Assembly (NCBI GenBank): GCA_037444665.1
Contig: JBBILZ010000006.1
Location: forward strand, 56-64,055
Reading direction: 5' to 3'
DNA: 64,000 nucleotides
From: a candidate division WOR-3 bacterium
Lineage (GTDB): Bacteria; Hydrothermota; Tepidihabitantia; SM23-42; JAOAFX01
This document shows, in pieces, positions 1-64,000 of the stretch. Under the pieces are notes generated by a model, which made no database searches, was not told the origin of the DNA, and was given only the letters and a program-made list of their open reading frames with translations. Positions within the stretch are counted from its first letter, which is position 1. Every line of letters starts with the position of its first letter. A program made the position numbers and the translations under genes.

Positions 1-621
1 TAACACATCAGGGCATCGCCCTTCTTCTTGTTTCAGGTAATTATTAACCTCTTCTACTGGATGGAACGGAATCAGATATCTCAATTTCATTGAAATCGGA
101 AATAATCTCAAAATCCTGCCACCGTCCTCAGTAATAAAATAATTGTTCAAATCATCATTGCTCAACCCTGCATAGAGAAAATGTGTATCATCAAGTAGTG
201 TATAATCAATACCTGATTTTACAAACAAAGGTACCAATCCTGGCTCCCAGACCCGTTCAGTCAACCAGAGACCACGGGCTTCATAGCCGAACATTTTATA
301 AATGTATTCTTTGAAATACTTAATCTGTTCAACCACATCTTGGGATGGAATTAAAGAAAGGATTGGCTCACTATATGCTGAAACCAGAATCTCAGCCTGA
401 TCGTTCTTCAATGCCTCTCTTATGTAATCAAAATATTCAGGATGTTTTTTTGATAACCACTCACAGAGTGGACCTGAATTGTGAATACCAAATTTTATTG
501 AAGGATATTTTAACAATGTCTTAATTAAAGGAAGATATGACTGCTCATAGGCATACTGGAATACTTCATCAAAATTGCCTACGGGTTGATGATTATGTAT
601 ATAAAATGCAAATTTTACCAT
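1..621 (-). CDS. Glycoside hydrolase family 57 protein, N-terminal part (gene continues beyond window start)
   Basis: The reverse-complement translation starts MVKFAFYIHNHQPVGNF and contains ...GLWLTERVWEPG, which are GH57 hallmark regions (H-Q-P and W-x-x-E). ATG at 619-621 with an upstream GGAG. Not in the ORF track because it is truncated by the window edge. Confidence 0.7.
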   Translation of the reverse strand, partial: MVKFAFYIHNHQPVGNFDEVFQYAYEQSYLPLIKTLLKYPSIKFGIHNSGPLCEWLSKKHPEYFDYIREALKNDQAEILVSAYSEPILSLIPSQDVVEQIKYFKEYIYKMFGYEARGLWLTERVWEPGLVPLFVKSGIDYTLLDDTHFLYAGLSNDDLNNYFITEDGGRILRLFPISMKLRYLIPFHPVEEVNNYLKQEEGRCPDVL

Positions 622-1095
622 TTATACTCCTGTTAGTTTTTTTATCACATCAACGGGCTGGGAATTGGGCAGTTGTTTCCCAATAATTTTGATGCCTAAT
701 TCATGTAATTTTGCGAGCACCTCTATATCCTCAGAGGTCAGGTAGATAAATGGAGCGATTGTGCGTGCATTTTGTCTATGGCTCAAACCACCGATATGCA
801 CTTCATTTATGCTCAGACCATTATTTATAAGATTGTAGACATCAATCACCTTTTCTACTACGACCATAATACGCCTTTTGTCCAACCCGTTCTTCAAGTA
901 TTCAACACAACTTTTAATATCAAAACAATGAAAACTTATATTTTCAGGTACGGCAAGCCGATAGGCATTACAGGCCCATTCATCTTGACTGATTGTATCA
1001 GAGGCAATAATCAATTCATTAATGCCAAGGGGTCGTGCCCAACCAGCAACAACCTGGCCATGAATCAATCTATCATCAATGCGTAATACAAACAT
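622..1095 (-). CDS. PTS mannose/fructose/sorbose-family EIIB component
   Basis: VLRIDDRLIHGQV is the signature of type-4 EIIB (phospho-His domain). Its stop abuts the GH57 start at 621/622. Confidence 0.8.
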   Translation of the reverse strand: MFVLRIDDRLIHGQVVAGWARPLGINELIIASDTISQDEWACNAYRLAVPENISFHCFDIKSCVEYLKNGLDKRRIMVVVEKVIDVYNLINNGLSINEVHIGGLSHRQNARTIAPFIYLTSEDIEVLAKLHELGIKIIGKQLPNSQPVDVIKKLTGV

Positions 1096-1096
1096 C

Positions 1097-2776
1097 TTAA
1101 TCCCAGAACTCCCATTTGATTTCTAAATTAAAACTTCTTTCAACATCAGGAAAATCAGCCGGTTTCTGGTCAAGAATATTATCAATCATCATATTCAATT
1201 TCAGGGTCAGGAATTTTATAGTTAAACCCGGAGCAATGGTCCAGAATTGACCATAGTGATTATCTGCGAGGTCATATCTATCTGAAACATAGTTGAATCT
1301 TGTAAACAGGCAAATCACTGAGCGTTCTGTTTTTCTTTGCCAGTTTAAATATAGTTTCGCATTCGTTCTGGGAAAGGTTGAAGATGGTCCATCCTTCAAC
1401 AGATAGTTAAATGCGCCTGCAAAAGAAAAATATCTTGCCAATGGAATATCATAAAATAATTCCAGACCTGCAATCTCACCATTTTCAAAATTTACCACAG
1501 AATAATAATTCGCACTATCCCTGTGATAGCCAATGGGATTTGTAATTGCACAGTGATAAAAATTGAAATTTAAAGTTTTTATCTGAAGACCAGCCTCTTT
1601 GCGAAAATATTTTTCGTCCTTTATATCAGGATTACCCAGTATATTAAAATCTTTAATTGCCAGATTTTCATTACCAAAGTGTGCGATAAAATTGGCTCTT
1701 CTATGGAACAGGCTCAATCCACCAAAAATGCGTATACTATCAAAAATGTCACATTTTATTTTTCCACTTGGATTAAAATATAAATTTTTATCTAATGCAT
1801 AATCTACACTATAAACGAATCCTGTACAAAATTTGTTTAAATTATAATTAATTCCTTGATAAAATTCTAAATTATTATCAGTTTCAAAACTATTAAACCC
1901 ATATTCAAATCTACTCGTTGTAGCATTAAAACCAAAGACATTTCCAATATTTTTATAAGAGAATACCATCTGCTGATTTGTGCCGTATGTGGTCAGGTGA
2001 TTTTGATACCTTACATTACTTAAGGTATCAAGATATTCAGTGCCATTTGCAGTTCTGAAAATGGCAAGTTTATAAAGGTCATTGCCTGCAGTAAATGTTA
2101 TATCACTAAAATCAATACTCCATAATGTTCCATAATCATTATCAGTAAAAATAATATCCAAACGTGAAGGAATGAATTGGTTATAATATATATTCGCATA
2201 ACCACCATTTGTGCGCAGGTAAACTTGCTCATAGTTTTTATACTGCCGTGAATACAAACCACTCAAATAAAATCCGATATCATTGGTAATGGCACGCGTA
2301 AAATCAATGTTATAAATAGTATTGCTACCAAACATAGTAAAATAAAGATAAGAGAATGGTTTTTCATAAGTATTTACTTTGGTATCAATCTCCAGTCTTT
2401 GAAAATTTTTTCCAAACCCATTATTCAACTTTGCTGTCTTTAAAAAGTGTATTGGTAGTAAAACAAGATTGAATGATTCAGTAAAATAATTATTCAAAGA
2501 ATGGGATTGTAAAAATACTTCTAAGGGATATGGCGTAATAATATCAAGGCAATAACCCCGGTCCTTAATAAGATAAGGTGTAAAATTGACAACCTCTTTA
2601 AATCCTGTAAAAAAAAGAACGGGTTCAATGACCCGTGTCTGTTTTAGTGAACTATCAAGCACGCCTGCCTGGCTAAAATTTACGACCGCAGGAACTTCAT
2701 ATTTTTTTACCGAATCAACAACAGATGAATCCTGGGCAATCTCATTGCCAGCTAAAATAAATAACCACAAAAACAC
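1097..2776 (-). CDS. Putative outer-membrane beta-barrel protein (porin-like)
   Basis: 559 aa, N-terminal signal-like segment, and a sequence rich in Tyr/Asn/Gly/Phe with alternating aromatic residues. Transcribed first in an apparent operon with the EIIB and GH57 genes. Confidence 0.4.
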   Translation of the reverse strand: MFLWLFILAGNEIAQDSSVVDSVKKYEVPAVVNFSQAGVLDSSLKQTRVIEPVLFFTGFKEVVNFTPYLIKDRGYCLDIITPYPLEVFLQSHSLNNYFTESFNLVLLPIHFLKTAKLNNGFGKNFQRLEIDTKVNTYEKPFSYLYFTMFGSNTIYNIDFTRAITNDIGFYLSGLYSRQYKNYEQVYLRTNGGYANIYYNQFIPSRLDIIFTDNDYGTLWSIDFSDITFTAGNDLYKLAIFRTANGTEYLDTLSNVRYQNHLTTYGTNQQMVFSYKNIGNVFGFNATTSRFEYGFNSFETDNNLEFYQGINYNLNKFCTGFVYSVDYALDKNLYFNPSGKIKCDIFDSIRIFGGLSLFHRRANFIAHFGNENLAIKDFNILGNPDIKDEKYFRKEAGLQIKTLNFNFYHCAITNPIGYHRDSANYYSVVNFENGEIAGLELFYDIPLARYFSFAGAFNYLLKDGPSSTFPRTNAKLYLNWQRKTERSVICLFTRFNYVSDRYDLADNHYGQFWTIAPGLTIKFLTLKLNMMIDNILDQKPADFPDVERSFNLEIKWEFWD

Positions 2777-2875
2777 CCTGGATTATAGATTAAAATTACC
2801 TTTTTGTCAATAGAAGTTTGCAGAGTTCAAGATATAGTATAGGAGTAGGGACTTTAGTCCTACTCCTCATTGTCC

Positions 2876-3150
2876 ATTTTGTAGTTGCCCGCTTGCAATG
2901 GCGAATTCCCCAATTGTAGTTGCCCGATTTATCGGGCATATCAAATATTCGTTTCCATATTATTTTATCATCATACCTGGTAAAAAATTTGTAGTAATGT
3001 AAAAATGTAGTGGCAGAGTTTACCCTGCCAAATTAAATCAAGCAAAGACATTTTTCTCCATTCCACAATTCCAAAATTGTAAAATAATCAAATGGATAAT
3101 TGCCCTGCAATATGTTATACTTTGCCGATTGGTCAACTACATTGATTTAA
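2876..3150. repeat. Cluster of REP-like elements (GTAG box + GC-rich hairpin), left flank of the accessory island
   Basis: ttGTAGttGCCCGATttATCGGGCat (2909-2939); partial copy ttGTAGttgcccgc (2876-2905); ttGTAGtaatg (2987-3000); atGTAGtgGCAGAGtttaCCCTGCc (3003-3028); inverted copy caatGTAGttgacc (RC of 3137-3150). Near-identical copies occur in opposite orientation at 13239-13342. Confidence 0.6.
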
Positions 3151-3217
3151 TTCCATTTTGGAATGGCTAACCTATTAAGTGTGAAAATTTGACCCAATCC
3201 GAATTATTATTGAAGGA

Positions 3218-3859
3218 CTAAATCCCCTCTGAGTTAGTTCTGGTGAACCACCAGCCGAGACCGATTGTAATACCAGCACCTATTTGAATACCGTAACCGG
3301 CACATGAACTCCAAGCACCATCCTTCCAGTTTTTAATAGCTCCAATACGAACTGTAAATCCCAATGTCAACGGTTTAATGATTTTGTGATTCAGTTCAAC
3401 CGCTCCTGAGGTAAACTTGCCGATATACGCAGAAAACCTCAATCTCACAGTACTCAGCGATAGAATGCTACAATGTAGCACATAGACTGTGTGAATCGAT
3501 ATCATGGATGCATAAAATGCCTTAGGAGAGTACGATACAAATTCGTCATCTACTAATTCCTGTACATTCATGCCGAATCCCCATCTTGAATTTTTTGGGA
3601 AATATGTTACTGTAATAAAACTCATTTCAGCACCATGTTTGATTTGATAAACAAGTGTATCATATGAAGTATAATCAACACGCTTATGATATCCTCCATA
3701 AAGTCCGAACCTAAGAATCTCAATATCCACCACCGGCATTATAACCTTGCGCTCATTCTGCAGTAACTTGTAGTTCTGAGCAGAGGACAGGTGCGCATAT
3801 GACAACACAACCGCAACAATGAACTTAATAATCAACAACCTAATCGAACTGCAACGCAT
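3218..3859 (-). CDS. Small outer-membrane beta-barrel protein, paralog A
   Basis: Signal peptide and beta-rich sequence. It shares a duplicated promoter and upstream element with the gene at 4783-5391. RBS AAGGGG precedes the ATG. Confidence 0.45.
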   Translation of the reverse strand: MRCSSIRLLIIKFIVAVVLSYAHLSSAQNYKLLQNERKVIMPVVDIEILRFGLYGGYHKRVDYTSYDTLVYQIKHGAEMSFITVTYFPKNSRWGFGMNVQELVDDEFVSYSPKAFYASMISIHTVYVLHCSILSLSTVRLRFSAYIGKFTSGAVELNHKIIKPLTLGFTVRIGAIKNWKDGAWSSCAGYGIQIGAGITIGLGWWFTRTNSEGI

Positions 3860-3893
3860 AATACCCCTTACCCCAATCCACTACATATTATGA

Positions 3894-3921
3894 GATTATA
3901 CAAATAATTTTTCCGCTGTCA
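3894..3921 (-). promoter_or_regulatory. Sigma70-type promoter TTGACA-16-TATAAT for 3218-3859
   Basis: Minus-strand sequence reads TTGACAgcggaaaaattatttgTATAAT, near-identical to the promoter at 5487-5514. It is preceded by a conserved element of about 38 nt (3922-3962). Confidence 0.6.
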
Positions 3922-4008
3922 ACTATAAAACAGCTAAATTATGCGGTAAAATGTTAAGCTCTGACCCGGGGCGTGCCTTCACACCATTATGATATTTGTT
4001 CTTAGATT

Positions 4009-4431
4009 TTAAGGCAGCAATAGTTCAATTGTTTGTTTACGGCGTTGGAACAATACATCAACATTTTCAAAAAAGTCTTTCTGCCCAAGTATAAATGAAA
4101 ACCCATGAAAATTAAATTGTCCAAAACCTACCTGGGCTGGTAGTCTATAGGTCCCATGCTCAATATCTATTGTTAATTTATAAATGAATATTTCACCGAG
4201 ACCTCCGATTCCGCTGACGGATTCCTTTGGGCATGAAGATAATGGAACCCCCAAAACTTCACCGATTTCAATCTGACAGAAGCAACGATTAGCACCTGAA
4301 TCGATGAGCGCTTCGACATTCATAAATTTTCCCTCAACGATGATAGTTATAGGAATGATTGGCATTAACTCATACCTGATGGGCGCCTGTGATATTGCAA
4401 TTGATTTATATTTGTATCGAACTTTGTGCAA
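4009..4431 (-). CDS. Retropepsin-like (clan AA) aspartic protease; the true start is probably the internal Met at 4365
   Basis: VEALIDSGANRCF matches the D-S/T-G-A active-site motif of retroviral-type aspartyl proteases. The protein is small and has a single domain. Confidence 0.6.
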   Translation of the reverse strand: MHKVRYKYKSIAISQAPIRYELMPIIPITIIVEGKFMNVEALIDSGANRCFCQIEIGEVLGVPLSSCPKESVSGIGGLGEIFIYKLTIDIEHGTYRLPAQVGFGQFNFHGFSFILGQKDFFENVDVLFQRRKQTIELLLP

Positions 4432-4448
4432 GTTTTATTGGGACTATG

Positions 4449-4646
4449 CTAACAATAAGAGAAGTTGCTGATTTCTTTAGAAACCATAACATAGATGGGA
4501 TTTTTTTCTTTAGTTTTCTGTGAATTTTTTATGGCTTCTGCAAGCGTACGACCAGAAGCGACAACTGTGGATTCATCCGAAGATAGAGCAACCCACTTAC
4601 CCAAATACTTGAGCAACATCTTCCCATAATTGTTATTATTCTTCAT
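4449..4646 (-). CDS. DUF5678-like small protein (65 aa)
   Basis: YLGKWVALSSDESTVVASGRTLAEAIKNS...NPIYVMV resembles the GKWVA...ASG...NP pattern of DUF5678 mini-proteins. It lies immediately upstream of the aspartic protease gene. Confidence 0.45.
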   Translation of the reverse strand: MKNNNNYGKMLLKYLGKWVALSSDESTVVASGRTLAEAIKNSQKTKEKNPIYVMVSKEISNFSYC

Positions 4647-4649
4647 GAA

Positions 4650-4680
4650 ATTATAATAACCATTTTTGGTTAAAAGTCAA
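4650..4680 (-). promoter_or_regulatory. Promoter TTGACT-16-TATTAT placed 6 nt from the ATG (predicted leaderless mRNA)
   Basis: Minus-strand sequence reads TTGACTtttaaccaaaaatggtTATTATaatttcATG. There is no SD, and the TSS is predicted at the A of the ATG. Confidence 0.5.
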
Positions 4681-4782
4681 GGGGCGGTTTTACTGTCGGA
4701 TTTATCTAACAAACAGCCAAAATAGAAAAATTATGTGGTAAAATGTATAATGTTGAGATCTGACCCCCTGACGGCCAAGAAA

Positions 4783-5391
4783 TTAAAACTCATACCATAA
4801 ACCAATTGAAAGATTAAAATCATAAATTGATATAGAAGCACCTACATCAGTAAGCACGGGATGGTTAGTTAGGTTATAATTAAAGGAAAACTCAGGTGAA
4901 ATCCTTAGTTTTGCCATCTTATTTTCCATACCAATACTTGCCGTAAAGTATAAATCGTTTCTGAGTTGTTCAATTGGCCGCTCTGTACCCAATTCTGTAT
5001 CTACTGCTTTACCATATATTTGAAAATTACTACCAATACCAATGCCCAGATAAGGCTTATTGGAAAGTTTTGCAAAGGGTTTAAATGTGGCTGTTATAGG
5101 TATGAACACATTTGTGTAATAACGATTTGTGCCCGGCCAATATTTTCTGATGTATGAACTTGTTTTAATTTGCGGCGTAAAATTGACTTCCCAACATGGA
5201 TTTAGATTAAAACCCATACCAATTCCACCATGCAAACCATTGCCCGAAACATCACTAAATGGTTTATCGTAATCTTCAATACACCAATTTCCTCCAACTT
5301 TTATACCAATATATGTAAGCAATGGCGCTGAAAAACAGAAAGGAAATACACCAATAAATTGAATTATGGTTAATAATATTAGCCTATTCAT
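4783..5391 (-). CDS. Small outer-membrane beta-barrel protein, paralog B
   Basis: Signal peptide, a C-terminus ...GLWYEF ending in an aromatic residue (typical of OMPs), and Gly/aromatic-rich beta strands. Confidence 0.5.
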   Translation of the reverse strand: MNRLILLTIIQFIGVFPFCFSAPLLTYIGIKVGGNWCIEDYDKPFSDVSGNGLHGGIGMGFNLNPCWEVNFTPQIKTSSYIRKYWPGTNRYYTNVFIPITATFKPFAKLSNKPYLGIGIGSNFQIYGKAVDTELGTERPIEQLRNDLYFTASIGMENKMAKLRISPEFSFNYNLTNHPVLTDVGASISIYDFNLSIGLWYEF

Positions 5392-5486
5392 TCTTGGTCC
5401 ACTCCCATCCCCTCTGCATCTAACTTAGCACTGGATTTGCAAGTCATCTTCATATCTCCTTAATTTAATCTACTACTCTATGCTAC

Positions 5487-5514
5487 ATTATACAAACAAT
5501 TTCTCCGCTGTCAA
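5487..5514 (-). promoter_or_regulatory. Sigma70-type promoter TTGACA-16-TATAAT for 4783-5391
   Basis: Minus-strand sequence reads TTGACAgcggagaaattgtttgTATAAT. The conserved upstream element lies at 5527-5575. Downstream, a 21-codon uORF (aaggagatATGaagATGact...) has its stop overlapping the main ATG (ATGA). Confidence 0.6.
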
Positions 5515-5598
5515 GGACAGGATAAAAAATTATGCGGTAAAATGTAAAATGTTAAGATCTGAGCCAAAGGCGTCCAAATTCCAATGTGAATGTGGGAT

Positions 5599-6903
5599 TT
5601 AAGCATCACCTCTATTCACTTCCTGTTCATTTTTATCTTGTTCGTGTTCTAATATTTGTGTCTTTTGGTCACTTTCCAACATTTTTATTTCAGCAATTGA
5701 TGCACCTGCTATACCTTTGATTGAACCATAAAAGTTTACTGCATTAATCAAGATCTTGTCGAGTTGTTTCTCTCGTTCCTTCCATATTTTCTGCATTTTT
5801 AGTTTTTCATCTTGGTAATTGTCTTGCAATGATTTAAAACCTTCAACAATCGCACCGAATTGACCTTTAAATTCTTGGCTTGTTAGATAATTGTAGAGCA
5901 TTTCCATTTTAATCTCTTTTCCATGCTGAGTAATCACAACTGAATGTATTTGTATCAATCCATGTCTAAGTGCAAGAGACAATCCTCTTATTTCAAAAAA
6001 CGAACAAATCCAAACACCATCTTTAAAGAAAAACTTATCTTCTTCTGCGGGCATTGTTTCTGTAACAAGCACCAAAAGATTGGCTTTTACTTCCAGATTG
6101 TCATCCCGCAATTTCTGCAGCCAGTTATAGTCAAAGCTTTTCGTTCGCTTGCTTTCATAATAAATCTTACCACATTCAGCACCGTCTTCATTTTTAACAA
6201 TCTGCAAAACATCGGCACCACGTTGTCCTTTCTTGATCTCCTTAATTTCATCATTAGGATATAACAACTTAAGCATGTTTTCGAGCGCTAATTCCTGAAT
6301 TTCGCCCTGAAGTTGCATAGATCCTTGCTCAGCCTTTCTTTTTGCTGCGCCAAGCTGCTCGGTTAGTTCTTCGATAATTTTGTCCTTTTCCTTGATTTTA
6401 AGGATATTTTCCTCATCAATTTGTTTTGCAATTTTTAACTTTTCGGCCTTTAGTTTCTCACTATATTCCTTTTCTTTCTCTAGAGCAATTTGGTCACGTA
6501 TTTCCTCCTTTTCTCTTTTTAATTTTTCTATTTCTGCCCTTGTCTTGTTTAACTCTTTTACTTGCTCTGATTTTTCCTCAAGTGCTTTTTGTAGTAGTGC
6601 AATTTGATCCGAGGTCTCGCCTTGAATCTCTTCTCGCAATGTCTTTTCTAATTTTAATTTCTCTGCTTTGATTTTGCTCTGAACTTCTGTATCAACAATT
6701 TCTTTGAGTGATTGTCTTTCTTTGTCTATTTTTTCTCTCTCTGTATTTATTTCTTGCAGTTTTAACTGCAGTTCTTTCTCTTTTCTCGCAATTTTTTTCT
6801 CAAAATCTTTTTTTATGTCGTTTTCAATTTGTCCATACAGAGCAGCATTAACATTTATTTCGGTGCCACATTTAGGGCATTTAATTATATTATCATTTTT
6901 CAT
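5599..6903 (-). CDS. Zn-ribbon / long coiled-coil / DUF2130-domain protein (PD-(D/E)xK-like C-terminal domain)
   Basis: N-terminal CPKCG zinc ribbon, about 200 aa of E/K-rich coiled coil, and a C-terminal ...GQRGADVLQIV...GKIYYESKRTKSF... that fits DUF2130 with a D...E-x-K nuclease-like motif. Confidence 0.55.
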   Translation of the reverse strand: MKNDNIIKCPKCGTEINVNAALYGQIENDIKKDFEKKIARKEKELQLKLQEINTEREKIDKERQSLKEIVDTEVQSKIKAEKLKLEKTLREEIQGETSDQIALLQKALEEKSEQVKELNKTRAEIEKLKREKEEIRDQIALEKEKEYSEKLKAEKLKIAKQIDEENILKIKEKDKIIEELTEQLGAAKRKAEQGSMQLQGEIQELALENMLKLLYPNDEIKEIKKGQRGADVLQIVKNEDGAECGKIYYESKRTKSFDYNWLQKLRDDNLEVKANLLVLVTETMPAEEDKFFFKDGVWICSFFEIRGLSLALRHGLIQIHSVVITQHGKEIKMEMLYNYLTSQEFKGQFGAIVEGFKSLQDNYQDEKLKMQKIWKEREKQLDKILINAVNFYGSIKGIAGASIAEIKMLESDQKTQILEHEQDKNEQEVNRGDA

Positions 6904-7020
6904 ATATTCCTCCTGTCACATTTTTCTAATCGGCGATTAAAATGTCATAATTTTAACCTGTAGCTATTATGTGCAATAAGAATTTTAGTAACTATAAGAA
7001 TTAAAATCGCTTTTAAAGTA

Positions 7021-7485
7021 TTATTCATTGTTGTTCATATTTCTTTTGAGGCGGTAATAACGGCGGGTGTAATAAGTCCAGGATTTTGCTGAATCCAATG
7101 ACAACTTATTGTTTACATTTTTTCTGAACATTAATAAACGTCTTATTGTCCTCTCTGAAACTTTTAAATCACGTGCAAAATGCTTGTTGGCATAATTTAA
7201 GAAAAAACCTGTTTTATCTGATATTGTTAGGAACTGCCATAGTTTATCTGCAATATCCCAATAAAGAAAAATTTTCTGTTGATTTGAAGTATTAGTAATT
7301 GCATTTAACTGCTGTTTGCAAAATTCAATAGTCTCCCTATAAAGGTTTTCAAGATGTTCTACTTTTGATGTCAATTCTGTATCGGCTCGTTTTTCTTTTA
7401 ACAGCTCGCTCATTTGAATCTTGGCAACATAAATTATTTCATTATTTTGCTTTCTTGGTTCAATTTCAAAAAATATCTTATCCAT
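7021..7485 (-). CDS. Hypothetical protein (154 aa), translationally coupled to the upstream GHKL ATPase gene
   Basis: Its start at 7485 abuts the GHKL stop at 7486. The segment ...VSERTIRRLL... could be an HTH. No confident family assignment. Confidence 0.4.
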   Translation of the reverse strand: MDKIFFEIEPRKQNNEIIYVAKIQMSELLKEKRADTELTSKVEHLENLYRETIEFCKQQLNAITNTSNQQKIFLYWDIADKLWQFLTISDKTGFFLNYANKHFARDLKVSERTIRRLLMFRKNVNNKLSLDSAKSWTYYTRRYYRLKRNMNNNE

Positions 7486-8997
7486 TTATTTAAGATTACC
7501 CCAATTAGTTAAATATTTATTCAAAATCAGCATCTTATCTTGGTCTTGCGGTAATTCCTTGATAAGAGCAAAACCGATAGCTAAGACATAATGATATGTG
7601 ATCTGCCCAGTTTTTTCGGCAGACTTAAATGCAGGATGTGCCTTGTTGATAAAGACTTTTTCTATTCCTTCAGTCCAACTAATATCTTCTCGTGTTTCAT
7701 CGCTAAGAAAACTTATTGTTGGGCCAAATTTAATGGATCTCGGTCTTTTAGTTATTGGTTGATCAGTGCCGGGTTGTATCAGTGTGTCACCAAAATCTGG
7801 AACTACTGTGGTTCCTGAACCAGAGGCAGTGCCACCGGATTCTTCGCTAACTGGCATTTCTTGCGTCTGACCCTCTACCAATTTAGCAGTATCCTCGCTT
7901 TCTTTAGCTGTTAATAACACATCTTTGACTTGTCTTGCACTATACAATATATGAAGCTCCGGAATATCCGCTATGATTTTACTTACAAGTTTGGTTAAAC
8001 TATTAGTAAGATCTGCATCTTTCTCTTCCTCCACTTTAATTTCTCTTTGACCTATTTCTTCAAGCCATTTGATGAAGTTTTGCTGCGCAATTCTGCTGAA
8101 ACTGTAATATTTTTGTCCACAATAACCATCCTTGCGAAAAGCCGTCTTTGAAGTTACCAAGCAGTCAACGAGTTCGGGAACCTCAATAATACCGGAGATT
8201 TTTTCTGGGTTTTTTGGCTGTTGCTTAAACAATTCTTTTTGCTCGGTATTGATAATCTTCCCAAAGCATGATATTCCGATGCCCTGAAATTCTTCTGCGA
8301 TTGGCTCTTTACACAAAGAAAACTTGCATATTCCAAAAGGTTTCTTTTTTCTTCCCCTTGTTAGGAAAATCCGAGGTGATTCTTTTTCCGTATCAATCGT
8401 GGGCAATTTTATGACATCACCATTTAAAACAAAAGTAACACCAGCCGGGTAAACTTTGGCAAGTTTATAAAAATCCTCAAATAAAAATAGAGGCTGATAG
8501 TGCTTTAACATTATAGATTCAATCTTTTTATCGTCTAAAAGCAAAGATTCTCGGGACTTTAAATATATTCTTACTAATGTTCCTTGTGTATCAATCAAAG
8601 ATGGTTTAATATCTTCCCATTCCGGTTCTTTGCCAACAAATTCCCAATTAGATGTAAATTTGTATTTACCAGTGCAAGTCTCAGTGACAATTTTTTCAGC
8701 AATTCTTAGTGCCAATTTGGCACCCAACCCCGCAAAACCAATTCCTTTGCCTTTTTCTTTGAAGGTCATTGAAAAATTGTGGTAATTTTCAAATTCTTTT
8801 TCATTCATTCCCTTTCCGTTATCTTGTATTTCGAAAACCTTGGACTCTTTATTAGTATTTATTTTAATAACACTTGCCTTTGCATCTAAAGAATTAGCGA
8901 TTGTTTCTACCAAAACTGCTTCTTCAACTGAAAATGGGTACATACCTGCAAGGTCTTCTAAAAAGTGTTGATAATCAGTTGTGCTTTTATGCCTCAT
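7486..8997 (-). CDS. GHKL-superfamily ATPase (HATPase_c_3 / prokaryotic MORC-like)
   Basis: Bergerat-fold motifs are present: E..ANSLDA (N-box), DNGKGM (G1) and GIGFAGLGAK (G2). It lies 2 nt downstream of the Type IIG RM gene on the same strand. Confidence 0.65.
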   Translation of the reverse strand: MRHKSTTDYQHFLEDLAGMYPFSVEEAVLVETIANSLDAKASVIKINTNKESKVFEIQDNGKGMNEKEFENYHNFSMTFKEKGKGIGFAGLGAKLALRIAEKIVTETCTGKYKFTSNWEFVGKEPEWEDIKPSLIDTQGTLVRIYLKSRESLLLDDKKIESIMLKHYQPLFLFEDFYKLAKVYPAGVTFVLNGDVIKLPTIDTEKESPRIFLTRGRKKKPFGICKFSLCKEPIAEEFQGIGISCFGKIINTEQKELFKQQPKNPEKISGIIEVPELVDCLVTSKTAFRKDGYCGQKYYSFSRIAQQNFIKWLEEIGQREIKVEEEKDADLTNSLTKLVSKIIADIPELHILYSARQVKDVLLTAKESEDTAKLVEGQTQEMPVSEESGGTASGSGTTVVPDFGDTLIQPGTDQPITKRPRSIKFGPTISFLSDETREDISWTEGIEKVFINKAHPAFKSAEKTGQITYHYVLAIGFALIKELPQDQDKMLILNKYLTNWGNLK

Positions 8998-8998
8998 C

Positions 8999-11900
8999 TT
9001 ATTCCTCCGTTTTCATTACTTCCTGCCACAGAAGGTGTAGTACTTCACGCTGGGTTTTAGGACTCAAGATAGATAGAACCTCCTCTTCAATGACCTTGTC
9101 AATTTTTTCTCTTAATGCAGATAACTCAGGCAATATTTTTTTAAGATATTTTTCGTCATTGGGAATTTTTATAGTATCTAACCCCATTCCAATAAAATTT
9201 TTGAGATATTCGGCTTCAATTTCAGTTTCACATTCAATAAAAGCATTAGTCCCCCTAAGACGCCACTTAAATAGGTCTTTTTCAATTTTAATTTTTCCTT
9301 CAATTTCGGGTAAAGTTTTTTCATAGCAAGGTTTTGTTAAAATCTTTTCCCTATAGAATCTGCCCAAAGTATTATCGCCAAGTTGTGAGACAAGATTTTT
9401 TACTAACAATTCAATATCTATCCCTTCTTTGCTCTTTTTCTTCTTACCTTTGTCTTTTGCCTTTTTAATACGTGAATTAACTAAATCCACCACTGCCCGA
9501 TAAATCTCAAGTTGTTCTTCATCGGTAAGCCCGAGTATCTCACCCATAATAATTTTATCCAATTCCCTGCGGTCTGGTTTGATTTTGTCTAGTGTTACAT
9601 CTTTAGATTGAGTACTCCCCAGTTCATCAAAAACAGTCCCAAAATCTCTGCTTTTAAATGTTTCAAACATTGCGAGTAGAGTTTTTTTAGTGTTTTCCAA
9701 AATCTTGCGAGGATTTAATACGGGGAGTTTTTCAACTTCATAAACCATGAATCCAGTGGGAGCACCACCTCCTCCATAACTTCTGCCTAAAATATCTGGA
9801 TACAGAAATGCTATAGTTGAGTTAAAATATAACACAATTATCTTATTTATATCATCTACACTACTTTCGCATTCATACAATGTATGATCAACAAAACAAT
9901 TAAACAAATTCAGATGATATTTATAACTCTGTTGAAAGTACATTGTGAAAAGTACCTTGTAAGGATACCATTCTCCCAAATCATACCATCTGTTTCTACT
10001 CGCACAAGTTGGTCTTTTATGATAGCCTTTTCGTTCGCCCCACTGAATATATTTTAAGACATTTGTGCCTTTTAAATCTTTTTTATCTTTATGAATCATC
10101 AGGACTCGGTATTTTAAGTCTTCTGGTTTAACTATGATTGTTTTACATTCCCGGGGGCTTTTAATCACATAATTGGGAACCCAGTTGCCTTTATCGTCCT
10201 TATGCATCCAGAACTCTTTTTCAATTTTCTACTTTTTGATTTCTTCTTCGGTCAGATAGAAAAACTCATTGGCACCGGTTTTGATACCGAATCTCACTTC
10301 TGCAAGTTCCTTTAATGGCAAAAGTTTGTCTTTGCCCTTCTCTAAAATCTTAAAGAAAATCTGCGGCGCCCTTATATATTTGCCCCATTTTGAACCAACA
10401 TATTTCTGTTCTTCTGGGTCAAAGCCTTCGTCCCAGAGTTCTTTTTGTTTTTTGGGAATATTCTCAAATCTTCATTCTCATAAAGCTCATTATGGAAAAG
10501 TATGGTCTTTATTAATTCATCTATTTTGTTAAATCGTTCTTTCTCTTTTGCCCAATTATTAACCAGGGGGGGTATAAAATCCGATAGTTTCTTTTTTAAA
10601 TAAACAAACCTTACTAAATTTTCATCACGTTCCTGTGCATTTTTACATTTCTGAAGAATAACAATGCAGGTGTTAATATCTGCATCCTCAAACCAGCGCT
10701 CAACTTTGGATTCAATGATTGTAACTATCTTATAGTTTTTCAGAAAAAATTCTTGAAGACCCTTACCATAATCCACATCAAGCCAGGAATTGGATACGAT
10801 AAAACCAAAATACCCAGTATCTTTCAAAAATTTTGTGCCGTGGATAAAAAAGTAGGTATGAATACCCGCCCGTTTTGAAATATCGGCAAGTTTTTGATTA
10901 TTTAAAAAAAGCGCCTTTTTTATAAGACTGCCTTTCTCTACGCCAGTCTCTGGAATCTCTTCTTGTCGGGTATAAGGAGGATTACCAACAATGCAATCAA
11001 ACCATCGTGGATAAGTTACTTCTTTACCCATCTTACCGAGGGCTACCGTAACCACCTTACGCCATTTTTCGGGTAGTTCTAAACCCTCGGGTGAAGATAA
11101 TAGGTTAAAGAAGTCATCATGGACAATCATCGGATAATTCTTGTCCACAGATAAATCTCTAATAGCCAGATTTATTGTTGATAGGTGGGCTGGGAATTTA
11201 GCGATATCAACACCCCATAAATCCTTTAAGATTTCCTCATGTTGAAGCATTGAATTCATCAATTTCTTATGTTGATATGCCCTGACTAAAAAAGTTCCTG
11301 CGCCGCAAGCAGGGTCAAGAACTTTGTCCTTTTCATGATGCATACAGAACCTTAAAATAATGTCGACGATATTGGTGTTTGTAAAGTATTGACCCAGATT
11401 ATGACGTTCTTCAGCCGGAATTAACTGTTCAAAAATATAACCGATTATGTCATAAGTTAGATTGGAAAAATTGTAGCGCCTTAATATTTTCACCAAATTT
11501 TTTATTTCTGTTACGACTGCTGCATTATCAGGGAAAGCTAACTCATCAATAAAATCACTTGAATATACGGTCTCGTAGTCTATTTCTAGGACATCATTAA
11601 AATAGTTTTGCAAATGATTCTTAAGTAATCCACCTTTGGTTAAATCATCTGGAATATTTAATGGATCAAGTTTACGCTGTCTTTTAGCCTGAAGTGCATT
11701 ATAAAAGACAATTTTATTAACCAGAAGATAGGCGGTTTGCCGTGCAGCTTTAACAAAGTCTATATCTTGACCATTAAATTCCCATAATTGTTCATTGAAC
11801 CAATTTTTCAATTGCTGGCGAAATTCTTTATTCTTGTGATATTCATCTTCAATGATGACTTTGTAATATCGTGCAAGACGATTGACCTTTTCTTGCAAAC

Positions 11901-12480
11901 GCCAAACCAATAATTGATTTATTTCAATTAAAGGCTCAGATTTTTCCCCGGTGACAAACTGCGCAATATCTAAAATTAATTTCTCCAACCCTGCGTAGAT
12001 GCTGTTACGAAATTTTGGAAGTTCAATTTCATTCAGATCGGCAATCTGAGAAAGTTCATATCTGCCGACCAATTGCTCTTCAATAGGCTTCATCTCATTT
12101 ACTTTAATAGTGTTGAACAAAAAAAGGGACTGGAAATTAGATATCGCAAAATAACGGGCTTTTCTTCGGGCGGCTTTTTTGCGTGCAGGTTCTTTTAAAT
12201 TCTCCTCGTCGTCAGGTTCGTAAAAAGGTGCCTTGAATTCCAAAAGGCAAATAATTTCTTCATCTACCCTGCCTTTATATAATACAACATCGGGACGGGC
12301 GCGGTCACCAGGATGTTTTGTTTCAACTTCAGCAATACCAAGGGGAATATTCTTCTCTTTTATAATTTCATTAATCCATTCCATTATTTTGGCGGTTGCA
12401 GTCCATTCGGTTTTAATGACAAAATCTTCTATGGGACTCGGTGTTCGCTGGGTGCTTTTCAGAAGTTTACTTTTTTTCAT
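8999..12480 (-). pseudogene. MmeI-like Type IIG restriction-modification enzyme (PD-ExK nuclease + gamma-class N6-adenine MTase + TRD), disrupted
   Basis: The N-terminus has RPDVVLY...LLEFKAP (PD-ExK). MTase motif I is DPACGAGTFL and motif IV is GNPPY. After a -1 shift in the A/T homopolymer around 10440-10456, the reading continues as ...ELWDEGFDPEEQKYVGSKWGKYIRAPQ...VRFGIKTGANEFFYLTEEEIKK. An in-frame TAG follows at 10229-10231. The 402-aa downstream ORF (8999-10207) is in the same frame and has a TRD-like sequence. Confidence 0.6.
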
Positions 12481-12820
12481 CTTCCTTTTCTTTTAAGACC
12501 TCTTGAACTATACGGCGGGCGATTTCAAAGGTGGCGGCAATCCTGATAATTTTTACATCACCTAACCCTTTTATTTCAAGAAATTTTTTGAGCGGCTGAC
12601 CGAACATACCACGAAAAGAACCAAATTTTTCTAAAATCTCCTTCGCAATCGTTTCAGCAGATTTACCTTTTATTCCAGAACCAATGATGATTGATAATAA
12701 TTCGGCTTCGGTTAAATGCCCTGCTCCTAAGTCGCGCAATTTACCCCCTGGATGTGTCCAATAGGGGAATTTTGAATCGCGCAAAAGATTAGCTACTATT
12801 TTAGATTTTTTAGATGGCAA
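12467..12820 (-). CDS. radC: RadC-like protein, N-terminal HhH domain only (truncated; the JAB/MPN domain is missing)
   Basis: LTEAELLSIIIGSGIKGKSAETIAKEILEKFGSFRGMF...IKGLGDVKIIRIAATFEIARR matches the RadC N-terminal helix-hairpin-helix region. The ORF ends where the JAB domain should begin, and it overlaps the RM gene start. Confidence 0.6.
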   Translation of the reverse strand: MPSKKSKIVANLLRDSKFPYWTHPGGKLRDLGAGHLTEAELLSIIIGSGIKGKSAETIAKEILEKFGSFRGMFGQPLKKFLEIKGLGDVKIIRIAATFEIARRIVQEVLKEKEDEKK

Positions 12821-12929
12821 AGTATACCTCCACAGTTCTCCATTGATTGCCTCTATTATGCACCAAAAACATCAAAAAGTCAAGGATTTTTTGTGGTATA
12901 TGGGGGTGGGCTTTTGATGGTGTAAAGTA

Positions 12930-13230
12930 GGCGACATTTTTGGTGAGATGCTGAGTGGTTGCGTGAATAGGATAAGTGGAGTAAGTAGTAGGCAGTAGGT
13001 AGTATGTAGTAGGTAGCTCCGCCTTGAAAAGGCGAGAGTTCGCGTCCGAAGGACGGAATAAGTAGTAAGTAGTAAATATCCAGTATCGATTATCAGTTAT
13101 CGAGTATCAAGAAAGCATCAACGCCCAATATAATTAAAATACCTAAAAGTCCAAAATGCCTAAATGCCTAAAAGTTAAAATGCCTAAAAGCCCTAAACCT
13201 GTCCTGAACTCGGTTCAGGATACCTAAAAA
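12930..13230. repeat. GTAG-rich microsatellite-like tract with several short hairpins and ATGCCTAAA(A)G tandem repeats
   Basis: agtaaGTAGtagGcaGTAGGTAGtatGTAGtagGTAG. Hairpins: ccgccttgaaaaggcg, cgtccgaaggacg and cctgaactcggttcagg. atgcctaaa occurs 3 times. Non-coding. Confidence 0.5.
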
Positions 13231-13238
13231 TTTAATCT

Positions 13239-13342
13239 ATGCCCGATGAATCGGGCAACTACAATTGGGAAAATAATCTTACCTACTGATGTTTTATCTT
13301 AGCAGAGTAAACTCTGCCACTACATTGTCGCATTACTACAAT
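13239..13342. repeat. REP-like element cluster (inverted orientation relative to 2909-3028), right flank of the island
   Basis: The RC of 13239-13269 is cccaattgtagttgcccgattcatcgggcat (1 mismatch to 2909-2939). The RC of 13302-13326 is aatgtagtggcagagtttactctgc (matches 3003-3028). The RC of 13331-13341 is ttgtagtaatg. Confidence 0.6.
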
Positions 13343-13393
13343 AATTCAATTAGTTAATTGACTATCGTTACGCAGTCCATTTAGGGATGGTTA

Positions 13394-13426
13394 TTGACTT
13401 TGTGAATTTATTGCATAGAATTCTCT
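13394..13426 (+). promoter_or_regulatory. Promoter TTGACT-16-TAGAAT, 5 nt from the recR ATG (leaderless configuration)
   Basis: TTGACTttgtgaatttattgcaTAGAATtctctATG. Confidence 0.5.
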
Positions 13427-14014
13427 ATGCCCCTTTTAAATGACCTGATTGAAAAACTTCAGTGGTTACCAGGTATTGGTAGAAAAACAGCACAACGACT
13501 CGCCTTTTTTCTTCAGAAAATGGAAGTATCCCAGGTAAAAGAACTCACTGATGCCATCTTAAAGGCAAGATTGGAATTAAAAGAATGCTCAATCTGCCAC
13601 AACCTTGGCGAAACAAATCCCTGTGAAATCTGTGGTTCATCCAACCGAAATAAGGAACAGATATGTGTAGTGGAACAACCCGCAGATGTGATGGTGATAG
13701 AAAAGATTGGTGAGTACAAGGGTCTATACCATATCTTGCACGGCGCCATATCACCGATTGACAATGTCGGTCCTGAAGATTTACGCATCAATAGTTTAAT
13801 AGAAAGGGTAAAAACACAAAATATTAGTGAGGTCATTATCGCTACGAACCCGACAACCGAAGGTGATGTTACTGCATTGTATATTGCTAAATTACTAAAG
13901 CCACTAAATATTAAGGTGACGAGGATTGCCCGTGGACTGCCTATGGGCAGTGACCTCGGACTGGCTGATGGTGTAACGATTTTAAGGTCATTTGAAGGAA
14001 GGCGGGAATTATAA
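13427..14014 (+). CDS. recR: Recombination protein RecR
   Basis: HhH N-terminus, C4 zinc finger (CSICHNLGETNPCEIC) and a Toprim domain. Strong family match. Confidence 0.9.
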   Translation: MPLLNDLIEKLQWLPGIGRKTAQRLAFFLQKMEVSQVKELTDAILKARLELKECSICHNLGETNPCEICGSSNRNKEQICVVEQPADVMVIEKIGEYKGLYHILHGAISPIDNVGPEDLRINSLIERVKTQNISEVIIATNPTTEGDVTALYIAKLLKPLNIKVTRIARGLPMGSDLGLADGVTILRSFEGRREL

Positions 14015-14081
14015 TGATAAACAGATTGTTATTGACTTCAGTCTAAATTTAAGTATAATTAAAGGTTAAAGGAGTAAAATA

Positions 14082-14396
14082 ATGGAATTTCTATATGGAC
14101 AGACATCGGGTCAATCCCAGAGCAATCCGCTTTTCAGTCTTTTGCCATTAATTCTTATTTTTGTTGTTTTTTATTTTCTGCTCATCCTTCCCCAACAAAA
14201 GAAACAGAAACAACACCAGCAATTGCTCAATTCCCTGAAAAAAGGTGACCGTGTCATCACCTCTTCAGGCATATACGGCACAATTGCCAATTTAAAGGAG
14301 AACATTGTTAGTCTGGTAATTGCTGATGGTGTAAAGGTTGACATTGAAAGAAGCCATATTCTTTCAAAGGTTGGCTCTGTAGAGGAAGGCAAGTAA
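14082..14396 (+). CDS. yajC: Preprotein translocase subunit YajC
   Basis: Single TM segment, then LPQQKK...LKKGDRVITSSGIYGTI...GVKV, which is the YajC consensus. Promoter TTGACT-16-TATAAT at 14032-14059 and RBS AAAGGAG. Confidence 0.85.
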   Translation: MEFLYGQTSGQSQSNPLFSLLPLILIFVVFYFLLILPQQKKQKQHQQLLNSLKKGDRVITSSGIYGTIANLKENIVSLVIADGVKVDIERSHILSKVGSVEEGK

Positions 14397-14500
14397 GTAT
14401 TGAATTGATTGTAATTAATGCAATTTTAATAATGGAATTAGAAAAGTATACCTGTGATTAATATGGGATAAATTAATAAAAATTCTTAGGGAAAAATTTT

Positions 14501-14995
14501 ATGACGATAATTAAGTATCCTGAAAAGGTGCTGAGGCAAAAAGCAAAGCCTGTTGATAAAATCACCAGAGAGGTATTTGACCTTGCTGAGGCAATGACAA
14601 CGACGATGCTGGAAAATGAAGGTGTAGGGCTGGCAGCAAATCAGGTTGGCAGTCTAATCAATCTATTTATTATAAACTTAAAGCCCTTTGATGATAAACC
14701 TGAACCGATTGTGGCTATTAATCCAAGAATAATTAAACAAAATGAACCCGAAGAGGATGAAGAGGGTTGCCTCAGTTTTCCAGGATTATTTCTTCACATC
14801 CCACGGTATAAATATATTGTGCTCCATTACCAGAATCTCTATAACGAAAAGATAATCATAGAGGCTGAAGGCATTGTTGCCCGTGCAATCCAGCACGAAT
14901 ATGACCACTTAAATGGTGTTCTTTTTATTGATTATGTTGCAGAAAAAGAAAAGGAAAGATTGAATGAGTATCTTTCAAATCTGAACATAGTATGA
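14501..14995 (+). CDS. def: Peptide deformylase
   Basis: Motifs GVGLAANQVG, EGCLSFPG and QHEYDHLNG. Confidence 0.9.
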   Translation: MTIIKYPEKVLRQKAKPVDKITREVFDLAEAMTTTMLENEGVGLAANQVGSLINLFIINLKPFDDKPEPIVAINPRIIKQNEPEEDEEGCLSFPGLFLHIPRYKYIVLHYQNLYNEKIIIEAEGIVARAIQHEYDHLNGVLFIDYVAEKEKERLNEYLSNLNIV

Positions 14996-15912
14996 AGATT
15001 GTATTCTTTGGCTCTACTGATTTTTCTCTACCCATCGTTAAAAAAATCTCAGAACAATATGAACTATTTGGTGTTGTAATTTCAAAACCAAAACCCAAGG
15101 GCAGGGGCTTAAAAATTGAATTGTCTGAAATCGGAAAATGGGCGATGGAAAAAAATATAAAAATATTTGACCCTGAAAATCCTAATGACCCTTCATTTAT
15201 AAAAACATTATCTGAACTCCAGCCTGACCTGTTTGTGCTCTCTGCGTATGGTTATATCCTGAGCAGTGAACTGCTCAGAGTGCCAAAATTTGGTGGCATA
15301 AATATCCACCCCTCACTTTTACCCAAATATCGTGGTGCAGCACCTATTCAAAGGGCAATAATGGCGGGTGAAAAGATTACTGGTGTAACCATCTTTTTTA
15401 TGGACGAAAAGATTGACCATGGCAGACTTCTGATGAAAAAGGAACTCACAATTGATGAAAATGAAACCTATGGTTCATTATCAAATCGCTTATCCCTACT
15501 CGGCGCAGAAATTATTAATGAAGCAATTAAAAAGATTGAAACTGCTGATTACACCTTGATTGAGCAGGATGAATCTGAAAGGACCTATGCCGGAAAAATT
15601 AAAAAAGAGGAAATGTTTATTAACTGGTCAGATTCCAGTGAAAAGATACATAATTTAGTCCGCGCCCTGAATCCCAGCCCTGGTGCACGAACTATATTTC
15701 GGAATAAAGAATTGATTATTCTTGAAACCGAAATTGGCGACAAAAAAATTGAACCAGGTGTATGCAGTATTGTAGATAAAAATCTTTATGTGGGCACTGG
15801 TGATGGTTCAATAATTATCAAACTTTTAAAACCAGAAAATCGCCGTGCAATTACAGCACGGGATTTTATTAATGGATTTCGTATAAAGACCGGTGAAAGG
15901 ATTGACCAATGA
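14992..15912 (+). CDS. fmt: Methionyl-tRNA formyltransferase
   Basis: The formyltransferase N-domain contains SLLPKYRGAAPIQ. The gene overlaps def by 4 nt. Confidence 0.9.
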   Translation: MKIVFFGSTDFSLPIVKKISEQYELFGVVISKPKPKGRGLKIELSEIGKWAMEKNIKIFDPENPNDPSFIKTLSELQPDLFVLSAYGYILSSELLRVPKFGGINIHPSLLPKYRGAAPIQRAIMAGEKITGVTIFFMDEKIDHGRLLMKKELTIDENETYGSLSNRLSLLGAEIINEAIKKIETADYTLIEQDESERTYAGKIKKEEMFINWSDSSEKIHNLVRALNPSPGARTIFRNKELIILETEIGDKKIEPGVCSIVDKNLYVGTGDGSIIIKLLKPENRRAITARDFINGFRIKTGERIDQ

Positions 15913-17165
15913 ATGCACGAGAAGCTTGTTTAAGTGCACTTTGTGAAGTAGATGATGGCACCAATCTCAAGGTTGCCTTAGGAAAGATCTTTGAAAAAGA
16001 TGAATTGTCTGAGGATGACCGCGCCCTGGCAAACGAAATTGCATTTGGCACACTACGCCATCGTGAAGAGATTGACCAGATTATTAAAGAGACATTTACT
16101 GGCGACTTCAATGCCTCTGACCCGATACTGAAAAACATTCTCCGTATTGCAGTTTATCAATATCTATTCCTTGACCGCATTCCAGTCTATGCCGTGGTAA
16201 ATGAAGCGGTCAATTTAGGAAGGACTGTAAAAGAAAAGGCTTTAATCAATGCGGTATTGCGGGGCGTTATTCGGAATAAAAAGGTCCAATCAATGCGTGA
16301 ACCACAGGTATGGGTACTGCGCAAAATAAATGAAGCCTATCCAGTAGAAGGTGAAAAAATCATTGAAGCGTTTAAGAATCGACCAATTCCATATATCAGG
16401 ATAAATATTTTGAAGACAAATCCAGATATGGTTGAGCAAAAATTAAAAGAGATGGGGATTGAGTCAAAACCCGGGAACTGGCTCATTGAATATCGCAGCA
16501 TCAGCCGATTAGGAGCGATCGTTAATAATTCCTTATTAAAACAGGGATGGATTTCAATCCACGATGAGGCACAGGGTATGATCTGCCGCCTTTTAGACCC
16601 CAAACCAAAAGAGCGGATTGTAGATGTATGTTCTGCACCAGGCAGTAAGACGACCTATATGGCAGAATTGATGCAGAATCAAGGAGTCATCATTGCCTGT
16701 GAGGTGAGTTCGGCACGGCTCAAACTCGTTGTAGAAAATGTTGAAAGATTGGGACTATCCATTGTAAACTATGTGCTTGCTGATGGACAGCGTTATCTGG
16801 TCAATGATTTTGACAAAGTGCTGGTTGATGCACCCTGCACAAATTCCGGAGTAATTGCCAAAAGGCCCGAGGTCAAAGAAAGGGTAAATAAAAAAGTGCT
16901 CGCCCGATTATCCAATCTTCAATATAATCTATTATCCAATGCTTCAAAATTTTTAAGGGTTGGGGGCTCAATTGTCTATTCAACCTGTAGTATTTTGCCC
17001 CGCGAAAATGAAGAGGTTGTAGAAAAATTTCTTAAAAATAATGAAAATTTTGTTGTAGAACCAGCAAAAAATTTTGTTGCCAGTGCTGAGCAGTATTTAA
17101 AAATCTTGCCGGGTTTTTATAACACTGATGGTATCTTTGCCGCACGATTAAAAAGAATAAAATAA
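15909..17165 (+). CDS. rsmB: 16S rRNA (cytosine967-C5)-methyltransferase RsmB/Sun
   Basis: NusB-like N-terminus plus a SAM MTase (DVCSAPGSKT, DAPCTNSG, STCS). Confidence 0.85.
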   Translation: MNAREACLSALCEVDDGTNLKVALGKIFEKDELSEDDRALANEIAFGTLRHREEIDQIIKETFTGDFNASDPILKNILRIAVYQYLFLDRIPVYAVVNEAVNLGRTVKEKALINAVLRGVIRNKKVQSMREPQVWVLRKINEAYPVEGEKIIEAFKNRPIPYIRINILKTNPDMVEQKLKEMGIESKPGNWLIEYRSISRLGAIVNNSLLKQGWISIHDEAQGMICRLLDPKPKERIVDVCSAPGSKTTYMAELMQNQGVIIACEVSSARLKLVVENVERLGLSIVNYVLADGQRYLVNDFDKVLVDAPCTNSGVIAKRPEVKERVNKKVLARLSNLQYNLLSNASKFLRVGGSIVYSTCSILPRENEEVVEKFLKNNENFVVEPAKNFVASAEQYLKILPGFYNTDGIFAARLKRIK

Positions 17166-17178
17166 TTAAAATTTAATA

Positions 17179-17207
17179 TTGACTTTTCAGTAGATTTGAA
17201 TTATAAT
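17179..17207 (+). promoter_or_regulatory. Promoter TTGACT-17-TATAAT, 8 nt before the ATG at 17216
   Basis: TTGACTtttcagtagatttgaatTATAATtcagtattATG. Confidence 0.5.
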
Positions 17208-17215
17208 TCAGTATT

Positions 17216-17623
17216 ATGGCAGGACCTACTGTGGCAATTAGTTTAACGAGTGAAAAGATTGAAAAACTTGAAAAATTACTTAATGAATTCTTCAGCCAGT
17301 CAAATGTGGTATGGTCAATGCTCATTACCAGTGCTGGACACCTTCTGGTTCAGAGGGGGTTTACACATACATTTGATACCCTTGCTATTGCTGCCCTTAC
17401 CTGTAATATATTCAATTCTACAATGGAACTGGCAAAGATTATCGGCGAAAAAAATTTTTATGAATTACTCCAGGAAGGGAAAAAGGCGAGTGTTTACTAT
17501 GTATCACTCAATGGAAACTACTTACTGGTTTCACTTTTTGATGACCGCACTATTCCCGGGGTCGTTAAGGTTGCATCAGAAGAATTTTCAAAAAATGTTA
17601 CAAATATTCTGAGGACAATATGA
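17216..17623 (+). CDS. Roadblock/LC7 (MglB-like) domain protein
   Basis: 135 aa. The sequence pattern (...SMLITSAGHLLVQ...LAIAALTCNIFN...SLNGNYLLVSLFDD...) fits the Roadblock/LC7 fold. Confidence 0.65.
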   Translation: MAGPTVAISLTSEKIEKLEKLLNEFFSQSNVVWSMLITSAGHLLVQRGFTHTFDTLAIAALTCNIFNSTMELAKIIGEKNFYELLQEGKKASVYYVSLNGNYLLVSLFDDRTIPGVVKVASEEFSKNVTNILRTI

Positions 17624-19524
17624 TTAAGAAAACAATAGACTTTCAAAATCTCTATATTTACGAAGGCAATAAAGTTGCTTTTATGGCAGCACAGAAGATT
17701 ATTGAATTTCCCGGTGAGATATTCAATCCTTTCTATGTTTATGCCACAAGCAGTTATGGTAAAACCTATTTTCTCTGGGCATTATATGGAGAATTTACCA
17801 AAAAAGAGCCTGCCCTGTTTTTTACACCCAAAGAATTTGAAGATTATTTGCAAAGCACAAATCAATTTGACTCAGCAATCTTTGTGGATGATATAAATCG
17901 CATTGCGGAAAGATTCCAGGAACAGATGCTCACACTCGTTGATATCTTAATATCAAAGAACAAACAACTATGTTTTTCTGGAAATGTTGCACCGCGTGAA
18001 CTGAAAAATTTGAGTTCAAAGATTATATCCCGTATTGAAGGCGGATTGGTCTGTGACATCCAGGCACCAAGAGAGATGGCATTGGTTGATTTTATAAAAA
18101 AGAAATCTGAGGAAAGGGGCATAATTCTTCCTGACGAGATTGCGCTTGAACTCACCCAGCTTTCTGCAGGTTCTTTCAGAACAATTGATGGTATGCTAAA
18201 CCGTCTCGTCGCCTATGCCTCGCTGGGCAATATCACATTTGATTTAAATACAGTGCGTTTGATCTTAAAAGAATTTTACCCGCGCGGCATTTATAGTCCT
18301 GTTGCTTCTCTGGTAGAAGAATTGAAAAAGAGTGCGGATGCAATCCTGCCAGAAATTTCCGAGAAAAAAGACCCATACAGTGAATATAAAGAAAAAATCT
18401 ATATCTGGGAAATGAAAGGATTTGATACCTCAGAGCTAAAACCCCTACTTGATGGTAATATTGAAACACTTGCTGATGCCTATAATAAATTCATTAAAAA
18501 AGTTGAGAAATTGATAGAATTACAGAAAGAATTTGGTGCTATTGATACTTCAAAATTTCCTGAAGAGGCGATGAGAATAGAGACTATGCTCTTTTCTCCT
18601 GACAAAATTGAAGAGATTGAAAATCTGCTTTCCAACATAAAAGAAAGACTCAAGGCTGAAGAGAAAAAACCCTTTGAAAATTATCTTATTGGTGAATGTA
18701 ATAGAACCGTGCTTGAACTATATGAAAAATCAATATTGCCCAATCTGGGCAAAAAATTTAATCCGTATGTAATATTTGGACCTCCAGGAACCGGCAAGAC
18801 CTTTCTCTGTGCAGAAATATTTTCAGACCTGAAAATAAAAGGGTACAGACCTGTAGTAATTGATTTTGAACAACAATTACCTGAACTACAACAGACCCTG
18901 GATGCGAAAAATGCATTATTGATTGACAATTTTCATAAAATCCTGCAGATAGAACTAGAACTGCGTAATAAATATACAGAAATTATTCTTGATTATATAA
19001 AGCAGGAGTATCCAGTATTTATATTTTCTGAGCCATTTTCCCAAGATGTGCAATTGACTGAAAATGAAAAACTCTTATTTGAATTTGGCGTAGAAGCCAG
19101 ACTAAATGAGCCTGACCCGGAAATAACAAAGACCATACTCAGTGCAAAACTAACACCTGAGGAATTTGAGGAAGTGCAGGGCAAAGGCATTCCCCAATTT
19201 AAAAACTTTAATGAATTTGATGATTTTATTAAAAATTTAAGGACGTCTCAACCGGTTACTGAAGTACCAGAAACAGAGACAGTGGTCAGTCTGGGACTTC
19301 CAGGAGAAGAAACTATCATACCTGCACCTGCGCCTGAGGAAATCAAAGAACCTGAACCGCAACAATTAGCGACAACCGAATTGGTTGAACCTGTGAAAAC
19401 ACCTGAACCGACTGTTTCCGTAGAAGAACCGCTCAAGAAACTAAAAGAACAGAGACTTCTTGTCCAAGAAATCCTTGATGAACTACTGGAAGAAAGTTAT
19501 GAACCACTAAACAAGAAGGCATAG
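17620..19524 (+). CDS. Protein with two tandem DnaA/Hda-like AAA+ domains and a Pro/Glu-rich tail (not a replication initiator)
   Basis: Domain 1: TIDFQNLYIYEGNKVAFMAAQ...FNPFYVYATSSYGKTYFL...AIFVDDINRIAERFQEQ...SRIEGGLVCDIQAP. Domain 2: FENYLIGECNRTVLELYEK...FNPYVIFGPPGTGKTFL...LLIDNFHKI. There is no DnaA domain IV. The C-terminus is a PAPAPEEIKEPEP... tail. Confidence 0.6.
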   Translation: MIKKTIDFQNLYIYEGNKVAFMAAQKIIEFPGEIFNPFYVYATSSYGKTYFLWALYGEFTKKEPALFFTPKEFEDYLQSTNQFDSAIFVDDINRIAERFQEQMLTLVDILISKNKQLCFSGNVAPRELKNLSSKIISRIEGGLVCDIQAPREMALVDFIKKKSEERGIILPDEIALELTQLSAGSFRTIDGMLNRLVAYASLGNITFDLNTVRLILKEFYPRGIYSPVASLVEELKKSADAILPEISEKKDPYSEYKEKIYIWEMKGFDTSELKPLLDGNIETLADAYNKFIKKVEKLIELQKEFGAIDTSKFPEEAMRIETMLFSPDKIEEIENLLSNIKERLKAEEKKPFENYLIGECNRTVLELYEKSILPNLGKKFNPYVIFGPPGTGKTFLCAEIFSDLKIKGYRPVVIDFEQQLPELQQTLDAKNALLIDNFHKILQIELELRNKYTEIILDYIKQEYPVFIFSEPFSQDVQLTENEKLLFEFGVEARLNEPDPEITKTILSAKLTPEEFEEVQGKGIPQFKNFNEFDDFIKNLRTSQPVTEVPETETVVSLGLPGEETIIPAPAPEEIKEPEPQQLATTELVEPVKTPEPTVSVEEPLKKLKEQRLLVQEILDELLEESYEPLNKKA

Positions 19525-21111
19525 ATGGCGATTAAAGGCTCATTGAGTGAAGCAACCTTGCCCGATGTGATTCAACTTTTGAGTTATTCATTGAGGTCAG
19601 GATGCCTGTCTGTAACTGATGGAAAGAATTTTGGAAATATTTTTATCAAAGATGGAAAGATAATCTATGCTACACTTCTCAATCGCAAGGACAGATTAGG
19701 TGATATTCTTGTGCGCAAACAGAAGATTGATGAAACGATTTTGAAATCAGCACTTGATGAACAACGCCAGACCAATAAACGGTTAGGAGAGATACTCGTA
19801 GAAAAGGGCTATATTACCAGAGAAATCTTAGAGAGTGAATTAGCAAACCAGATCTCTGAAACAATCTTCACCATGCTCACCTGGGAGACCGGCTATTTCA
19901 ATTTTGAAGCTGACCTATTACCGGGTAGTGAAGATTTTCTCGTTCAATTATCACCGCAGGAATTACTCCTTGAAGGTGCCCGCCGTATAGATGAATGGCG
20001 CAAGATTGAAAAAAGGTTACCTCCATTTGAGACGGTGCTGGCAGTAAAAAAGGATTATACTGGTATTCCGTTAACTTTTGAAGAAGAAAAAATTTTAACC
20101 CTTATTGATGGAAATCGGACCATTGATGATATTCTGAAACTCTCAGAATTTGATTTTTTTGAAACCTGCCGAACAATCTATGCCTTAATCTCTGCCGGCA
20201 TCGTTGAAAAACCTGAAAAGACTGAACTTGTTAGAAAAACTGCTGGCGATATTACAGAATATAAAAATCTTGGCTTTGCCTTTTTCAAAACAGGAATGCT
20301 GGACGAAGCAGAAAGGGAATTCAATAAAATTCTGGAAATTGTGCCTGACAATACTGAAGCACTTATGTATTGTGGACTTATAGAAATAAAACGGAATAAT
20401 TTCACCAGGGCAAAAGATTTTTTACTTAAAGCAGTAAATATAGAAAAGAATCCTTCAATTTTAAATAACCTTGCTTATATTTACAACAAAACAAATCTAT
20501 TTGATGATGCGCTCACTAACCTCAATCAGGCACTGGAACAGGCACCAGAAAATCCCCGTATCAACTGCAATTTAGGTATTGCATTGTTCCATAAAGGAGA
20601 ATTAGAAAATGCCCGTAATCTATTTAAACAACTCATAGAGAAAAAACCAGAATATATAACCGGCTATATATATCTTTCATTAATATATATAAAATCTAAT
20701 GAGATACAATTGGCAGTAGATTTTTTAAAAGAATGCATAAATAAATTTCCCCGCCTCGCTGTTTTCAAAAATAATCTCGCGGTCGTTTATGAAGCAATTG
20801 ACCTACCCGAAGAAGCAGAAAGATATTATCGTCTGGCACTGAATGATGAACCCCAAAATTACTCTATCTGCAGGAATTTAGCCGATTTTTATTATGAATC
20901 GCAGATCCTGGGTGCGGCAAAAGAATTGTATGAAAAGATTCCTGATGAAGAAAAGAACTGGGAGAGTCTGTTTAAATTAGGTAATATCCTTATGCGTTTA
21001 GGTGATGCTGATTCAGCACTCAATTACTGGGAAAAGGCAAAAAATTTAAATCCCGAAAATCAGGTGATAACCCAGAACATTGAACTACTCAAGAAGTCTC
21101 GTGGAAATTAA
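19525..21111 (+). CDS. DUF4388 / MshEN (T2SS-E N-terminal-like) / TPR repeat protein
   Basis: N-terminus GSLSEATLPDVIQLLSYSLRSGCLSV (DUF4388-like). LGEILVEKGYITREILESELANQ matches the MshEN / GspE-N motif. Multiple TPRs follow at the C-terminus. Its ATG follows the TAG stop of the preceding gene directly. Confidence 0.55.
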   Translation: MAIKGSLSEATLPDVIQLLSYSLRSGCLSVTDGKNFGNIFIKDGKIIYATLLNRKDRLGDILVRKQKIDETILKSALDEQRQTNKRLGEILVEKGYITREILESELANQISETIFTMLTWETGYFNFEADLLPGSEDFLVQLSPQELLLEGARRIDEWRKIEKRLPPFETVLAVKKDYTGIPLTFEEEKILTLIDGNRTIDDILKLSEFDFFETCRTIYALISAGIVEKPEKTELVRKTAGDITEYKNLGFAFFKTGMLDEAEREFNKILEIVPDNTEALMYCGLIEIKRNNFTRAKDFLLKAVNIEKNPSILNNLAYIYNKTNLFDDALTNLNQALEQAPENPRINCNLGIALFHKGELENARNLFKQLIEKKPEYITGYIYLSLIYIKSNEIQLAVDFLKECINKFPRLAVFKNNLAVVYEAIDLPEEAERYYRLALNDEPQNYSICRNLADFYYESQILGAAKELYEKIPDEEKNWESLFKLGNILMRLGDADSALNYWEKAKNLNPENQVITQNIELLKKSRGN

Positions 21112-21886
21112 TTTTCAGAATTTAATAAAACTCATTGAAGAGAAAACCGGATTTAAATGTGGCAGTTATAAAGAAAAACCACTCACCCGTCGCATCCGAG
21201 TCCGTATGCGTGCCCTTGGTCTGTCAGAATTCTCTCAATACTACAATTATCTAACGAGCAACCCTGAAGAATTTACAAAATTGCTTGATACCCTGACCAT
21301 AAAATTATCATATTTTTTTAGAAATACAGAAACCTTTGATTATTTAAAAAATGAAATTTTTCCGAGTTTTAAAAATAATGAAAAAATTATTATCTGGAGT
21401 GCTGGCTGTGCCCAGGGTGAAGAACCATATTCCCTGGCAATAATTGCTGCAGAATCGGGAATTTTAGACCGGGTTATGATCTATGCGACCGACATTGATG
21501 ACCATGCCCTAAAAAAAGCAAAGGCAGGTGATTATCCATCAATCGTGTTTCAATATACTCCCCAATTATATATTGAAAAATATTTTGAAAAGATTGGTGA
21601 GAATTACCGGATAAAAGACCATCTTAAATCAATTATTCAGTTCATCCATCTTGACCTTTTTGATAATTGTCCCTTCCCATTATGTGATGTCATTATGTGC
21701 CGCAATGTTTTAATTTATATGGACCGCAATGCCCAATCAGTTCTCGTGCGGAAATTCCTTGATAATTTAAAGCCGGGCGGATATCTGGTAATTGGCAAGG
21801 TTGAATTACTCCTTGGTATTCCTGAGGCAAAGTTTTTTTCTATTGTCAATCGTTCTGAACGCGTATACCAGAAGATCAAGGCATAA
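21080..21886 (+). CDS. cheR: Chemotaxis protein methyltransferase CheR
   Basis: CheR N-terminal domain plus a SAM MTase (IWSAGCAQGEEPYSLAI). Confidence 0.8.
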   Translation: MNYSRSLVEINFQNLIKLIEEKTGFKCGSYKEKPLTRRIRVRMRALGLSEFSQYYNYLTSNPEEFTKLLDTLTIKLSYFFRNTETFDYLKNEIFPSFKNNEKIIIWSAGCAQGEEPYSLAIIAAESGILDRVMIYATDIDDHALKKAKAGDYPSIVFQYTPQLYIEKYFEKIGENYRIKDHLKSIIQFIHLDLFDNCPFPLCDVIMCRNVLIYMDRNAQSVLVRKFLDNLKPGGYLVIGKVELLLGIPEAKFFSIVNRSERVYQKIKA

Positions 21887-21912
21887 AATGAACCCATTCA
21901 TTAAAAAAGCAG

Positions 21913-22374
21913 ATGGCAATTGAACAAAAAGTTGGCATAGGTGAAATAAAGATTGCAAAAGGTGATGTTGTCCTTTCTGCGTATGGTGTTGGTTCCTGCG
22001 TGGTCTTAACTTTCTATGATGCGGAAACCAAGACCGGTGGGCTCGCCCATATTCTATTGCCCCATGGTGCAGATGGCAGTTTCAAACATCCCAGAGGTGC
22101 AATTGAAGAGATGCTTAGACAATTTAGTGCCCTGGGCATTGACCGAAAAAAGATTGTAGCAAAAATTGCTGGTGGTTCCACAATGTTCGGAGAATTGATA
22201 CAAACTTCTATTGGGCAAAGAAATGTTGCTGAAACCAGGGAACAATTGAAAAAATTCTCTATTTTTCTCGCGGCAGAAGATGTCTATGGAAATTGGGGCA
22301 GAACTATCTTTTTTAATCTGAATACCGGTGATGTAGTAATCAGCTCATACCGCCACGGAGAAAAAATTATATAA
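21913..22374 (+). CDS. cheD: Chemoreceptor glutamine deamidase CheD
   Basis: VLSAYGVGSCVVLTFYD...GGLAHILLP matches the CheD family. Confidence 0.8.
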   Translation: MAIEQKVGIGEIKIAKGDVVLSAYGVGSCVVLTFYDAETKTGGLAHILLPHGADGSFKHPRGAIEEMLRQFSALGIDRKKIVAKIAGGSTMFGELIQTSIGQRNVAETREQLKKFSIFLAAEDVYGNWGRTIFFNLNTGDVVISSYRHGEKII

Positions 22375-23387
22375 TGAAAAAGAAAGTATTAATTGTAGAA
22401 GACTCGGTATTAATGCAAAGGGTAATAGGTGATATAATCCAGTCTTCAGGAGAATTTGAAGTATGCGGTTACGCGCGGGACGTGAGTGAGGCGTGGGCAA
22501 AATTTAGTAAATTAAGACCCGACCTTATTACCCTTGATTTTGAACTACCTGGTGAAAATGGGCTTGTCTTTTTACAAAAGATTATGGCAAATAATCCGAC
22601 GCCTGTTTTGATGCTTTCCGCACACACCCGACAGGGTGCAGAGATTACCATCAAGTCACTGGAACTGGGTGCAGTAGATTTTTTCCCTAAACCATCTGGT
22701 CCAATCTCTATTGACCTCTATGACTTCAAAGAGGAGTTGCTCTTAAAATTGCGGGGAGTTGCGCGAGCAAATCTTAGACCAGTTTTACCTGCACCTCAAA
22801 TCAAACCGATAACCAGGAAGATTGATTATGTAATCGGTATTGCTGCATCTACTGGTGGTGTTAAGGCATTGAACTTTTTAGTATCTTCTTTAAGCAGTGA
22901 AACAGGCTACAGAATTATTATTGTCCAGCATATGCCCAAATTCTTTACGGCGAGTCTGGCATTACATTTAGATGAGAAATCAAGCCTTTCTGTAAAAGAG
23001 GCAATAAATGGTGACCCTCTCTCCTGTGATACAGTATTCATCGCACCTGGCGGCAATCATATAAAGGTTCATCCTTCAGGTCAGATGGTCATTTTAACTG
23101 ATGAACCACCCAGGCATGGATTAAAACCCTGTGCTGACCTGCTCTTTGAATCAATGGCTGAAGTTTACAAAAACAGAGCTCTGGGCATTGTCCTCTCTGG
23201 TATGGGACACGATGGAACTGCTGGATTGAAAAAAATTAAAGCGATGGGTGGACTGACAATTGCCCAGGACCCATCTGAGGCAACTATCGGAAGCATGCCC
23301 CAGTCTGCAATAGATGCGGGTGTTGTGGATTATGTATTACCATTGCCTTTGATAGTAAATAAATTGACCGAATTGGCGCAGATATGA
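22374..23387 (+). CDS. cheB: Protein-glutamate methylesterase CheB (receiver + methylesterase)
   Basis: Receiver domain (VLIVEDS...ITLDFELPGENG) and methylesterase domain (IGIAASTGG, HMP, GMGHDG). Confidence 0.85.
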   Translation: MKKKVLIVEDSVLMQRVIGDIIQSSGEFEVCGYARDVSEAWAKFSKLRPDLITLDFELPGENGLVFLQKIMANNPTPVLMLSAHTRQGAEITIKSLELGAVDFFPKPSGPISIDLYDFKEELLLKLRGVARANLRPVLPAPQIKPITRKIDYVIGIAASTGGVKALNFLVSSLSSETGYRIIIVQHMPKFFTASLALHLDEKSSLSVKEAINGDPLSCDTVFIAPGGNHIKVHPSGQMVILTDEPPRHGLKPCADLLFESMAEVYKNRALGIVLSGMGHDGTAGLKKIKAMGGLTIAQDPSEATIGSMPQSAIDAGVVDYVLPLPLIVNKLTELAQI

Positions 23388-24250
23388 TTGAAAAGATTAA
23401 ACACCAGTTAGATGAACTTAATAGATTGATAAAAGAGTATACCCCTGCCCAGGATAAAACGATTAAGGAATTGATAAAAAAGTTATACATTGATATTGCG
23501 AATGGGATAAAATATTTGAATCAAGCACAGGATGACCTGTATCGCCTTGCTCGCGATTTACGAGATAGAAAAACGAACCGTGTTGATATGGACCGCTTTT
23601 ATTCATTCATTAAAGCAAAGGCTTCTCCTGAACTTGACATTGCTACATATCTTGACCGCGCCTGGAATTTAATCGTTATGGAAGAATATGATGAAGCAAT
23701 AAATATTCTAAAAAAGGTGCTTGAAATTGACCCGAAAAATCTGCGCGGACTTGGTCTGATCGGCCTTGGCTTGATGCATAAAGAGATGTATGATGATGCA
23801 ATGTTATATTTTCAAAAAGTTCTATTGATTGAGCCGAGCAATCCATTTGCCTTGAATAACTTAGGATTTATTTGCTACAAAAAAGGAATCTGGGGTGAGG
23901 CAATTGAACATTTGAGCAAGGTTGCGAAACAGACCAGGGACAGGATGGCAAGGCTCTATGCCAATTACTATCTTGGCCTGGTCTACTACGAAAGGGGTAT
24001 GGTTGCTGATGCCATAAAGTTTTTTGAAGAAGCACTCAAGCTCGGTCCTAACCTCCAGGAAGTTTCTTATTATCTTGGTCTTGCTGAATTAAAAAGATAT
24101 GAATTCCATAAGGCAGTTGAATATTTTGAAAAGTGTATAAAGATTGACCGGGAATCAAAATATGGAAAACTTGCTCAGGAAGAGGCAGAAAAGATCAAAC
24201 CCATTATTGAACCAATGTCAATAAAAAATCGCAATAAACAAGATTCTTGA
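23384..24250 (+). CDS. TPR repeat protein
   Basis: Multiple TPR motifs. Overlaps cheB by 4 nt. Confidence 0.5.
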   Translation: MIEKIKHQLDELNRLIKEYTPAQDKTIKELIKKLYIDIANGIKYLNQAQDDLYRLARDLRDRKTNRVDMDRFYSFIKAKASPELDIATYLDRAWNLIVMEEYDEAINILKKVLEIDPKNLRGLGLIGLGLMHKEMYDDAMLYFQKVLLIEPSNPFALNNLGFICYKKGIWGEAIEHLSKVAKQTRDRMARLYANYYLGLVYYERGMVADAIKFFEEALKLGPNLQEVSYYLGLAELKRYEFHKAVEYFEKCIKIDRESKYGKLAQEEAEKIKPIIEPMSIKNRNKQDS

Positions 24251-25029
24251 TGTATTTAAATAAAATATTAAAAAAGGCAGAAGAGATTGTAGTCCATACT
24301 GGAGACCATATCCATCGGCTCTCCAGCCAGAAGAAAAATATTGCATACAAAGGTGCGGTCAATCTAATAACCCAATTTGATAATATGGCACAAACAATGA
24401 TTGTAAAATTTCTTTTGAAAAATTTTCCTGATTATGGAATCTTAAGTGAAGAAAATGTCAATCATAATATAGACAGACCCATTAAATGGCTCCTTGACCC
24501 ACTTGATGGCACAACCAATTTTGCCCATAACTTACCGATCTGGGCAATCTCACTCGGTCTGGAAGTAGAGGGCTCGGTAATGCTTGGCATTGTCTATGAC
24601 CCAACAAGAAAAGAGTTGTTTACCGCAATTAAGGGCAAGGGGGCATTTCTGAATAAGAGAAAAATTCAGGTCTCTAAAATTAAAAATCTTGGAAAGAGCC
24701 TTCTCGTAACTGGTTTTCCTTATGATATTAGAGAGAGTAAAGAAAATAATCTTGACCATTTTGCACGATTCTGTGTGCGTGCCCAGGCAGTAAGAAGATT
24801 GGGCTCGGCAGCACTTGACCTCTGTTATACTGCCTGCGGCAGATTTGATGGATACTGGGAACTAAAACTCTCACCCTGGGACCAGGCAGCAGGCTCATTG
24901 ATTCTGCAAGAAGCAGGCGGAAACATTACTGATTTCAAGGGTAAACCATTCTGCATCTATGGCAAAGAGGTGCTTGGCACAAACGGACTTATCCACAAGC
25001 AGATGATGCAGGTTTTAAATTTTAGATAA
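24247..25029 (+). CDS. Inositol monophosphatase family protein (SuhB-like)
   Basis: WLLDPLDGTTNF and WDQAAG motifs. Confidence 0.8.
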   Translation: MMYLNKILKKAEEIVVHTGDHIHRLSSQKKNIAYKGAVNLITQFDNMAQTMIVKFLLKNFPDYGILSEENVNHNIDRPIKWLLDPLDGTTNFAHNLPIWAISLGLEVEGSVMLGIVYDPTRKELFTAIKGKGAFLNKRKIQVSKIKNLGKSLLVTGFPYDIRESKENNLDHFARFCVRAQAVRRLGSAALDLCYTACGRFDGYWELKLSPWDQAAGSLILQEAGGNITDFKGKPFCIYGKEVLGTNGLIHKQMMQVLNFR

Positions 25030-25032
25030 TTA

Positions 25033-26076
25033 TTATCTTTTGTATTTTTTCAATTGCAAAATTTGATGCGGCTTTTTTACAATCCCCTTTTCTGTTATAA
25101 TACCTGAAATCAACTTTGCTGGTGTCACATCAAATGCAGGATTACAGACCTTTGCCTTTTTTGCTACAATACATCTTTTATTAAAATAGGCAACCTCTGC
25201 TCCATCCCTGCATTCAATTGGAATATCAGCACCTGATTTGATATTGAAATCAAATGTAGAGAGCGGTGCAGCAACATAAAAAGGAATTTTATAATAATGG
25301 GCAATAATTGCCAGCCCTTTTGTGCCAATCTTATTTGCAGTATCGCCATTCAGCGCAATGCGGTCTGCACCGACCAGAACCATATCCATCTCTGGCATAT
25401 AGGTTCCTGCCATATTATCACAGATGGTATATGTCTCAATTCCATTCTTTGTCAATTCCCATGCCGTAAGCCTTGCGCCCTGTAACAAAGGCCTTGTTTC
25501 GCAGGAATAGACAGAAAATCTTTTGCCCATTTCCTTGGCAGTATATAATACACCCAGTGCAGTGCCTATACCACTTGTTGCCAGGGCACCAGCATTACAG
25601 TGAACCATAATTTTACTATTATCTTTTACAAGTCGGGCGCCATACTTCCCAATCATTATACAGGACTCTTTATCTTCATTTTCAATCATCTGTGCCTCTT
25701 TAAGCAAAATTTGATAAAGTATCCTGCGCTCTTTATCTTTATCCAGCATTTTCTCAACTTTTTTAATACACTTCTCCATCCTATCAATTGCCCAGGCAAG
25801 GTTGACTGCAGTAGGCCTTGCAGACTTTAAATATTCGGCATCTTTTAATATTTTTGAACGATTATTTTTAAAACTGGATAACACTACGCCATAGCCGGCA
25901 GTCACACCAATAAGTGGTGCACCACGCACCTGTAATGTCTTTATTGCATGATAAACATCGCTGACTGTTTTTAATCTTATATAAACTTCTTTCTCTGGTA
26001 ATCGGGTCTGGTCCAGCACAATAATTTCGTTCCTTTGTTTATCATATTTAATGGTTTTAAAGGCAATCATAGGCAT
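25033..26076 (-). CDS. mtnA: Methylthioribose-1-phosphate isomerase (eIF-2B alpha/beta/delta family)
   Basis: Hallmarks of the MtnA/eIF2B family are present (LDQTRLP, RGAPLIGVTAGYG). Confidence 0.75.
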   Translation of the reverse strand: MPMIAFKTIKYDKQRNEIIVLDQTRLPEKEVYIRLKTVSDVYHAIKTLQVRGAPLIGVTAGYGVVLSSFKNNRSKILKDAEYLKSARPTAVNLAWAIDRMEKCIKKVEKMLDKDKERRILYQILLKEAQMIENEDKESCIMIGKYGARLVKDNSKIMVHCNAGALATSGIGTALGVLYTAKEMGKRFSVYSCETRPLLQGARLTAWELTKNGIETYTICDNMAGTYMPEMDMVLVGADRIALNGDTANKIGTKGLAIIAHYYKIPFYVAAPLSTFDFNIKSGADIPIECRDGAEVAYFNKRCIVAKKAKVCNPAFDVTPAKLISGIITEKGIVKKPHQILQLKKYKR

Positions 26077-26093
26077 TTGAATTGGTCGCGCAC

Positions 26094-26981
26094 CTACTTA
26101 ATACCTTTGTGCCTCTTTGCTGAAATGATGGTATTATACAAAAGCATGGTTATGGTCATAGGTCCAACACCACCAGGCACTGGTGAAATGGCACTCGCCT
26201 TTTTACTAACTTCATCAAACTCCACATCACCAATCAATCTGAATCCACTCTTTTTTGTTGAATCCTCAATACGATTAACACCCACATCAATAACAACTGC
26301 ACCTTCCTTAACCATATCTCCATTAACAGTATGGGGTCTACCCGCTGCCACCACAAGGATATCTGCCTGTTTAGTATAATCACCCATATTCTTTGTGCCA
26401 GTATGGCACATCGTGACCGTTGCATTTGCTCCGGGTTTCTTCTGAACAAGAATCATTGCCAGTGGTTTGCCCACGATATTACTTCTTCCAACAATTACTA
26501 CATGTTTACCCGAAACCTCTATGCCATTGCGGATTAATAATTGTTGAATGCCATGGGGTGTGCAGGGTAGAAAGCAATCAGCACCGATCATCAATTTACC
26601 TACATTTACCGGATGGAATCCATCCACATCCTTGTCCGGGTCAATTGCGTATAAAACCTTTTCTTCATTAATATGGTCAGGCAATGGCAATTGAACGAGG
26701 ATACCATGAATTGTATCATCTTTATTGAGATTATCAATAAGTTTTAGAAGTTCAGATTCCTGATAATCAGCAGCAAATTTATATTCCCGCGACATAATCC
26801 CGACCTCAGCACATGCCTTTTCTTTTCCTTTCACATAAGAAATAGAAGCAGGATTATCACCAACCAGGACCACTGCCAATCCCGGCACAAGGTTATACTT
26901 CTCTTTAAGTTCTACAATCTCTTTTTTCATCTCCTCGCGCATCTTTTCTGCAAGTTCAGTCCCGCTTAAAATTTTTGCCAT
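26094..26981 (-). CDS. folD: Bifunctional methylenetetrahydrofolate dehydrogenase/cyclohydrolase FolD
   Basis: ASISYVKGKEKAC and VGRSNIVGKP motifs, 295 aa. Confidence 0.9.
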   Translation of the reverse strand: MAKILSGTELAEKMREEMKKEIVELKEKYNLVPGLAVVLVGDNPASISYVKGKEKACAEVGIMSREYKFAADYQESELLKLIDNLNKDDTIHGILVQLPLPDHINEEKVLYAIDPDKDVDGFHPVNVGKLMIGADCFLPCTPHGIQQLLIRNGIEVSGKHVVIVGRSNIVGKPLAMILVQKKPGANATVTMCHTGTKNMGDYTKQADILVVAAGRPHTVNGDMVKEGAVVIDVGVNRIEDSTKKSGFRLIGDVEFDEVSKKASAISPVPGGVGPMTITMLLYNTIISAKRHKGIK

Positions 26982-27078
26982 TTCTCTCCTTTCTATGAAA
27001 ATTTGAAATATGGTTATTATATATTTTACACCACCAAAGTCAATGGAAAAAAGCAGAGTTTTACCTGTTCACCTAAAT

Positions 27079-27108
27079 ATTGTAGTTGCCTCATTTATGA
27101 GGCATTAT
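27079..27108. repeat. Solo REP-like element (GTAG box + hairpin with a compensatory stem variant)
   Basis: attGTAGttGCCTCATttATGAGGCat has the same architecture as 2909-2939, with stem ctcat/atgag instead of ccgat/atcgg. Confidence 0.5.
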
Positions 27109-27168
27109 ATTTTGGCAAAAACCAGACGATAAATCAGAAAAGTGGTGAATAATCAAAATATCATATAG

Positions 27169-27203
27169 TTGACTTTGTCCATTTTTTCATTATAATTGAC
27201 ATT
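27169..27203 (+). promoter_or_regulatory. Promoter TTGACT-16-TATAAT, 7 nt from the tdh ATG (leaderless configuration)
   Basis: TTGACTttgtccattttttcatTATAATtgacattATG. Confidence 0.55.
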
Positions 27204-28241
27204 ATGACAACGATGAAGGCAGTAGTTAAGACAAAACCAGAACCCGGGGCAGAATTAATTGATGTCCCGGTCCCGACACCAGGACCCAACGAGGTCCTGG
27301 TAAAAGTTTTAGCAAGTTCAATCTGCGGCACTGACCTCCATATCTTTCAATGGAATGAATGGGCACAAAAAAGGCTCAAAAAAATTCCTAAGATAATGGG
27401 CCATGAATTATGCGGTCAGGTCGTAGAGGTGGGCAGCAATGTCCAAAATATAAAAAAGGATGATATTATCTCAGCAGAGACACATATTGCCTGTGGCTAT
27501 TGTTTTCTCTGCAGAAATGGTCTTGCCCATATCTGTGAAAATGTGCGGATTTTTGGTGTTGATATTGATGGTGTTTTTGCCGAATATGCAGTTGTGCCCG
27601 CCACAAATGCCTGGGTTATTGAAGAAAAAATACCCAAAGATTATATCTCAGTAATGGAACCGCTGGGCAATGCAATCCACACCGTGCTTGCTGGTGAGAT
27701 TGCGGGTAATAGTGTACTGATTACTGGTTGCGGACCCATCGGGATTATGTCTGTTGCTGTGTGTAAAATTTGTGGTGCAACAAAAATCATTGCAACCGAA
27801 ATCAATGAATACCGATTGCAGCTGGCAAAAAAGATGGGCGCAGATGTAATTTTGAATCCAAAAAAGAATAAAATTCTGGATGCAATTATGCAGCACACAA
27901 ATGGAAAAGGTGTGGATGTGGTCTTAGAGATGTCTGGCAATCAAACTGCAATAACTGATGGATTGAAGGCTTTAAGGCCTGGTGGCAGGTATTCAATTCT
28001 TGGCATCCCTGAGCGTCCAGTAAAGATAGACCTTGCTGAGATAGTCTTCAAATACTTTACAATCCAGGGTATCAATGGCAGGCTAATGTTCTCTACCTGG
28101 TATAAGGCAACACGATTCCTTGCTTCAGGTAAACTTGACCTTGAACAGGTTATTACGCATCGGCTACGACTGGAAGAATTCCAAAAAGGTATGGGATTGA
28201 TGGAAAGCGGGAATTGTGGAAAGATTCTCCTTTATCCTTAA
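27204..28241 (+). CDS. tdh: L-threonine 3-dehydrogenase (Zn-dependent MDR family)
   Basis: GHELCGQVVEVG and a Cys-rich structural Zn site (CGYCFLCRNGLAHIC). Confidence 0.85.
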   Translation: MTTMKAVVKTKPEPGAELIDVPVPTPGPNEVLVKVLASSICGTDLHIFQWNEWAQKRLKKIPKIMGHELCGQVVEVGSNVQNIKKDDIISAETHIACGYCFLCRNGLAHICENVRIFGVDIDGVFAEYAVVPATNAWVIEEKIPKDYISVMEPLGNAIHTVLAGEIAGNSVLITGCGPIGIMSVAVCKICGATKIIATEINEYRLQLAKKMGADVILNPKKNKILDAIMQHTNGKGVDVVLEMSGNQTAITDGLKALRPGGRYSILGIPERPVKIDLAEIVFKYFTIQGINGRLMFSTWYKATRFLASGKLDLEQVITHRLRLEEFQKGMGLMESGNCGKILLYP

Positions 28242-28244
28242 TCA

Positions 28245-28604
28245 GTGATGATAAAAGGCATCGGCATTGACCTCGTTGAATTGAGCCGATTTTCAAAGAT
28301 TTCCGAAGACTTTCTTACACAGGTCTTTAATACCGAGGAGATAGAATCCATTAAAAATAGTCCTTTGAGCTCAGGTATAAAATTTGCTTTAAAAGAGTCA
28401 ATTTTAAAGGCACTGGGTAAAGGACTATATTTTGGTTCTTTCTGGCATAATATTATATTAAAAAATAATAAAGCAACTGTCAAGGGCGTGCTCAGAGATA
28501 ATTTATCTGACCGTGACCATATTCATACCGCAAACTGCCATTCAAAGCAATATGCCTGTGCGATTGCAATAATTGAAGATAGTATTAACTGGAGCCCATC
28601 TTGA
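28245..28604 (+). CDS. acpS: Holo-[acyl-carrier-protein] synthase (4'-phosphopantetheinyl transferase)
   Basis: An N-terminus of GIGIDLVEL..R and about 120 aa overall fit AcpS. Confidence 0.7.
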   Translation: MMIKGIGIDLVELSRFSKISEDFLTQVFNTEEIESIKNSPLSSGIKFALKESILKALGKGLYFGSFWHNIILKNNKATVKGVLRDNLSDRDHIHTANCHSKQYACAIAIIEDSINWSPS

Positions 28605-28637
28605 AGGTTCAATTTAAAACCAAAACGCAGAGAGGTT

Positions 28638-30353
28638 ATGATGTCAAAACAACCATCTAATATTGGTTCTTATGAAAAAAGATATAGAAATTTTAATTGG
28701 CAGCAGAGTGAAGAAGAACTTGAATATGGAAAGAATGGTAATTATAACATAGGATATTTTTGCAGTGATAGAATCTGCGAACTTGGATTCGGTAGTAAAC
28801 TTGCCTTAATATGGCAGGGGTTCAGTGGCGAAATAAAACAATATACATACGATGATGTACGAATCAATAGTAATAAATTTGCACATTTTCTTAACTCGCT
28901 CGGAATTAAACCGGGTGAACGGGTGTGCATATTTATGGACCGAATTCCAGAATTGTATATCTCTTTTATTGGAGTCCTTAAGGCAGGATTTATTGTCCAG
29001 CCCCTTTTTTCAGCATTTGGTGAAGAGGCATTATTCACCCGTCTTGATGATGCAAAAACCTGTGCTATTCTGACCACACGCAAACATCTTTCTAAGATCC
29101 GTAAGATCAAAGCACAGTTACCAGCATTGAAACACATAATTGTCCTGCATAATGAAGGCAAACCACTTGAGGAAAGAGAGATAGAATTTAATATGGACGA
29201 TTACCAGAAGATTGAAAACTTTCCTGTGTATAAAGTAGACAAAGAGACCCCTTCTGTTTTACACTATACTTCAGGGACAACAGGTAAACCCAAAGGTGCG
29301 CTCCATGTCCATTCTTCAATCATTGCACAATACATTACAGCAAAATGGGTCCTTGACCTGAAACCAGATGATCTCTACTGGTGCACTGCTGACCCGGGCT
29401 GGGTTACTGGCACTTCTTATGGCATCATTGGTCCCTGGTCACTCGGCATTACCCAGGCAGTATACGACATTGGATTCAATACAGAAAAGTGGTATGCATT
29501 TATTGAAAAGCACAAAATAACAGTATGGTATACTGCACCCACTGCAATCAGACTTTTAATGAAAGAGGGCGAAGCAGTTGTAAAAAAATACAATCTAACA
29601 TCTTTACGCCATCTTATCAGCGTAGGCGAACCATTGAATGCTGAGGCAGTCATCTGGTCAGAAAAGGTATTTGGATTACCATTCCATGACTCTTACTGGC
29701 AGACAGAGACTGGCTCAATTGTTATCTCAAACTATCCAGGGATGAAGATAAAACCAGGCTCAATGGGCAAAGCCTTTCCTGGTATTGTCGCAGTTGTTGT
29801 TGACCCTAAAAAATATGAGCCAATAAACACACCTGGTTCAATTGGATTGATTGCCTTAAAACCGGGTTGGCCATCAATGACGAGGGCATACTGGAACAAC
29901 AAAGAAACTTATGATAATAAATTTAAGAATGGCTGGTATATCTGTGGAGACCGTGCCTATCTTGATAATGAAGGATACTTCTGGTTTGTGGGCAGGGATG
30001 ATGATGTGATAAATACTGCAGGCCATTTGGTTGGACCATTTGAAATAGAATCTGCCCTGCTTGAACATCCTGCAGTTGCTGAATCTGCAGCAGTGGGAAA
30101 ACCAGACCAGGTGAATATGGAGGTAGTTAAGGCATTCGTTGCCTTGAAACCAGGTTATAAACCAAGCAATGACCTGGAACTTGATATTATGAACTTCATC
30201 AGAAAAAAATTATCACCCCTGGCAATGCCTCAGGAAATTGAATTTGTTGATTCTCTGCCCAAGACAAGAAGCGGTAAAATTATGCGCCGCCTCTTAAGGG
30301 CAAGAGAATGGGGTGAAGAGATTGGTGATATATCCACCTTAGAAAATGATTAA
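28638..30353 (+). CDS. AMP-forming acyl-CoA / acyl-ACP synthetase
   Basis: YTSGTTGKPKG AMP-binding motif, with GDRAY and ...TRSGKIMRR at the C-terminus. Confidence 0.75.
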   Translation: MMSKQPSNIGSYEKRYRNFNWQQSEEELEYGKNGNYNIGYFCSDRICELGFGSKLALIWQGFSGEIKQYTYDDVRINSNKFAHFLNSLGIKPGERVCIFMDRIPELYISFIGVLKAGFIVQPLFSAFGEEALFTRLDDAKTCAILTTRKHLSKIRKIKAQLPALKHIIVLHNEGKPLEEREIEFNMDDYQKIENFPVYKVDKETPSVLHYTSGTTGKPKGALHVHSSIIAQYITAKWVLDLKPDDLYWCTADPGWVTGTSYGIIGPWSLGITQAVYDIGFNTEKWYAFIEKHKITVWYTAPTAIRLLMKEGEAVVKKYNLTSLRHLISVGEPLNAEAVIWSEKVFGLPFHDSYWQTETGSIVISNYPGMKIKPGSMGKAFPGIVAVVVDPKKYEPINTPGSIGLIALKPGWPSMTRAYWNNKETYDNKFKNGWYICGDRAYLDNEGYFWFVGRDDDVINTAGHLVGPFEIESALLEHPAVAESAAVGKPDQVNMEVVKAFVALKPGYKPSNDLELDIMNFIRKKLSPLAMPQEIEFVDSLPKTRSGKIMRRLLRAREWGEEIGDISTLEND

Positions 30354-30365
30354 AGGGAGGAATTT

Positions 30366-30626
30366 ATGGGTGAAGATTTAAAAAAAATAATCATTGATTA
30401 TGTAAAGAAAGAGTATCTTGACGAAGATTCAGACCAGGAGATTACTGAAAATACTCCTTTGATTTCCAGTGGAATTGTGGACTCATTCTCTATGGTTTCA
30501 CTCAAAACATTTCTGGAGAAAAAATTTAATATAAAGATTCCTGATGAGAAAGCAACGACCGATGCCTTTGATACTGTGAACAATATTATCAAACTCCTTG
30601 GCGAATTTGTAAAGATTGATACATAA
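30366..30626 (+). CDS. Acyl carrier protein-like (phosphopantetheine attachment)
   Basis: 86 aa and acidic, with an IVDSFSMVSL (D-S-x) attachment-site-like motif. Confidence 0.55.
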   Translation: MGEDLKKIIIDYVKKEYLDEDSDQEITENTPLISSGIVDSFSMVSLKTFLEKKFNIKIPDEKATTDAFDTVNNIIKLLGEFVKIDT

Positions 30627-30664
30627 AAATTCTTTAAGATTAAAAATTTATCAGCGGAGGAATT

Positions 30665-31912
30665 ATGGCGTTTGACAACAAAATAAGAGAATTTTTTTCA
30701 AATGAATTAAAAGGCATTAAGGAAAAAGGACTTTTCAAAGAAGAAAGATTTATTGCCTCACCACAGTCCGCAATGATAAAGGTTGAATATCCTGCTGGTG
30801 CACCACCAAAAGAAGTTATAAATTTCTGTGCCAATAATTATTTGGGATTATCAAGCCATCCTGAGGTAGTGAAGGCAGCGCACGAAGGGCTTGAAAATCG
30901 TGGTTATGGTATGTCCTCGGTCCGTTTTATCTGCGGCACACAAGATATTCATCGTGAACTTGAGAAAAAACTTACTGAATTCTTAGGAACTGAAGACACG
31001 GTCCTTTTTCCATCTTGTATGGATGCCAATGCCGGAGTATTTGATGTTGTCTTAGATAAAGAAGATGCAATGATTGCAGACCGTCTTGTCCACGCATCCA
31101 TTGTTGATGGAATGAAACTCTGCAAAGCACAGCTTTACAATTACAAACACCTCAATATGGCACATCTTGAAGAAAAATTACAGGAAACACAAAACTGCCG
31201 TTTTAGAATGATTATTACTGATGGTGTATTTTCAATGGATGGGGATATTGCACCCCTTGATAAGATCTGCGAGCTTGCTGAAAAGTATAATGCAATGGTA
31301 ATGGTTGACGATTCACATGCTACTGGATTTTTAGGAAAAAGTGGCAGAGGCACACATGAACATTGTGGTGTTGTGGGCAAGATTGATATCATCACTACCA
31401 CTTTGGGCAAGGCAATGGGTGGTGCATCAGGTGGATGTGTGAGCGGTCGTAAGGAGATTGTTGAGATGTGCCGTCAGCGCGCCCGCCCCTATCTTTTTTC
31501 CAATACTATTCCGCCCGTAGTAGTGGCAGCAGCAAATAAGGTGGTTGACCTGATTGCCAGTACTACAAAACTGCGCGACAAATTAGAAGAGAACACCAAA
31601 TATTTTCGTGCAAAGATGAAAGAAGCAGGTCTGGATATAAGAGAAGGGGTCCACCCTATTGTGCCCGTAATGTTATATAATGCAAAACTCGCTCAGGATA
31701 TGGCGCGCGATTTGTATGACGAAGGTATATATGTGGTCGGTTTCTTCTTCCCGGTTGTGCCACAAGGTCAGGCAAGGATTCGTGTTCAAATTTCAGCGGT
31801 CCACGAAAAAGAGCACCTTGATAAGGCGATTGAGGCATTCAAAAAGGTTGGCGCAAAGTATAATATCCTTGGCAAAAAGAAAGAAGAGATTATTGCGATG
31901 TATGGACTATAA
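30665..31912 (+). CDS. kbl: 2-amino-3-ketobutyrate CoA ligase (glycine C-acetyltransferase)
   Basis: Long stretches are near-identical to canonical Kbl: GLFKEER, NFCANNYLGL, SVRFICGTQD, DGVFSMDG, MVDDSHA and GFFFPVVPQGQARIR. Confidence 0.9.
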   Translation: MAFDNKIREFFSNELKGIKEKGLFKEERFIASPQSAMIKVEYPAGAPPKEVINFCANNYLGLSSHPEVVKAAHEGLENRGYGMSSVRFICGTQDIHRELEKKLTEFLGTEDTVLFPSCMDANAGVFDVVLDKEDAMIADRLVHASIVDGMKLCKAQLYNYKHLNMAHLEEKLQETQNCRFRMIITDGVFSMDGDIAPLDKICELAEKYNAMVMVDDSHATGFLGKSGRGTHEHCGVVGKIDIITTTLGKAMGGASGGCVSGRKEIVEMCRQRARPYLFSNTIPPVVVAAANKVVDLIASTTKLRDKLEENTKYFRAKMKEAGLDIREGVHPIVPVMLYNAKLAQDMARDLYDEGIYVVGFFFPVVPQGQARIRVQISAVHEKEHLDKAIEAFKKVGAKYNILGKKKEEIIAMYGL

Positions 31913-32028
31913 AACAAGGGAGATAAAGGGATATTAAGGGATATCAGGGGTAATCACGGAACGCTTGATAATTTTTACCCTTAATTACCCATTATAACCC
32001 CTAATTCCCCTTAATAACCCCTGTTAAA
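31913..32028. repeat. Imperfect palindromic array of GGG(A/T)TAT / TTAA(T)NACCCC repeats
   Basis: aagggatattaagggatatcagggg ... ttaccc ttaattaccc attataacccc taattcccc ttaataacccc forms inverted halves around about 31970. Confidence 0.45.
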
Positions 32029-33156
32029 ATGAATACCTCTGATGTAATCATCATTGGTGGTGGAATTATTGGTTGTGCAACTGGTTATTATTTAACTAAA
32101 AAGGGTTTAAAGGTCTATCTCTTTGAAAAGGATTACCTAACTGCTGGTTCAACAGGACGCTGTATTGGTGGTATAAGACAGCAATTTTCAACAGAATTGA
32201 GTATAAAAATTGCAATGGAATCAGTAAAAAAATTTAAGGTGATGGAACAAGAACTTGGGATGGATGTGGAGTTTGAGCAGGATGGTTATCTATTCCTTGC
32301 ACACAATAAAGAAAAAGAAGAAACTTATAAAGGTTTGATTGCACTACAGCAAAGAATGGGTCTGGATGTTGAGTATGTGGATGTTCAAACAATTCAAAAG
32401 ATCGTGCCAGGCATAAATACGGAAGGTCTTTTAGGTGGTGCTTATTGTCCTTCAGATGGACAGGCAAATCCATTTTTAGTAGTTGATGGTTATGCCCGCA
32501 GAATAAAAGAAAAGGGTAAAATCTTTAGCCATTGTGCAGTAACAAAAATAAATCTACAGGGGAATAAAGTAAATTCAATTACTACAATTAATGGTGAGAC
32601 ATACTATGCACCGATTATTGTCAATGCCACAGGACCGTTTATCAGAGATTTCTCGCGCCATTTAGGAATTGACATTCCAGTCTATCCAGAACGGCATGAA
32701 TCACTGATTACCGAGCCCATAGAAGTTTTTTTCCGTCCAATGGTTGTTGATTATCGTCCTGATGGTTGTTATTTCCATCAAAAGGCAAAACAGGGAAGTA
32801 TTATTGGATGTTATACACCAGTTCCGAATGTGCCAGGCAATGACCTTGGTTCTTCTTTTGAATTTATAAAAGAGATGGGCAGAAGAATGGCACGGTTAAT
32901 CCCCAAACTTGAAAATATAAAGATTATCAGGCAATGGTCAGGCAGTTATGAGATGACCCCTGATGGCAATCCGATTCTGGATAAAACGCCAATTGATGGA
33001 TTATGGATTATCAGTGGATTCTGTGGTCATGGCTTTATGCTCGGTCCAGAAATTGGCTATGTCTCTGCAGAATATATTACTGCGGGCAAACCCCCTTATG
33101 ATATAAGTGAATTTGCACTCAATCGCGACTTCTCCCGACGGGAATTAATGAAATAG
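32029..33156 (+). CDS. FAD-dependent oxidoreductase (DAO family; glycine/D-amino-acid oxidase-like)
   Basis: N-terminus VIIIGGGIIGCATGYYL...YLFEK (Rossmann FAD-binding), 375 aa. Confidence 0.7.
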   Translation: MNTSDVIIIGGGIIGCATGYYLTKKGLKVYLFEKDYLTAGSTGRCIGGIRQQFSTELSIKIAMESVKKFKVMEQELGMDVEFEQDGYLFLAHNKEKEETYKGLIALQQRMGLDVEYVDVQTIQKIVPGINTEGLLGGAYCPSDGQANPFLVVDGYARRIKEKGKIFSHCAVTKINLQGNKVNSITTINGETYYAPIIVNATGPFIRDFSRHLGIDIPVYPERHESLITEPIEVFFRPMVVDYRPDGCYFHQKAKQGSIIGCYTPVPNVPGNDLGSSFEFIKEMGRRMARLIPKLENIKIIRQWSGSYEMTPDGNPILDKTPIDGLWIISGFCGHGFMLGPEIGYVSAEYITAGKPPYDISEFALNRDFSRRELMK

Positions 33157-33159
33157 ATA

Positions 33160-34578
33160 CTACGCATAATTTTTAACCATTTTCCACAGAGTATTTATTT
33201 TTTTGAGAAAAATTCTATTTTTTATATGGGCGAAGAATTTTTGGGATTTTTCAAGATATCCCTTTGCTTCTTTATACCTTTTTTGTAGTAACAAAAATTC
33301 TGCATAAGAATAATAGATCCTTGCCAGTTCGTATTTATCATTCAATTTTTTGTGAGTTTTAATTGCTAATTTAAAATATTTCTCCGCCCCATCTAAATTT
33401 CCTTTCTCGTATTCAAATTTTGCCCGCAGGTGCATTACCATTGCAAGTTCTTTTTTAAAATTCAGTGTGTTGACAATTTTTTGAGCTTTGCTCAAACATC
33501 TTCCTGCACCTTCAAGATTTTTTTCTGCCAGTTCAAGTTCGCCCATCAGAACTGAAATCCAGAGTGCAAATATCTTGTTGGATCTCGCCGCTTCCAGAAT
33601 CTTTGCCCTGGTAAAATAATCCCTTGCTTTTTTAAAGTTTCCTAATTCCTGATAAACCCCACCTGCATCAAGATAGACAATAACCTGACCCCTCATATCA
33701 TTTATTTCTTTATATATTTGTAGCGAACTATGAAAATAGTTTAATGCCTTTTTATAACTACCAAATTCGTTATGAATATTTCCAAGATTGTAATAACATA
33801 AACCTATACCGCGTCGGTAATTGATTTCTTTAAATATCAATAATGCCCTTTCAAAATGTCTTAATGATTGTGTATAATCGCCAAGCACTTGACAGATATT
33901 TCCTATATTGATAACTGCAAGTCCTATTGCAATACGGTCTCCTATTTTTTCAACTATCTTTAATGATTCGCGGTAAAAATCTAATGCCTTTGCATAATTA
34001 CCAAGGTCCGTCTGAATAATCCCTAAATTATTTAGCGTTAAGCCCAAACCACGACTGTCCCTGGTCTTCATTTTCAGTTTTATTGATTCTGAATAACATT
34101 TTAGCGCCCTTTGATAATTACCGAGGAAATGATACACATTACCAAGATTATTATATACGGTTGCCACACCCTGTGAATCCTTAAGTTTTTTATATATATT
34201 CAAAGATTTTTGATAAACCTTAAAAGCCAACGCGTAATTACCGGTTCTAAAAAATATATTTCCAAGACGGCTAAAACAAGTAGCCTTAATCTTTTTACCA
34301 GCAATTTTATTGGATAATTGTAGTGCCTCCATAGTAATTTCTTTCGCCTCATTATATTTACTTATTGAAAAATAGACTTGAGATAATCTTAAAAAGGCTG
34401 AAATTATCCAGTCTATATTATCTGTTTTCTTTGATTCAATTACTGCCCGCTCTGCATCGTTGAATGCTGAATTATTTGCCCCAATTAAATTATAGACACC
34501 TGACCTGCCCTCAAGTGCCTTGATGAGTAATTCTTTTCTTAAATTTTTAATTGAAGGAATATTAACTAAGTTGGTCAT
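33160..34578 (-). CDS. TPR repeat protein
   Basis: About 10 consecutive TPRs (xLGNxYxxxGNYxxAL). Confidence 0.5.
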   Translation of the reverse strand: MTNLVNIPSIKNLRKELLIKALEGRSGVYNLIGANNSAFNDAERAVIESKKTDNIDWIISAFLRLSQVYFSISKYNEAKEITMEALQLSNKIAGKKIKATCFSRLGNIFFRTGNYALAFKVYQKSLNIYKKLKDSQGVATVYNNLGNVYHFLGNYQRALKCYSESIKLKMKTRDSRGLGLTLNNLGIIQTDLGNYAKALDFYRESLKIVEKIGDRIAIGLAVINIGNICQVLGDYTQSLRHFERALLIFKEINYRRGIGLCYYNLGNIHNEFGSYKKALNYFHSSLQIYKEINDMRGQVIVYLDAGGVYQELGNFKKARDYFTRAKILEAARSNKIFALWISVLMGELELAEKNLEGAGRCLSKAQKIVNTLNFKKELAMVMHLRAKFEYEKGNLDGAEKYFKLAIKTHKKLNDKYELARIYYSYAEFLLLQKRYKEAKGYLEKSQKFFAHIKNRIFLKKINTLWKMVKNYA

Positions 34579-34682
34579 TATGATTCTTAAAATAACTTAT
34601 GCGCCAAATATTTTAATTAATCCTGACAAAAAGTCAACCATTTACCTTTATATTAATTGAGAAAACCCAGCAATCTCTTATC

Positions 34683-34710
34683 TTGACAGAAATTTTTCCT
34701 TCATTATAAT
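34683..34710 (+). promoter_or_regulatory. Promoter TTGACA-16-TATAAT, 9 nt before the ATG at 34720
   Basis: TTGACAgaaatttttccttcatTATAATcataaaactATG. Confidence 0.5.
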
Positions 34711-34719
34711 CATAAAACT

Positions 34720-36444
34720 ATGCGTGGGAAAAAGATTCTGGATAAATCAAAAATTATTCACCAAAAATCTACTTCTACAAAAAAATCTTTAATACTGATA
34801 TTAATAGTAATAATTGGATTAGGCTCTTTTCTAAGGGTATGGGGTTTTAACTGGGGTATACCACAAAAACCATACTGGCGGCCTTTGTATCAAGATGAAG
34901 CATTTATAATAGGGATGCTATTGCGTATGAATCCTCAGGATTTAAATCCGCATTATTTTATAAATCCTTCTTTCCATTACTACACAATTTTAATCTCAAT
35001 AAAAATAGCGCAGGCTTTTGGCTATGCAAAAACCTTCTCTCAACCTGTGAAACTTAATCTTTATGGCTTGCCCACGGAGAAGACCATAGTTAAGGACTAT
35101 CGAGAAATCTTTATTATTGCACGATTACTGGCAGTAATAGAGGGGATATTATCACTATTGTTAGTCTATTATATTGCGACAAAACTGTATGGTCAAAAAA
35201 CAGGCATACTGACAACCGCCATTTTTTCTATCCTTCCCACGCCCGCATTTCAAATGCACTTCTTTGTTGCAGATGGTCCCGCATTATTCTGGGCATTGCT
35301 GGCATTGGCATATTTAGTAAAAGTTCATCAAAAATCTGATATCCCTAAAACATGGTTTGTAGTCTCAGGAATCTTTCTTGGCTTAGCAATTGGTGCAAAA
35401 TATTTGAATATTTTATTGATTTTCCCGTTTTTAACAATATTGCTATTAAATTTACGATTACCTAAAAGAAAATTGATTTTTAATTTAATCATTTCCTTAT
35501 TTATCATAATCTTAGTTTTTTTAATAACCACTCCGCATGCACTAATTTCCTGGAAAGAATTCCTTTTTGGAAACGAAGAAGAATTTGGCGGCATATTTGG
35601 TAGTGCTGGTTTACTTGCATACAATCGTTATCCGGCAAATTTTTTAAAACCATTCACTGTTGGACTCTATTATTCATTGAGATTGCCACTGTTTTTAATT
35701 GCTATTTGTAGTCTCTTTTTTTCTTTATATTTTCGTAGACCAGCATCATTGATTCTCCTTTCATTTATTATCCCCTTTTATGTAATAATGATAATCAGCC
35801 CTTCACCCCATTTAAGGCATACCTTGCCGGTATTGCCATTCTTTGCAATAATGATGGCACACTTTATCACAGCAATATTGCGTATGCTTAAAAATTTTTA
35901 TCTCAAATATCTGGTGGGTTTCTGTTTATTAATTTCTCTTTTGTATACATTTTTTTACACCTTAGCTTTTATTCAAAGGATGACCCACAAAGACACGCGT
36001 ATCGCATGTGCTGATTGGTTTTTTTATAATATCTTATATGGTACAAGTATTGGTGCACCGACAATAATGCCATTTCGTTATACACCTCCTCTTGAATGGC
36101 GAGAATATAACGGCAACAAATTGGCACCAAAAGATGATGACCTTCTGGCAAACCCACCTTTTGCAGGAATAAAGACAAATTATGATTATGAATTTCTTAA
36201 AGCTTTAGCTCCTGAATACTTTATTATCACCCAGACTGAAATTGAGGAACATCCATACACAACATTCAGTAAATTTCAGAGCAGGGCATTTGTGAAACGC
36301 TTATTTAAAGAAGAAGATTACCAATTAATAAAGGTATTTAAACAAGACTTTAAAATTCTAAGTATTAAATGCAAACCCGATTTTCCAAATATAGATTGGA
36401 ATCCAGTAAGTCAAGAAATTTATCTTTTCAAATTAAAATATTGA
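34720..36444 (+). CDS. GT-C family membrane glycosyltransferase (ArnT/PMT-like)
   Basis: Polytopic membrane protein with an early DE motif (YQDEAF) in the first loop and a large C-terminal soluble domain. Confidence 0.45.
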   Translation: MRGKKILDKSKIIHQKSTSTKKSLILILIVIIGLGSFLRVWGFNWGIPQKPYWRPLYQDEAFIIGMLLRMNPQDLNPHYFINPSFHYYTILISIKIAQAFGYAKTFSQPVKLNLYGLPTEKTIVKDYREIFIIARLLAVIEGILSLLLVYYIATKLYGQKTGILTTAIFSILPTPAFQMHFFVADGPALFWALLALAYLVKVHQKSDIPKTWFVVSGIFLGLAIGAKYLNILLIFPFLTILLLNLRLPKRKLIFNLIISLFIIILVFLITTPHALISWKEFLFGNEEEFGGIFGSAGLLAYNRYPANFLKPFTVGLYYSLRLPLFLIAICSLFFSLYFRRPASLILLSFIIPFYVIMIISPSPHLRHTLPVLPFFAIMMAHFITAILRMLKNFYLKYLVGFCLLISLLYTFFYTLAFIQRMTHKDTRIACADWFFYNILYGTSIGAPTIMPFRYTPPLEWREYNGNKLAPKDDDLLANPPFAGIKTNYDYEFLKALAPEYFIITQTEIEEHPYTTFSKFQSRAFVKRLFKEEDYQLIKVFKQDFKILSIKCKPDFPNIDWNPVSQEIYLFKLKY

Positions 36445-36512
36445 ATAAAATATTCCACTAATTTACAATAAAATAATTAGCCACAAAATTTTTATTTTTA
36501 TTCATCAAATTA

Positions 36513-36546
36513 TTGACATAATAAAAGAAATGTATATTATATAGAT
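36513..36546 (+). promoter_or_regulatory. Promoter TTGACA-16-TATTAT, 6 nt from the tgt ATG (leaderless configuration)
   Basis: TTGACAtaataaaagaaatgtaTATTATatagatATG. Confidence 0.5.
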
Positions 36547-37661
36547 ATGTTTAGAGTTCTCAAGAAAGACCAGAACACGATGGCACGTGTTGGTCTTTTG
36601 AAAACCAAATCTTTCTCTGTGACAACACCAAATTTTATGCCGGTTGCAACGCAGGGAACAGTAAAAACACTTTCACCATATGATTTAAAAAAGATTGGCG
36701 TAGAAATTATTGTGTGCAATACCTATCATCTGATGCAAAGGCCCGGAACTGCCCTGATAAAAAAGTTGGGAGGATTGCACAAATTTATTGGTTGGACAGG
36801 AGCAATTCTTACAGACTCAGGAGGGTTCCAGGCTTATTCTTTAAGTGAATTGAGAAAAGTAAATGATGATGCTTTAACATTCTCTTCGCATATAGATGGT
36901 TCTCGTATTACATTGAGCCCGGAAACAGCCATAGGAATACAAAGAGATTTAGGAACTGATATTGCAATGTGCCTTGATTTTTTTACACCCTATCCATCAG
37001 AATTTATTGAAGCAAGAATTGCCGTTGAAAGAACCGTAAAATGGGCAAAACAGAGTCTGAAGGTAAAAAAAAACCGCGTTTATTTGCGATTATACAGGGC
37101 GCGACATTCAAAGATTTACGCAGGGAATGTGCCCAGCGCCTTCTGGAATTAAAGTTCCCTGGTTATGGCATCGGTGGATTGATGATTGGTGAACCATCAA
37201 CCCTAACCATGGAAATGGTAAAAGAAACAAATCAGGTCATTCCTGAAAACAAGGTTCGCTATTTAATGGGATGTGGATATCCTGAAGATATTGTTGAGGC
37301 AGTAAGTCTTGGGGTTGACCTATTTGATTGTGTCTTACCCACCAGAAATGGTAGAACCGGTATGGCATTTACCTCAGAAGGAAAGATTATTATCAAGAGT
37401 AGCCGCTATGCCCAGGACAAAAGTCCTCTGGATAAGAACTGCCAATGTTATACCTGCCAGAATTTTTCCCGTGCTTATCTACGACATCTCTTTAATGCAG
37501 GCGAAGCGCTGGCTGGCAGACTGGTAAGCTATCACAATATCAAATTTTATATTGACCTTATGCACAAAATCCATTATTACATAAAAAGAGGCGAATACGA
37601 TAATTTTCTGCAAAAAACAAGGAAATTGTTTAACTTTCGTCAGGAAGGCAATAATGTTTAA
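36547..37661 (+). pseudogene. tgt: Queuine tRNA-ribosyltransferase (tgt), split by a 1-nt deficit in an A9 tract (37065-37073)
   Basis: ORF 36547-37152 carries DSGGFQ. ORF 37041-37661 continues ...KKKPRLFAIIQGATFKDLR...GYGIGGL with the Zn site (C..CYTC..H). The two frames join if the tract is A10. Confidence 0.8.
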
Positions 37662-37669
37662 CTTGCCTC

Positions 37670-37697
37670 TTGACATTCTTGTAATTATATATATAAT
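37670..37697 (+). promoter_or_regulatory. Promoter TTGACA-16-TATAAT for the pilMNOPQ operon
   Basis: TTGACAttcttgtaattatatataTAATAT region, followed by a leader with RBS AAAGGAG before 37773. Confidence 0.5.
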
Positions 37698-37766
37698 ATT
37701 AAAATTTAATTGGGGGAATTGCCCCGTGCGAAGTTTGTTAAATAATTTAGACAAAAAAGCAAAGGA

Positions 37767-38813
37767 GTGAATATGTTCGGGAAAAAGAAAAGAGTGATCG
37801 GTCTTGATATTGGATCAAGTCAAACAAAGATTGTTGAGCTTTCGCCAGGTAAAACTAAAAAACTTATTAATTATGGCATTTCAAAAATATTGCCAGATGC
37901 GATTGTAGAAGGTGAAATCATTGACCGGGAAGCGGTCCTTGATTCAATCAGAACACTGCTTGAATCCCGCAATATCACCACCAAGGATGTGGTAATTGGC
38001 CTTGCAGGAAGAGATGTGATTATTAAACGAATTGTAATGGACCGGCTTAGTGAAGCAGAAACGAGGGAGCACATAAAATGGGAAGCAGAACAGTATGTTC
38101 CTTTTGATATTCAAGAGGTAGAACTTGATTTTTATGTTATCAATCCAAACTTTGGCGAAAATCAACAAGAAATCGTTATTGTTGCGGCAAAAAAAGAATT
38201 GATCAATAATCTGACAACTTTACTAAAAGACCTGAATCTCAACCCGGTAATCATTGACACTGCCGCATTTGCCCTGCAGAATGCTTACGAATACAATTAT
38301 CAACCAAGCCCTGATGAATCCATTGGGTTATTGAATATCGGCGCGGGAATGACAATAATTAATGTAATAAAGGGTGGTAGTTCATTGTTGGCACGAGATG
38401 TGTACTATGGCGTGAACTCTTATATCAATAAATTACAAAAAGAGATCGGTTTTAATTACGAAGATGCCGCAAATGCAGTGAAAGGGACAATACCAGTAGG
38501 TGCTTCTCAGGATTCTATCCAGGGTGTATTTGAATCATTTGTGAATGACCTGAGCACCCAGATTGAAAGAAGTTTGCAGTTTCTTTCAACTGTAACCGGT
38601 GAAGAAAAGGTTAATAAGATGTTCATCACTGGTGGTGGTGCATTAATCCCAAATCTTGTTGAATATTTGAAACGCAGGTTAAATGTAAATGTTGAAGTCT
38701 TTAACCCGTTCAAAAATATTCTTTATGACCCCACAATATTCGCACCCGAAGGGGTTGATGTGATTGGTCCAATTTTAACCCAGGCAGTTGGTCTTGCATT
38801 AAGGGGGGACTAA
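37767..38813 (+). CDS. pilM: Type IV pilus assembly protein PilM
   Basis: Actin-like ATPase fold (IGLDIGSSQTKIVEL). Confidence 0.85.
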   Translation: MNMFGKKKRVIGLDIGSSQTKIVELSPGKTKKLINYGISKILPDAIVEGEIIDREAVLDSIRTLLESRNITTKDVVIGLAGRDVIIKRIVMDRLSEAETREHIKWEAEQYVPFDIQEVELDFYVINPNFGENQQEIVIVAAKKELINNLTTLLKDLNLNPVIIDTAAFALQNAYEYNYQPSPDESIGLLNIGAGMTIINVIKGGSSLLARDVYYGVNSYINKLQKEIGFNYEDAANAVKGTIPVGASQDSIQGVFESFVNDLSTQIERSLQFLSTVTGEEKVNKMFITGGGALIPNLVEYLKRRLNVNVEVFNPFKNILYDPTIFAPEGVDVIGPILTQAVGLALRGD

Positions 38814-39418
38814 TGATAAAAATAGATCTATCGCCAAGCCCTAAAAAGGGTAAGGCACCAAAAGCCAAACCTGCAAAACCCGGTGCACCTCCAATTAAGT
38901 TACCATCCATAAAATTAGGTGCTGTCTATATTCTGGGTATTGCAGTAGTTGTGGTTATAATCGCCATTTTGCTGATTATTCAATCCAGTAAAATTGGCGG
39001 GCTAAATCGTAATATTAACGAATTAAGGACACGGCTTGATGAATTAAAGGTTTATGTTGCTACTGTCGATAGTCTTAAAAAACGAGAAAAAGAATTGACC
39101 GCACTCATTTCACCGATTCGTGAACTGAATCAAAATCGTTTTTTAATTGCCCATATCCTTGACGAAATTTCAGCCCGCATTCCAGAATTCACCTGGCTAA
39201 CAATGTTAAATGTGACTTCCCAGAATATAAGTATAAAAGGTACGACTGCTTCAAATCTCCTGGTTGCTGATTTTATGAATCGACTTGAAGAATCTCCCTA
39301 CATCGCAAATGTTGACCTTACAGTTCTGGAAAAGAAGACGATTGAAAAACAAGAGATGATGGAATTTACCCTTACCGCAAATGTTAAGATAGATACAATA
39401 CAGGGAGGTAGCAAATGA
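38813..39418 (+). CDS. pilN: Type IV pilus assembly protein PilN
   Basis: Single TM segment plus coiled coil. Position and size are typical of PilN. Confidence 0.7.
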   Translation: MIKIDLSPSPKKGKAPKAKPAKPGAPPIKLPSIKLGAVYILGIAVVVVIIAILLIIQSSKIGGLNRNINELRTRLDELKVYVATVDSLKKREKELTALISPIRELNQNRFLIAHILDEISARIPEFTWLTMLNVTSQNISIKGTTASNLLVADFMNRLEESPYIANVDLTVLEKKTIEKQEMMEFTLTANVKIDTIQGGSK

Positions 39419-39987
39419 AATTAAAGGAACCTAAAACTCAGCAGACCATCGTATTTTTTGTGGTTTTAATTTTGGTGCTAATTCTGTTCTTCAGGTTTCC
39501 CTATACTTCAAATCAGCACAAAATAAAAAGTCTTGTAGCAAAAAAGGATTCATTACAGATAAAAGTTCAAGAGGCTGAAGCAGCAAAGGCACGTTTACCT
39601 GAATTACAGGCAAGAATTGCACGACTTGAAGCAGAATGGGAAATTGCCAAAGAAATGTTGCCGCAGGAAAAAGAAATCCCCAAATTAATTCAACAGATCT
39701 CTAATTCCGGAACAAAAGCAGGTGTAAGTTTTCTCCTGTTCAAACCGAGTGGTCCTGTTCCCAAGGCAAATTACTCAGAAATTCCAGTACAGATAAAAAT
39801 TGCATGCGGTTATCATCAACTGGGTAAATTCCTCTCTAATGTTGGAAACCTATCACGAATTGTAAATGTTCCGGCAATAAAGATTGCTCCAGGTAAGGAC
39901 CGCAGTACTGAAGCAGAATTGCAAACAATAACATACACAGTTGCAAAAAAACAGGAGGTGCCAAGTGGTGCTCCACGCCGTCGGTAG
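39415..39987 (+). CDS. pilO: Type IV pilus assembly protein PilO
   Basis: TM segment plus coiled coil. PilO-like C-terminal domain. Confidence 0.7.
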   Translation: MKLKEPKTQQTIVFFVVLILVLILFFRFPYTSNQHKIKSLVAKKDSLQIKVQEAEAAKARLPELQARIARLEAEWEIAKEMLPQEKEIPKLIQQISNSGTKAGVSFLLFKPSGPVPKANYSEIPVQIKIACGYHQLGKFLSNVGNLSRIVNVPAIKIAPGKDRSTEAELQTITYTVAKKQEVPSGAPRRR

Positions 39988-40363
39988 TATTCTTTCATTA
40001 CTTGTAATCTTCAATCAAGCACCCGCTGGTGATTCACTATTCCCCGTAGAAAAGTACAATTATGAAGCGGCAGGACGTAGAGATCCATTTGTACCTCTTC
40101 TTGGTCTGGAACTGGGTGGTGGTAAGACCGGACATCTCAGTCCCGAAAATCTCCGTCTCATTGGTGTGCTATGGGGCGACCGCGGTTATTATGCACTGGT
40201 AAAGGATGGACAGGATAATGGTTATATCTTGAAACGGGGAGATCGTGTTGCTGGTGGTCATGTGAGTGAAGTTAATCGCCAGGCAATAATATTTGAAATT
40301 ATGCATGCAGGTGTAGTAACAAAATATGAGTTAAGGCTTCAAGAGGAAAAAGAAAGGAGGTAG
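39941..40363 (+). CDS. pilP: Type IV pilus assembly protein PilP-like (the true start is probably downstream of 39941)
   Basis: RDPFVPL motif and a beta-rich C-terminus. The ORF overlaps pilO by 47 nt. Confidence 0.55.
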   Translation: MQKNRRCQVVLHAVGSILSLLVIFNQAPAGDSLFPVEKYNYEAAGRRDPFVPLLGLELGGGKTGHLSPENLRLIGVLWGDRGYYALVKDGQDNGYILKRGDRVAGGHVSEVNRQAIIFEIMHAGVVTKYELRLQEEKERR

Positions 40364-40366
40364 ATT

Positions 40367-41962
40367 ATGAGATTTTTGTTGACCATTCTCTCAATACTCT
40401 CTCTTTTGAACGGTGTAGTTATAAAAGATGTAATTGTAAAGTCTGAGGGAGTAAATACAAAATTAATTCTTGAAGCAGATGGTTCATTTATTGCCAATGC
40501 CTTCAGTCTTAAAGACCCGTCACGGATGGTTGTTGATTGTTCAGGTGTATCCAGCGACCTCGTAGGCAAAACATATGCAGTTAATGCTGGAGGTATAAAA
40601 CAAATATCTTTGACCGGGTTTGCGGGACAACCTGACCTGATTAGAGTAGTTGCACAATTAAATCAAGACTATTCTTTCCTAACCGCCACCGAAGGAAATA
40701 ATTTTGTAGTAACATTGCTCACCGGGCTCACTGCACCCATACCTCAGTGGCAGGCAGCGGTTGCCCAGGCAACAGCATCTGCTCCTACAGAAGCACCTCC
40801 GCCAGTGGTTCCTACCTCAAGACCGCCTGTGAGTATTACTGGACGCCCAATAAGCATTGACCTTGAGAACGCTGATATCTTAACTGTTTTAAGGGCGTTA
40901 TCTGAATATGCTGGTGTTAATATTGTTGCGGGCAAGGATGTAAAAGGAACAGTCACAGTAAGATTACATAATGTTCCCTGGCATCAGGCACTGGAAATTA
41001 TTCTGCGTGCTGCTGGCTTTGCATACCGTGAAGACCCGGGAGTGATCCGCGTTGACACCGCAGAAAACCTTGATAAACAGGATTTTGATTTACCACTCAT
41101 TTCAAATATTTATAAACTTGAATTTGCAAATCCCAGTGAGATGCTGAATAAAATTCAGGCAATGCTCTCGCCAAAAGGCAAGGCAAATGTTGATGAAAGA
41201 ACAAATTCCGTAGTGGTAACCGAAGTTGAACCCATTCATGATAAAATCAAACAGTTGGTAAAATTACTTGATACACCAACACCACAAGTAGAAATTATGG
41301 TAAAAGTGGTTGATGTGGATGCTTCACAGTCCCAGGGGCTCGGTATAAACTGGACTGTAAAGGGATTGGAAAGCAGACTGCTCCGTGCCGACCTAACAAG
41401 TAATCCCAGTCCTGCCATTGCCGGCTATGGTGTATTTAATATCGGTTCTGTTCCTTCTCTTGCCCAGGTATCAGCAACAATTAATCTACTTGAAGAAAAT
41501 GGCAAAGCCAACACAATCTCTGCTCCGCGCGTATCTGCAGTTGATAATAAGAGAGCATCAATCCTCGGTGGACAGCGCTTTGGTATACCAACCAGGGATA
41601 TGGCAGGAAATACCGTAATCCAGTTCTATACTGTGGGTACTAAACTTGAGGTAACACCGCACATAAATTCACTGGAAGAAATAACGATGGAAATCCATGC
41701 TGAAGTGAGTGAACTTGACCGTGCTTCAGCCCTTGCTGGCAGACCCATCATTACTACCTCAGAGGCAGATTCCAAAGTTCTCGTAAAAGATGGAAATACC
41801 GTAGTTATCGGTGGCTTTATTAGAAAAAAGGAAACCAAAAATGTCAAGGGAATACCAATTCTTAAGAGCATTCCAATTCTCGGTGCCCTGTTTAGAGAAA
41901 CAACCACAACCTATGAAGACCGGGAATTATTGATATTTATTACGCCGACAATAATCAAGTAA
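40367..41962 (+). CDS. pilQ: Type IV pilus secretin PilQ
   Basis: AMIN-like N-terminus, a secretin N-domain (GVNIVAGKDVKGTVTV) and a secretin C-domain (GIPILKSIPILGALF). Confidence 0.85.
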   Translation: MRFLLTILSILSLLNGVVIKDVIVKSEGVNTKLILEADGSFIANAFSLKDPSRMVVDCSGVSSDLVGKTYAVNAGGIKQISLTGFAGQPDLIRVVAQLNQDYSFLTATEGNNFVVTLLTGLTAPIPQWQAAVAQATASAPTEAPPPVVPTSRPPVSITGRPISIDLENADILTVLRALSEYAGVNIVAGKDVKGTVTVRLHNVPWHQALEIILRAAGFAYREDPGVIRVDTAENLDKQDFDLPLISNIYKLEFANPSEMLNKIQAMLSPKGKANVDERTNSVVVTEVEPIHDKIKQLVKLLDTPTPQVEIMVKVVDVDASQSQGLGINWTVKGLESRLLRADLTSNPSPAIAGYGVFNIGSVPSLAQVSATINLLEENGKANTISAPRVSAVDNKRASILGGQRFGIPTRDMAGNTVIQFYTVGTKLEVTPHINSLEEITMEIHAEVSELDRASALAGRPIITTSEADSKVLVKDGNTVVIGGFIRKKETKNVKGIPILKSIPILGALFRETTTTYEDRELLIFITPTIIK

Positions 41963-42000
41963 TAGGATTTTATATCGACTGAATAAAAAAGCAAATAACA

Positions 42001-42040
42001 ATTTCTGATAAACCCCGGGCACACAGTTGTGGTGTTCGGG
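42001..42040 (+). terminator. Putative rho-independent terminator after pilQ
   Basis: Stem aaccccg...cggggtt followed by tataaat. Confidence 0.4.
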
Positions 42041-42065
42041 GTTTATAAATATAAAGCACTGAACA

Positions 42066-42611
42066 ATGAAGATTATCAGTGGTTCTAACAAGGGCCAATA
42101 CCTCAAGGTCGCACGAAAAGGCATAAGACCAACAAAAGGAATTGTCCGCTCAGCAATATTTAATATATTGAGTAAACAAGTTAATAACGCCTGTGTGATT
42201 GATATTTTTGCCGGAACTGGTGCACTGGGCATTGAAGCACTATCCCGTGGTGCAAAATTCTGTATTTTTATTGAAAATCATCCATCAACCCTGATAAAAA
42301 ATATAAAGAAACTGAATCTTCAAACGAAAACAAAAATAATAAAAAAGGATTTTAGACCCGCATTAAAACAATTGCGTGAAACAAAATTTGATATCATCTT
42401 CATTGACCCACCCTATAAAAAAAATTATCTTGTTCAGGCTCTAAAATTACTTTGTTCTTATTCGCTTATTGCAAAAAATGGAGTTATCGTTGCTGAATAT
42501 TCCCATCACAATCCCCGGACAATCCCTTCCGAATATATCGTCCTTAAAGAAAAAAAATATGGTGATACATTTGTATCATTTCTAACATTAAAAGAAAACA
42601 GTAAGGAGTAA
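42066..42611 (+). CDS. rsmD: 16S rRNA (guanine966-N2)-methyltransferase RsmD
   Basis: DIFAGTGALGIEALSRGA and FIDPPY motifs. Confidence 0.85.
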   Translation: MKIISGSNKGQYLKVARKGIRPTKGIVRSAIFNILSKQVNNACVIDIFAGTGALGIEALSRGAKFCIFIENHPSTLIKNIKKLNLQTKTKIIKKDFRPALKQLRETKFDIIFIDPPYKKNYLVQALKLLCSYSLIAKNGVIVAEYSHHNPRTIPSEYIVLKEKKYGDTFVSFLTLKENSKE

Positions 42612-42615
42612 AAAA

Positions 42616-43098
42616 ATGAAAAAGGCAGTCTATGCTGGAACATTTGACCCGATTACTTATGGGCACATTGATGTCATTGAACGGGCAACAAAAATTTTTG
42701 ATAAAATAATTATCGGCGTGAGTGGAACTCCTAAAAAAACTTTTTTTACTCTTGATGAAAGAATATCTATGATAAAAACCATTTACCAAAATCATCCGAA
42801 GATTATTGTTCAGGGGTTTTCAACATTATTGGTAGATTTTGTTAAATCTGTTTCTGCTAAAACTATTATCCGTGGTATCAGAGCAGTATCTGATTTTGAT
42901 TATGAGTTTCAGCTCGCCTTAATGAACAGAAAATTAAATCCTGAAATTGATACACTTTTTCTAATGCCTTCAGAAAAATATATATTTATTAGTTCATCAC
43001 TGGTTAAGGAGATTGCTTATTTGGGTGGTGATATTTCAAAATTGGTGCCACCAGTAGTCAGCCGTAGTTTAGCAAAAAAATTACATCTCAGACCTTAA
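42616..43098 (+). CDS. coaD: Phosphopantetheine adenylyltransferase
   Basis: AVYAGTFDPITYGHIDVI. Confidence 0.9.
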   Translation: MKKAVYAGTFDPITYGHIDVIERATKIFDKIIIGVSGTPKKTFFTLDERISMIKTIYQNHPKIIVQGFSTLLVDFVKSVSAKTIIRGIRAVSDFDYEFQLALMNRKLNPEIDTLFLMPSEKYIFISSSLVKEIAYLGGDISKLVPPVVSRSLAKKLHLRP

Positions 43099-44725
43099 AA
43101 CTACGTTCAATAAACATATGCCGTTTTATCTTTTGCGTAGTTGTTTTTGGAAATTCTTCTTCTCTGATTTCATATTGTGTGATCTTCTTGTATGCGGGTA
43201 ATTTTTCATTAACTTTTTGTATTTCGTCTTTATATATTTTCCAAACATCATCTTCACTTAAAGTAATATTCTTTGAAATACTATATTGTTCAAGGAATTC
43301 ATAGTCAGGGAAAATTAAAGCACACACTTCTTCTTTTTTTGTTTTAGGGTCAATGCGGGGAACAACAAGCACCTCTTTAATCCATTCACTTTTTATTAAT
43401 TGTTCTTCAAGTTCTTCAGGATAAATATTTTTGCCGGTCTGGGTCACAATAACACTCTTTTTTCTGCCGGTAATATGAAGATAACCATCTGCATCAAAAT
43501 AGCCCAGGTCGCCCGTGTATAACCAACCATCTTTCAAAACTTCATCTGTTGCCTTCTTGTTATTATAATAACCAAGCATAATATTGGGTCCCCTTGCAAT
43601 AATTTCTCCAATCCCTTTTTCATCAGGCTGAGCAATTTTAATTTCAACCCCGGGTATGGGAAATCCAACTGATTGATTCATGGGTCTATTCATTGGATTA
43701 ACAGCGAGCACAGGAGAAGCTTCTGTCAAACCATATCCCTGGAGCACGGGTATACCAAAAAGTTCTAAACCATATATTACCTTTTCAGGTATTGCGGCTG
43801 CACCAGATACACAGAGCCTTAAATTATCCAAGCCCATCTCTTTTCGGACACGTGCAAAGAGCGGCCGTCGTAAGAATGGTAATACCGAACCGATTCCAGT
43901 TATTGTTGAAAAAATAACACGCGTGGGCAGTGTTGCACTGGCGATTTTCCTTTGCACTCCTGCAAGCAGTTTTTCAAAAAGTAGTGGAACTGCAATTAAA
44001 CAGGTAACCCCGGCTTCTTTAAAAGTTGTTAGCAGTTCATTTGGTTTCAAACTATTAGAATAATATATTGCTACACCACAGTAAAGTGGATATAGAAAAC
44101 CACAGGTTGCTTCAAAGGTATGGTGCATCGGAACAATTGAAACCATTGTATCACTGGGAAATAAAGGAATACACTGGCTAATGGAGCTAATGTTAGAAAT
44201 TATATTTTTATGGCTCAACATAACCGCCTTTGCTGTGCCAGTCGTGCCCGAAGTAAATATTAAAACTGCCAGGTCATCAGGACTCATTGGTCTTTCTGGA
44301 TATTGTTTATCAGATTTCAAGTCTTTGATTTCATTCATTCTGATTATCCATTTGAAATGTTTTAATTCACCTTTAATGCCTTCAATCTTATATAAATGGT
44401 TTTCTGAACAGATTACACCCCTCGCCTCACTCTCTCTGAGAATATGGAGTAATTCACCCTCAGAAAGCAGCGGGTCAAGTGGAACACAAACAAGCCCTGC
44501 TCGTAAAATAGCAAGGTATCCAATTGCCCATTCAGGACGATTCTCACCTAATACAGCAAATCGCTCACCTTTTTCTACACCCAATTTCTGTAAATAATCT
44601 TTCAATTGAATTACAGTATCCTTCAATTGTTGATAAGTGTATTGATTCAATCCTTTTTTCAGTGCCAGTTTATCTGGATAATTCTTTGCCGAATTTTCAA
44701 AAATTTCACCGATTGTTTCCAACAT
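43088..44725 (-). CDS. Long-chain-fatty-acid--CoA ligase (AMP-binding)
   Basis: FTSGTTGTAKAV and GYGLTE motifs. Confidence 0.8.
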   Translation of the reverse strand: MLETIGEIFENSAKNYPDKLALKKGLNQYTYQQLKDTVIQLKDYLQKLGVEKGERFAVLGENRPEWAIGYLAILRAGLVCVPLDPLLSEGELLHILRESEARGVICSENHLYKIEGIKGELKHFKWIIRMNEIKDLKSDKQYPERPMSPDDLAVLIFTSGTTGTAKAVMLSHKNIISNISSISQCIPLFPSDTMVSIVPMHHTFEATCGFLYPLYCGVAIYYSNSLKPNELLTTFKEAGVTCLIAVPLLFEKLLAGVQRKIASATLPTRVIFSTITGIGSVLPFLRRPLFARVRKEMGLDNLRLCVSGAAAIPEKVIYGLELFGIPVLQGYGLTEASPVLAVNPMNRPMNQSVGFPIPGVEIKIAQPDEKGIGEIIARGPNIMLGYYNNKKATDEVLKDGWLYTGDLGYFDADGYLHITGRKKSVIVTQTGKNIYPEELEEQLIKSEWIKEVLVVPRIDPKTKKEEVCALIFPDYEFLEQYSISKNITLSEDDVWKIYKDEIQKVNEKLPAYKKITQYEIREEEFPKTTTQKIKRHMFIERSFKV

Positions 44726-45110
44726 TGCCTCCTAACATTATGATATTGTCCTTCCCCTTTTTTATCAAAATCGGCACAAGTTCATCAACTTTATATTTTT
44801 CACGCAAAAGAAAGAATTCTATAAGCATTGGAAGGTTGACGCCACACAATATCTTTAATTCTTTATAGGTTTTCAACAAGTTTGAGCAAGATATCGCACA
44901 GCTACCACCAGGCAGGTCAACAAAAATTATTTTTTCTTGTTGATCATTAGTTATTGAGGATTTTAAAACTTCAACAATTGCCTCACAGGATAATTTTTCG
45001 TTGGAAAAGACTTCCACCATTTCCTGTTTTCCCAAAATCTTTTCTACGGCATTAAGCAATGAAAAAGCAAAATCGCCATGTCCTATTATAATTCCTTTAA
45101 TCATATTCAA
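44706..45110 (-). CDS. PTS EIIA component, mannose family
   Basis: IKGIIIGHGDFA (active-site His) and ...VDLPGGS...GVNLPMLIE. Confidence 0.7.
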   Translation of the reverse strand: MNMIKGIIIGHGDFAFSLLNAVEKILGKQEMVEVFSNEKLSCEAIVEVLKSSITNDQQEKIIFVDLPGGSCAISCSNLLKTYKELKILCGVNLPMLIEFFLLREKYKVDELVPILIKKGKDNIIMLGGNVGNNR

Positions 45111-45154
45111 ACCTCACTCCTTGAGAAATATTCATTATTTTCAGACTTCCTTTT

Positions 45155-46135
45155 CTATTCTATGTCATCATCAAAATATACACCGGGTAATTCTTTTTTG
45201 AAAATAACGCGCTTAAGTTCTTCGTTATATTCACGCGCCGCATTAATTCCTCTTAACCCCAGGAGATAATTCATTGCCACAACCTCAGCAATTACTGATA
45301 TATTTTTACCCGGTGTGAGTGGCAATTGAATATGAGGAATCTTAACCCCCAGAATTTCTTTTAACTTCTTTGTCAAACCGAGACGCTCATATTCTCCTTT
45401 TGTTTCCTCCCAGAACACTAGTTCAATTATTATTTCAATACGTTTGCGCAAACGAACTGCTTTAACCCCAAAGATTCTAAAAATATCCACAATCCCCACT
45501 CCCCGGATTTCCAGGTGATGTTTTAATTTCTTACTTTTTTCTGCACCAGTACCTATCAACACTTCACCGCGTCGGATAATTTTTACCAAATCATCTGCAA
45601 CAAGGCGGTGCCCCCTCTCTACTAGGTCAAGTGCACACTCACTCTTGCCAATGCCAGGCTCACCTAAAAATAGCACACCTACTCCATAGATATCCATTAA
45701 TGTTCCGTGCAAAAATATACTTGGTGCAAGTTTATAATCCAAATAATTTGACAGGGCGTGAATAAATGGCGTTGTTGACAGAGGGGTTTTTAATACCGGT
45801 ATCTTTCTCTTCTCTGCCTCTTTAATAATTTTTTTGTCAATCTTTAAATCTTTTGTCACAATAATACAGGGAGTTCCTAATTTCATAACCGTAGTGATTC
45901 TCTTTTCTTTTGTTTTTTCTTCCAGCGTCTTCAAATAAGATGTTTCAGTTTTACCAATAATCATTATCCGTTCACTCAAAAAATATCCTGTATAACCTGC
46001 CAGAGCAAGACCGGGACGGAAAATATCGCAACTTGTGATCTCTTTTTGTTGTAAATATTTTTCGCCACAGATAATTTTAAAAGAAAAATCATCCTTTTTC
46101 TCTTTGTATAAAGTAAGGGCGGTAATCTTATTCAT
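45155..46135 (-). CDS. hprK: HPr kinase/phosphorylase
   Basis: GVGVLFLGEPGIGKSECALDLVERGHRLVADD. Confidence 0.85.
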   Translation of the reverse strand: MNKITALTLYKEKKDDFSFKIICGEKYLQQKEITSCDIFRPGLALAGYTGYFLSERIMIIGKTETSYLKTLEEKTKEKRITTVMKLGTPCIIVTKDLKIDKKIIKEAEKRKIPVLKTPLSTTPFIHALSNYLDYKLAPSIFLHGTLMDIYGVGVLFLGEPGIGKSECALDLVERGHRLVADDLVKIIRRGEVLIGTGAEKSKKLKHHLEIRGVGIVDIFRIFGVKAVRLRKRIEIIIELVFWEETKGEYERLGLTKKLKEILGVKIPHIQLPLTPGKNISVIAEVVAMNYLLGLRGINAAREYNEELKRVIFKKELPGVYFDDDIE

Positions 46136-46137
46136 AT

Positions 46138-46455
46138 CTATACTCTTTTTGTTTTGGCAGCAATCCTTTTCCGTTCTTTAAATTTATCTTCGTACTTTTG
46201 CAATTGTCTTTCCGCCTTTCTTGTCACATCTATTATTCCCTGATAAATATCCTGAGTACTAACTTTACAGAGAACAGTAGAATGTTTTACCTGCAGGGTA
46301 AGTTCAACAATACTTATTGATTTATCTTTTTCCAGAATCAAATTACCATTTATAATGTGGTGCTCAAATCTTTTTAACTTTGCCAATTTTTTTCCGGCAA
46401 ATTCGGTCAAAGCATCGGTCAATTCAAAGTTCCTCGCCGAGATTGTTAAATTCAT
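46138..46455 (-). CDS. hpf: Ribosome hibernation promoting factor (HPF / RaiA family)
   Basis: MNLTISARNFELTDALTEFAGKKLAKL... matches the S30AE family. Confidence 0.8.
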   Translation of the reverse strand: MNLTISARNFELTDALTEFAGKKLAKLKRFEHHIINGNLILEKDKSISIVELTLQVKHSTVLCKVSTQDIYQGIIDVTRKAERQLQKYEDKFKERKRIAAKTKRV

Positions 46456-46464
46456 AACACCCCC

Positions 46465-47487
46465 TTAATTAAAAATTCTTTTTTTAAATGTTAATGACCG
46501 AATATTTCTTTGCAAATCACCTTCAAAAAGATATGATGCAACAGCAATGCCTGAAGCACCGGCTCTGATAACTTTTTGATAATTCTTATTATTTATACCA
46601 CCAATACCAATTATTGGTATCTTTATTTTCTTGCTGAGCCGATTTACCAAATCCAGACCACAAACCTTAGCATCATATTTGGTCATAGTGGGGAAAATAG
46701 CACCCACCCCAAGATAATCTGCCCCTGCATTTTGAGCATCAATTGCCTGTTTAACATTATGAGCCGATGCCCCAATAATAAATTTCTCACCCAGAATTTT
46801 CCTTGCATGGCTGACCGGTATATCATCCTGTCCAAGATGCACGCCATCGGCATTAATTCCCAGGACAATATCCACACGGTTGTTAATAATAAATTTTAAG
46901 TGCGGACTCCGAATTAATTTTTTTATCTTTATTGCATAATTGTAGAATTCCCTGTCCGACAGATGCTTTATTCTTAATTGCAACATTGTTACACCATTAT
47001 TTTCAAGAATGTCAATCATTTTTTTAAGCGGTAACCTATTGAGATACTTTTCATCAATAATCGCATATAATTGAGGATTAAATTTTTTTTGTCTTGTTTC
47101 AATTACTAATTTCTCAAGGTCGTAAATCTGGAATCTTATCTTTTTTATGTTTTTCATAAGTTTTTTATTTCTCTGACGGAGGATTTCTTCAATAATCCTT
47201 GCTGATTCCTTTGCCCTGCTGAAATTTGCAAATATTAAGTCCTGCTCATCTGTCCTGGGGATATTGTCAAAAGTAGATTTTCTACCAGGGTCAATTTCAC
47301 TTTTCCGATGACTAATTAAATTTTCAATAGGCAACATTTTTTTTAATTCAAAAAATTCTTTTCGCATAATTCTTATACGACTGAGTAATACAGGAGCCTT
47401 CATTTCAAATCTTATATAATCTTCAAGTAATTTCAAAGATTCAGTGAGTCTATTTAGATTCACATCAAGAACAGATTCCCACGGCAC
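46465..47487 (-). CDS. thiE: Thiamine-phosphate synthase ThiE with an N-terminal extension of about 130 aa
   Basis: The C-terminal 210 aa (YAIIDEKY...GADYLGVGAIFPT.TK) match ThiE. The N-terminal segment is unassigned. Confidence 0.75.
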   Translation of the reverse strand: MPWESVLDVNLNRLTESLKLLEDYIRFEMKAPVLLSRIRIMRKEFFELKKMLPIENLISHRKSEIDPGRKSTFDNIPRTDEQDLIFANFSRAKESARIIEEILRQRNKKLMKNIKKIRFQIYDLEKLVIETRQKKFNPQLYAIIDEKYLNRLPLKKMIDILENNGVTMLQLRIKHLSDREFYNYAIKIKKLIRSPHLKFIINNRVDIVLGINADGVHLGQDDIPVSHARKILGEKFIIGASAHNVKQAIDAQNAGADYLGVGAIFPTMTKYDAKVCGLDLVNRLSKKIKIPIIGIGGINNKNYQKVIRAGASGIAVASYLFEGDLQRNIRSLTFKKRIFN

Positions 47488-47554
47488 AATTAATTATATT
47501 AAAATATCATTTATTGTCAAGCAAGAATCTGCGGTGACAGATTATAAGGTATAT

Positions 47555-48850
47555 TTATAAGAACAGTGAAATGAGTAAAATTACTGCGATTCCACCAAGA
47601 ATGCCAATAGCAATAAAAATAAATTTAAATAATTTTTTGGTATGGGATTCTTGATTAAGAAAATATTTTAACAACGCTTCATTAATATTTTGAATGCCCG
47701 CTTTGGTTTCGTTCCCGATTTTAAGCAAAGATTGCGTTGCCTGACGATTTTCATCAACTTTGGCACAAATATTCTGACTTGTAGATTCATAACATACCGT
47801 AAGATTTTTTAAATCAGTTAGCATCTTCTGGGTGGCTGATTCATACTTTACTCCTATCTGGTCAAGAGTATTTGTTATTTCCTGGACAATCAATTTTTGA
47901 TTGTTGTTAATATCAGAAATGGAGCGGTTTAATTGAGCAACAATTGTTTCTATACTATTTATATTCTTTTTTGAGCCTTCCTGCAGTTCAGATATCGCTT
48001 TCCTTAAATTTTCCAGATTAACCTGCAATGATTTATGGAGCAAATTAATCGCTTCTTTTTGCTGCTGGGAGAAAACAGATAATGATTTGTCTACTGCAAT
48101 AACGACTTCATCAATACGCATTGCCCGGCGTAATTCTCCAGTAACCCTTTCTATCTCATCAGTGAGCTTCTCAAGGCGATTTAGTGATTCAGCATCAAGG
48201 ATATTCTGTGTAATTGTTTTAGGTTGTGAAGTTTCAGATTTTTTTTCAAGCGAAACTGGATGAATTTCCGGCATCACTGATTTTACTTCTGTAGATTTAC
48301 CAATTACTGCTTCTCCTGCTTCCTGTTTTATCTCCTCAGCCTTCTTCTTTTCTCCAACTGTATCATAGATTGTTGCCATTTTATCTGCCATTGTTCGGTC
48401 ACCGACTTTAAGATTTTTAAGAATTTCCATCGCCTTCATAACTTCTTTTTTATTCCCGGTAGACATCTGCCTTTCTATGTAAGAGAACAGATATATTGCT
48501 GCATCACTTTTTTCATCCAATTCAATAAGTAATTGGGCAATTGTAAAATTTATATCAATATTACCCGGGTCATAACGCAGAACCTTTTTACAAAGGGCAA
48601 GGGCATTGCGTAAAAAATTATCATTTTTAAAAGCCACAATGCCCTTTTGATAAGCAACCAATGCTTCTTTTGGTTTGCTCATTTTTATATAAAGGTCGCC
48701 GAGCCGATTGAGTAAATTGCCATCATTAGGATTTAATTTTATTGCCCTCTCCAGAATACTGATGGCTTCCTTAAATTTGCCGGATAACTCTAAATTGACG
48801 GCGTTTTTAAGTAGTTCTTTTATTTCATCAGTTTTTTTTTCAGGAGCCAT
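47555..48850 (-). CDS. TPR + coiled-coil protein with a C-terminal TM anchor
   Basis: N-terminal TPRs, a long coiled coil and the C-terminus LFKFIFIAIGILGGIAVILLISLFL. Confidence 0.4.
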   Translation of the reverse strand: MAPEKKTDEIKELLKNAVNLELSGKFKEAISILERAIKLNPNDGNLLNRLGDLYIKMSKPKEALVAYQKGIVAFKNDNFLRNALALCKKVLRYDPGNIDINFTIAQLLIELDEKSDAAIYLFSYIERQMSTGNKKEVMKAMEILKNLKVGDRTMADKMATIYDTVGEKKKAEEIKQEAGEAVIGKSTEVKSVMPEIHPVSLEKKSETSQPKTITQNILDAESLNRLEKLTDEIERVTGELRRAMRIDEVVIAVDKSLSVFSQQQKEAINLLHKSLQVNLENLRKAISELQEGSKKNINSIETIVAQLNRSISDINNNQKLIVQEITNTLDQIGVKYESATQKMLTDLKNLTVCYESTSQNICAKVDENRQATQSLLKIGNETKAGIQNINEALLKYFLNQESHTKKLFKFIFIAIGILGGIAVILLISLFL

Positions 48851-48919
48851 ATTTAAATATCAAAGGAAAATATGGAGCCTGGTTTTACCCAGGCTCCATA
48901 TCTGGATTCAATGAATCCA

Positions 48920-49171
48920 TTATTCATTTGCAGTGCGTTCGACCTTAATGGCTTTGTCTCCTTTCGGAGTTTGCGTAATTTCAAATTTAACTCGTTCGCC
49001 TTCTCTAAGAACCCGATAACCTTCACCCACTATATCTTGATAATGGACAAAGACATCACCGGATCCATCTTCTTTCTCTATAAAACCATAGCCCTTCTTT
49101 CCATCGAACCACTTTACTTTTCCGTAGACCAAATTTCCTCCTTTCGAGCCTTCATCGCCCTTGAAGTTCAT
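48920..49171 (-). CDS. csp: Cold-shock protein (CspA family) with a short C-terminal tail
   Basis: GKVKWFDGKKGYGFI...DVFVHY. The ATG at 49171 is taken as the start (the ORF track begins at an upstream TTG at 49192). Promoter TTGACA-16-TATAAT at 49213-49240. Confidence 0.8.
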   Translation of the reverse strand: MNFKGDEGSKGGNLVYGKVKWFDGKKGYGFIEKEDGSGDVFVHYQDIVGEGYRVLREGERVKFEITQTPKGDKAIKVERTANE

Positions 49172-49291
49172 AAGGGCAACCTCTACGGTCAAAGCTTATA
49201 ATATTATATTTAATTAATGATGTGTGTCAATAGGCAAGTGCAGAGTTTCAAGACAGGGTATCCACCTCCAGAATATCTTCTAGGTTTAAAT

Positions 49292-49321
49292 AAAAAGAGG
49301 GAGGCGAACCTCCCTCTTTTT
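49292..49321. terminator. Bidirectional intrinsic-terminator-like hairpin
   Basis: aaaaagagggagg-cgaa-cctccctcttttt is a perfect 13-bp stem flanked by A and T runs on both strands. Confidence 0.55.
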
Positions 49322-49327
49322 ATTTTG

Positions 49328-49384
49328 TTACTTTTTTTTCTTTTTACTTTTCTTCTTTGTTTTCTTCGTGCCGCATTTAGGCAT
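49328..49384 (-). other. Micro-ORF encoding an 18-aa polylysine peptide (MPKCGTKKTKKKSKKKKK) with a strong SD
   Basis: aaaggaggaataATG on the minus strand, with a TAA stop 6 nt before the terminator hairpin. Confidence 0.3.
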
Positions 49385-49484
49385 TATTCCTCCTTTTTAT
49401 TTTTAATTATATACATTATTTCTCTTTTGTCAATAATTTTGTGCTTGACTTTTACTCAATTATCAATATAATCAAATGTAAAAA

Positions 49485-50552
49485 ATGAAAGGACTAATTC
49501 TTGCTGGTGGTTTTGGCACAAGGTTGAGACCTTTGACCTATACAAGTGCGAAGCAATTGATTCCCATCGCCAATAAACCGATAATCTTTTATGGCATTGA
49601 ATCACTGGTCAACTGTGGTATCAAAGAGATCGGTATTGTGGTTGGAGAGACTGCTGAAGAAGTAAAAAAAACTGTAGGCTATGGTGAAAATTGGAATATC
49701 AAAATTGAATATATCTATCAATCTGCACCATTGGGACTTGCCCATGCAATAAAGATTTCGACTGATTTTTTAAAAGATGAACAGTTTATTATGTATCTCG
49801 GTGATAATATATTAAAGGAAGGAGTGAATGATTTTGTAAAAAAATTCGTAGATATTAACCCCGATGCACTAATCTTATTAACCGAGGTCAGCAATCCACA
49901 GGAATTCGGCGTTGCAATTGTAGATGAGAAAGGAACTGTTAAAAAATTGATTGAAAAACCAAAAGAGCCACCTTCAAATTTAGCCCTGGTCGGTATTTAT
50001 TTATTTAATAAAAATATATTCACTGCAATTGAGCATATCAAACCATCCTGGCGCAATGAATTGGAAATTACAGATGCAATTCAATGGCTTCTGGACAACG
50101 GATTTAATGTAATATCAGACCGTGTTAAAGGATGGTGGAAAGATACAGGTAAACCAGAAGATATCATTGAGGCCAATTTATTGATCCTTGAAGGGATTGA
50201 ATCTTCTCATCAGGGTCTCTTAATTGATACAACAGTAAATGGTAGAACCAGAATTGGGCAGGGAACAAAAATTGAAAAAAGTGTGATACGGGGACCGGTG
50301 GTAATTGGTAATAATGTGCAAATTAAAAATGGTTTTATTGGACCATTTACATCCATTGGCGACAATGTCATTATAAACAATTCAGAGATAGAATGCAGTG
50401 TGATAATGGAAGGCGCTCAGATAAACAATCTCAATAAGCGTATTGACCGTTCAATCATTGGCAAGAATGTAGTAATCAACCAAACCAATATCTCACCACG
50501 CACACATCGTTTTTATATTGGTGACCAGAGTTTTGTGGAGTTAGTTGAATGA
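49485..50552 (+). CDS. Glucose-1-phosphate thymidylyltransferase-like sugar nucleotidyltransferase (long form with a C-terminal LbH domain)
   Basis: LILAGGFGTRLRPLT... with C-terminal hexapeptide repeats. Promoter TTGACT-16-TATAAT upstream. Confidence 0.75.
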   Translation: MKGLILAGGFGTRLRPLTYTSAKQLIPIANKPIIFYGIESLVNCGIKEIGIVVGETAEEVKKTVGYGENWNIKIEYIYQSAPLGLAHAIKISTDFLKDEQFIMYLGDNILKEGVNDFVKKFVDINPDALILLTEVSNPQEFGVAIVDEKGTVKKLIEKPKEPPSNLALVGIYLFNKNIFTAIEHIKPSWRNELEITDAIQWLLDNGFNVISDRVKGWWKDTGKPEDIIEANLLILEGIESSHQGLLIDTTVNGRTRIGQGTKIEKSVIRGPVVIGNNVQIKNGFIGPFTSIGDNVIINNSEIECSVIMEGAQINNLNKRIDRSIIGKNVVINQTNISPRTHRFYIGDQSFVELVE

Positions 50553-51037
50553 AAGAAATTATTGGATTCAAAGGCAAGAAATTAATTGATGGTGTTCAGA
50601 TTAAAACATTAAGGTTATTACCTGATGAACGCGGCAGATTAATGGAAATCTTAAGAAAGGACGATGCTATTTTTGAAAAATTTGGTCAGGCTTATATTAC
50701 CTCTGCCTATCCTGGTGTAGTAAAAGCCTGGCACTATCACAAATTGCAGAATGACAATATGACCGTAGTTCAGGGGATGGCGAAGATTGTTCTCTATGAT
50801 GACCGCGCAGGCAGTGAAACAAAAGGCTTAATAAATGAATTCTTCGTGGGGGAACATAATCATCTTTTAATTCATATTCCAAAATTGGTCTGGCACGGTT
50901 TCAAATGTATTAGTGAAAAAGAATGTATCATATTAAATGTTGTTACCGAGTGTTACAATTATAAAAATCCTGATGAATACCGCAAAGACCCACACAATTC
51001 AGATATCCCTTATGACTGGACAAGAAAAGATGGTTAA
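50549..51037 (+). CDS. dTDP-4-dehydrorhamnose 3,5-epimerase-like cupin (RmlC family)
   Basis: LPDERG...KAWHYHK... motifs. Confidence 0.6.
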   Translation: MKEIIGFKGKKLIDGVQIKTLRLLPDERGRLMEILRKDDAIFEKFGQAYITSAYPGVVKAWHYHKLQNDNMTVVQGMAKIVLYDDRAGSETKGLINEFFVGEHNHLLIHIPKLVWHGFKCISEKECIILNVVTECYNYKNPDEYRKDPHNSDIPYDWTRKDG

Positions 51038-51079
51038 TCTTTCAAACCCGCAATACGCAATACAAAATAAGAACCAAAT

Positions 51080-52102
51080 ATGAAAGTCTTAATCACTGGT
51101 GGCTGTGGCTTCATTGGCTCAAACTTCATTCGCTATTTTAACAGCAAGCACGCTTATTATAAAATCTTAAATGTTGATAAACTGACATATGCCGGAAATT
51201 TAGAAAACTTAAGAGGATTGGAGAGAAAGGGTAATTATCATTTTGTCCGCGCCGATATAAGTTGTGCTTCAATTATGCATCGCATATTTGAGAAATTTCG
51301 TCCGGAAATGGTAATTAATTTCGCTGCCGAGACGCATGTTGACCGGAGTATAATGAGTCCTGCCCCATTTATCAAAACCAATGTTATTGGTGTAGGTGTT
51401 TTATTGAACCTTGCTTTGAAATATAACATCAAAAAATTCCTGCAAATTTCTACTGATGAAGTATATGGTTCAATTTTACACGGTAGTTTCCGTGAAGACA
51501 GTCCGCTTGACCCCTCAAGTCCTTATGCTGCAAGTAAGGCAGCAGCAGACGCGCTGGTGATTTCATATTATAAAACCCATGGTTTACCTATATTGATTAC
51601 CCGTTCTTCAAACAATTATGGACCTTATCAGTTTCCAGAAAAATTGATTCCGCTTGTTATTCTTAATGCCCTCAATAATAAAAAGGTTCCAGTCTATGGT
51701 GATGGGATGAATGTCAGAGATTGGCTCTATGTAGAAGATAATTGTGAAGCCATTGATTTAGTGCTTCATGAAGGCAAGCTCGGTGAAATATATAATATTG
51801 GTGGCGAGAATGAGTTGACCAACCTTTTTGTGGTTAAGTTTATCCTGAAAAAATTAAACCGACCCGAGAAACTAATTACCTTTGTCAAAGACCGACCCGG
51901 ACATGACCGAAGATATTCTTTATCTTTGAATAAAATCAGAAGGCAGATTGGCTGGCATCCCAAAACCTCTTTTGAAACTGGTTTAAGAAAGACTATTGAG
52001 TGGTACCGGAAGAATCAAAAATGGCTGAAAAATACCCAGAGCGGTGAGTATCGTGAATTTTACAAAAAGCATTATTCCCGGCTGGGATTGAAAGAATTTT
52101 AA
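51080..52102 (+). CDS. rmlB: dTDP-glucose 4,6-dehydratase
   Basis: VLITGGCGFIGSNF and YAASKAAAD (Y-x-x-x-K). Confidence 0.9.
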   Translation: MKVLITGGCGFIGSNFIRYFNSKHAYYKILNVDKLTYAGNLENLRGLERKGNYHFVRADISCASIMHRIFEKFRPEMVINFAAETHVDRSIMSPAPFIKTNVIGVGVLLNLALKYNIKKFLQISTDEVYGSILHGSFREDSPLDPSSPYAASKAAADALVISYYKTHGLPILITRSSNNYGPYQFPEKLIPLVILNALNNKKVPVYGDGMNVRDWLYVEDNCEAIDLVLHEGKLGEIYNIGGENELTNLFVVKFILKKLNRPEKLITFVKDRPGHDRRYSLSLNKIRRQIGWHPKTSFETGLRKTIEWYRKNQKWLKNTQSGEYREFYKKHYSRLGLKEF

Positions 52103-52785
52103 TGAAGGGTTTTGTCGTTGCCATTGATGGCAAGGCAGGTTCAGGAAAGAGCACAACTGCCCGTGGTGTTGCTAAAAAATTAAATTTTTTCTATCTGGAT
52201 ACAGGTGCAATGTATCGCGCCTTCACCCTGAAGTATCTCTTGAATACACGCAATTATAAAAATATTGATATAAAACTGGTCAATAAATTATTGAAGAATA
52301 CAAAGATTGAGTTAATAAAGGATGGCGATGACCTTAAGATAATGCTTGACGGGAAGGATGTATCACGGGAAATCAGAAGCCCATTGATAAATAATCTTGT
52401 TTCGCAAATCTCAGCAATTAAAAAAGTTCGCGAATGGATGGTAAAGAGACAAAGGGCAATTGCCCGTGGTAAAAATATTGTCTGCGAGGGCAGGGATATG
52501 ACAACTGTGGTTTTTCCAAAAGCACAGGTCAAAATCTTTATGGACGCAGATTTAAAGACCAGGGCTAAACGGAGAAAAAAAGAATTGAATGAGAAAAATA
52601 TTAAAATCAATATGACAGAAATTATAAATAATTTAAAATTTCGTGATACATTTGATTCAACAAGAAAACACTCACCGTTGAAAAAGGCAGATGATGCTAT
52701 TTTTATTGATACCACAAATTTAACAATTGAAGAAGAGATTGCACTGGTAGAAAAAATTGTGCGCAATAGATTAAATAAATTCTAA
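52102..52785 (+). CDS. cmk: Cytidylate kinase
   Basis: VAIDGKAGSGKST and DTGAMYRA. Confidence 0.9.
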   Translation: MKGFVVAIDGKAGSGKSTTARGVAKKLNFFYLDTGAMYRAFTLKYLLNTRNYKNIDIKLVNKLLKNTKIELIKDGDDLKIMLDGKDVSREIRSPLINNLVSQISAIKKVREWMVKRQRAIARGKNIVCEGRDMTTVVFPKAQVKIFMDADLKTRAKRRKKELNEKNIKINMTEIINNLKFRDTFDSTRKHSPLKKADDAIFIDTTNLTIEEEIALVEKIVRNRLNKF

Positions 52786-52798
52786 AGTAATAAAATTT

Positions 52799-53710
52799 TT
52801 AAAAAGACGAAATTATTTGCTGGATATTTTCTACTATATCTTTCTCGTCTGTTTTAAACCATTTTATTTCAGGGATTCTTTTGAACCAGGTTATCTGCCT
52901 TTTGGCAAAATTTCGTGTATGCTGTTTTGCCTTGTTGATTGCCTCGGGCAATGTCAATTTACCCTGTATAAATGCGACAATCTCTTTATAACCAATGGTT
53001 CTTAAACCATTACAATCTGGTGTATAACCCATTTTCAAAATTGATACAACTTCATCAACCAGACCACTTTTCACCATACTGTCAAAACGGTCATTAATTC
53101 TTTTATATAGTTCGGCACGGTCTAAATATAAACCAATGTAATAAGGCTGGTATTTTGGCTTAGGTTTTCCGTTTTTAATCATTGTTGTTAAAGGCTTACC
53201 GGCAATTTCATAGACCTCAAGCCCTCTTAAAATACGCTGTTTATCCCTTGGTTTTATGACCCTTGCCCATTCCGGGTCTACTTCCCATAACTTCTGATAA
53301 AGATATTCAACCCCTTTTTGTTTTAGCATCTCTTCCAGTCTTTCTTTTATTCGTTTATCAGATTCGGGTAAATAATGCAGGGGGTTGAATAATGCCCTGA
53401 TATAAAGACCTGTTCCTCCACAAATAATGGGTAATCTGCCTCCTGCTATTATTTCTTCAATCAGATTTTCTGCATCACGGGCAAATTGACCACAGGAATA
53501 ATGCTGGTCAGGTTCTAAAAAATCTATTAAATGAAATACTGCTTTTTTACGCTCTTCAGCATCTGGTTTGGCAGTGCCGATATTGAGATATTTATATATC
53601 TGCCTTGAATCAGCAGAGATGATCTCTCCATTATATTTGCTGACTATTTCAATGGCGAGATGTGTCTTACCCACTGCAGTGGGACCAACAATTGTAATAA
53701 TCCTGTTCAT
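52799..53710 (-). CDS. miaA: tRNA dimethylallyltransferase
   Basis: IITIVGPTAVGKT and DSRQIY. Confidence 0.9.
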   Translation of the reverse strand: MNRIITIVGPTAVGKTHLAIEIVSKYNGEIISADSRQIYKYLNIGTAKPDAEERKKAVFHLIDFLEPDQHYSCGQFARDAENLIEEIIAGGRLPIICGGTGLYIRALFNPLHYLPESDKRIKERLEEMLKQKGVEYLYQKLWEVDPEWARVIKPRDKQRILRGLEVYEIAGKPLTTMIKNGKPKPKYQPYYIGLYLDRAELYKRINDRFDSMVKSGLVDEVVSILKMGYTPDCNGLRTIGYKEIVAFIQGKLTLPEAINKAKQHTRNFAKRQITWFKRIPEIKWFKTDEKDIVENIQQIISSF

Positions 53711-53898
53711 TAAAATAGATTATAGACAAATCTTTCACCAAAGCAAGCACCATTTTTACTGAACCCTCTTGACGATTGACCAAACGCGTTTCGCAACCGT
53801 ATAACAAAGGACGATTAACAAAATGGTCTAAGGTTGTAGGGCAATAAGGCAACTACTAAAATGTTCTTTTTAGTAACCTTATTTTCTAAAAAATTCCC

Positions 53899-53934
53899 TT
53901 GATTATTGAAAGAAATAGACTATAATTCTATGGA
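53899..53934 (+). promoter_or_regulatory. Promoter TTGATT-16-TATAAT, 8 nt before the ATG at 53935
   Basis: TTGATTattgaaagaaatagacTATAATtctatggaATG. Confidence 0.45.
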
Positions 53935-54837
53935 ATGAAAGAGAAACATATCCATCACAGAATAGTCAATACACGCAATATCTTTCTGGTAATCTTTTTA
54001 AATTTATTTATTACCATTGCCGAGGTAATAGGTGGTCTGCTCGCTGGCAGTTTAGCACTACTCTCTGATGCGCTACACAATTTTAGTGACGGTATTGCAA
54101 TATTAATAAGTTACATTGCCCTGCGTCTGGGGCATCGCAAAAGCACAGTGCAAATGACATTCGGCTTTAAAAGGGCAGAGATACTTGCGGCATTCTTTAA
54201 TTCTTCGGTTCTAATTATTATTATATTCTTTCTTTTTAAGGAAGCAATCAATAGATTTTTTAACCCACACAAGATAGATAGTTTATTAATGATGACCGTC
54301 GCAGTAATTGGATTAATCGCCAATCTCATCAGTGTAGTATTATTAAAAAAGGACGCCCATCATAATCTCAATATCAAGTCTGCGTATCTACACCTGATTG
54401 CGGATTCCCTGTCTTCAATGGCAGTAGTGGTTGCCAGCCTTTTTATCAAATTATTCAATTTTTATCTGCTTGACCCGATACTTACCATAGTTATCGGAAT
54501 ATATATCTTACGCGAAAGTTATCTCATTGTCCGCGATACAATAAATATCCTGATGCAGTCAACTCCTCCCGGCATTGACCTTATGAAAATTAAATGTGCC
54601 ATTGAAGAAATTCCTGAAGTCCATAATCTCCATCATGTCCATATCTGGCAGATGACAGATAAAGAGATACACTTTGAAGGGCATATTGATGTATGTGAAG
54701 ACTACCGAACAAGCGAGGTCGCCAGCATCATTGAAAAAATAGACAATCTGCTTGCGGAAAAATTTGGAATCAGCCACACCACAATCCAGGTTGAGTTTGG
54801 GACATGCACTGATAAAGAGATAATAAAAAATTGCTAA
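53935..54837 (+). CDS. Cation diffusion facilitator family transporter (CzcD/ZitB-like)
   Basis: Six TM segments, HNFSDG and HLIADSLSS motifs, and a His-rich metal-binding C-terminal domain. Confidence 0.85.
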   Translation: MKEKHIHHRIVNTRNIFLVIFLNLFITIAEVIGGLLAGSLALLSDALHNFSDGIAILISYIALRLGHRKSTVQMTFGFKRAEILAAFFNSSVLIIIIFFLFKEAINRFFNPHKIDSLLMMTVAVIGLIANLISVVLLKKDAHHNLNIKSAYLHLIADSLSSMAVVVASLFIKLFNFYLLDPILTIVIGIYILRESYLIVRDTINILMQSTPPGIDLMKIKCAIEEIPEVHNLHHVHIWQMTDKEIHFEGHIDVCEDYRTSEVASIIEKIDNLLAEKFGISHTTIQVEFGTCTDKEIIKNC

Positions 54838-54840
54838 ATC

Positions 54841-57800
54841 TTATTCTATCTTTAATTTCTGTCCGCGGTTATTTTCAAGATAGAGCAAAACTGCCTGAAT
54901 TTTAAAATCAGAATATATTACTTTAAGACCCTGTTTATACATCTCAATCTGATGTTTATAATCTTTTTTTTCCGCGCCGGTCTTATAGTCAATTACAAAA
55001 ACTTTTTGAGGTTCAAGGATCAAACGGTCAATATGCACTGAGACATCCTTCTTTTCATCTTCAAAATAAAGGGCAAGTTCATTTTTGAATTTCACATCTC
55101 TGCCCTCTCTATAGAATATGAACCCCAGGTCAGGGTCAGTAAAAGTCTCATACAAAAGTGGTTTCAATTTTTTTTCAATATCCTCAAAATCTTTTTTGGT
55201 TCGCGCAAGGTTGTCTTTTGTGAACTTCAATAGTTCTTCAACAACTTCATCAATTTCCAAACCATCAAGCCATTCTATTTTACTCAATACCTTGTGCACG
55301 GTTTCACCAAATTTCATACCGCGACGCCGTGCAAATTCAATAATCTCAAGACCCCGCTCGGTCGGCGAGTAGATTTCTCTCTCCTCAGTAACTTTTTGGA
55401 CTTCTTTAAATTCCTTTTTATATTCTTTTACAGGTGTTTCTTTTACTATTGATTCTACGTGCTTTCTCGGAATCTTATCTAAAGGCAAGGGTTCGCCATT
55501 AAATTTTTCTTTAATATATTCAAGCCAGAAACCAGGATTCTTTCCTCTGGTCTTGAAACCTAACATATAGACACCAGATTTAGCACGGGTAAGCGCAACA
55601 TACAGTAGATTCAAATTGTCAATCTGCTCAAGTTCTTTTTCTCTTTCAAGTAGACCCGGAAGATATTTTCCATAGTTACGCCAGTAGATCTTATCAGGCC
55701 TTGCATTTGATTTGTATGAAAATATGATTTTTTCCTTATTACTGCCAGACTCAAAATTTGTTTCAGGTAAGATTACTATTTCAAATTCTAAACCTTTTGC
55801 TTTATGAATCGTCATTATGCGTACACCTTCAAATTGTGCTTCTTTGATTTCAATTGCTGGACCATTATACTCAAGCCATTTGATAAAATCAGACAGAGAA
55901 CCATAACCCTCACCCATATATGTAATCGTTGCATCAAGCAGTGTTGCAATGGGATAAGACATTCTTGCAATCAGAGACTTATATATATTAAAAATTAACT
56001 GGTATGGGTTCATAAAATGCACAAATGAAAGCAATTCCTGAAGTTTTTTAGTGATCTCCAGATGAGCATAATCGTCCAAAAGAACCATATATAAACTTTT
56101 ATTCGTTCTCTTTTTAATATCTACCATCTCGTAAATCAAATCCTCATCAAGTTTTGCGATTTTTGATTCAAGAATATGGAGAAGACTAAAATCATCTTCA
56201 GGATTATCTAAAAATTTTAATAAATGTATAACCAATTGCACATCCGGCTCATCCATAATACTTGTCCGTGACCTGCTTATACAGGGAATTCCGTTCCTGG
56301 ATAATATTCCAGCCAGATTTGCGGCAAAGATATTTTTTCTTGTTAATATTGCAATATCGCTCTCTCTGTATCCAGCACTTTTTAAATCTTTTATTATCTC
56401 AACGACGCGCTCCATAGTTTTTTCAATACCTTCATCTTTCTTATCAAAGTCACCCACTTCTTCAATACGCACCCACCCACCAACATTTTGTGGTTCTGTT
56501 TTATCATTTTTATCAAGAACCTTATTTACAAAATCTATTATTTCTTTTTTGGTCCGATAATTTATCTCCAGTCGTTCACTAACAATCTTCTCGCCATATT
56601 TTTTCTTTAATTCATCAAACAACTCGGGTGCACCCTGGCGCCATCTAAAGATTGCCTGGTTAGGGTCACCAACATAAAACAGGCTCTTCTCCTCTGGTTC
56701 ACCTGCGGTTATCTCATCCAAAATTGGCTCAAGAATATCAATCTGTTTATAACTTGTATCCTGAAATTCATCAATCATTAAGTGATTTATATTAGCACCC
56801 AATTTATAGTATAGATAGTCCACTTCAGAAGTTTTTTCAAAAACAGAAAGAACATAATCTTCAATATCGCTAAAAGATATCACATTCTTTTTCTTCTTTT
56901 CTGTCTGGAATATTTCCTGAACTTCAATAAGCGGTAGAAAGTAAAGAATGAGTTTATTGTCTGAACACGCTTTAAGATAGGAGATGATATTTTCTCTGAT
57001 TTCCTTAATATTATTCCTATATTCCTGCGGGTCAGGGATGTTTTTAATAAATTTAGTAAAATAACCCTTGCCCATTGCAGACTCCTCTGTGAAGTAGTGA
57101 AGAAAGGTAAATAATGAATCATCATCCTTATTTGAAATAAATGTATCTATTTTATCTAAAAAAACATGCCAGTTTGCATTAATTTTGCCTGCATTTGTAT
57201 ATGTTGCAGAAATGTTTTCATCAACAAAATCTCTAAATTTTTTAAATGCAGATATCAGGTCTTTCTGGCATTCTTTAAGCCCTTCTCTAAGTTTTTCTCT
57301 TTTTTTATTTAACTGTTGTAGCATAGAAAACCAGGGGCTCAGCTTTAAATATAATTCTTTTATTAATTTTTTTGCATCAGTCTGCTCCGAATGAATAAGT
57401 TTTAAAAGTGCATCTTTAGACTCACTATTTTTATGTGCATATTCAAAATACTGTTCAATGGACTGTTCAAAAATTAATGCCTCTTCCGGCTCATCAATAA
57501 TCTTATAACCAGGCAGAATACCTGCTTGAAATGGAATGACCGAAAGAAATGATGCGAACATACTATGGAATGTTGAAACATTCAAAGCAGAAAGATTATT
57601 TAACAGATAATCCCTTCTGCGTGAGGTGATTTCTTTTATTTCCTTTTCAGAGTAGATTTTAGTAAAGTATTCAAAAACATCTTTTTCTTGTTTTGTCAGA
57701 ACTCTGTCCATGGCTAAAACTTCAAGATATCGCATAATCCTTGATTTCATTTCATATGCAGCAGCATTGGTAAAAGTAATGGCATAGAGCGATTCTAAAG

Positions 57801-57921
57801 GAAAATTTTTTTTATGTAAATAAAGTAATAAAAATCTTTTGGTGAGGGCATGGGTCTTTCCTGAACCAGCAGCAGAAATGAGGGCAATATTCTTAATCTC
57901 CTTCATATTCTCTCCTTCCAC
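54841..57921 (-). CDS. UvrD/AddA-like helicase with a C-terminal PD-(D/E)xK nuclease
   Basis: Walker A ISAAGSGKTH, UvrD helicase motifs, and a C-terminus FVIDYKTG. Confidence 0.75.
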   Translation of the reverse strand: MEGENMKEIKNIALISAAGSGKTHALTKRFLLLYLHKKNFPLESLYAITFTNAAAYEMKSRIMRYLEVLAMDRVLTKQEKDVFEYFTKIYSEKEIKEITSRRRDYLLNNLSALNVSTFHSMFASFLSVIPFQAGILPGYKIIDEPEEALIFEQSIEQYFEYAHKNSESKDALLKLIHSEQTDAKKLIKELYLKLSPWFSMLQQLNKKREKLREGLKECQKDLISAFKKFRDFVDENISATYTNAGKINANWHVFLDKIDTFISNKDDDSLFTFLHYFTEESAMGKGYFTKFIKNIPDPQEYRNNIKEIRENIISYLKACSDNKLILYFLPLIEVQEIFQTEKKKKNVISFSDIEDYVLSVFEKTSEVDYLYYKLGANINHLMIDEFQDTSYKQIDILEPILDEITAGEPEEKSLFYVGDPNQAIFRWRQGAPELFDELKKKYGEKIVSERLEINYRTKKEIIDFVNKVLDKNDKTEPQNVGGWVRIEEVGDFDKKDEGIEKTMERVVEIIKDLKSAGYRESDIAILTRKNIFAANLAGILSRNGIPCISRSRTSIMDEPDVQLVIHLLKFLDNPEDDFSLLHILESKIAKLDEDLIYEMVDIKKRTNKSLYMVLLDDYAHLEITKKLQELLSFVHFMNPYQLIFNIYKSLIARMSYPIATLLDATITYMGEGYGSLSDFIKWLEYNGPAIEIKEAQFEGVRIMTIHKAKGLEFEIVILPETNFESGSNKEKIIFSYKSNARPDKIYWRNYGKYLPGLLEREKELEQIDNLNLLYVALTRAKSGVYMLGFKTRGKNPGFWLEYIKEKFNGEPLPLDKIPRKHVESIVKETPVKEYKKEFKEVQKVTEEREIYSPTERGLEIIEFARRRGMKFGETVHKVLSKIEWLDGLEIDEVVEELLKFTKDNLARTKKDFEDIEKKLKPLLYETFTDPDLGFIFYREGRDVKFKNELALYFEDEKKDVSVHIDRLILEPQKVFVIDYKTGAEKKDYKHQIEMYKQGLKVIYSDFKIQAVLLYLENNRGQKLKIE

Positions 57922-60676
57922 ATATTACACAATAAGGACAATACTCGCAGTTGTCTTTGTCTGCAGTCGGAGAAAATGGAATGTCCTTATCTAACATTTC
58001 ATCAATTGTCGGAATAAGTATTTTTTCTCTAAATCTATTTAAATAATCAATAACCTCCTCATCATTGCAAATATCAGAAGTCATTGGTTCACTGCCGATC
58101 TTATAGTAGATCAGCCCACCAATCTTTTTTTTACTATCTTTTAAAAACATAAGTGCATAAAGTGGCAACTGAAATTCTAAAAATTCCTCACCAATGGTAT
58201 AGGTCTTTTTATCCGGCACTTTACCAGTCTTATAATCAATAATGTAATATTTACCATCCTTTATATCAATACGGTCAATATAGCCTTTCAGGCCTATTGA
58301 TTTTCCGCCAATCTCAATACTATCCGTAACCTGCTCTTCAGCATATTCAGGAATAATCCTGTACCCTTCAGCAAATCGCTCCAGTTCATATTCTATAAAT
58401 TTTTCTATATGTATTCTGTATAACTCTAAATTAAAATAAGTAACAGGTTTAGGAGGAACAGCGATATATTCACGGGAATTAATTGCCTTGTTTAACAGTT
58501 CTTCAAACTTTTCTATTGCCTCATTCTTTTGACGCCGTTCAAATCTGCCCTTTGGAAAATGTTCTTTATAGAACTCCTTGGCAACTATATGAAATATTGA
58601 ACCCCAGATTCTCGCATCAAATTCTTCAGAAATCATATCGGGTTCTTGTATGTTCAGTAAATATTTCAAATAAAACTGATATGGGCAACCCTTGTAGGTA
58701 CTGAGTAAACTTTGACTCAAACCCCGCTGAGATATTTTTAGCAGCGCCTTCATTATTTTACTATTTTTCTCAACACTATGCTCTGGTATCTTTATTGCAC
58801 TACGTTCAAATATATCAGAGACACCATCTGCTTTATATCCAGCTGATTTAAGCATCATAATAAAACGGGATGGAATATCACTTTTTTCTTCGGCTATGTA
58901 TGAAAGGAAAACTTCTTTTTTACCACTGATTAATTGGGTAAAATAATAGTAGTAAAGATTTTCACGCTCCTGGCTTGTGATCAAACCCATCTCCTTACGC
59001 AATGCCGGATTGATAAAAATATCCTTTTCGCTCCGCCTCGGGAAAATTCCCTCATTCATTGAAGGTATGATTATACAATCAAAATCAAGGTTTCTTGCTT
59101 CAAGGATACCAATTATCTGAATACCTTTTAAAGGCTCCCCTTCAATACGATATCTTCCATCTTCCAGTACCCTGAGGATAAACTCAAACATATCTATGCC
59201 TGAATTAAAATGGTTATTTTCAATGCGCAATTGGGCAAGATGCTCCAATTCATCAAAAAATTCTTTTATTCCCGGCAAATTCTTTTTGATGATTTCGCTA
59301 TTATATAAAAGAACTTCGTTGAGCATATGATGGAGATTCTCTATATATTCATTAAGGGGCAAATTCTGCTGAACCGTAGTAAAGCATTTTTCCAGAAAAT
59401 TTAATAAAGGTGAAAAATCAGGCTCTTTACTGAAAAATTTTTTATCAAAATAACTCAGATTTTCTTTAATTATTTCATTTCTCAGCCGGTAAACTAAAGG
59501 ACGGAGCCGAACATTATCAATGACTGTATTTTTTACCAAGGGATGCTGGAGAAAAACAAAAAATTCTGTATGGTGAAAATTACTCTTAACTGTTTCATAC
59601 AACTGGTTCAAAAATGAGTAAAAGATTTGGTTGTTAAATGGAATACCAGCAGAGAGATTATATTCAAGACCATAAGATTTTAACATCTCAGTAATTGGAA
59701 ACAGAAGTGTCTGGTCAGTTAACACAATACCAATGCGATGGGGGTCTTTATATTTTTTTATTGCCTCAAGCACAACCTTAATCAGATAAAATGTCTGCTT
59801 GGTCATTGTCTCAAGGGAATTGATATGAATTACTGGACGCACCACAGGTTTATGGTTGAGGATTTCTACACGCTCAATATCAACATTGAGAAATTTTAAT
59901 AGTTCATAATGTAAAAAATATTTTCTGAAGACATCATCACTAACAGATAACTCCTTTATCGCGCCTGAATGGAGAACCAATTGTGCAGGTAGTTCTTCTA
60001 ACATCTTTTTAATGATAAATTTTTCAAAAGAAGTCAATGCAGCAATACCGGCAACTACAATAGATTCAAAATCAGCAAATATCTTTGAATCGTAATCTTT
60101 ATAGACTTTTTCAATTTTATCAATCTCATCTAAATAACCTGACTCTGCAATATTTTTTCGGTACTGCTGGTAGACCTTTTTCAGTATCGGTAGTTCTTCT
60201 GTAATATAACGTTCGGGAAAATGGAGTTCAGCAGACCTCTTTTCTATCTCACTAATATCTAACTTTTCCTGGCTCAATTCATCAAAAAATCCAAGGAGTC
60301 TATTCCCGATAGAAATAAACCGTAAAAAAGGCAGGTTCTGCCAGAAACTTACTTTTAAATCATCAATCGTTTTTTTAAGAATAAAATTTCTTTCAATACC
60401 GTGTAAAATATTTGCCTGTTTACCACCAATCTTTTCGTAAATATACCTGACCAGCTCATCCATCGTTAACATAATTGGCGGAATAATCCCTTTTACTTCT
60501 GCAGTTTCAAGCAAATATCTCCGAAAATAGAATTTATTCCGCTCACTCGGAAATATTACAAGTATCTTTGAAAAATCAGGGATATTAGCTTTAAATTTAG
60601 ATACAAAATATTGAGCCAGAATTTTTAAAAATGGTAATTCAATAGGTATAATTTTAATTTTCTCTTCGTTTATCAT
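57893..60676 (-). CDS. AddB-like helicase-nuclease subunit (PD-(D/E)xK nuclease with a C-terminal Cys cluster)
   Basis: IIDYKTGKVP, and a C-terminus CEYCPYCVICG resembling the AddB Fe-S cluster. Overlaps the addA-like gene. Confidence 0.7.
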   Translation of the reverse strand: MINEEKIKIIPIELPFLKILAQYFVSKFKANIPDFSKILVIFPSERNKFYFRRYLLETAEVKGIIPPIMLTMDELVRYIYEKIGGKQANILHGIERNFILKKTIDDLKVSFWQNLPFLRFISIGNRLLGFFDELSQEKLDISEIEKRSAELHFPERYITEELPILKKVYQQYRKNIAESGYLDEIDKIEKVYKDYDSKIFADFESIVVAGIAALTSFEKFIIKKMLEELPAQLVLHSGAIKELSVSDDVFRKYFLHYELLKFLNVDIERVEILNHKPVVRPVIHINSLETMTKQTFYLIKVVLEAIKKYKDPHRIGIVLTDQTLLFPITEMLKSYGLEYNLSAGIPFNNQIFYSFLNQLYETVKSNFHHTEFFVFLQHPLVKNTVIDNVRLRPLVYRLRNEIIKENLSYFDKKFFSKEPDFSPLLNFLEKCFTTVQQNLPLNEYIENLHHMLNEVLLYNSEIIKKNLPGIKEFFDELEHLAQLRIENNHFNSGIDMFEFILRVLEDGRYRIEGEPLKGIQIIGILEARNLDFDCIIIPSMNEGIFPRRSEKDIFINPALRKEMGLITSQERENLYYYYFTQLISGKKEVFLSYIAEEKSDIPSRFIMMLKSAGYKADGVSDIFERSAIKIPEHSVEKNSKIMKALLKISQRGLSQSLLSTYKGCPYQFYLKYLLNIQEPDMISEEFDARIWGSIFHIVAKEFYKEHFPKGRFERRQKNEAIEKFEELLNKAINSREYIAVPPKPVTYFNLELYRIHIEKFIEYELERFAEGYRIIPEYAEEQVTDSIEIGGKSIGLKGYIDRIDIKDGKYYIIDYKTGKVPDKKTYTIGEEFLEFQLPLYALMFLKDSKKKIGGLIYYKIGSEPMTSDICNDEEVIDYLNRFREKILIPTIDEMLDKDIPFSPTADKDNCEYCPYCVICGRREYEGD

Positions 60677-60815
60677 AGATAAATCCTTTTTTGTTTTTTA
60701 TATTCCCCCTTTTGATTTTGCACAAGTATATTATAATCAAATTTTGTCCAAAATCAATTACTATTTATCTTGACATCTTTGATATTTTGTATAATCTAAT
60801 ATTCTAATACTTGTT

Positions 60816-61547
60816 ATGTCGTTAGCAAATTTAAAAAAATATCTTACGCCGATCTTAAAACCATTTTCTTATCTTATTGATTTTGTCCTGCCCTGTTCCT
60901 GTATTGTCTGCAAAAAAGAGATAAACCAGGGGCTTGTCTGCAATGACTGCCTTGACCTTGTAGTATATCTTCGGCCACCTCTTTGCCCCCATTGTGGAAG
61001 GCCCATTGATAAAACAAAGACCTGTGAATATTGTAGATATGAAAAATATCTTGATTATGGCAGGGCATTCACACTCTATGTGCCACCAATTGACCAGATG
61101 ATACACCATCTGAAATATCGCGGCAAAACAAATCTTGCAAGATTTTTTGGGCTGGGTATGGCAGGCATAATAAAATCAGACTACTATTTTAAAAAAATAG
61201 ATTTTATCACACCTGTGCCACTCTTCTGGTGGAAAAGATTGCGCAGAACCTATAATCAGGCAGAAATCCTTTCAAGGATAATCCATCAGGAGACATCTAT
61301 TCCTTTGGTTGAATCCCTGATAAGGATCAAAAATACAAAGACCCAGACCAGACTTGACCATAAAAAGAGGCAGGAAAATGTGCGTAATGCCTTTGTTCTG
61401 AAAAAAGGGATGAATATTGATGGTAAAAAGGTGCTCGTTGTTGATGATGTGATGACCACGGGTGCGACCATAAAGGAGTGTGCAAGGGTATTAAAACAGG
61501 CAGGAGCAGAAAGTGTATATTCTCTTGTCGCTGCCATTACACCTTGA
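60816..61547 (+). CDS. comF: ComF family protein (double zinc ribbon + phosphoribosyltransferase domain)
   Basis: CxxC...CxxC pairs plus VLVVDDVMTTGATI. Confidence 0.8.
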   Translation: MSLANLKKYLTPILKPFSYLIDFVLPCSCIVCKKEINQGLVCNDCLDLVVYLRPPLCPHCGRPIDKTKTCEYCRYEKYLDYGRAFTLYVPPIDQMIHHLKYRGKTNLARFFGLGMAGIIKSDYYFKKIDFITPVPLFWWKRLRRTYNQAEILSRIIHQETSIPLVESLIRIKNTKTQTRLDHKKRQENVRNAFVLKKGMNIDGKKVLVVDDVMTTGATIKECARVLKQAGAESVYSLVAAITP

Positions 61548-61584
61548 TTCCTTGACTTTAATTATAAAATTGATAGAATAGTCT

Positions 61585-62379
61585 GTGGGATACCTGAAGA
61601 TAATCAGACCCTTAAATTGTGCAATTACATTTATCTCTGTGCTCTGTGGTGTCTGGGTGGGAAAAGAGATTATATTTACCAATAAAATTATATTTGCGGG
61701 TCTTGTCGGTTTTTTAGTGTGCGCCTTTGGCAATATTATAAACGACTTAAATGACATAGCAATTGACCGGATAAATAACCCCAAAAGGCCGCTCGTTGCA
61801 GGGCTGGTCAAAAAAAATATTGTGGTGATAATGGCGCTCATATTTATAATTTTATCATTAAGCATCACTACAGTGCTGGGATTAAAATCTTTTTTGCTCG
61901 TGCTGATTACAATAATATTGCTCTCACTCTATGCAGTATATTTTAAAAAAACTCCTTTTGCAAATTTTATTGTGGCAATCATTGCCGGACTAAGTTTTGT
62001 CTTTGGTGGATTCATAACAGAGAATATTATCTCTTTAATTCCCGCATTGTTTGCAATCTTGATTCACACGCCAAGGGAAATAATCAAAGATATAATGGAT
62101 ATAAAAGGAGACACAGAATTCAGTGTCGCATCATTACCCATAATTTATGGTGAACAAAATGCACGAAATGTTGCCCGCTTTTTTCTCATTTTATTCATCC
62201 TTACCTGTCCCCTGCCTTTTATCTTCGGTATTTTGAATATCAAATACTTAATTGTTGTCGGTGTTATTGTGATCCCTTTGACCATATTTACAATTGTGCA
62301 ACTTTATAATAGTTCTCGCGCAAGCAATTTATTAAAATTTATTATGTTTATTGGTCTCATTGCCTTTATTATCGGATGA
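61585..62379 (+). CDS. UbiA-family prenyltransferase
   Basis: NDLNDIAIDRIN (Asp-rich motif 1), a second Asp-rich motif, and 8-9 TM segments. Confidence 0.7.
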   Translation: MGYLKIIRPLNCAITFISVLCGVWVGKEIIFTNKIIFAGLVGFLVCAFGNIINDLNDIAIDRINNPKRPLVAGLVKKNIVVIMALIFIILSLSITTVLGLKSFLLVLITIILLSLYAVYFKKTPFANFIVAIIAGLSFVFGGFITENIISLIPALFAILIHTPREIIKDIMDIKGDTEFSVASLPIIYGEQNARNVARFFLILFILTCPLPFIFGILNIKYLIVVGVIVIPLTIFTIVQLYNSSRASNLLKFIMFIGLIAFIIG

Positions 62380-63128
62380 TTAAACTTATCATTCTTGGTA
62401 TAGTGCAGGGATTGACTGAGTTTTTGCCCATTTCAAGTTCAGGCCATCTTGCATTATTAGAAAATCTTTTCGGGATTGAAGAACCGGCTGCGCTCACTGC
62501 TTTTTTACACTTTGGCACATTCCTGGCAACTCTGATATTCTTTAGAAAAGAAATCATTGAAATTATTAAAGGTTTAATTAAATGGGAAACTCTGGCAAAA
62601 ACATATGTAGTAAATATTATTATTGGCAATATTCCGATTGTTATCTTTGCAATCTTCTTGAGAAATGTGATTGAATCTACATTTAGTGATGTAAATATTG
62701 TAATGATATTCTTAGGTATCACCGGTGCAATACTCCTGCTCACCTCAATCGTGCAAAAAGGCACTAAAGATGTTTCATTATTTAGGGCATTTTTCATTGG
62801 TATTGGACAGATGTTTGCAGTATTTCCGGGTCTATCGCGCTCAGGCTTGACCATCTCTTCAGGCATCTTCTGTGGTGTAAAACCTGCAGAGTCATTCAAA
62901 TTCTCATTCTTACTCTCTATACCTGCAGTGTTGGGTGCAAATATATTAGAATTAAAACAGATAACCCAATTGGGCAATTTAGTAGAACTTATCATCGGAA
63001 TGATAATAAGTTTTATTTCAGGGTATATTGCCCTGAAGATTCTCCGTGCACTTGTTCAAAAATGGTTCTATCTGTTTGGTTTCTATTGTTTGGTCATCAG
63101 TGTAGTATATTTGTTATTAAAAATTTGA
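62376..63128 (+). CDS. uppP: Undecaprenyl-diphosphatase
   Basis: GLTEFLPISSSGHL. Confidence 0.9.
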   Translation: MIKLIILGIVQGLTEFLPISSSGHLALLENLFGIEEPAALTAFLHFGTFLATLIFFRKEIIEIIKGLIKWETLAKTYVVNIIIGNIPIVIFAIFLRNVIESTFSDVNIVMIFLGITGAILLLTSIVQKGTKDVSLFRAFFIGIGQMFAVFPGLSRSGLTISSGIFCGVKPAESFKFSFLLSIPAVLGANILELKQITQLGNLVELIIGMIISFISGYIALKILRALVQKWFYLFGFYCLVISVVYLLLKI

Positions 63129-63145
63129 ATATAAAAGGGGGTCAT

Positions 63146-63625
63146 ATGTTAAAAGCACTCGTTGGATATTATTCGGCCACGGGCAATACAAAAAGGATGG
63201 CACAGGCAATTGCCCGGGGTATAAAAAAACAGGGGATTGAGGTTGACCTATTGCCCATAAAAGATATTAAACCAAAAGACCTGCTCAAATATCATCTTTT
63301 AATCTTTGGTTCTCCAACCTATTATGGATTAATGTGTGCAGAAATGAAAACATTGATTGACCAGAGTGTTAAGTATCATGGTAAATTATCAGGTAAGGTA
63401 GCCGGTGCATTTACTTCCAGTGGTGGTATTGGTGGTGGTAGTGAGACCACAATCTTGAGTATCCTTGAATCATTTCTGATCCATGGAATGATTGTAATGG
63501 GTGAGCATGGTGCTTATCATTATGGGCCCGTGAGCATTGAAAGACCTGATAAGAGAACGATTGTTACTTGTGAATTATATGGCAACAAAATGGCAAGGTT
63601 GACAAAAAAAATTTTTGAAGATTAA
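63146..63625 (+). CDS. Flavodoxin-like fold protein (start at MLKAL with RBS AAGGGGG)
   Basis: LVGYYSATGNTKRMAQ and FGSPTYYG (FMN-binding loop). Confidence 0.6.
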   Translation: MLKALVGYYSATGNTKRMAQAIARGIKKQGIEVDLLPIKDIKPKDLLKYHLLIFGSPTYYGLMCAEMKTLIDQSVKYHGKLSGKVAGAFTSSGGIGGGSETTILSILESFLIHGMIVMGEHGAYHYGPVSIERPDKRTIVTCELYGNKMARLTKKIFED

Positions 63626-63679
63626 ATAGGTATTGACTTTTTTAAAAAAATAATTATAATATAGTAGAAAAAGGAGGTA

Positions 63680-64000
63680 TTATGAAGCCATTAGCGCCTG
63701 AATCGGGGGTAATTCAGGATGACGAATATCAGAGAAGGTAATTTTTCTGTTGAGCAAGGTATAGAGGACGCGCAGGAGTTTGTTTGCGGTGGCGATAACG
63801 GCTTTTTTATGTTTCATTCCTTGTTTCCTTTTCCGTTCGTAGTAGATACGAAACATTTGGGTGTAAAGGATAACACCCTGGGTTATCTGATAGATTGTCC
63901 GGCGCAGATGGCGGTTACCTCGTTTGGAGATTCTGTATTGCCCTTTGAATTTTCCGGATTCCTGAATGATTGGATCAATGCCTGTGCCGGCAATGATTTT
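63680..64000 (-). mobile_element. IS110-family transposase, C-terminal part (Transposase_20 domain). The gene runs off the window end.
   Basis: The RC translation ...GIDPIIQESGKFKGQYRISKRGNRHLRRTIYQITQ...YYERKRKQGMKHKKAVIATANKLLRVLYTLLNRKITF* matches the IS110/IS116/IS902 C-terminal consensus. Local GC content is visibly higher than the surrounding sequence. Confidence 0.75.

Follow-up and report, generated by a model that had tools for sequence, protein, structure and literature searches.

In type II RM systems, the controller (C) proteins are of the HTH type and have C-box operators. RM operons with MORC/paraMORC GHKL ATPases have already been published (Iyer et al. 2008, PMC2292703), RadC/UPF0758 proteins, which combine an HhH with a JAB domain, have been described from anti-restriction modules of mobile elements (Iyer et al. 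2011, PMC3239186), and GTAG-tagged REPs were surveyed together with RAYT transposases by Di Nocera et al. (2013, PMC3733652). In this study I compare with these systems a stretch of 64,000 nt, here called the window, from a candidate division WOR-3 bacterium (GCA_037444665.1, contig JBBILZ010000006.1, positions 56-64,055 of the forward strand). The explanation that fits best as a whole, and that I consider probable, is that a 10.6-kb accessory island sits in a variable hotspot between a gene for a 559-aa protein and recR. The island and its flanks are:

2819-13392, 10,574 nt: accessory island, missing from the relatives L194, L197/L198 and L199
2777-2818, minus strand: conserved left flank, promoter of the 559-aa core gene (TTGACA-17-TATAAT, 2810-2782)
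13393-13426, plus strand: conserved right flank, recR promoter (TTGACT-16-TAGAAT, 13394-13421)

Homology to these empty-site relatives stops at 2818 and restarts at 13393. In L194, positions 6759-9576 align to 1-2818 of the window (91.1%) and positions 9651-18158 to 13393-21900 (94.5%), and L197/L198 and L199 have identical breakpoints at 70-80% nucleotide identity; overall, the three relative sets stand at 91-94%, 75-80% and 70-75% nucleotide identity to the window. On the gene maps of all three, the 559-aa gene lies directly beside recR and the two diverge, with 74 unaligned nt at the island site in L194, about 11 in L197/L198 and about 50 in L199. As the relatives join 1-2818 straight to 13393 onward, the segment 2819-13392 is a strain-variable accessory insertion between two back-to-back promoters of conserved, divergently transcribed core genes. 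The first-pass annotation had proposed a horizontally acquired defence island with core genes on either side, of which the empty sites bear out a strain-variable insertion, and had named GH57 as the left flanking gene, which is mistaken: the neighbour is the 559-aa ORF without a Pfam match, and GH57 is in the relatives the next gene but one. A contrast in GC content or codon usage, suggested there as a check, is not seen (GC 0.357 within the island vs 0.366 outside, with overlapping GC3 ranges), and the tetranucleotide distance of the island is barely above that of outside windows.

The right 7.4 kb of the island consist of an RM operon (HhH, type IIG, GHKL and 154-aa genes) and then a separate DUF2130 gene, while the left 2.7 kb hold small genes behind repeated strong promoters, including a pair of DUF5678 and retropepsin-like genes:

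12855-12883, minus strand: promoter of the UPF0758_N-RM operon, TTGACT-17-CATAAT, conserved in the sister contig L002
12467-12820, minus strand: stand-alone UPF0758_N (RadC N-terminal HhH), 117 aa, 14-nt overlap with the RM start
8999-12480, minus strand: Eco57I/MmeI-like type IIG RM gene, disrupted; intact homologues have 1159-1164 aa
7486-8997, minus strand: GHKL ATPase (MORC/paraMORC-like; HATPase_c_3, 1.1e-14)
7021-7485, minus strand: 154-aa protein without family match, last gene of the four-gene operon
5599-6903, minus strand: DUF2130 protein, 434 aa (2.5e-56), also in L002
4783-5391, minus strand: 202-aa protein, weak OMP_b-brl match (20.9 bits vs a cut-off of 28.7), perfect promoter at 5514-5487
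4449-4646, minus strand: DUF5678 protein, 65 aa (9e-6), paired with the retropepsin-like gene
4009-4431, minus strand: retropepsin-like protein, 140 aa, PADLOC candidate PDC-M52B (4.8e-7); Pfam Asp_protease_2 at 0.005, below cut-off
3218-3859, minus strand: 213-aa protein without family match, perfect sigma-70 promoter at 3922-3895

Most of the gene content listed earlier thus stands (DUF2130, GHKL, type IIG RM, DUF5678 and, weakly, the retropepsin-like protein), with the exception of the supposed OMP paralogs, as the two proteins are not similar (BLASTP E 0.07) and one alone has a sub-threshold OMP_b-brl match. The defence cargo comprises the type IIG RM gene (PADLOC REase_MTase_IIG, 3.7e-39, residues 61-661) and the candidate PDC-M52B, this weak match being the sole one by PADLOC outside the RM gene; the GHKL, 154-aa, DUF2130 and HhH genes gave none. 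None of 80 other UPF0758_N loci was found to have the DUF2130 gene nearby. In its presence/absence polymorphism, conserved flanks, alternative contents, lack of mobility genes, and cargo of RM and candidate defence genes the locus resembles defence islands in core-gene hotspots; it is set apart from the usual ones by its small size, its precise position between two divergent promoters, a main system that is already inactivated and the lack of a compositional signal. Overall it is an ordinary hotspot island, possibly with one undescribed gene partnership.

This partnership concerns the 117-aa gene, which had been read as a radC cut down to its HhH domain. The protein does hold UPF0758_N alone (PF20582, 1.4e-16, residues 23-92), but so do its best 120 homologues, all of 96-127 aa; the C-terminal JAB/MPN domain is absent in it and in 120/120 of these, and the codons next after the UPF0758_N domain gene belong to the RM gene. 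It is therefore neither RadC nor a RadC fragment, and a truncated RadC or radC remnant is ruled out. Rather, it is complete and belongs to a conserved family of stand-alone proteins whose genes lead RM operons; members are about 100-125 aa long and 65-88% identical across phyla, with a W-HPGGKLR motif and 39 invariant columns in a 30-sequence alignment. With RadC (PMC3239186) the family shares the N-terminal HhH and recurring restriction/anti-restriction contexts; unlike RadC it has no JAB domain, carries its own motif and is encoded upstream of fused RM genes instead of in anti-restriction modules of mobile elements. What the first-pass annotation had named as counter-evidence to its reading was found in part: the radC is likewise short in relatives, and the same genes occur in the same place in one sister strain only.

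A homologue of the fused, type IIG-like RM gene lies no more than 150 nt downstream of the short HhH gene in 48/77 metagenomic loci, and no more than 700 nt in 8 more (at least 56/77), the spacing being typically -16 to +35 nt and often an overlap. Six of 8 large downstream ORFs sampled from the remaining loci encode other methyltransferase-fused proteins, including Type ISP, one has no family match and one is AbiEi-like. The UPF0758_N-RM module is found in dozens of unrelated contexts. In such RM operons the short 'radC' is the first gene, conserved and translationally coupled, and from gene order its product may be a DNA-binding partner or regulator of the RM enzyme. More broadly, I suggest tentatively that it is an unrecognised, near-obligatory and translationally coupled partner of type IIG, Type ISP and N6_N4_Mtase fusion enzymes, which as single-polypeptide RM enzymes form a large class; it may serve them as DNA-loading subunit or regulator. 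Like C proteins, it is a small, predicted DNA-binding protein encoded just upstream of the restriction gene and co-transcribed with it; its fold is HhH in place of HTH, and the likeness may serve as a lead. A conserved palindromic operator was not found at the HhH-RM loci, and a shared promoter is present in about 13/64 of them. Foldseek gave no significant match, a point that counts against the best explanation.

The RM protein itself matches N6_Mtase (1.5e-23), Eco57I (3.9e-22), MmeI_Mtase (2.9e-10) and M_Eco57I_C (7.5e-7), with marginal PDB similarity to MmeI (3.4e-4). As expected of a type IIG enzyme, methyltransferase and specificity regions are fused to the N-terminal region in one polypeptide, and the combination of a gamma-class N6-adenine methyltransferase with an Eco57I-type C-terminal region is that of MmeI/Eco57I-like enzymes. 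Judged by its reading frame, the gene is inactivated in the window by a frameshift and a nonsense codon (one base missing at about 10458/10459; TAG at 10232-10230 vs TGG in L002) and in L002 by another frameshift (T8 instead of T7 at window 12126); an erroneous MAG consensus could account for these lesions. The dN/dS is low in all operon genes (0.06-0.28). The GHKL gene follows the RM gene with a gap of 1 nt in the window and of 4-5 nt in L134, L121 and L172, and homologues of the 154-aa gene come after it in L121 and L134. A HATPase_c_3 ATPase gene directly downstream of the RM gene is shared with the MORC/paraMORC operons of PMC2292703, whose neighbourhoods, unlike the present operon, hold mostly SF2 helicases and cytosine methylases; a further difference is the conserved small HhH gene ahead of the enzyme, and the RM gene here is a pseudogene.

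The ends of the island carry repeats that the first-pass annotation took as its borders. The sites, including one off the island, are:

2841-2867: REP-like hairpin, a near-perfect palindrome AGGAGTAGGGAC-TTTA-GTCCTACTCCT with GTAG on both strands, read directly
2880-2905, plus strand: degenerate REP head, TGTAGTTGCC..., folding lost
2906-2940, plus strand: REP module A, TGTAG-TTGCCCGA-TTTA-TCGGGCA, DNA hairpin of -7.8 kcal/mol, z -4.1
2989-3040, plus strand: REP module B, headless TTGTAGTAATG, then TGTAG-TGGCAGAG-TTTA-CCCTGCCA
12952-13384, 433 nt: non-coding segment with several hairpins and the right REP cluster, not in the island copy of L002
12980-13016 and 13137-13197: tandem repeats in this segment, (AGTAGGT)x5 and (AAATGCCT)x7
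13238-13272, minus strand: REP module A, inverted copy, hairpin of -7.8 kcal/mol, z -4.9
13290-13341, minus strand: REP module B, inverted copy
27055-27108, plus strand: third REP site, off the island, in a divergent core spacer between the genes 26094-26981 (minus) and 27204-28241 (plus)

That nearly identical inverted modules occur at both ends was correctly seen: module A (TTGTAGTTGCCCGATTYATCGGGCA) matches exactly at 2914-2938 (plus) and 13240-13264 (minus), module B (AATGTAGTGGCAGAGTTTACYCTGC) at 3004-3028 (plus) and 13302-13326 (minus), 2 matches each vs 0.00 expected in 100 shuffles, and the inverted repeats extend to 35 nt at 94% and 52 nt at 85%. On the plus strand the order is A then B at both island ends, the modules being singly inverted and the clusters not mirror images. 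The third site (27,082) reads TGTAG-TTGCCTCA-TTTA-TGAGGCA, with compensatory stem changes and a module-B-like remnant before it; this site, the broken RM gene and the borders at 2819 and 13392 were absent from the first-pass annotation. The 64 kb hold 5 clear REPs in three separate spacers, 4/5 of them at the island ends, and TGTAG directly precedes the stem in 5/5 window copies and in 87 copies of the family. Their DNA folds range from -5.1 to -7.8 kcal/mol (z -4.1 to -4.9 for A-type, -1.9 to -3.0 for B). On the minus strand, module B at 2989-3040 is terminator-like (3030-3011 and a T run) and lies downstream of the gene 3218-3859.

Each module is a REP hairpin headed by GTAG, and the family to which they belong is associated with RAYTs. 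Multiple copies of it occur in WOR-3, Zixibacteria, Poribacteria and other phyla (more than 107 loci), with Ignavibacteria, Elusimicrobia, Dehalococcoidia and Clostridia MAGs among its further hosts; the WOR-3 MAG SLS170214_bin_26 alone has at least 9 copies on 6 contigs. Complementary stems are kept in 81/87 copies, in five variant forms (CG/CG 29, TG/CA 20, CA/TG 20, TC/GA 11, CC/GG 1). In Zixibacteria, Dehalococcoidales and WOR-3, rayT genes are flanked by the same REPs, up to 8 of them on one side in the WOR-3 loci L201-L205, and the products at L010, L011 and L075 match Pfam Y1_Tnp (7e-14 to 7.6e-7), the best PDB match being TnpA-REP 4er8 (9.9e-9). As in the E. coli REP/TnpA-REP system (PMC3733652), a 5' GTAG head stands beside a short G+C-rich hairpin, the elements of the family are extragenic, multi-copy and often in inverted pairs, and one Y1/HUH transposase gene of about 137 aa lies between the same repeats, its product being shorter than the E. 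coli protein (137 vs 165 aa). Unlike in that system, a near-identical 27-mer with only two covarying stem positions is common to these phyla, and the hosts lie mostly outside the phyla given in that survey. A second, lesser reading of the data is that of one RAYT/REP family with an almost invariant 27-mer, spread over at least 7 bacterial phyla.

The relation of the REPs to the island can be read from L002, a sister contig that carries the island beside recR and diverges from the window at 5489. Its positions 342-7774 align to window 12915-5489 (94.8%) and 1-306 to 13689-13384 (96.1%), RecR is 98% identical, and both share the recR-side junction GGGATGGTT|ATTGACTTT; the L002 copy lacks the 433 nt (window 12952-13384) in which the right REP cluster lies. 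It follows that the REPs colonised the non-coding ends of the island and are not its termini, and given a third copy in a core spacer and a family dispersed in many genomes, the repeats do not mark the island borders, which lie at 2819 and 13392. A RAYT (HUH/Y1) transposase would act on the hairpins in trans; they settled in these ends as in other spacers, and one of those at the island ends now resembles a terminator. With 4/5 clear REPs at the island ends, some link between REPs and this hotspot may be conceivable.

Alternatively, the clusters may have been imported with the island from a REP-bearing donor instead of being added by a resident RAYT, which I regard as unlikely. REPs are concentrated in the island and none was found in about 100 kb of homologous sequence of the relatives; however, the homologous parts of the window are REP-free as well, which makes that comparison uninformative. 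Against such an import, one copy (27,082) sits in a spacer between core genes, the right cluster behaves as an indel inside the island, and the Logan contigs that break at REP A (L001 begins exactly at the inverted copy at 13238-13272, and L200 breaks at REP A too) suggest further copies elsewhere in the genome.

Quite unlikely is the view that the inverted clusters are functional termini of a 10-kb segment moved by RAYT or by REP-to-REP recombination, even though 4/5 REPs lie, inverted, within about 60-200 nt of the two junctions and rayT genes themselves sit between inverted REPs. The recR-side junction is the same in L002, which lacks the right cluster, the module order is not mirrored, and no rayT gene was found in the island or the 64-kb window (best E 4). 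Moreover, 0/80 other UPF0758_N-RM loci lie beside recR, and the 'island' is built as a mosaic, its modules being separable. RAYTs are not known to move cargo.

The island would have arrived through homologous recombination in the flanking core genes, as suggested by the lack of a recombinase, integrase or transposase domain in any island ORF (Pfam), of a tRNA in the 64-kb window and of a target duplication in the compared junction sequences. An ancestral region that the relatives have lost by deletion is very unlikely. Its presence in both the window and L002 shows that it predates their split, and its composition matches the host, but it is absent in three successively more distant relatives (about 94%, 80% and 75%) whose back-to-back promoters are intact with different short spacers, L195/L196 hold yet another, unrelated sequence at the site, and the RM module recurs in unrelated settings. 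A MAG contig mis-joined at the repeats, with the island located elsewhere, is hardly credible: short-k contigs assembled independently stop at REP A on either side and the left junction is read through in the window contig alone, but L002 provides an independent link between recR and the UPF0758_N-RM operon in which no REP is present, and the exact stretch common to the two A copies is below 31 nt, so that larger-k assemblers can read through.

The border repeats are thus ordinary REPs in a lineage without an earlier REP description, and with the RAYT/REP family, REP biology now reaches WOR-3, Zixibacteria, Poribacteria and others, where the family explains recurrent contig breaks in assemblies. 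If true, the spread of the 27-mer in at least 7 phyla would mean that a REP system has recently been transferred between phyla. Reading the short gene as a 'truncated radC' is to fall into an annotation trap, and annotation of short UPF0758_N genes as RadC fragments is to be avoided. From the tight coupling of these genes to fused RM enzymes across phyla, a component missing so far from those systems is predicted, and it could explain failed expression or characterisation of such RM enzymes alone.

RecR homologues were searched, and the contigs that carry them were retrieved and aligned to the window. In the relative L194 (RecR 96% identical), positions 6759-9576 correspond to window 1-2818 (91.1% nucleotide identity) and positions 9651-18158 to window 13393-21900 (94.5%), with only 74 nt between the two blocks. 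Both breakpoints are the same in the relatives L197/L198 (75-80%) and L199 (70-75%), with about 11 and about 50 unaligned nt between the blocks, respectively, and in all these contigs recR lies directly next to a divergently oriented gene of 557-561 aa. As three successively more distant relatives join both flanks, window 2819-13392 (10,574 nt) is an insertion, and the accessory island proposed by the first-pass annotation is thereby confirmed. A further contig, L098 (recR 76% nucleotide identity), was rejected as an empty site, as synteny is lost on both sides. The island junctions sit just outside two promoters:

2810-2782, promoter of the 559-aa gene, TTGACA-17-TATAAT; its -35 box closes the left flank
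13394-13421, recR promoter, TTGACT-16-TAGAAT; the right flank starts with it

No target duplication was found at the junctions, no tRNA in the window and no recombinase domain among the island open reading frames. A contrast in GC content is absent (0.357 inside the island vs. 0.366 outside), and the GC, GC3 and tetranucleotide contrasts between inside and outside are too weak for any call. The inferred route of entry is recombination in the core genes on either side. On the upstream side of the recR promoter, the contigs L195/L196 (RecR 92%) carry a different, unrelated stretch that is 365 nt or longer (L195:1-365 and L196:1-344, where the contigs end), and because this is a third sequence at the same place, the spacer between the 559-aa gene and recR is a hotspot with several states.

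Several features of the flanks may be mentioned here. The 74-nt spacer of the empty site (L194:9577-9650) holds GTTATCCACACATAAACTGTGGATTAA, which consists of two inverted 9-mers resembling DnaA boxes, and gene orientation and GC skew change sign near 12-13 kb of the window. The 559-aa open reading frame on the left has no match in Pfam. To the right, window 17216-19524 and the sequence downstream hold a Roadblock/LC7 gene followed by a gene for a 634-aa protein with a DnaA-type ATPase match in two stretches and more AAA-family matches; in the relatives a PatA_N/TPR protein and cheR-cheD-cheB come next, and the block from Roadblock/LC7 onward is kept in all relatives examined.

The repeat modules that had been described near both ends of the island do occur there as exact matches, each with 0.00 expected in 100 shuffles, and a third site had gone unnoticed:

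2914-2938, plus strand, module A
3004-3028, plus strand, module B
13240-13264, minus strand, module A
13302-13326, minus strand, module B
27,055-27,108, third site, in the spacer separating the divergent genes 26094-26981 and 27204-28241

The extended inverted repeats measure 35 nt at 94% for A and 52 nt at 85% for B, and as A precedes B on the plus strand at both ends, the modules are inverted singly and the clusters are not mirror images. Their anatomy is that of a classical REP, with TGTAG, a G+C-rich stem of 7-8 bp, a TTYA loop and the complementary arm; the third site has the same TGTAG head and compensatory changes in the stem (CCTCA/TGAGG for CCCGA/TCGGG). As DNA hairpins they fold at -5.1 to -7.8 kcal/mol (the A-type copies with z between -4.1 and -4.9, the B copies with z between -1.9 and -3.0), and on the minus strand module B with its T run is terminator-like and lies downstream of the island's last gene. 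Rfam at gathering thresholds gives no match in the whole window, so the modules are not any known RNA family. Two independent short-k contigs from the window's own strain stop precisely at REP A (L001 at 13240, L200 at about 2911), as would be expected from extra copies elsewhere in the genome.

That these repeats mark the borders of the island, as had been supposed, is contradicted by the sister strain L002 (RecR N-terminus 98% identical), in which the island also adjoins recR. L002:342-7774 corresponds to window 12915-5489 (94.8%) and L002:1-306 to window 13689-13384 (96.1%), and the last 9 nt of the island before the recR promoter, GGGATGGTT, are common to both strains. The L002 island thus keeps the recR junction, yet it is without 433 nt (about 12952-13384), the stretch with the right REP cluster, an array of GTAG-rich heptamers and a (AAATGCCT)x7 array, and the right cluster is therefore a secondary indel within the island. 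All tandem arrays are inside these 433 nt:

12980-13016, (AGTAGGT)x5
13059-13075, (TAAGTAG)x2
13137-13197, (AAATGCCT)x7

The first two together amount to seven GTAG heads without hairpins. In the left part of the island, repeated cassettes lie between small genes (3866-3957, 4726-4778, 5458-5577), and these cassettes have perfect TTGACA-16-TATAAT promoters and a common upstream element. L002 parts from the window at 5489, inside one of these cassettes, which suggests cassette-mediated shuffling.

A scan of one genome per species with the pattern ATTGTAGTTGCC-N10-GGCAT gave at least 107 matching loci, with many copies per genome in Poribacteria, Zixibacteria, WOR-3, Ignavibacteria, Elusimicrobia, Dehalococcoidia and a Clostridia MAG. 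The ten free bases read xyATTYATy'x', and the variable pairs are complementary in 81 of 87 copies (CG/CG 29, TG/CA 20, CA/TG 20, TC/GA 11, CC/GG 1). The resulting 27-mer family, TGTAGTTGCC-xyATTYATy'x'-GGCA, is present in multiple copies in MAGs from seven or more phyla (loci L006-L112, L201-L205). Unbiased clustering of the open reading frames adjacent to REPs did not reveal rayT, the gene of the RAYT (Y1/HUH) transposase, which surfaced only with E. coli RayT as tblastn query: open reading frames of about 137 aa stand directly beside REPs in two Zixibacteria and one Dehalococcoidales MAG, and a partial match lies at the end of an Ignavibacteria locus. All three full-length frames carry Pfam Y1_Tnp (7e-14 to 7.6e-7) and have REPs on both sides; for the product of the one in L011, the only one searched against the PDB, the best solved relative is TnpA-REP 4er8 (9.9e-9). 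The family counts 1,494 relatives, several of which were named RayT by JGI, and WOR-3 proteins are among its members. At the WOR-3 loci L204/L205 and L201-L203, rayT is flanked by REPs of the exact window type, e.g. TTGTAGTTGCCCGAtttaTCGGGC, with four to eight on each side in L204/L205. A REP-like hairpin, ATGTAGTTGCTCAAtttaTTGAGCA, was also seen within the rayT coding sequence at two WOR-3 loci (L201:3133, L204:3118). The level of identity shared across phyla suggests that the whole RAYT/REP system may have been transferred between them. GTAG-tagged REPs with RAYTs are established (PMC3733652), and those reported here are of this known kind in new hosts. The largest protein family beside REPs consists of large proteins with a common C-terminal tail (L022, L048, L055, L072, L086, L104, L109 and others), read by eye as a putative type IX secretion sorting tail, and REPs are often found just 3' of their genes. 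The island is real, but it is a hotspot island of the ordinary kind, with ordinary REPs that have settled at its ends.

Among the gene calls made earlier within the island, DUF2130, the HATPase_c_3 GHKL protein, the type IIG enzyme, DUF5678 and, weakly, the retropepsin-like protein stood. The latter has a PADLOC PDC-M52B match, and the Eco57I/MmeI-like type IIG enzyme matches PADLOC REase_MTase_IIG (3.7e-39). The supposed OMP paralogs turned out to be two proteins without detectable relatedness, and the truncated radC did not hold either. The genes concerned in what follows are:

5599-6903, minus strand, DUF2130 gene
7021-7485, minus strand, 154-aa gene
7486-8997, minus strand, GHKL gene
8999-12480, minus strand, RM gene
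12467-12820, minus strand, HhH gene (117 aa)

PADLOC gives no match for the GHKL, 154-aa, DUF2130 and HhH genes, and PDB sequence searches with the DUF2130 and GHKL proteins gave nothing informative. The DUF2130 gene is specific to the window's lineage. The order HhH-RM-GHKL (501-503 aa)-151-154-aa protein, with gaps of 1-5 nt, is found in the window and in L002, L134, L121 and L172, and this order fits a theme already described, that of MORC-like ATPases encoded in RM operons (PMC2292703). The RM gene is broken in both strains: the intact enzymes of L003 and L004 align to window 12441-9011 across two reading frames, and relative to L002, a T is missing from the window at about 10459 (a 1-nt deletion) and TAG stands at 10232-10230 in place of the TGG of L002. 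The L002 gene is broken elsewhere, by T8 for T7 at window 12126, a run that could reflect phase variation or decay. Between the two strains the RM pieces have a dN/dS of 0.06-0.13 and the other genes one of 0.13-0.28, and these low values imply that the lesions are recent, or that they are consensus errors.

The HhH protein of the window consists of the UPF0758_N domain only, and the best 120 of its 1,163 homologues (65-88% identity) are all 96-127 aa long with PF20582 only, so that the gene is not a truncated radC. The idea of a radC remnant whose JAB part sits at another place in the island was dismissed as well, since members of this family are short by nature and the next codons are those of the RM gene. 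Hosts of the homologues include WOR-3, Cloacimonadota, Nitrospirota, Desulfofervidus and others, and an alignment of 30 sequences shows 39 invariant columns and a W-HPGGKLR motif. The AlphaFold model is all-helical (pLDDT 78); Foldseek against the PDB gave no significant match, the best being the (HhH)2 domains of XPF, Hef and LigA at E 0.5-1.

In the window the HhH gene and the start of the RM gene share 14 nt, and in the first three contexts examined the HhH gene precedes that of an Eco57I/MmeI-like enzyme of 1031-1164 aa. A metagenome scan yielded 538 relatives, of which 80 loci (L114-L193) were analysed, 77 of them with at least 300 nt downstream. An RM homologue follows on the same strand within 150 nt in 48 of the 77, with typical gaps of -16 to +35 nt, which imply translational coupling of the two genes. 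In eight further loci the RM homologue lies up to 700 nt away; at least two of these (L129, L144) have an 80-aa and a 137-aa open reading frame in between, the latter encoding a PIN-domain protein in L129. When eight large downstream frames were sampled from the remaining loci, six were other methyltransferase fusions, namely N6_N4_Mtase (848 and 772 aa), Type ISP (7e-93) and further Eco57I-type; that of L117 is AbiEi-like and that of L132 has no family match. The adjacent fused RM genes belong to several families (type IIG, Type ISP and N6_N4_Mtase fusions). No conserved operator was found upstream of the HhH genes, only a promoter shared by a subset, TTATTGACCATA-N17-TATAAAATTAGGC, in about 13 of 64 dereplicated UPF0758_N loci (L123, L124, L133, L145, L152, L165 and others), and the module appears to carry its own promoter along.

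Published RadC contexts concern proteins with both HhH and JAB, among them fusions with ArdC, an anti-restriction protein (PMC3239186), whereas the present family has PF20582 alone and heads RM operons. Literature searches of partial coverage, whose negative outcome is weak evidence, linked UPF0758/RadC to type IIG enzymes or to defence islands, and DUF2130 to defence; they gave no description of an HhH-RM pairing or of a stand-alone HhH gene at the head of RM operons. The short UPF0758_N gene is a highly conserved stand-alone family directly upstream of fused RM genes, often overlapping them, and this conserved partnership is the most interesting remainder of the island analysis.

Follow-up and report, generated by a model that had tools for sequence, protein, structure and literature searches.

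To our knowledge, research on REP/RAYT systems has been confined almost entirely to Proteobacteria, apart from some studies in Cyanobacteria, and we know of no direct demonstration of REP transposition in vivo in E. coli; how REPs are copied is still unsettled. In the definition of Quentin et al. (2018, PMC6006769), a REP has a GT[AG]G tetranucleotide at a distance of 0-2 nt from a stem that is paired throughout and spans 7 bp or more, its loop measures 2-5 nt, and three or more of the first four stem bases are G/C. The text of Di Nocera et al. (2013, PMC3733652) describes a GTAG superfamily with TY loops, with dimers and REPtrons, and with alternative complementary residues in stems of 6-9 bp. 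GTAG REPs outside Proteobacteria and a patchy RAYT distribution that fits horizontal transfer are already reported in the texts of both publications; they include GTAG-16 to -23 from Cyanobacteria, Chloroflexi and the PVC group, for which the text of PMC3733652 likewise describes REPtrons and a patchy spread ascribed to horizontal transfer. The repeats described here, which lie in a 64-kb stretch of DNA (the window, meaning the whole stretch that was analysed), show features that fit both this definition and the superfamily described by Di Nocera et al., and hence represent a newly found member family of a known class; for the window itself, nothing past a known repeat class is implied.

With the REP/BIME system of E. 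coli and its transposase TnpA_REP (RAYT, YafM; PDB 4ER8), assigned to the GTAG-3 family, the present family shares a 5' GTAG at a G+C-footed hairpin and a dispersed, extragenic distribution. The E. coli REP is a bulged imperfect palindrome of ~35 nt, whereas the family unit has a perfect stem of 7-8 bp and a 2-nt TY loop. Furthermore, E. coli-type REPs are species- or genus-specific, whereas the nucleotide sequence of the present family is common to several phyla, and its hosts, unlike E. coli, are uncultured non-proteobacterial lineages. The likeness to proteobacterial REPs drawn by a first-pass annotation of this DNA holds for the RAYT-type architecture and not for the hosts. Short-REP families served by RAYT subclass 2.5 / group 3, such as the Pseudomonas REPINs and the Stenotrophomonas SMAGs, are, as far as the texts of PMC6006769 and PMC3733652 describe them, also alike in their short hairpins, in a tetranucleotide 1-2 nt from the stem, in alternative complementary stem residues and in the occurrence of dimers and clusters. 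We found no mention of this repeat sequence (GTAGTTGCC...GGCAT) in literature text, nor anything relevant on the run accession SRR11582170, and the strings GTAGTT and AACTAC are absent from the text of PMC3733652; these statements concern running text.

Within the window, a canonical 26-nt unit of the form TTGTAGTTGCC[NNN]ATT[Y]AT[NNN]GGCAT occurs in three copies, which are accompanied by two variant copies, one decayed tandem copy and one doubtful relic, all of them intergenic:

2782-2810, minus strand: context promoter outside the repeat, sigma-70-type TTGACA-17-TATAAT for ORF 1097-2776, 12/12 consensus
2877-2908, plus strand: decayed REP copy, GTAG box and 5' arm (TTGTAGTTGCCCG) intact, loop and 3' arm mutated
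2914-2939, plus strand: canonical REP A1, TTGTAGTTGCCCGATTTATCGGGCAT, i.e. TT-GTAG-TT-GCCCGAT-TT-ATCGGGC-AT
2989-3040, plus strand: variant module B1 of 52 nt, an extra GTAG box (2991-2994) followed by a variant REP (3007-3029)
3108-3144, minus strand: doubtful REP relic, TGTAGTTGACCAATCGGCA, in inverted orientation
13239-13264, minus strand: canonical REP A2, TTGTAGTTGCCCGATTCATCGGGCAT
13290-13341, minus strand: variant module B2, with a REP at 13302-13323 that reads GTAG-TG-GCAGAGT-TT-ACTCTGC and has a perfect 7-bp stem
27080-27105, plus strand: canonical REP A3, TTGTAGTTGCCTCATTTATGAGGCAT, stem GCCTCAT/ATGAGGC with two compensated pair changes

The four copies quoted in the first-pass annotation all exist, a few bases away from where it placed them (2914-2939, 27080-27105, 3007-3029 and 13302-13323). 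The third canonical copy at 13239-13264(-) and the decayed tandem copy at 2877-2908(+) were missing from it. The source bacterium, which is uncultured, has a G+C content of ~36%. At 3 per 64 kb, the density of intact copies in the window is low. Two mid-stem subtypes (CGA and TCA) are represented, as is the GCAGAGT variant, which diverges more strongly.

The conserved unit of REP A1 reaches 2906-2940, and this region is 94% identical over 35 nt to 13238-13272 on the opposite strand (module A), the unit carrying 9 conserved upstream bases. Similarly, module B1 is 85% identical over 52 nt to 13290-13341 in inverted orientation; its REP at 3007-3029(+) reads GTAG-TG-GCAGAGT-TT-ACCCTGC and contains one A/C mismatch, which would be a G.T wobble on the opposite strand. 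Both modules thus recur ~10 kb away on the opposite strand, in reversed order when compared to the first site, and since the order is reversed, A and B are independent units and not parts of one duplicated block. REP A2 is located between two divergent genes, a UPF0758_N ORF at 12467-12820(-) and recR at 13427-14014(+), and REP A3 between the divergent folD at 26094-26981(-) and a zinc alcohol dehydrogenase gene at 27204-28241(+). Screening of the whole window against Rfam at gathering thresholds gave no match, and no tRNA or tmRNA genes were found in the window. A further hairpin at 2842-2866 (GGAGTAGG...CCTACTCC), with a possible 'double-foot' shape, has no second copy in the window or in any fetched locus and was left out of the family.

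Several lines of evidence bear on whether the signal in the window exceeds chance. The hexamer TGTAGT is present 41 times, compared to 17.7 +/- 4.0 in shuffled sequences, and none of 100 shuffles reached the observed count. Of about ten perfect intergenic hairpins in the window with a stem of at least 7 bp, four are REP units. When folded as ssDNA, the canonical copies gave energies of -6.6 to -7.8 kcal/mol (z about -4.7) and the variants -5.1 to -5.3 kcal/mol (z about -3). We also built a covariance model from copies in other genomes, a check that the first-pass annotation had proposed, and scored it on the window: the three canonical copies reached 38-41 bits, with E values between 5e-8 and 4e-7, whereas both variants aligned without gaps and reached 11-14 bits. 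In particular, REP A1 scored 41.4 bits (E 5.4e-8; -7.8 kcal/mol, z -4.8), REP A2 39.9 bits (E 1.2e-7; -7.8 kcal/mol, z -4.6) and REP A3 37.9 bits (E 3.7e-7; -6.6 kcal/mol, z -4.8). Of the variants, B1 was aligned in register without gaps (11.3 bits; -5.3 kcal/mol, z -3.3) and B2 formed all seven model pairs (13.9 bits; -5.1 kcal/mol, z -2.9). The model E values, together with the shuffles, exclude a chance origin. The decayed copy at 2877-2908, which stands head-to-tail with REP A1, scored 21.1 bits (E 0.0037) and no longer folds (z 0.28), and it can be aligned to the intact tandem REPs of three fetched loci (L146, L120 and L118). For the relic at 3108-3144, the score was non-significant (10.4 bits, E 1.3) and there was no hairpin (z 0.01).

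Measured against the published definition, the canonical and the variant copies all carry the GT[AG]G box 0-2 nt 5' of the hairpin foot, and the canonical copies also conform in their stem (7 nt or more, fully paired), their loop (2-5 nt) and their G/C content (three or more of the first four stem positions). The box is separated from the stem by TT in all three canonical copies (by a single T if the second T pairs with an A) and by TG in both variants. The canonical stems are GCCCGAT/ATCGGGC and GCCTCAT/ATGAGGC, with a loop of TT or TC, and the difference between them, CCGAT/ATCGG versus CTCAT/ATGAG, amounts to two base pairs, both of which are fully compensated.

To follow the unit beyond the window, we scanned 185,579 species-representative genomes, among which the window's own genome is not included, with the pattern TTGTAGTTGCCNNNTNNANNNGGCAT. 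The 26-nt unit was recovered at no fewer than 111 loci, the MAGs of which carry the labels of about a dozen phyla, which bears out the proposal of a REP-like repeat family. Labels among the matches listed are Zixibacteria, WOR-3, Elusimicrobiota, Dehalococcoidia, Poribacteria, Ignavibacteria, Planctomycetota/Brocadiales, Nitrospirae, Nitrospinaceae, Schekmanbacteria, Firestonebacteria, Clostridia and others; this phylum range rests on MAG labels and binning, which could inflate its breadth. Several loci can belong to one genome, with at least 11 in CAYWFU01 and at least 8 in the Poribacteria chromosome OZ252032 among the matches listed. The three free stem positions are all Watson-Crick paired in 103 of the 114 matches listed, when chance would give 1 in 64. 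Within these 103, only five mid-stem variants occur (CAA, CGA, TGA, TCA and CCA), and the loop is TT or TC in 99. The few unpaired matches look like chance background; their MAGs carry the labels Bacteroidetes, Bacillales, Chloroflexota and Promethearchaeota. The same 30-mers as in REP A3 are found in three Clostridia-labelled MAG loci (L008, L082 and L095). In addition, a sister type with the head GTAGTGGC, akin to variant B, occurs elsewhere with other compensated stems, namely AAAG/CTTT in a WOR-3 MAG (L007) and, three times, GGGG/CCCC in a Dehalococcoidales MAG (L015), while the exact variant stem GCAGAGT...ACTCTGC was present in none of the fetched loci. A scan of 2.9 million viral contigs with the REP pattern gave no match, and no close relative of the window was found at the DNA or protein level among the fetched loci. 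The WOR-3 MAG JBBINQ01 resembles the window in its REP flank and a neighbouring 8-mer array, which gives a hint as to the phylum of the source organism.

Covariation was assessed on 118 distinct copies from these genome loci that start with GTAGTTGC and do not match the scan pattern; these were picked by their 5' half only, leaving the 3' half unconstrained, in order to avoid circularity. In this set, we counted 113 double-sided changes, compared to 38.6 +/- 4.5 in shuffles, and none of 500 shuffles reached the observed value. Overall, 83.8% of the cells of the 7-bp stem were paired, versus 72.1% after column shuffling, and the paired fraction dropped to 24-36% when the 3' partner was slid by 1-3 columns. 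The three middle pairs switch between CG and UA, between CG and UA, and between GC, AU and CG, respectively, and G.T-compatible pairs are also present in the family. The compensatory stem changes noticed in the first pass, of which the window holds two, thus characterise the family as a whole.

The loci in other genomes also revealed how the repeats are arranged. Among the 255 REPs in the 111 genome loci listed, 82 are singletons, and the remainder include 54 inverted pairs whose GTAG boxes point outward (median gap 13 nt), 22 in which they point inward and 21 tandem pairs, counts that are not phylogenetically independent, some loci being near-duplicates. Heterotypic inverted dimers are the commonest arrangement in these loci: when genome and metagenome loci are combined, the inverted partners differ in their mid-stem variant in 176 of 184 pairs, with ~15% identical partners expected by chance, whereas tandem neighbours share the variant about half of the time. 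Such inverted dimers of two REP types are akin to the Y and Z types of E. coli BIMEs. In Pseudomonas REPINs, on the other hand, the two inverted REPs are nearly identical and able to fold together into a single long hairpin, so the dimer pattern seen here is nearer to the Y/Z alternation of BIMEs. Thus, the clustering in alternating orientation that the first-pass annotation ascribed to the repeats is typical of the family in other genomes and is absent from the window. There, only singletons and one tandem pair were observed, the clear copies at 2877-3040 all lie on the plus strand, the sole inverted one is the non-significant relic, and no regular alternation of two REP types, as in a BIME, was seen.

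The first-pass annotation had further assigned the repeats to the type that is recognised by RAYTs and had reported no RAYT gene in the window. Indeed, no RAYT-like or Y1 ORF is present in the 64 kb. We therefore turned to the fetched loci, whose ORFs were compared with E. coli RAYT and IS200 sequences. Two small ORFs were picked out, one in a Zixibacteria locus (L012) and one in a Dehalococcoidales locus (L009), each with clusters of family REPs on both sides at a distance of 50-70 bp. The two proteins are 132-137 aa long, share 54% identity and match Pfam Y1_Tnp above the cutoff. Their best NCBIfam match is REP_Tyr_transpos (NF047646) with 71.5 and 70.6 bits, which is just below the curated cutoff of 80 bits, yet this is the top-scoring family, IS200 reaching 24-44 bits. 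In the PDB, the best relative is 4ER8, E. coli TnpA_REP (E 1.9e-10), with the ISDra2 transposase behind (E 2.6e-3). Judged by these Pfam, NCBIfam and PDB matches, the linked protein is clearly a predicted RAYT. A larger protein combining Y1_Tnp and DnaA_C (in L048) was set aside; its distance to the REP is ~5.7 kb, and it represents a different subclass.

Metagenome contigs were then scanned with an alignment of the two proteins, which yielded 261 relatives, of which 80 loci (L114-L193) were kept. Within 250 bp of the gene, 72 of the 80 loci have a family REP upstream, 72 have one downstream and 69 have REPs on both sides, and many of the remaining loci are short contigs. In the same loci, REP density was 4.96 per kb near the RAYT gene and 0.25 per kb elsewhere (~20-fold), and the 3' end of the gene was often overlapped by a REP, an overlap that the texts of PMC3733652 and PMC6006769 also note for published REPtrons. 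H64, H66, Y119, W98, Q99, E104, H105, R108 and N123 are each conserved in at least 78 of the 82 proteins of the clade. They correspond to the HuH motif, the catalytic Tyr and, as GTAG-contacting or essential residues of E. coli TnpA_REP, W-Q, E-H, R and N (PMC6006769); the family's RAYT thus shares them, and the signature HuH, Tyr and W-Q...E-H...R is found in the proteins of L012, L009 and L114-L193. The enzyme differs in size, with ~135 aa here versus 165 aa in E. coli. Collectively, these data show that the family REPs are tightly linked to a RAYT clade in other genomes, and that outside the window RAYT genes flanked by REPs of the same family form REPtrons, as in E. coli, where REPs likewise border the gene of their own transposase. 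With the repeat confirmed as an observation, its assignment to the RAYT-recognised type is supported.

The elements in the window are very probably REPs of the GTAG-tagged superfamily that would be mobilised as ssDNA hairpins by a RAYT, the gene for which may lie elsewhere in the source genome or may have been lost. The repeat, its structure, its covariation and its linkage to a RAYT come from the present data; for binding, cleavage and mobilisation, the model leans on work with E. coli TnpA_REP (PMC3479197, PMC8266576, PMC6006769). The REP unit would comprise a 5' GTAG, one or two unpaired T, a G+C-footed stem of 7-8 bp and a TY loop, and would fold into its hairpin when present as ssDNA, for example on the lagging-strand template. 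A cognate RAYT, i.e. an HUH/Y1 enzyme of the TnpA_REP type, is predicted to bind the hairpin, read the GTAG and cut beside it, and its action over evolutionary time could account for the spread, duplication and upkeep of the repeats in intergenic DNA. The REPs would then be non-autonomous partners of a single-copy, domesticated-type transposase, with the invariant head (GTAGTTGC) and the apex (ATTYAT) as the putative protein-contact parts, and with three middle base pairs that vary only with compensation and would define the subtypes. Several observations speak against such an explanation: the 64 kb hold no RAYT gene and few intact copies, the linked RAYTs score just under the curated NCBIfam cutoff, and two of the three canonical copies sit between divergent genes, whereas published REP families are, according to the text of PMC3733652, mostly located between co-directional or convergent genes.

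A rival reading takes the hairpins as the subterminal ends of an insertion sequence of the IS200/IS605 family, or of a PATE or MITE derivative, and not as free-standing REPs; the linked enzyme does belong to the Y1/HUH superfamily. Members such as IS608 and ISDra2 are alike in having an HUH/Y1 enzyme and in the recognition of an ssDNA hairpin with an adjacent tetra- or pentanucleotide, the inverted dimers, whose left and right stems differ, are reminiscent of an IS with its distinct LE and RE hairpins, and both the 52-nt composite that is kept as a unit in module B and the 9 conserved upstream bases of unit A could be taken as ends of a longer mobile element. However, the window contains neither tnpA nor tnpB, and the family lacks an IS body altogether: its units are free-standing singletons of 26-35 nt with unrelated flanks, present in many copies, and the RAYT genes lie amid clusters of many REPs instead of between one LE and one RE. 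The enzyme itself is nearer to TnpA_REP than to IS200 or ISDra2 (71 versus 24-44 bits; E 1.9e-10 versus 2.6e-3), and the viral contigs, 2.9 million in number, were devoid of matches. Given the lack of an IS body, the free-standing units and the affinity of the enzyme, the IS200/IS605 or MITE reading fails, and we consider it very unlikely.

Another explanation is that the hairpins are ordinary RNA elements of the host, namely intrinsic terminators or 3'-end stabilisers, in which case the GTAG would be incidental and no transposase involved. The position of the first cluster would suit such a role: it lies in a 440-bp intergenic region (2777-3217) between the minus-strand ORFs 3218-3859 and 1097-2776, and because the promoter of the latter is at 2810-2782, the REPs at 2877-3040 are bounded by the stop of ORF 3218-3859 on one side and the next gene's promoter on the other. 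On the minus strand, which is the transcribed one, the hairpin of B1 is followed by CTACATTTTT and was flagged as terminator-like, and G.T-compatible pairs as found in the family are taken as a hint of RNA function in the text of PMC3733652. Nevertheless, B1 is the only copy that fits an intrinsic terminator. A T-run is missing from both strands of the canonical copies, and for two of the three the neighbouring genes diverge, so that transcripts would not be expected to end there; the absence of T-runs and the divergent placement together make a terminator-only explanation fail. Moreover, the most conserved part is the unpaired GTAGTT head, identical across about a dozen phyla among the matches listed, and the REPs are concentrated 20-fold around RAYT genes. 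We therefore regard an origin purely as host RNA elements as very unlikely, while a secondary role of some copies, for example in transcript 3'-end stabilisation or termination, is possible. Finally, operators of a host regulator, to which the two copies in divergent promoter regions ~100-190 bp upstream of recR, folD and the dehydrogenase gene might point, or chance palindromes in A+T-rich intergenic DNA are hardly credible and already largely refuted, because the flanking genes are unrelated and the unit stands beside unrelated genes in many phyla, because compensated stem changes reflect selection on intrastrand pairing and not on duplex sequence, and because chance is excluded by the model and shuffles described above.

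Under the preferred reading as GTAG REPs mobilised by a RAYT, the family is mildly unusual in its 26-mer that is near-identical across many candidate phyla, its very small enzyme and its heterotypic inverted-dimer rule. A speculative extension, which we put forward tentatively and hold to be rather doubtful as a whole, is that one REPtron lineage, consisting of a minimal RAYT of ~135 aa and a 26-nt REP, spread horizontally into at least a dozen phyla, most of them uncultured (Zixibacteria, WOR-3, Elusimicrobiota, Dehalococcoidia, Poribacteria, Ignavibacteria, Planctomycetota, Nitrospirota, Nitrospinota, Schekmanbacteria, Firestonebacteria and a Clostridia MAG), that the mid-stem 'barcode' is functional and that the dimers are two-ended mini-transposons. 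If this were true, a barcode of 3 bp would give the dimers distinguishable left and right ends, as in IS608, two different barcodes would avoid one long perfect palindrome, and the family would stand in contrast to the RAYT/REPIN view of vertical inheritance and species specificity. As a very compact example of a REP/RAYT system (a 26-nt REP with an enzyme of ~135 aa), the family should be convenient for the biochemistry of REP recognition and for asking about moves of RAYTs and REPs between phyla. On the practical side, REPs of this family are worth masking when intergenic hairpins are read as regulatory RNAs.

The repeats of the window also coincide with breaks in assembled reads. Exact-protein look-ups matched only three short Logan contigs, from an independent assembly (run SRR11582170) and all confined to the window, and two of these contigs end exactly at a repeat. 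One Logan contig of run SRR11582170 (L194) stops at window position 2911, at the edge of REP A1, and another of the same run (L001, which together with L002 represents two stretches of one Logan contig) begins at position 13240, inside the hairpin of REP A2. At these break points, REP A1 and REP A2 have only 21 identical bases in common, fewer than a typical assembly k-mer. The breaks hence point indirectly to further copies, which suggests that additional REPs of the family are present in the SRR11582170 sample, and family REPs break short-read assemblies of such genomes.

Across the loci L003-L193, inverted REP dimers paired partners of different mid-stem variants in 176 of 184 cases; same-strand tandem neighbours were identical about half of the time. 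Two REPs of the window also coincide with assembly breaks in an independent short-read assembly (SRR11582170): Logan contig L001 ends at REP A2, its position 1 corresponding to window position 13240, and Logan contig L194 ends at REP A1, at window position 2911. Contig ends falling exactly at these REPs are the behaviour expected at multi-copy repeats.

The surroundings of REP A2 and the variant module B2 are rich in further repeats, which we list here together with the adjoining methyltransferase gene.

10372-12480, minus strand: ORF of 702 aa, Eco57I/MmeI-type N6-adenine methyltransferase
12980-13016: GTAG-rich heptamer array, AGTAGGT, 5.3 copies
~13021-13035: small G+C hairpin, CGCCTT-gaa-AAGGCG
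~13043-13056: small G+C hairpin, CGTCC-gaag-GGACG
13059-13075: GTAG-rich heptamer array, TAAGTAG, 2.4 copies
13137-13197: 8-mer array, AAATGCCT, 7.4 copies (e.g. AATACCTAAAAGTCCAAAATGCCTAAATGCCTAAAAG), ~40 nt from REP A2

A near-identical copy of the 8-mer array, followed by the same REP, lies at the extreme start (positions 1-100) of the WOR-3 MAG contig JBBINQ010000054 (L113), and arrays resembling it occur in two metagenome RAYT loci, L120 (~600-660) and L134. The 8-mer array may represent a second repeat family that travels with REPs, or may serve as a pointer to the lineage of the window. The divergent intergenic region that holds A2 and B2 also houses the block at 12980-13075, in which the two hairpins are bracketed by the heptamer arrays; neither the rest of the window nor any of the fetched loci yielded a further copy. 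Immediately adjoining this repeat-rich region is an ORF pair (10372-12820), in which the methyltransferase ORF and the end of a second ORF (117 aa, to 12820) overlap; this second ORF has the UPF0758 (RadC-like) N-terminal domain only.

Repeats and hairpins were also found elsewhere in the window.

3866-3957, 4726-4778 and 5458-5577: intergenic modules of 57-nt, 53-nt and 22-nt families
31916-32022: two adjoining 10-mer tandem arrays, AAGGGATATA (2.9 copies) and TTACCCTTAA (4.6 copies)
48870-48901 and 49288-49325: long perfect hairpins with stems of 13 bp and 17 bp, respectively

The module families recur at a spacing of ~795 bp, upstream of successive small minus-strand ORFs (3218-3859, 4009-4431 and 4783-5391), one of which gave a weak outer-membrane beta-barrel match. 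Read by eye, one module carries a consensus TTGACA-N16-TATAAT promoter on the minus strand, and modules and ORFs together look like tandemly duplicated gene-plus-promoter cassettes. The 10-mer arrays are intergenic, with ORFs 30665-31912 and 32029-33156 on either side. The long hairpins are unrelated to the REP family: one lies at the start of a small ORF (48872-49201) and the second, with A/T flanks like those of a bidirectional terminator, ~90 bp downstream.

Finally, a REP-bearing locus from a MAG labelled Proteobacteria encodes a different Y1 transposase.

L048, 1007-2003: Y1_Tnp protein of 319 aa, carrying a DnaA-type helix-turn-helix at its C-terminus

Its REP is ~5.7 kb away. This protein belongs to a RAYT-like subclass other than the REP-flanked ~135-aa RAYTs, and probably corresponds to the type described in the literature as TIR-associated.

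What the first reader, a model, noticed from the sequence alone, without database searches (positions are those of the whole stretch)
8999..12480. MmeI-like Type IIG RM gene inactivated by a homopolymer frameshift plus an in-frame amber codon
A single polypeptide is recognisable (PD-ExK nuclease, N6A MTase motifs I DPACGAGTFL and IV GNPPY, then GIKTGANEFF and a TRD). The reading frame needs a -1 correction in the T5/T6 run at 10442-10453 and then hits TAG at 10229-10231. The 402-aa TRD ORF continues in the same frame 9 codons later. This is either a decaying RM gene, a phase-variable (slippage-controlled) enzyme, or a fission into an MTase plus TRD arrangement.
Basis: partly seen in the sequence, partly recalled or inferred. 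Interest (0 to 1): 0.55.

Follow-up and report, generated by a model that had tools for sequence, protein, structure and literature searches.

The report
Recently broken fused restriction-methylase gene
This is a large single-protein restriction-modification gene (DNA-cutting, DNA-methylating and DNA-recognising parts in one chain) that a Trp-to-stop mutation switched off very recently; the extra frameshift is not reproduced in a second assembly, so it is an ordinary broken defence gene rather than a new kind of system.

Summary
On the minus strand, 12480..8999 encodes one collinear ~1160-aa protein: an N-terminal PD..ExK nuclease, a gamma-class N6-adenine methyltransferase (DPACGAGTFL, NPPY) and an Eco57I-type C-terminal recognition domain. 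It is interrupted by a 1-nt deficit in an A6 run (10448-10453) and by TAG at 10229-10231.

More than 100 homologues (57-72% identical) are single ~1150-1166-aa proteins that run straight across both sites.

The two lesions differ in standing:
- **Frameshift:** a Logan contig of run SRR11582170 is identical to the window over 3503 bp except that it has A7. This restores the frame.
- **TAG:** that contig carries the same TAG. A 95%-identical sister strain has TGG (Trp) there, so the amber codon is a TGG>TAG mutation. The sister strain has its own frameshift elsewhere in the gene (T8 versus T7, codon ~120).

TAG is a normal stop in this genome (9 of 60 long ORFs). After correction, dN/dS is 0.10 and almost all family-invariant residues are intact, so the damage is very recent.

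No homologue starts a separate gene at the MHKDD methionine. One relative is split in the same linker, but with an inserted ORF.

"MmeI-like" is only loosely right: the architecture is Type IIG, but it is not an MmeI-family member by sequence. Verdict: an ordinary, recently inactivated RM gene.

The parts
12467..12820 (-). Small upstream ORF (117 aa as the longest ORF). It contains only the RadC N-terminal (UPF0758_N, helix-hairpin-helix) domain and overlaps the start of the RM gene by 14 nt. It is a conserved partner, not a truncated radC.
   Evidence: Pfam UPF0758_N 1.4e-16; NCBIfam RadC N-terminal part only. tblastn finds it upstream of the RM gene in 74 of 80 genome loci, directly abutting in most, and in L002, L004, L007 and L009.
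10372..12480 (-). N-terminal ORF as assembled (702 aa): PD..ExK nuclease, helical region and N6-adenine methyltransferase catalytic domain. The last 25 residues (NKKNSGTKALTQKNRNMLVQNGANI) are out-of-frame read-through.
   Evidence: Pfam N6_Mtase 3.6e-23 and Eco57I 8.8e-22. Identical to database protein P0025, from an NCBI contig of 64067 bp.
12232..12291 (-). Nuclease catalytic motif: D64 (12291..12289), E81 (12240..12238), K83 (12234..12232).
   Evidence: D64, E81 and K83 are invariant in 26- and 38-sequence alignments. In the AF2 model of homologue P0001 they sit on adjacent strands 64-68 and 76-82 of a confidently modelled domain. The PADLOC Type IIG model alignment begins at residue 61.
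11287..11316 (-). Methyltransferase motif I, DPACGAGTFL (AdoMet binding).
   Evidence: Read directly from the sequence; D389, P390, C392, G393, G395, T396, F397 and L398 are invariant.
10972..10983 (-). Methyltransferase motif IV, NPPY (catalytic). Motif I precedes motif IV, which is the gamma-class order.
   Evidence: Read directly from the sequence; G499, N500, P501, P502 and Y503 are invariant.
10448..10453 (.). Homopolymer: A6 on the coding (minus) strand, T6 on the plus strand. It is one A short of the in-frame length. This is the only difference from the Logan contig L001, which has A7.
   Evidence: blastn of L001 against the window: 3503 bp, 0 mismatches, 1 gap at this run. With A7 the ORF is 750 aa (P0009). 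The sister strain reads TTT CCT AAA AAT CAA AAA in frame.
10232..10447 (-). Segment readable only after the frame correction (residues ~678-750: ...QKELWDEGFD...WGKYIRAP...GIKTGANEFFYLTEEEIKK). GIKTGANEFF lies at 10288..10259, at the start of the Eco57I-type C-terminal/recognition domain.
   Evidence: Pfam M_Eco57I_C covers residues 723-925. Collinear with homologues.
10229..10231 (-). In-frame amber codon (TAG) at codon 751, derived from TGG (Trp).
   Evidence: Present in the window and in Logan contig L001. Sister strain L007 has TGG/Trp. The family column reads R10/W7/K5. TAG ends 9 of 60 long ORFs in the window.
8999..10207 (-). C-terminal ORF (402 aa, MHKDD...): the rest of the recognition domain plus the conserved C-terminal region. 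It starts at a Met that is ancestral and internal in full-length homologues.
   Evidence: Met759 is present in 24 of 26 homologues. Phmmer hits are mainly residues ~740-1160 of ~1100-1260-aa proteins or contig-edge fragments. No core Shine-Dalgarno sequence lies upstream.
12119..12125 (.). T7 run on the coding strand (A7 on plus), in frame here. The sister strain has T8 at this site, which frameshifts its copy at codon ~120.
7486..8997 (-). Downstream gene, GHKL-type ATPase (503 aa). It starts 1 nt after the RM stop codon and is intact.
   Evidence: Pfam HATPase_c_3 1.1e-14. Orthologues occupy the same position in L002, L007 and L010 only.
7021..7485 (-). 154-aa ORF of unknown family that follows the GHKL ATPase and is co-conserved with it.
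   Evidence: no NCBIfam hit.

Best explanation
The locus is a chromosomal copy of a widespread, uncharacterised ~1160-aa single-chain restriction-modification enzyme with Type IIG architecture. From N to C terminus it has a PD..ExK endonuclease, a helical spacer, a gamma-class N6-adenine methyltransferase, an Eco57I-type recognition domain and a conserved C-terminal domain. It is co-transcribed with a small helix-hairpin-helix partner gene and, in this sub-clade, with a GHKL ATPase.

In this strain a G>A transition changed Trp751 (TGG) to amber (TAG), in the variable linker just after the GANEFFY motif. This cuts the recognition domain off the nuclease-methylase. By inference, the 750-aa product can no longer find its DNA target, so restriction and methylation are lost together, which is safe for the host.

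The additional 1-nt deficit in the A-run is either an assembly error or a secondary variant in part of the population. The event is very recent, because the rest of the gene still looks fully constrained.

**Shown:** the architecture, collinearity, TGG>TAG, the A6/A7 discrepancy and the lack of decay. **Inferred:** loss of activity, and the enzyme's mode of action.
For: - **Architecture:** Pfam, PADLOC and the fold search give Type IIG hits, with BpuSI (6e-11) and DrdV (1e-10) the best folds. D64, E81, K83, motif I and NPPY are invariant.
- **Ancestral single ORF:** more than 100 homologues of 1150-1166 aa cover 100% of the query. In 80 genome loci none is split at residue ~751.
- **TAG is real and derived:** it is present in the window and in Logan contig L001. 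The sister strain L007 (94.8% nt identity, syntenic) has TGG.
- **TAG is a normal stop:** it ends 9 of 60 ORFs, and there is no tRNA gene in the window.
- **Frameshift not fixed:** L001 has A7 and a 750-aa ORF.
- **Recent event:** dN/dS against L007 is 0.10 (N-terminal part 0.08, C-terminal part 0.14). At 425 invariant or near-invariant family columns the window has one private, conservative change, V721L.
- **Broken copies are common:** L007 (T8 frameshift), L049 (frameshift) and L051, L060, L082 and L068 (in-frame stops).
Against: - With no accumulated decay, a state that is still functional cannot be excluded.
- An ATG (the conserved Met759) lies 21 nt after the TAG, so the C-terminal part could be made by re-initiation. 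About half the genes here lack a Shine-Dalgarno sequence anyway.
- One relative (L009) is split in this same linker in a tidy operon.
- Both assemblies that carry the TAG probably derive from the same sample, so they do not independently confirm the population consensus.
- No reads or methylome data were available.
Confidence: 0.7

Rival explanations
1. Functional fission. After termination at TAG, ribosomes re-initiate at the ATG 21 nt downstream. The 750-aa nuclease-methylase and the 402-aa recognition/C-terminal piece then assemble into an active two-subunit enzyme, like RM enzymes that have a separate specificity subunit.
For: - ATG/Met759 is in place and conserved.
- The break lies in a linker that varies in length across the family and has pLDDT below 50 in the AF2 model.
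- L009 encodes 761-aa and 433-aa pieces split in the same linker, with coupled start and stop codons.
- The family naturally tolerates another split at residue ~1036 in about 17 of 80 loci.
- The C-terminal part shows no decay.
Against: - None of the 80 genome loci, nor the 120 listed homologues, has a gene boundary at this methionine.
- ~400-aa database hits are contig-edge fragments (they begin with V, or at contig base 7) or the L009 case, which carries an inserted 203-aa ORF and its own N-terminal extension.
- The 95%-identical sister strain has Trp here, so the split is a fresh point mutation and not an evolved arrangement.
- No core Shine-Dalgarno sequence precedes the ATG; the anti-SD duplex is -2.6 kcal/mol.
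Confidence: 0.12
2. Phase variation. Slippage at short A/T homopolymers inside the gene (A6/A7 at 10448-10453, T7/T8 at 12119-12125) switches the enzyme on and off in the population.
For: - Two assemblies that are otherwise identical over 9.3 kb differ only at the A-run.
- Apart from that same A-run site, the only coding indel between the window and the sister strain in 7.4 kb is a homopolymer length change in this same gene.
- Homopolymer-driven on/off switching of Type IIG genes is documented in Helicobacter pylori (PMC3936762).
Against: - The tracts are only 6-8 nt of A/T, shorter than classical hypermutable tracts.
- The window holds 77 runs of comparable length (76 A/T runs of 7 nt or more, plus one G7), so the gene is not specially enriched.
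- The A7 tract is not conserved; the sister strain has CCTAAAAATC.
- The TAG keeps the gene off whatever the tract length.
- tgt, a housekeeping gene, is also frameshifted at an A9 run, which suggests general homopolymer indels or errors rather than a dedicated switch.
Confidence: 0.12
3. Pure artefact. Both lesions are sequencing or assembly errors, and the real gene is one intact 1160-codon ORF.
For: - The frameshift disappears in the Logan assembly.
- The assembly has at least one other homopolymer frameshift, in tgt.
- The gene is otherwise pristine.
Against: - The TAG is a substitution, not a homopolymer indel, and is identical in two differently built assemblies.
- The tgt frameshift is also reproduced in the Logan contig, so the assemblies are not generally error-prone where they agree.
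Confidence: 0.05
4. Recoding. TAG is read through (suppressor tRNA, pyrrolysine or an altered genetic code), so a full-length protein is made.
For: Only the absence of decay downstream of the TAG.
Against: - TAG terminates 9 of 60 long ORFs in the window, including housekeeping genes.
- No tRNA is encoded in the window.
- No other gene shows an in-frame TAG.
- Relatives have ordinary sense codons at this position.
Confidence: 0.01

Closest known systems
Type IIG restriction-modification enzymes with solved structures (BpuSI 3S1S; DrdV 7LO5)
   Same: One chain carries an N-terminal PD..ExK nuclease, a gamma-class N6A methyltransferase and a C-terminal recognition domain. These are the best Foldseek matches to the homologue model (E 6e-11 and 1e-10). 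A PADLOC REase_MTase_IIG model aligns over residues 61-961.
   Different: Sequence identity is only 13-14% and TM-scores are 0.2-0.3 on a low-confidence model (pLDDT 62.8). The protein has an extra ~230-aa conserved C-terminal region, including a ~120-aa domain that is a separate gene in about 17 of 80 relatives. It has a conserved small helix-hairpin-helix partner gene. No member has been characterised biochemically, as far as these searches show.
MmeI (Type IIL; PDB 5HR4)
   Same: Same domain order, with an N-terminal D...ExK nuclease. There is a weak Pfam MmeI_Mtase match (8e-10), and the profile hits 5hr4 at 7e-6 over the methyltransferase core.
   Different: No match outside the methyltransferase core. 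N6_Mtase and Eco57I models score much better. The protein is 1160 aa against 919 aa for MmeI. The recognition domain is of the M_Eco57I_C type. MmeI is absent from the top 50 fold matches.
Frameshifted or phase-variable Type IIG genes of Helicobacter pylori (JHP1272, HP1353-HP1354; PMC3936762)
   Same: These are large fused RM genes that homopolymer frameshifts break into pieces in some strains and leave in frame in close relatives.
   Different: The H. pylori tracts are longer homopolymeric repeats (illustrated in the paper as a C9 run) with demonstrated switching. Here the tracts are A/T runs of 6-8 nt, and the lesion shared by both assemblies is a point nonsense mutation, not a repeat.
MORC/paraMORC GHKL ATPases in RM operons (Iyer, Abhiman and Aravind 2008; PMC2292703)
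   Same: A GHKL ATPase (HATPase_c_3) is encoded immediately downstream, in the same operon as a methylase/nuclease gene.
   Different: The described operons mostly include SF-II helicases. Here there is no helicase, and the ATPase is present only in a small sub-clade (4 loci: the window, L002, L007 and L010).

Membership tests
Type IIG (single-chain) restriction-modification enzymes | Endonuclease and methyltransferase domains in one polypeptide | tested here: met
   PD..ExK (D64/E81/K83, invariant) and the N6_Mtase/Eco57I domains lie in the same 702-aa ORF and in all full-length homologues. A PADLOC Type IIG model covers residues 61-961.
Type IIG (single-chain) restriction-modification enzymes | Gamma-class N6-adenine methyltransferase motifs (motif I before motif IV, NPPY) | tested here: met
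   DPACGAGTFL at residues 389-398 and NPPY at 500-503, both invariant.
Type IIG (single-chain) restriction-modification enzymes | Recognition domain in the same chain, C-terminal to the methyltransferase | tested here: inconclusive
   Met in the ancestral and reconstructed protein and in more than 100 homologues (M_Eco57I_C over residues 723-925). In the window itself the domain is cut off by TAG at codon 751.
Type IIG (single-chain) restriction-modification enzymes | Site-specific cleavage at a fixed distance from the site, plus methylation | not testable with these tools
   Needs enzyme assays or a methylome.
MmeI family (Type IIL) | Sequence similarity to MmeI across the nuclease, helical, methyltransferase and recognition domains | tested here: not met
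   Only the methyltransferase core matches (Pfam MmeI_Mtase 8e-10, below N6_Mtase and Eco57I; PDB 5hr4 7.4e-6 over residues 334-504). No other MmeI domain model was hit.
MmeI family (Type IIL) | N-terminal D-Xn-E-X-K nuclease motif | tested here: met
   D64-X16-E81-X-K83, invariant. That MmeI has this motif is recalled from memory, not tested here.
MmeI family (Type IIL) | Lone-strand methylation that suffices for host protection; cleavage about 20 nt away | not testable with these tools
   Needs a methylome and cleavage mapping.
Phase-variable (simple-sequence-repeat controlled) RM genes | Hypermutable repeat tract inside the ORF | tested here: not met
   The tracts are A6/7 and T7/8. The window has 77 runs of comparable length (76 A/T runs of 7 nt or more, plus one G7). 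The A-run is not conserved in the sister strain.
Phase-variable (simple-sequence-repeat controlled) RM genes | Tract-length polymorphism within or between close populations | tested here: inconclusive
   A6 (window) against A7 (Logan contig); T7 (window) against T8 (L007). Without reads, error cannot be separated from heterogeneity.
Pseudogene (decaying gene) | Disrupted relative to intact orthologues | tested here: met
   TAG replaces TGG, plus a 1-nt deficit, measured against more than 100 intact homologues.
Pseudogene (decaying gene) | Relaxed selection or accumulated damage | tested here: not met
   dN/dS is 0.10. There is one private conservative change at 425 conserved columns. The inactivation, if real, is therefore very recent.

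The most novel reading that the evidence does not exclude
Three independent, very recent loss-of-frame or nonsense events have hit one otherwise strongly constrained RM gene in two sister strains: W751* and A7>A6 in this strain, and T7>T8 in the sister. These could reflect recurrent selection to switch this defence enzyme off. One possibility is population-level on/off heterogeneity using short A/T runs in an uncultured, AT-rich WOR-3-like lineage. Another is that the amber split yields a working two-subunit enzyme, as the L009 arrangement hints.
Probability: 0.15. Interest if true: 0.45.

Novelty: new member of a known kind. Interest (0 to 1): 0.25.

Why it matters
**For annotation**
- The locus should be called one disrupted Type IIG-like RM gene, not an 'HsdM-like methylase' plus a hypothetical protein.
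- The frameshift should not be trusted without reads.

**Biologically**
- It is one more case of a defence gene knocked out so recently that it still looks perfect. Such cases are common for RM systems.

**Of more general use**
- The analysis defines a large, highly conserved but uncharacterised enzyme family (57-72% identity across many phyla). It has a variable recognition segment, an almost universal small helix-hairpin-helix partner and a detachable C-terminal domain. This family would be a reasonable target for methylome-based or biochemical characterisation.

Tried and rejected
- **Altered genetic code or TAG read-through:** rejected. TAG ends 9 of 60 ORFs and no tRNA is encoded in the window.
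- **The upstream 117-aa ORF as a radC remnant cut by insertion of the RM island:** rejected. The same short UPF0758_N-only ORF precedes the gene in 74 of 80 loci.
- **Naturally separate recognition-domain genes:** a phmmer search of 1.8 billion representatives with the 402-aa ORF gave mostly full-length proteins or fragments. The candidates P0130 and P0134 start with V, and P0155 starts at contig base 7. Only L009 is a real split.
- **Other alleles in JGI metagenomes:** two exact-pattern scans found nothing.
- **Run metadata:** a paper search for SRR11582170 found nothing.
- **Structure prediction of the reconstructed window protein:** Homologue P0001 was modelled instead, but the junction region 676-843 had pLDDT below 50 and so says little about the linker.
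- **Rfam scan of 5000-14100:** no hits.
- **Base composition:** the island's G+C (0.31-0.38) does not differ from the window's (0.365).
- **PADLOC on the GHKL ATPase:** no hit.
Full report
**1. What is in the sequence**

On the minus strand, ORF 12480..10372 encodes 702 aa. It contains:
- a PD..ExK motif (RPD64 ... E81-F-K83);
- methyltransferase motif I, DPACGAGTFL (residues 389-398);
- motif IV, NPPY (500-503).

Just after the run CCC-AAAAAA-C-AAAAA (A6 = 10453..10448) the homologous reading continues in another frame: KQKELWDEGFDPEEQKYVGSKWGKYIRAP...GIKTGANEFFYLTEEEIKK. That frame stops at TAG (10231..10229). It then continues for 7 codons (KIEKEFW) into the ATG of the 402-aa ORF 10207..8999.

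Two details need adjusting: there are 7 intervening codons, not 9, and the repair needed is the insertion of one A.

**2. It is one ancestral protein**

The reconstructed 1160-aa sequence hits Pfam N6_Mtase (3.6e-23), Eco57I (8.8e-22), M_Eco57I_C (4.2e-10) and, more weakly, MmeI_Mtase (8e-10). The M_Eco57I_C match covers residues 723-925 and so spans the TAG. A PADLOC Type IIG REase-MTase model aligns from residue 61 to 961.

A search of 5.8 billion proteins returned more than 100 homologues of 1150-1166 aa. They are 57-72% identical and cover 100% of the query. They come from MAGs of many phyla: Chloroflexota, Planctomycetota, Nitrospirota, WOR-3, Desulfobacterota, candidate phyla radiation lineages and others.

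In the alignments:
- D64, E81, K83, motif I and NPPY are invariant.
- The sequence is collinear across both lesions.
- The column of the TAG is variable (R10, W7, K5).
- The methionine used by the 402-aa ORF is an internal, conserved residue, present in 24 of 26 sequences.

**3. The frameshift is not reproducible**

Database protein P0009 (750 aa, 100% identical) comes from a Logan assembly contig of run SRR11582170 (L001, 3503 bp). blastn against the window gives 0 mismatches and a single gap: A7 in place of A6. With A7 the ORF runs in frame to the same TAG.

A second Logan contig of that run (L006, 5835 bp) is 100% identical to the window. The two assemblies therefore differ at one base in 9.3 kb, and that base is the frameshift.

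I cannot tell whether A6 is an assembler error or a real minority or strain variant. Only reads can decide.

**4. The amber codon is a real TGG>TAG change**

The TAG is present in both assemblies.

A sister strain is available: Logan SRR12999147, contig L007, 7897 bp, 94.8% nt identity. It shows the same gene order: small ORF, RM gene, GHKL ATPase, 154-aa ORF, DUF2130. It has TGG (Trp) at this codon and reads TTT CCT AAA AAT CAA AAA, in frame, at the A-run.

TAG is an ordinary stop in this genome. It ends 9 of 60 long ORFs, and no tRNA gene is present in the window.

**5. The sister strain is broken elsewhere**

In L007 the gene is split into 125-aa and 1031-aa ORFs by T8 where the window has T7 (window 12119-12125, codon ~120).

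After one-base corrections the two genes are collinear over 1160 codons. They differ at 45 positions, one of which is the TAG/Trp codon itself. dS is 0.17 and dN/dS is 0.10, with 0.08 before the TAG and 0.14 after it.

At 217 invariant and 208 near-invariant family columns, the window protein departs at 12. Eleven of these are shared with L007 and nearly all are conservative. The single private change is V721L.

The gene was therefore under strong purifying selection until very recently, and nothing has decayed since.

**6. Is a split at this point natural?**

In 80 genome loci (GTDB species representatives) none has a gene boundary at residue ~751.

The 402-aa ORF searched against 1.8 billion representatives mostly matches residues ~740-1160 of long proteins, or contig-edge fragments.

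There is one exception. L009 (Logan SRR22387952) encodes:
- a 761-aa piece ending ...GANEFFYVEDVTDEIEE*;
- then an unrelated 203-aa ORF with a hydrophobic, possibly membrane-spanning N-terminal segment;
- then a 433-aa recognition/C-terminal piece with its own N-terminal extension.

In L009 the 203-aa ORF's stop codon overlaps the 433-aa piece's start (ATGA), and the 761-aa piece ends 4 nt before the 203-aa ORF's start, directly after a GAGGAG motif. The linker can therefore be a gene boundary, but not in the form seen in the window.

By contrast, a different split is clearly natural. In about 17 of 80 loci the last ~120 aa form a separate ORF that begins M-(K/R)-x-(I/L)-G-E-F-Y-R-E-K.

Sporadic damage also occurs in other members: L049 has a frameshift, and L051, L060, L082 and L068 have in-frame stops.

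**7. Could the C-terminal part still be made?**

The ATG lies 21 nt after the TAG, so termination-reinitiation is conceivable. Its upstream region has no core Shine-Dalgarno sequence (-2.6 kcal/mol against the anti-SD). However, 25 of 47 genes in the window also lack one.

The AF2 model of homologue P0001 is poor exactly in this region (pLDDT below 50 for residues 676-843; overall 62.8). It gives no structural argument either way.

**8. What family is it?**

- Sequence search of the PDB finds only methyltransferase cores: StySJI M, M.BseCI, DrdV (7e-7) and MmeI (7e-6, residues 334-504).
- Foldseek on the model gives the Type IIG enzymes BpuSI (6e-11) and DrdV (1e-10) as the best hits, with low TM-scores.
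- NCBIfam gives only sub-threshold hits to MAD2, Alw26I-type and PglX methylases.

The class, a single-chain Type IIG RM enzyme, is therefore supported. Membership of the MmeI family is not.

**9. Context**

The 117-aa ORF upstream (12820..12467) is not a broken radC. A UPF0758_N-only ORF that abuts or overlaps the start of the RM gene is found in 74 of 80 loci.

The GHKL ATPase (8997..7486) and the 154-aa ORF occur only in the window, L002, L007 and L010. GHKL ATPases in RM operons have been described computationally (PMC2292703).

The island has the same G+C content as the rest of the window. No Rfam family is present.

**10. Interpretation**

The best reading is a very recent knock-out by a nonsense mutation, with a frameshift that is an error or an unfixed secondary variant.

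The rivals that remain open are a functional two-piece enzyme and homopolymer-based on/off heterogeneity. Precedent for homopolymer switching of Type IIG genes exists in H. pylori (PMC3936762). Here, however, the tracts are short, the A-run is not conserved, and the TAG is dominant over any tract state.

Another gene, tgt, is frameshifted at an A9 run in both assemblies. This shows that homopolymer indels, real or technical, are not special to the RM gene.

**11. Verdict**

This is an ordinary finding, correctly spotted. The locus is a new, broken member of a known kind of system, belonging to a widespread family that has not been characterised.

Noticed in passing
window 36547-37661 (+), A9 run at 37065-37073: tgt (queuine tRNA-ribosyltransferase) is split into 201-aa and 206-aa overlapping ORFs by a frameshift at an A9 run; A10 would restore one 371-aa protein. 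The same broken N-fragment and identical DNA are in the Logan contig of SRR11582170. So it is either real (possibly rescued by transcriptional slippage at the A-run) or a systematic read artefact.
   Followed up: partly
window 12467-12820 (-); L002 7685-8014; L004 7709-8014; L007 407-790; L009 2819-3106: A stand-alone ~100-aa protein consisting only of the RadC N-terminal helix-hairpin-helix domain (UPF0758_N) is encoded upstream of this RM family, directly abutting in most loci and often overlapping its start by 14 nt. It occurs in 74 of 80 genome loci across many phyla. No described role was found; it may be a DNA-binding partner or a controller.
   Followed up: partly
loci L057, L071-L073, L075, L077, L083, L084, L088 and others (family residue ~1031-1039; window ~9370-9400): In about 17 of 80 relatives the last ~120 residues are a separate small ORF starting M-(K/R)-x-(I/L)-GEFYREK. 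In the window this domain is fused. This is a recurrent natural fusion/fission point of the family.
   Followed up: partly
L009 5393-6004: In one relative a 203-aa ORF with a hydrophobic, possibly membrane-spanning N-terminal segment and no Pfam match sits between the nuclease-methylase part and the recognition part of the gene, with coupled starts and stops. It looks like a gene inserted into the linker in which the window carries its TAG.
   Followed up: no
window 5599-8997 (-): A GHKL ATPase (503 aa, HATPase_c_3), a 154-aa ORF with no NCBIfam match (not scanned against other libraries) and a DUF2130 protein (434 aa) follow the RM gene in the same orientation and are syntenic in the sister strain. 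The ATPase and the 154-aa ORF accompany the RM gene only in a small sub-clade (window, L002, L007, L010). They may be an accessory defence module.
   Followed up: partly
L007 1100-1170 (equivalent to window 12119-12125): The sister strain's copy of the same RM gene has Trp at codon 751 but is frameshifted by T8 against T7 just after the nuclease domain. This is an independent lesion in the same gene.
   Followed up: yes
window 12821-13426: The intergenic region between the small ORF and recR holds short degenerate repeats: an 8-9-nt period AAAATGCCT-like array at 13136-13197 and GTAGTA-rich copies at 12978-13074. The sister strain lacks about 150 bp of it. There is no Rfam hit.
   Followed up: partly
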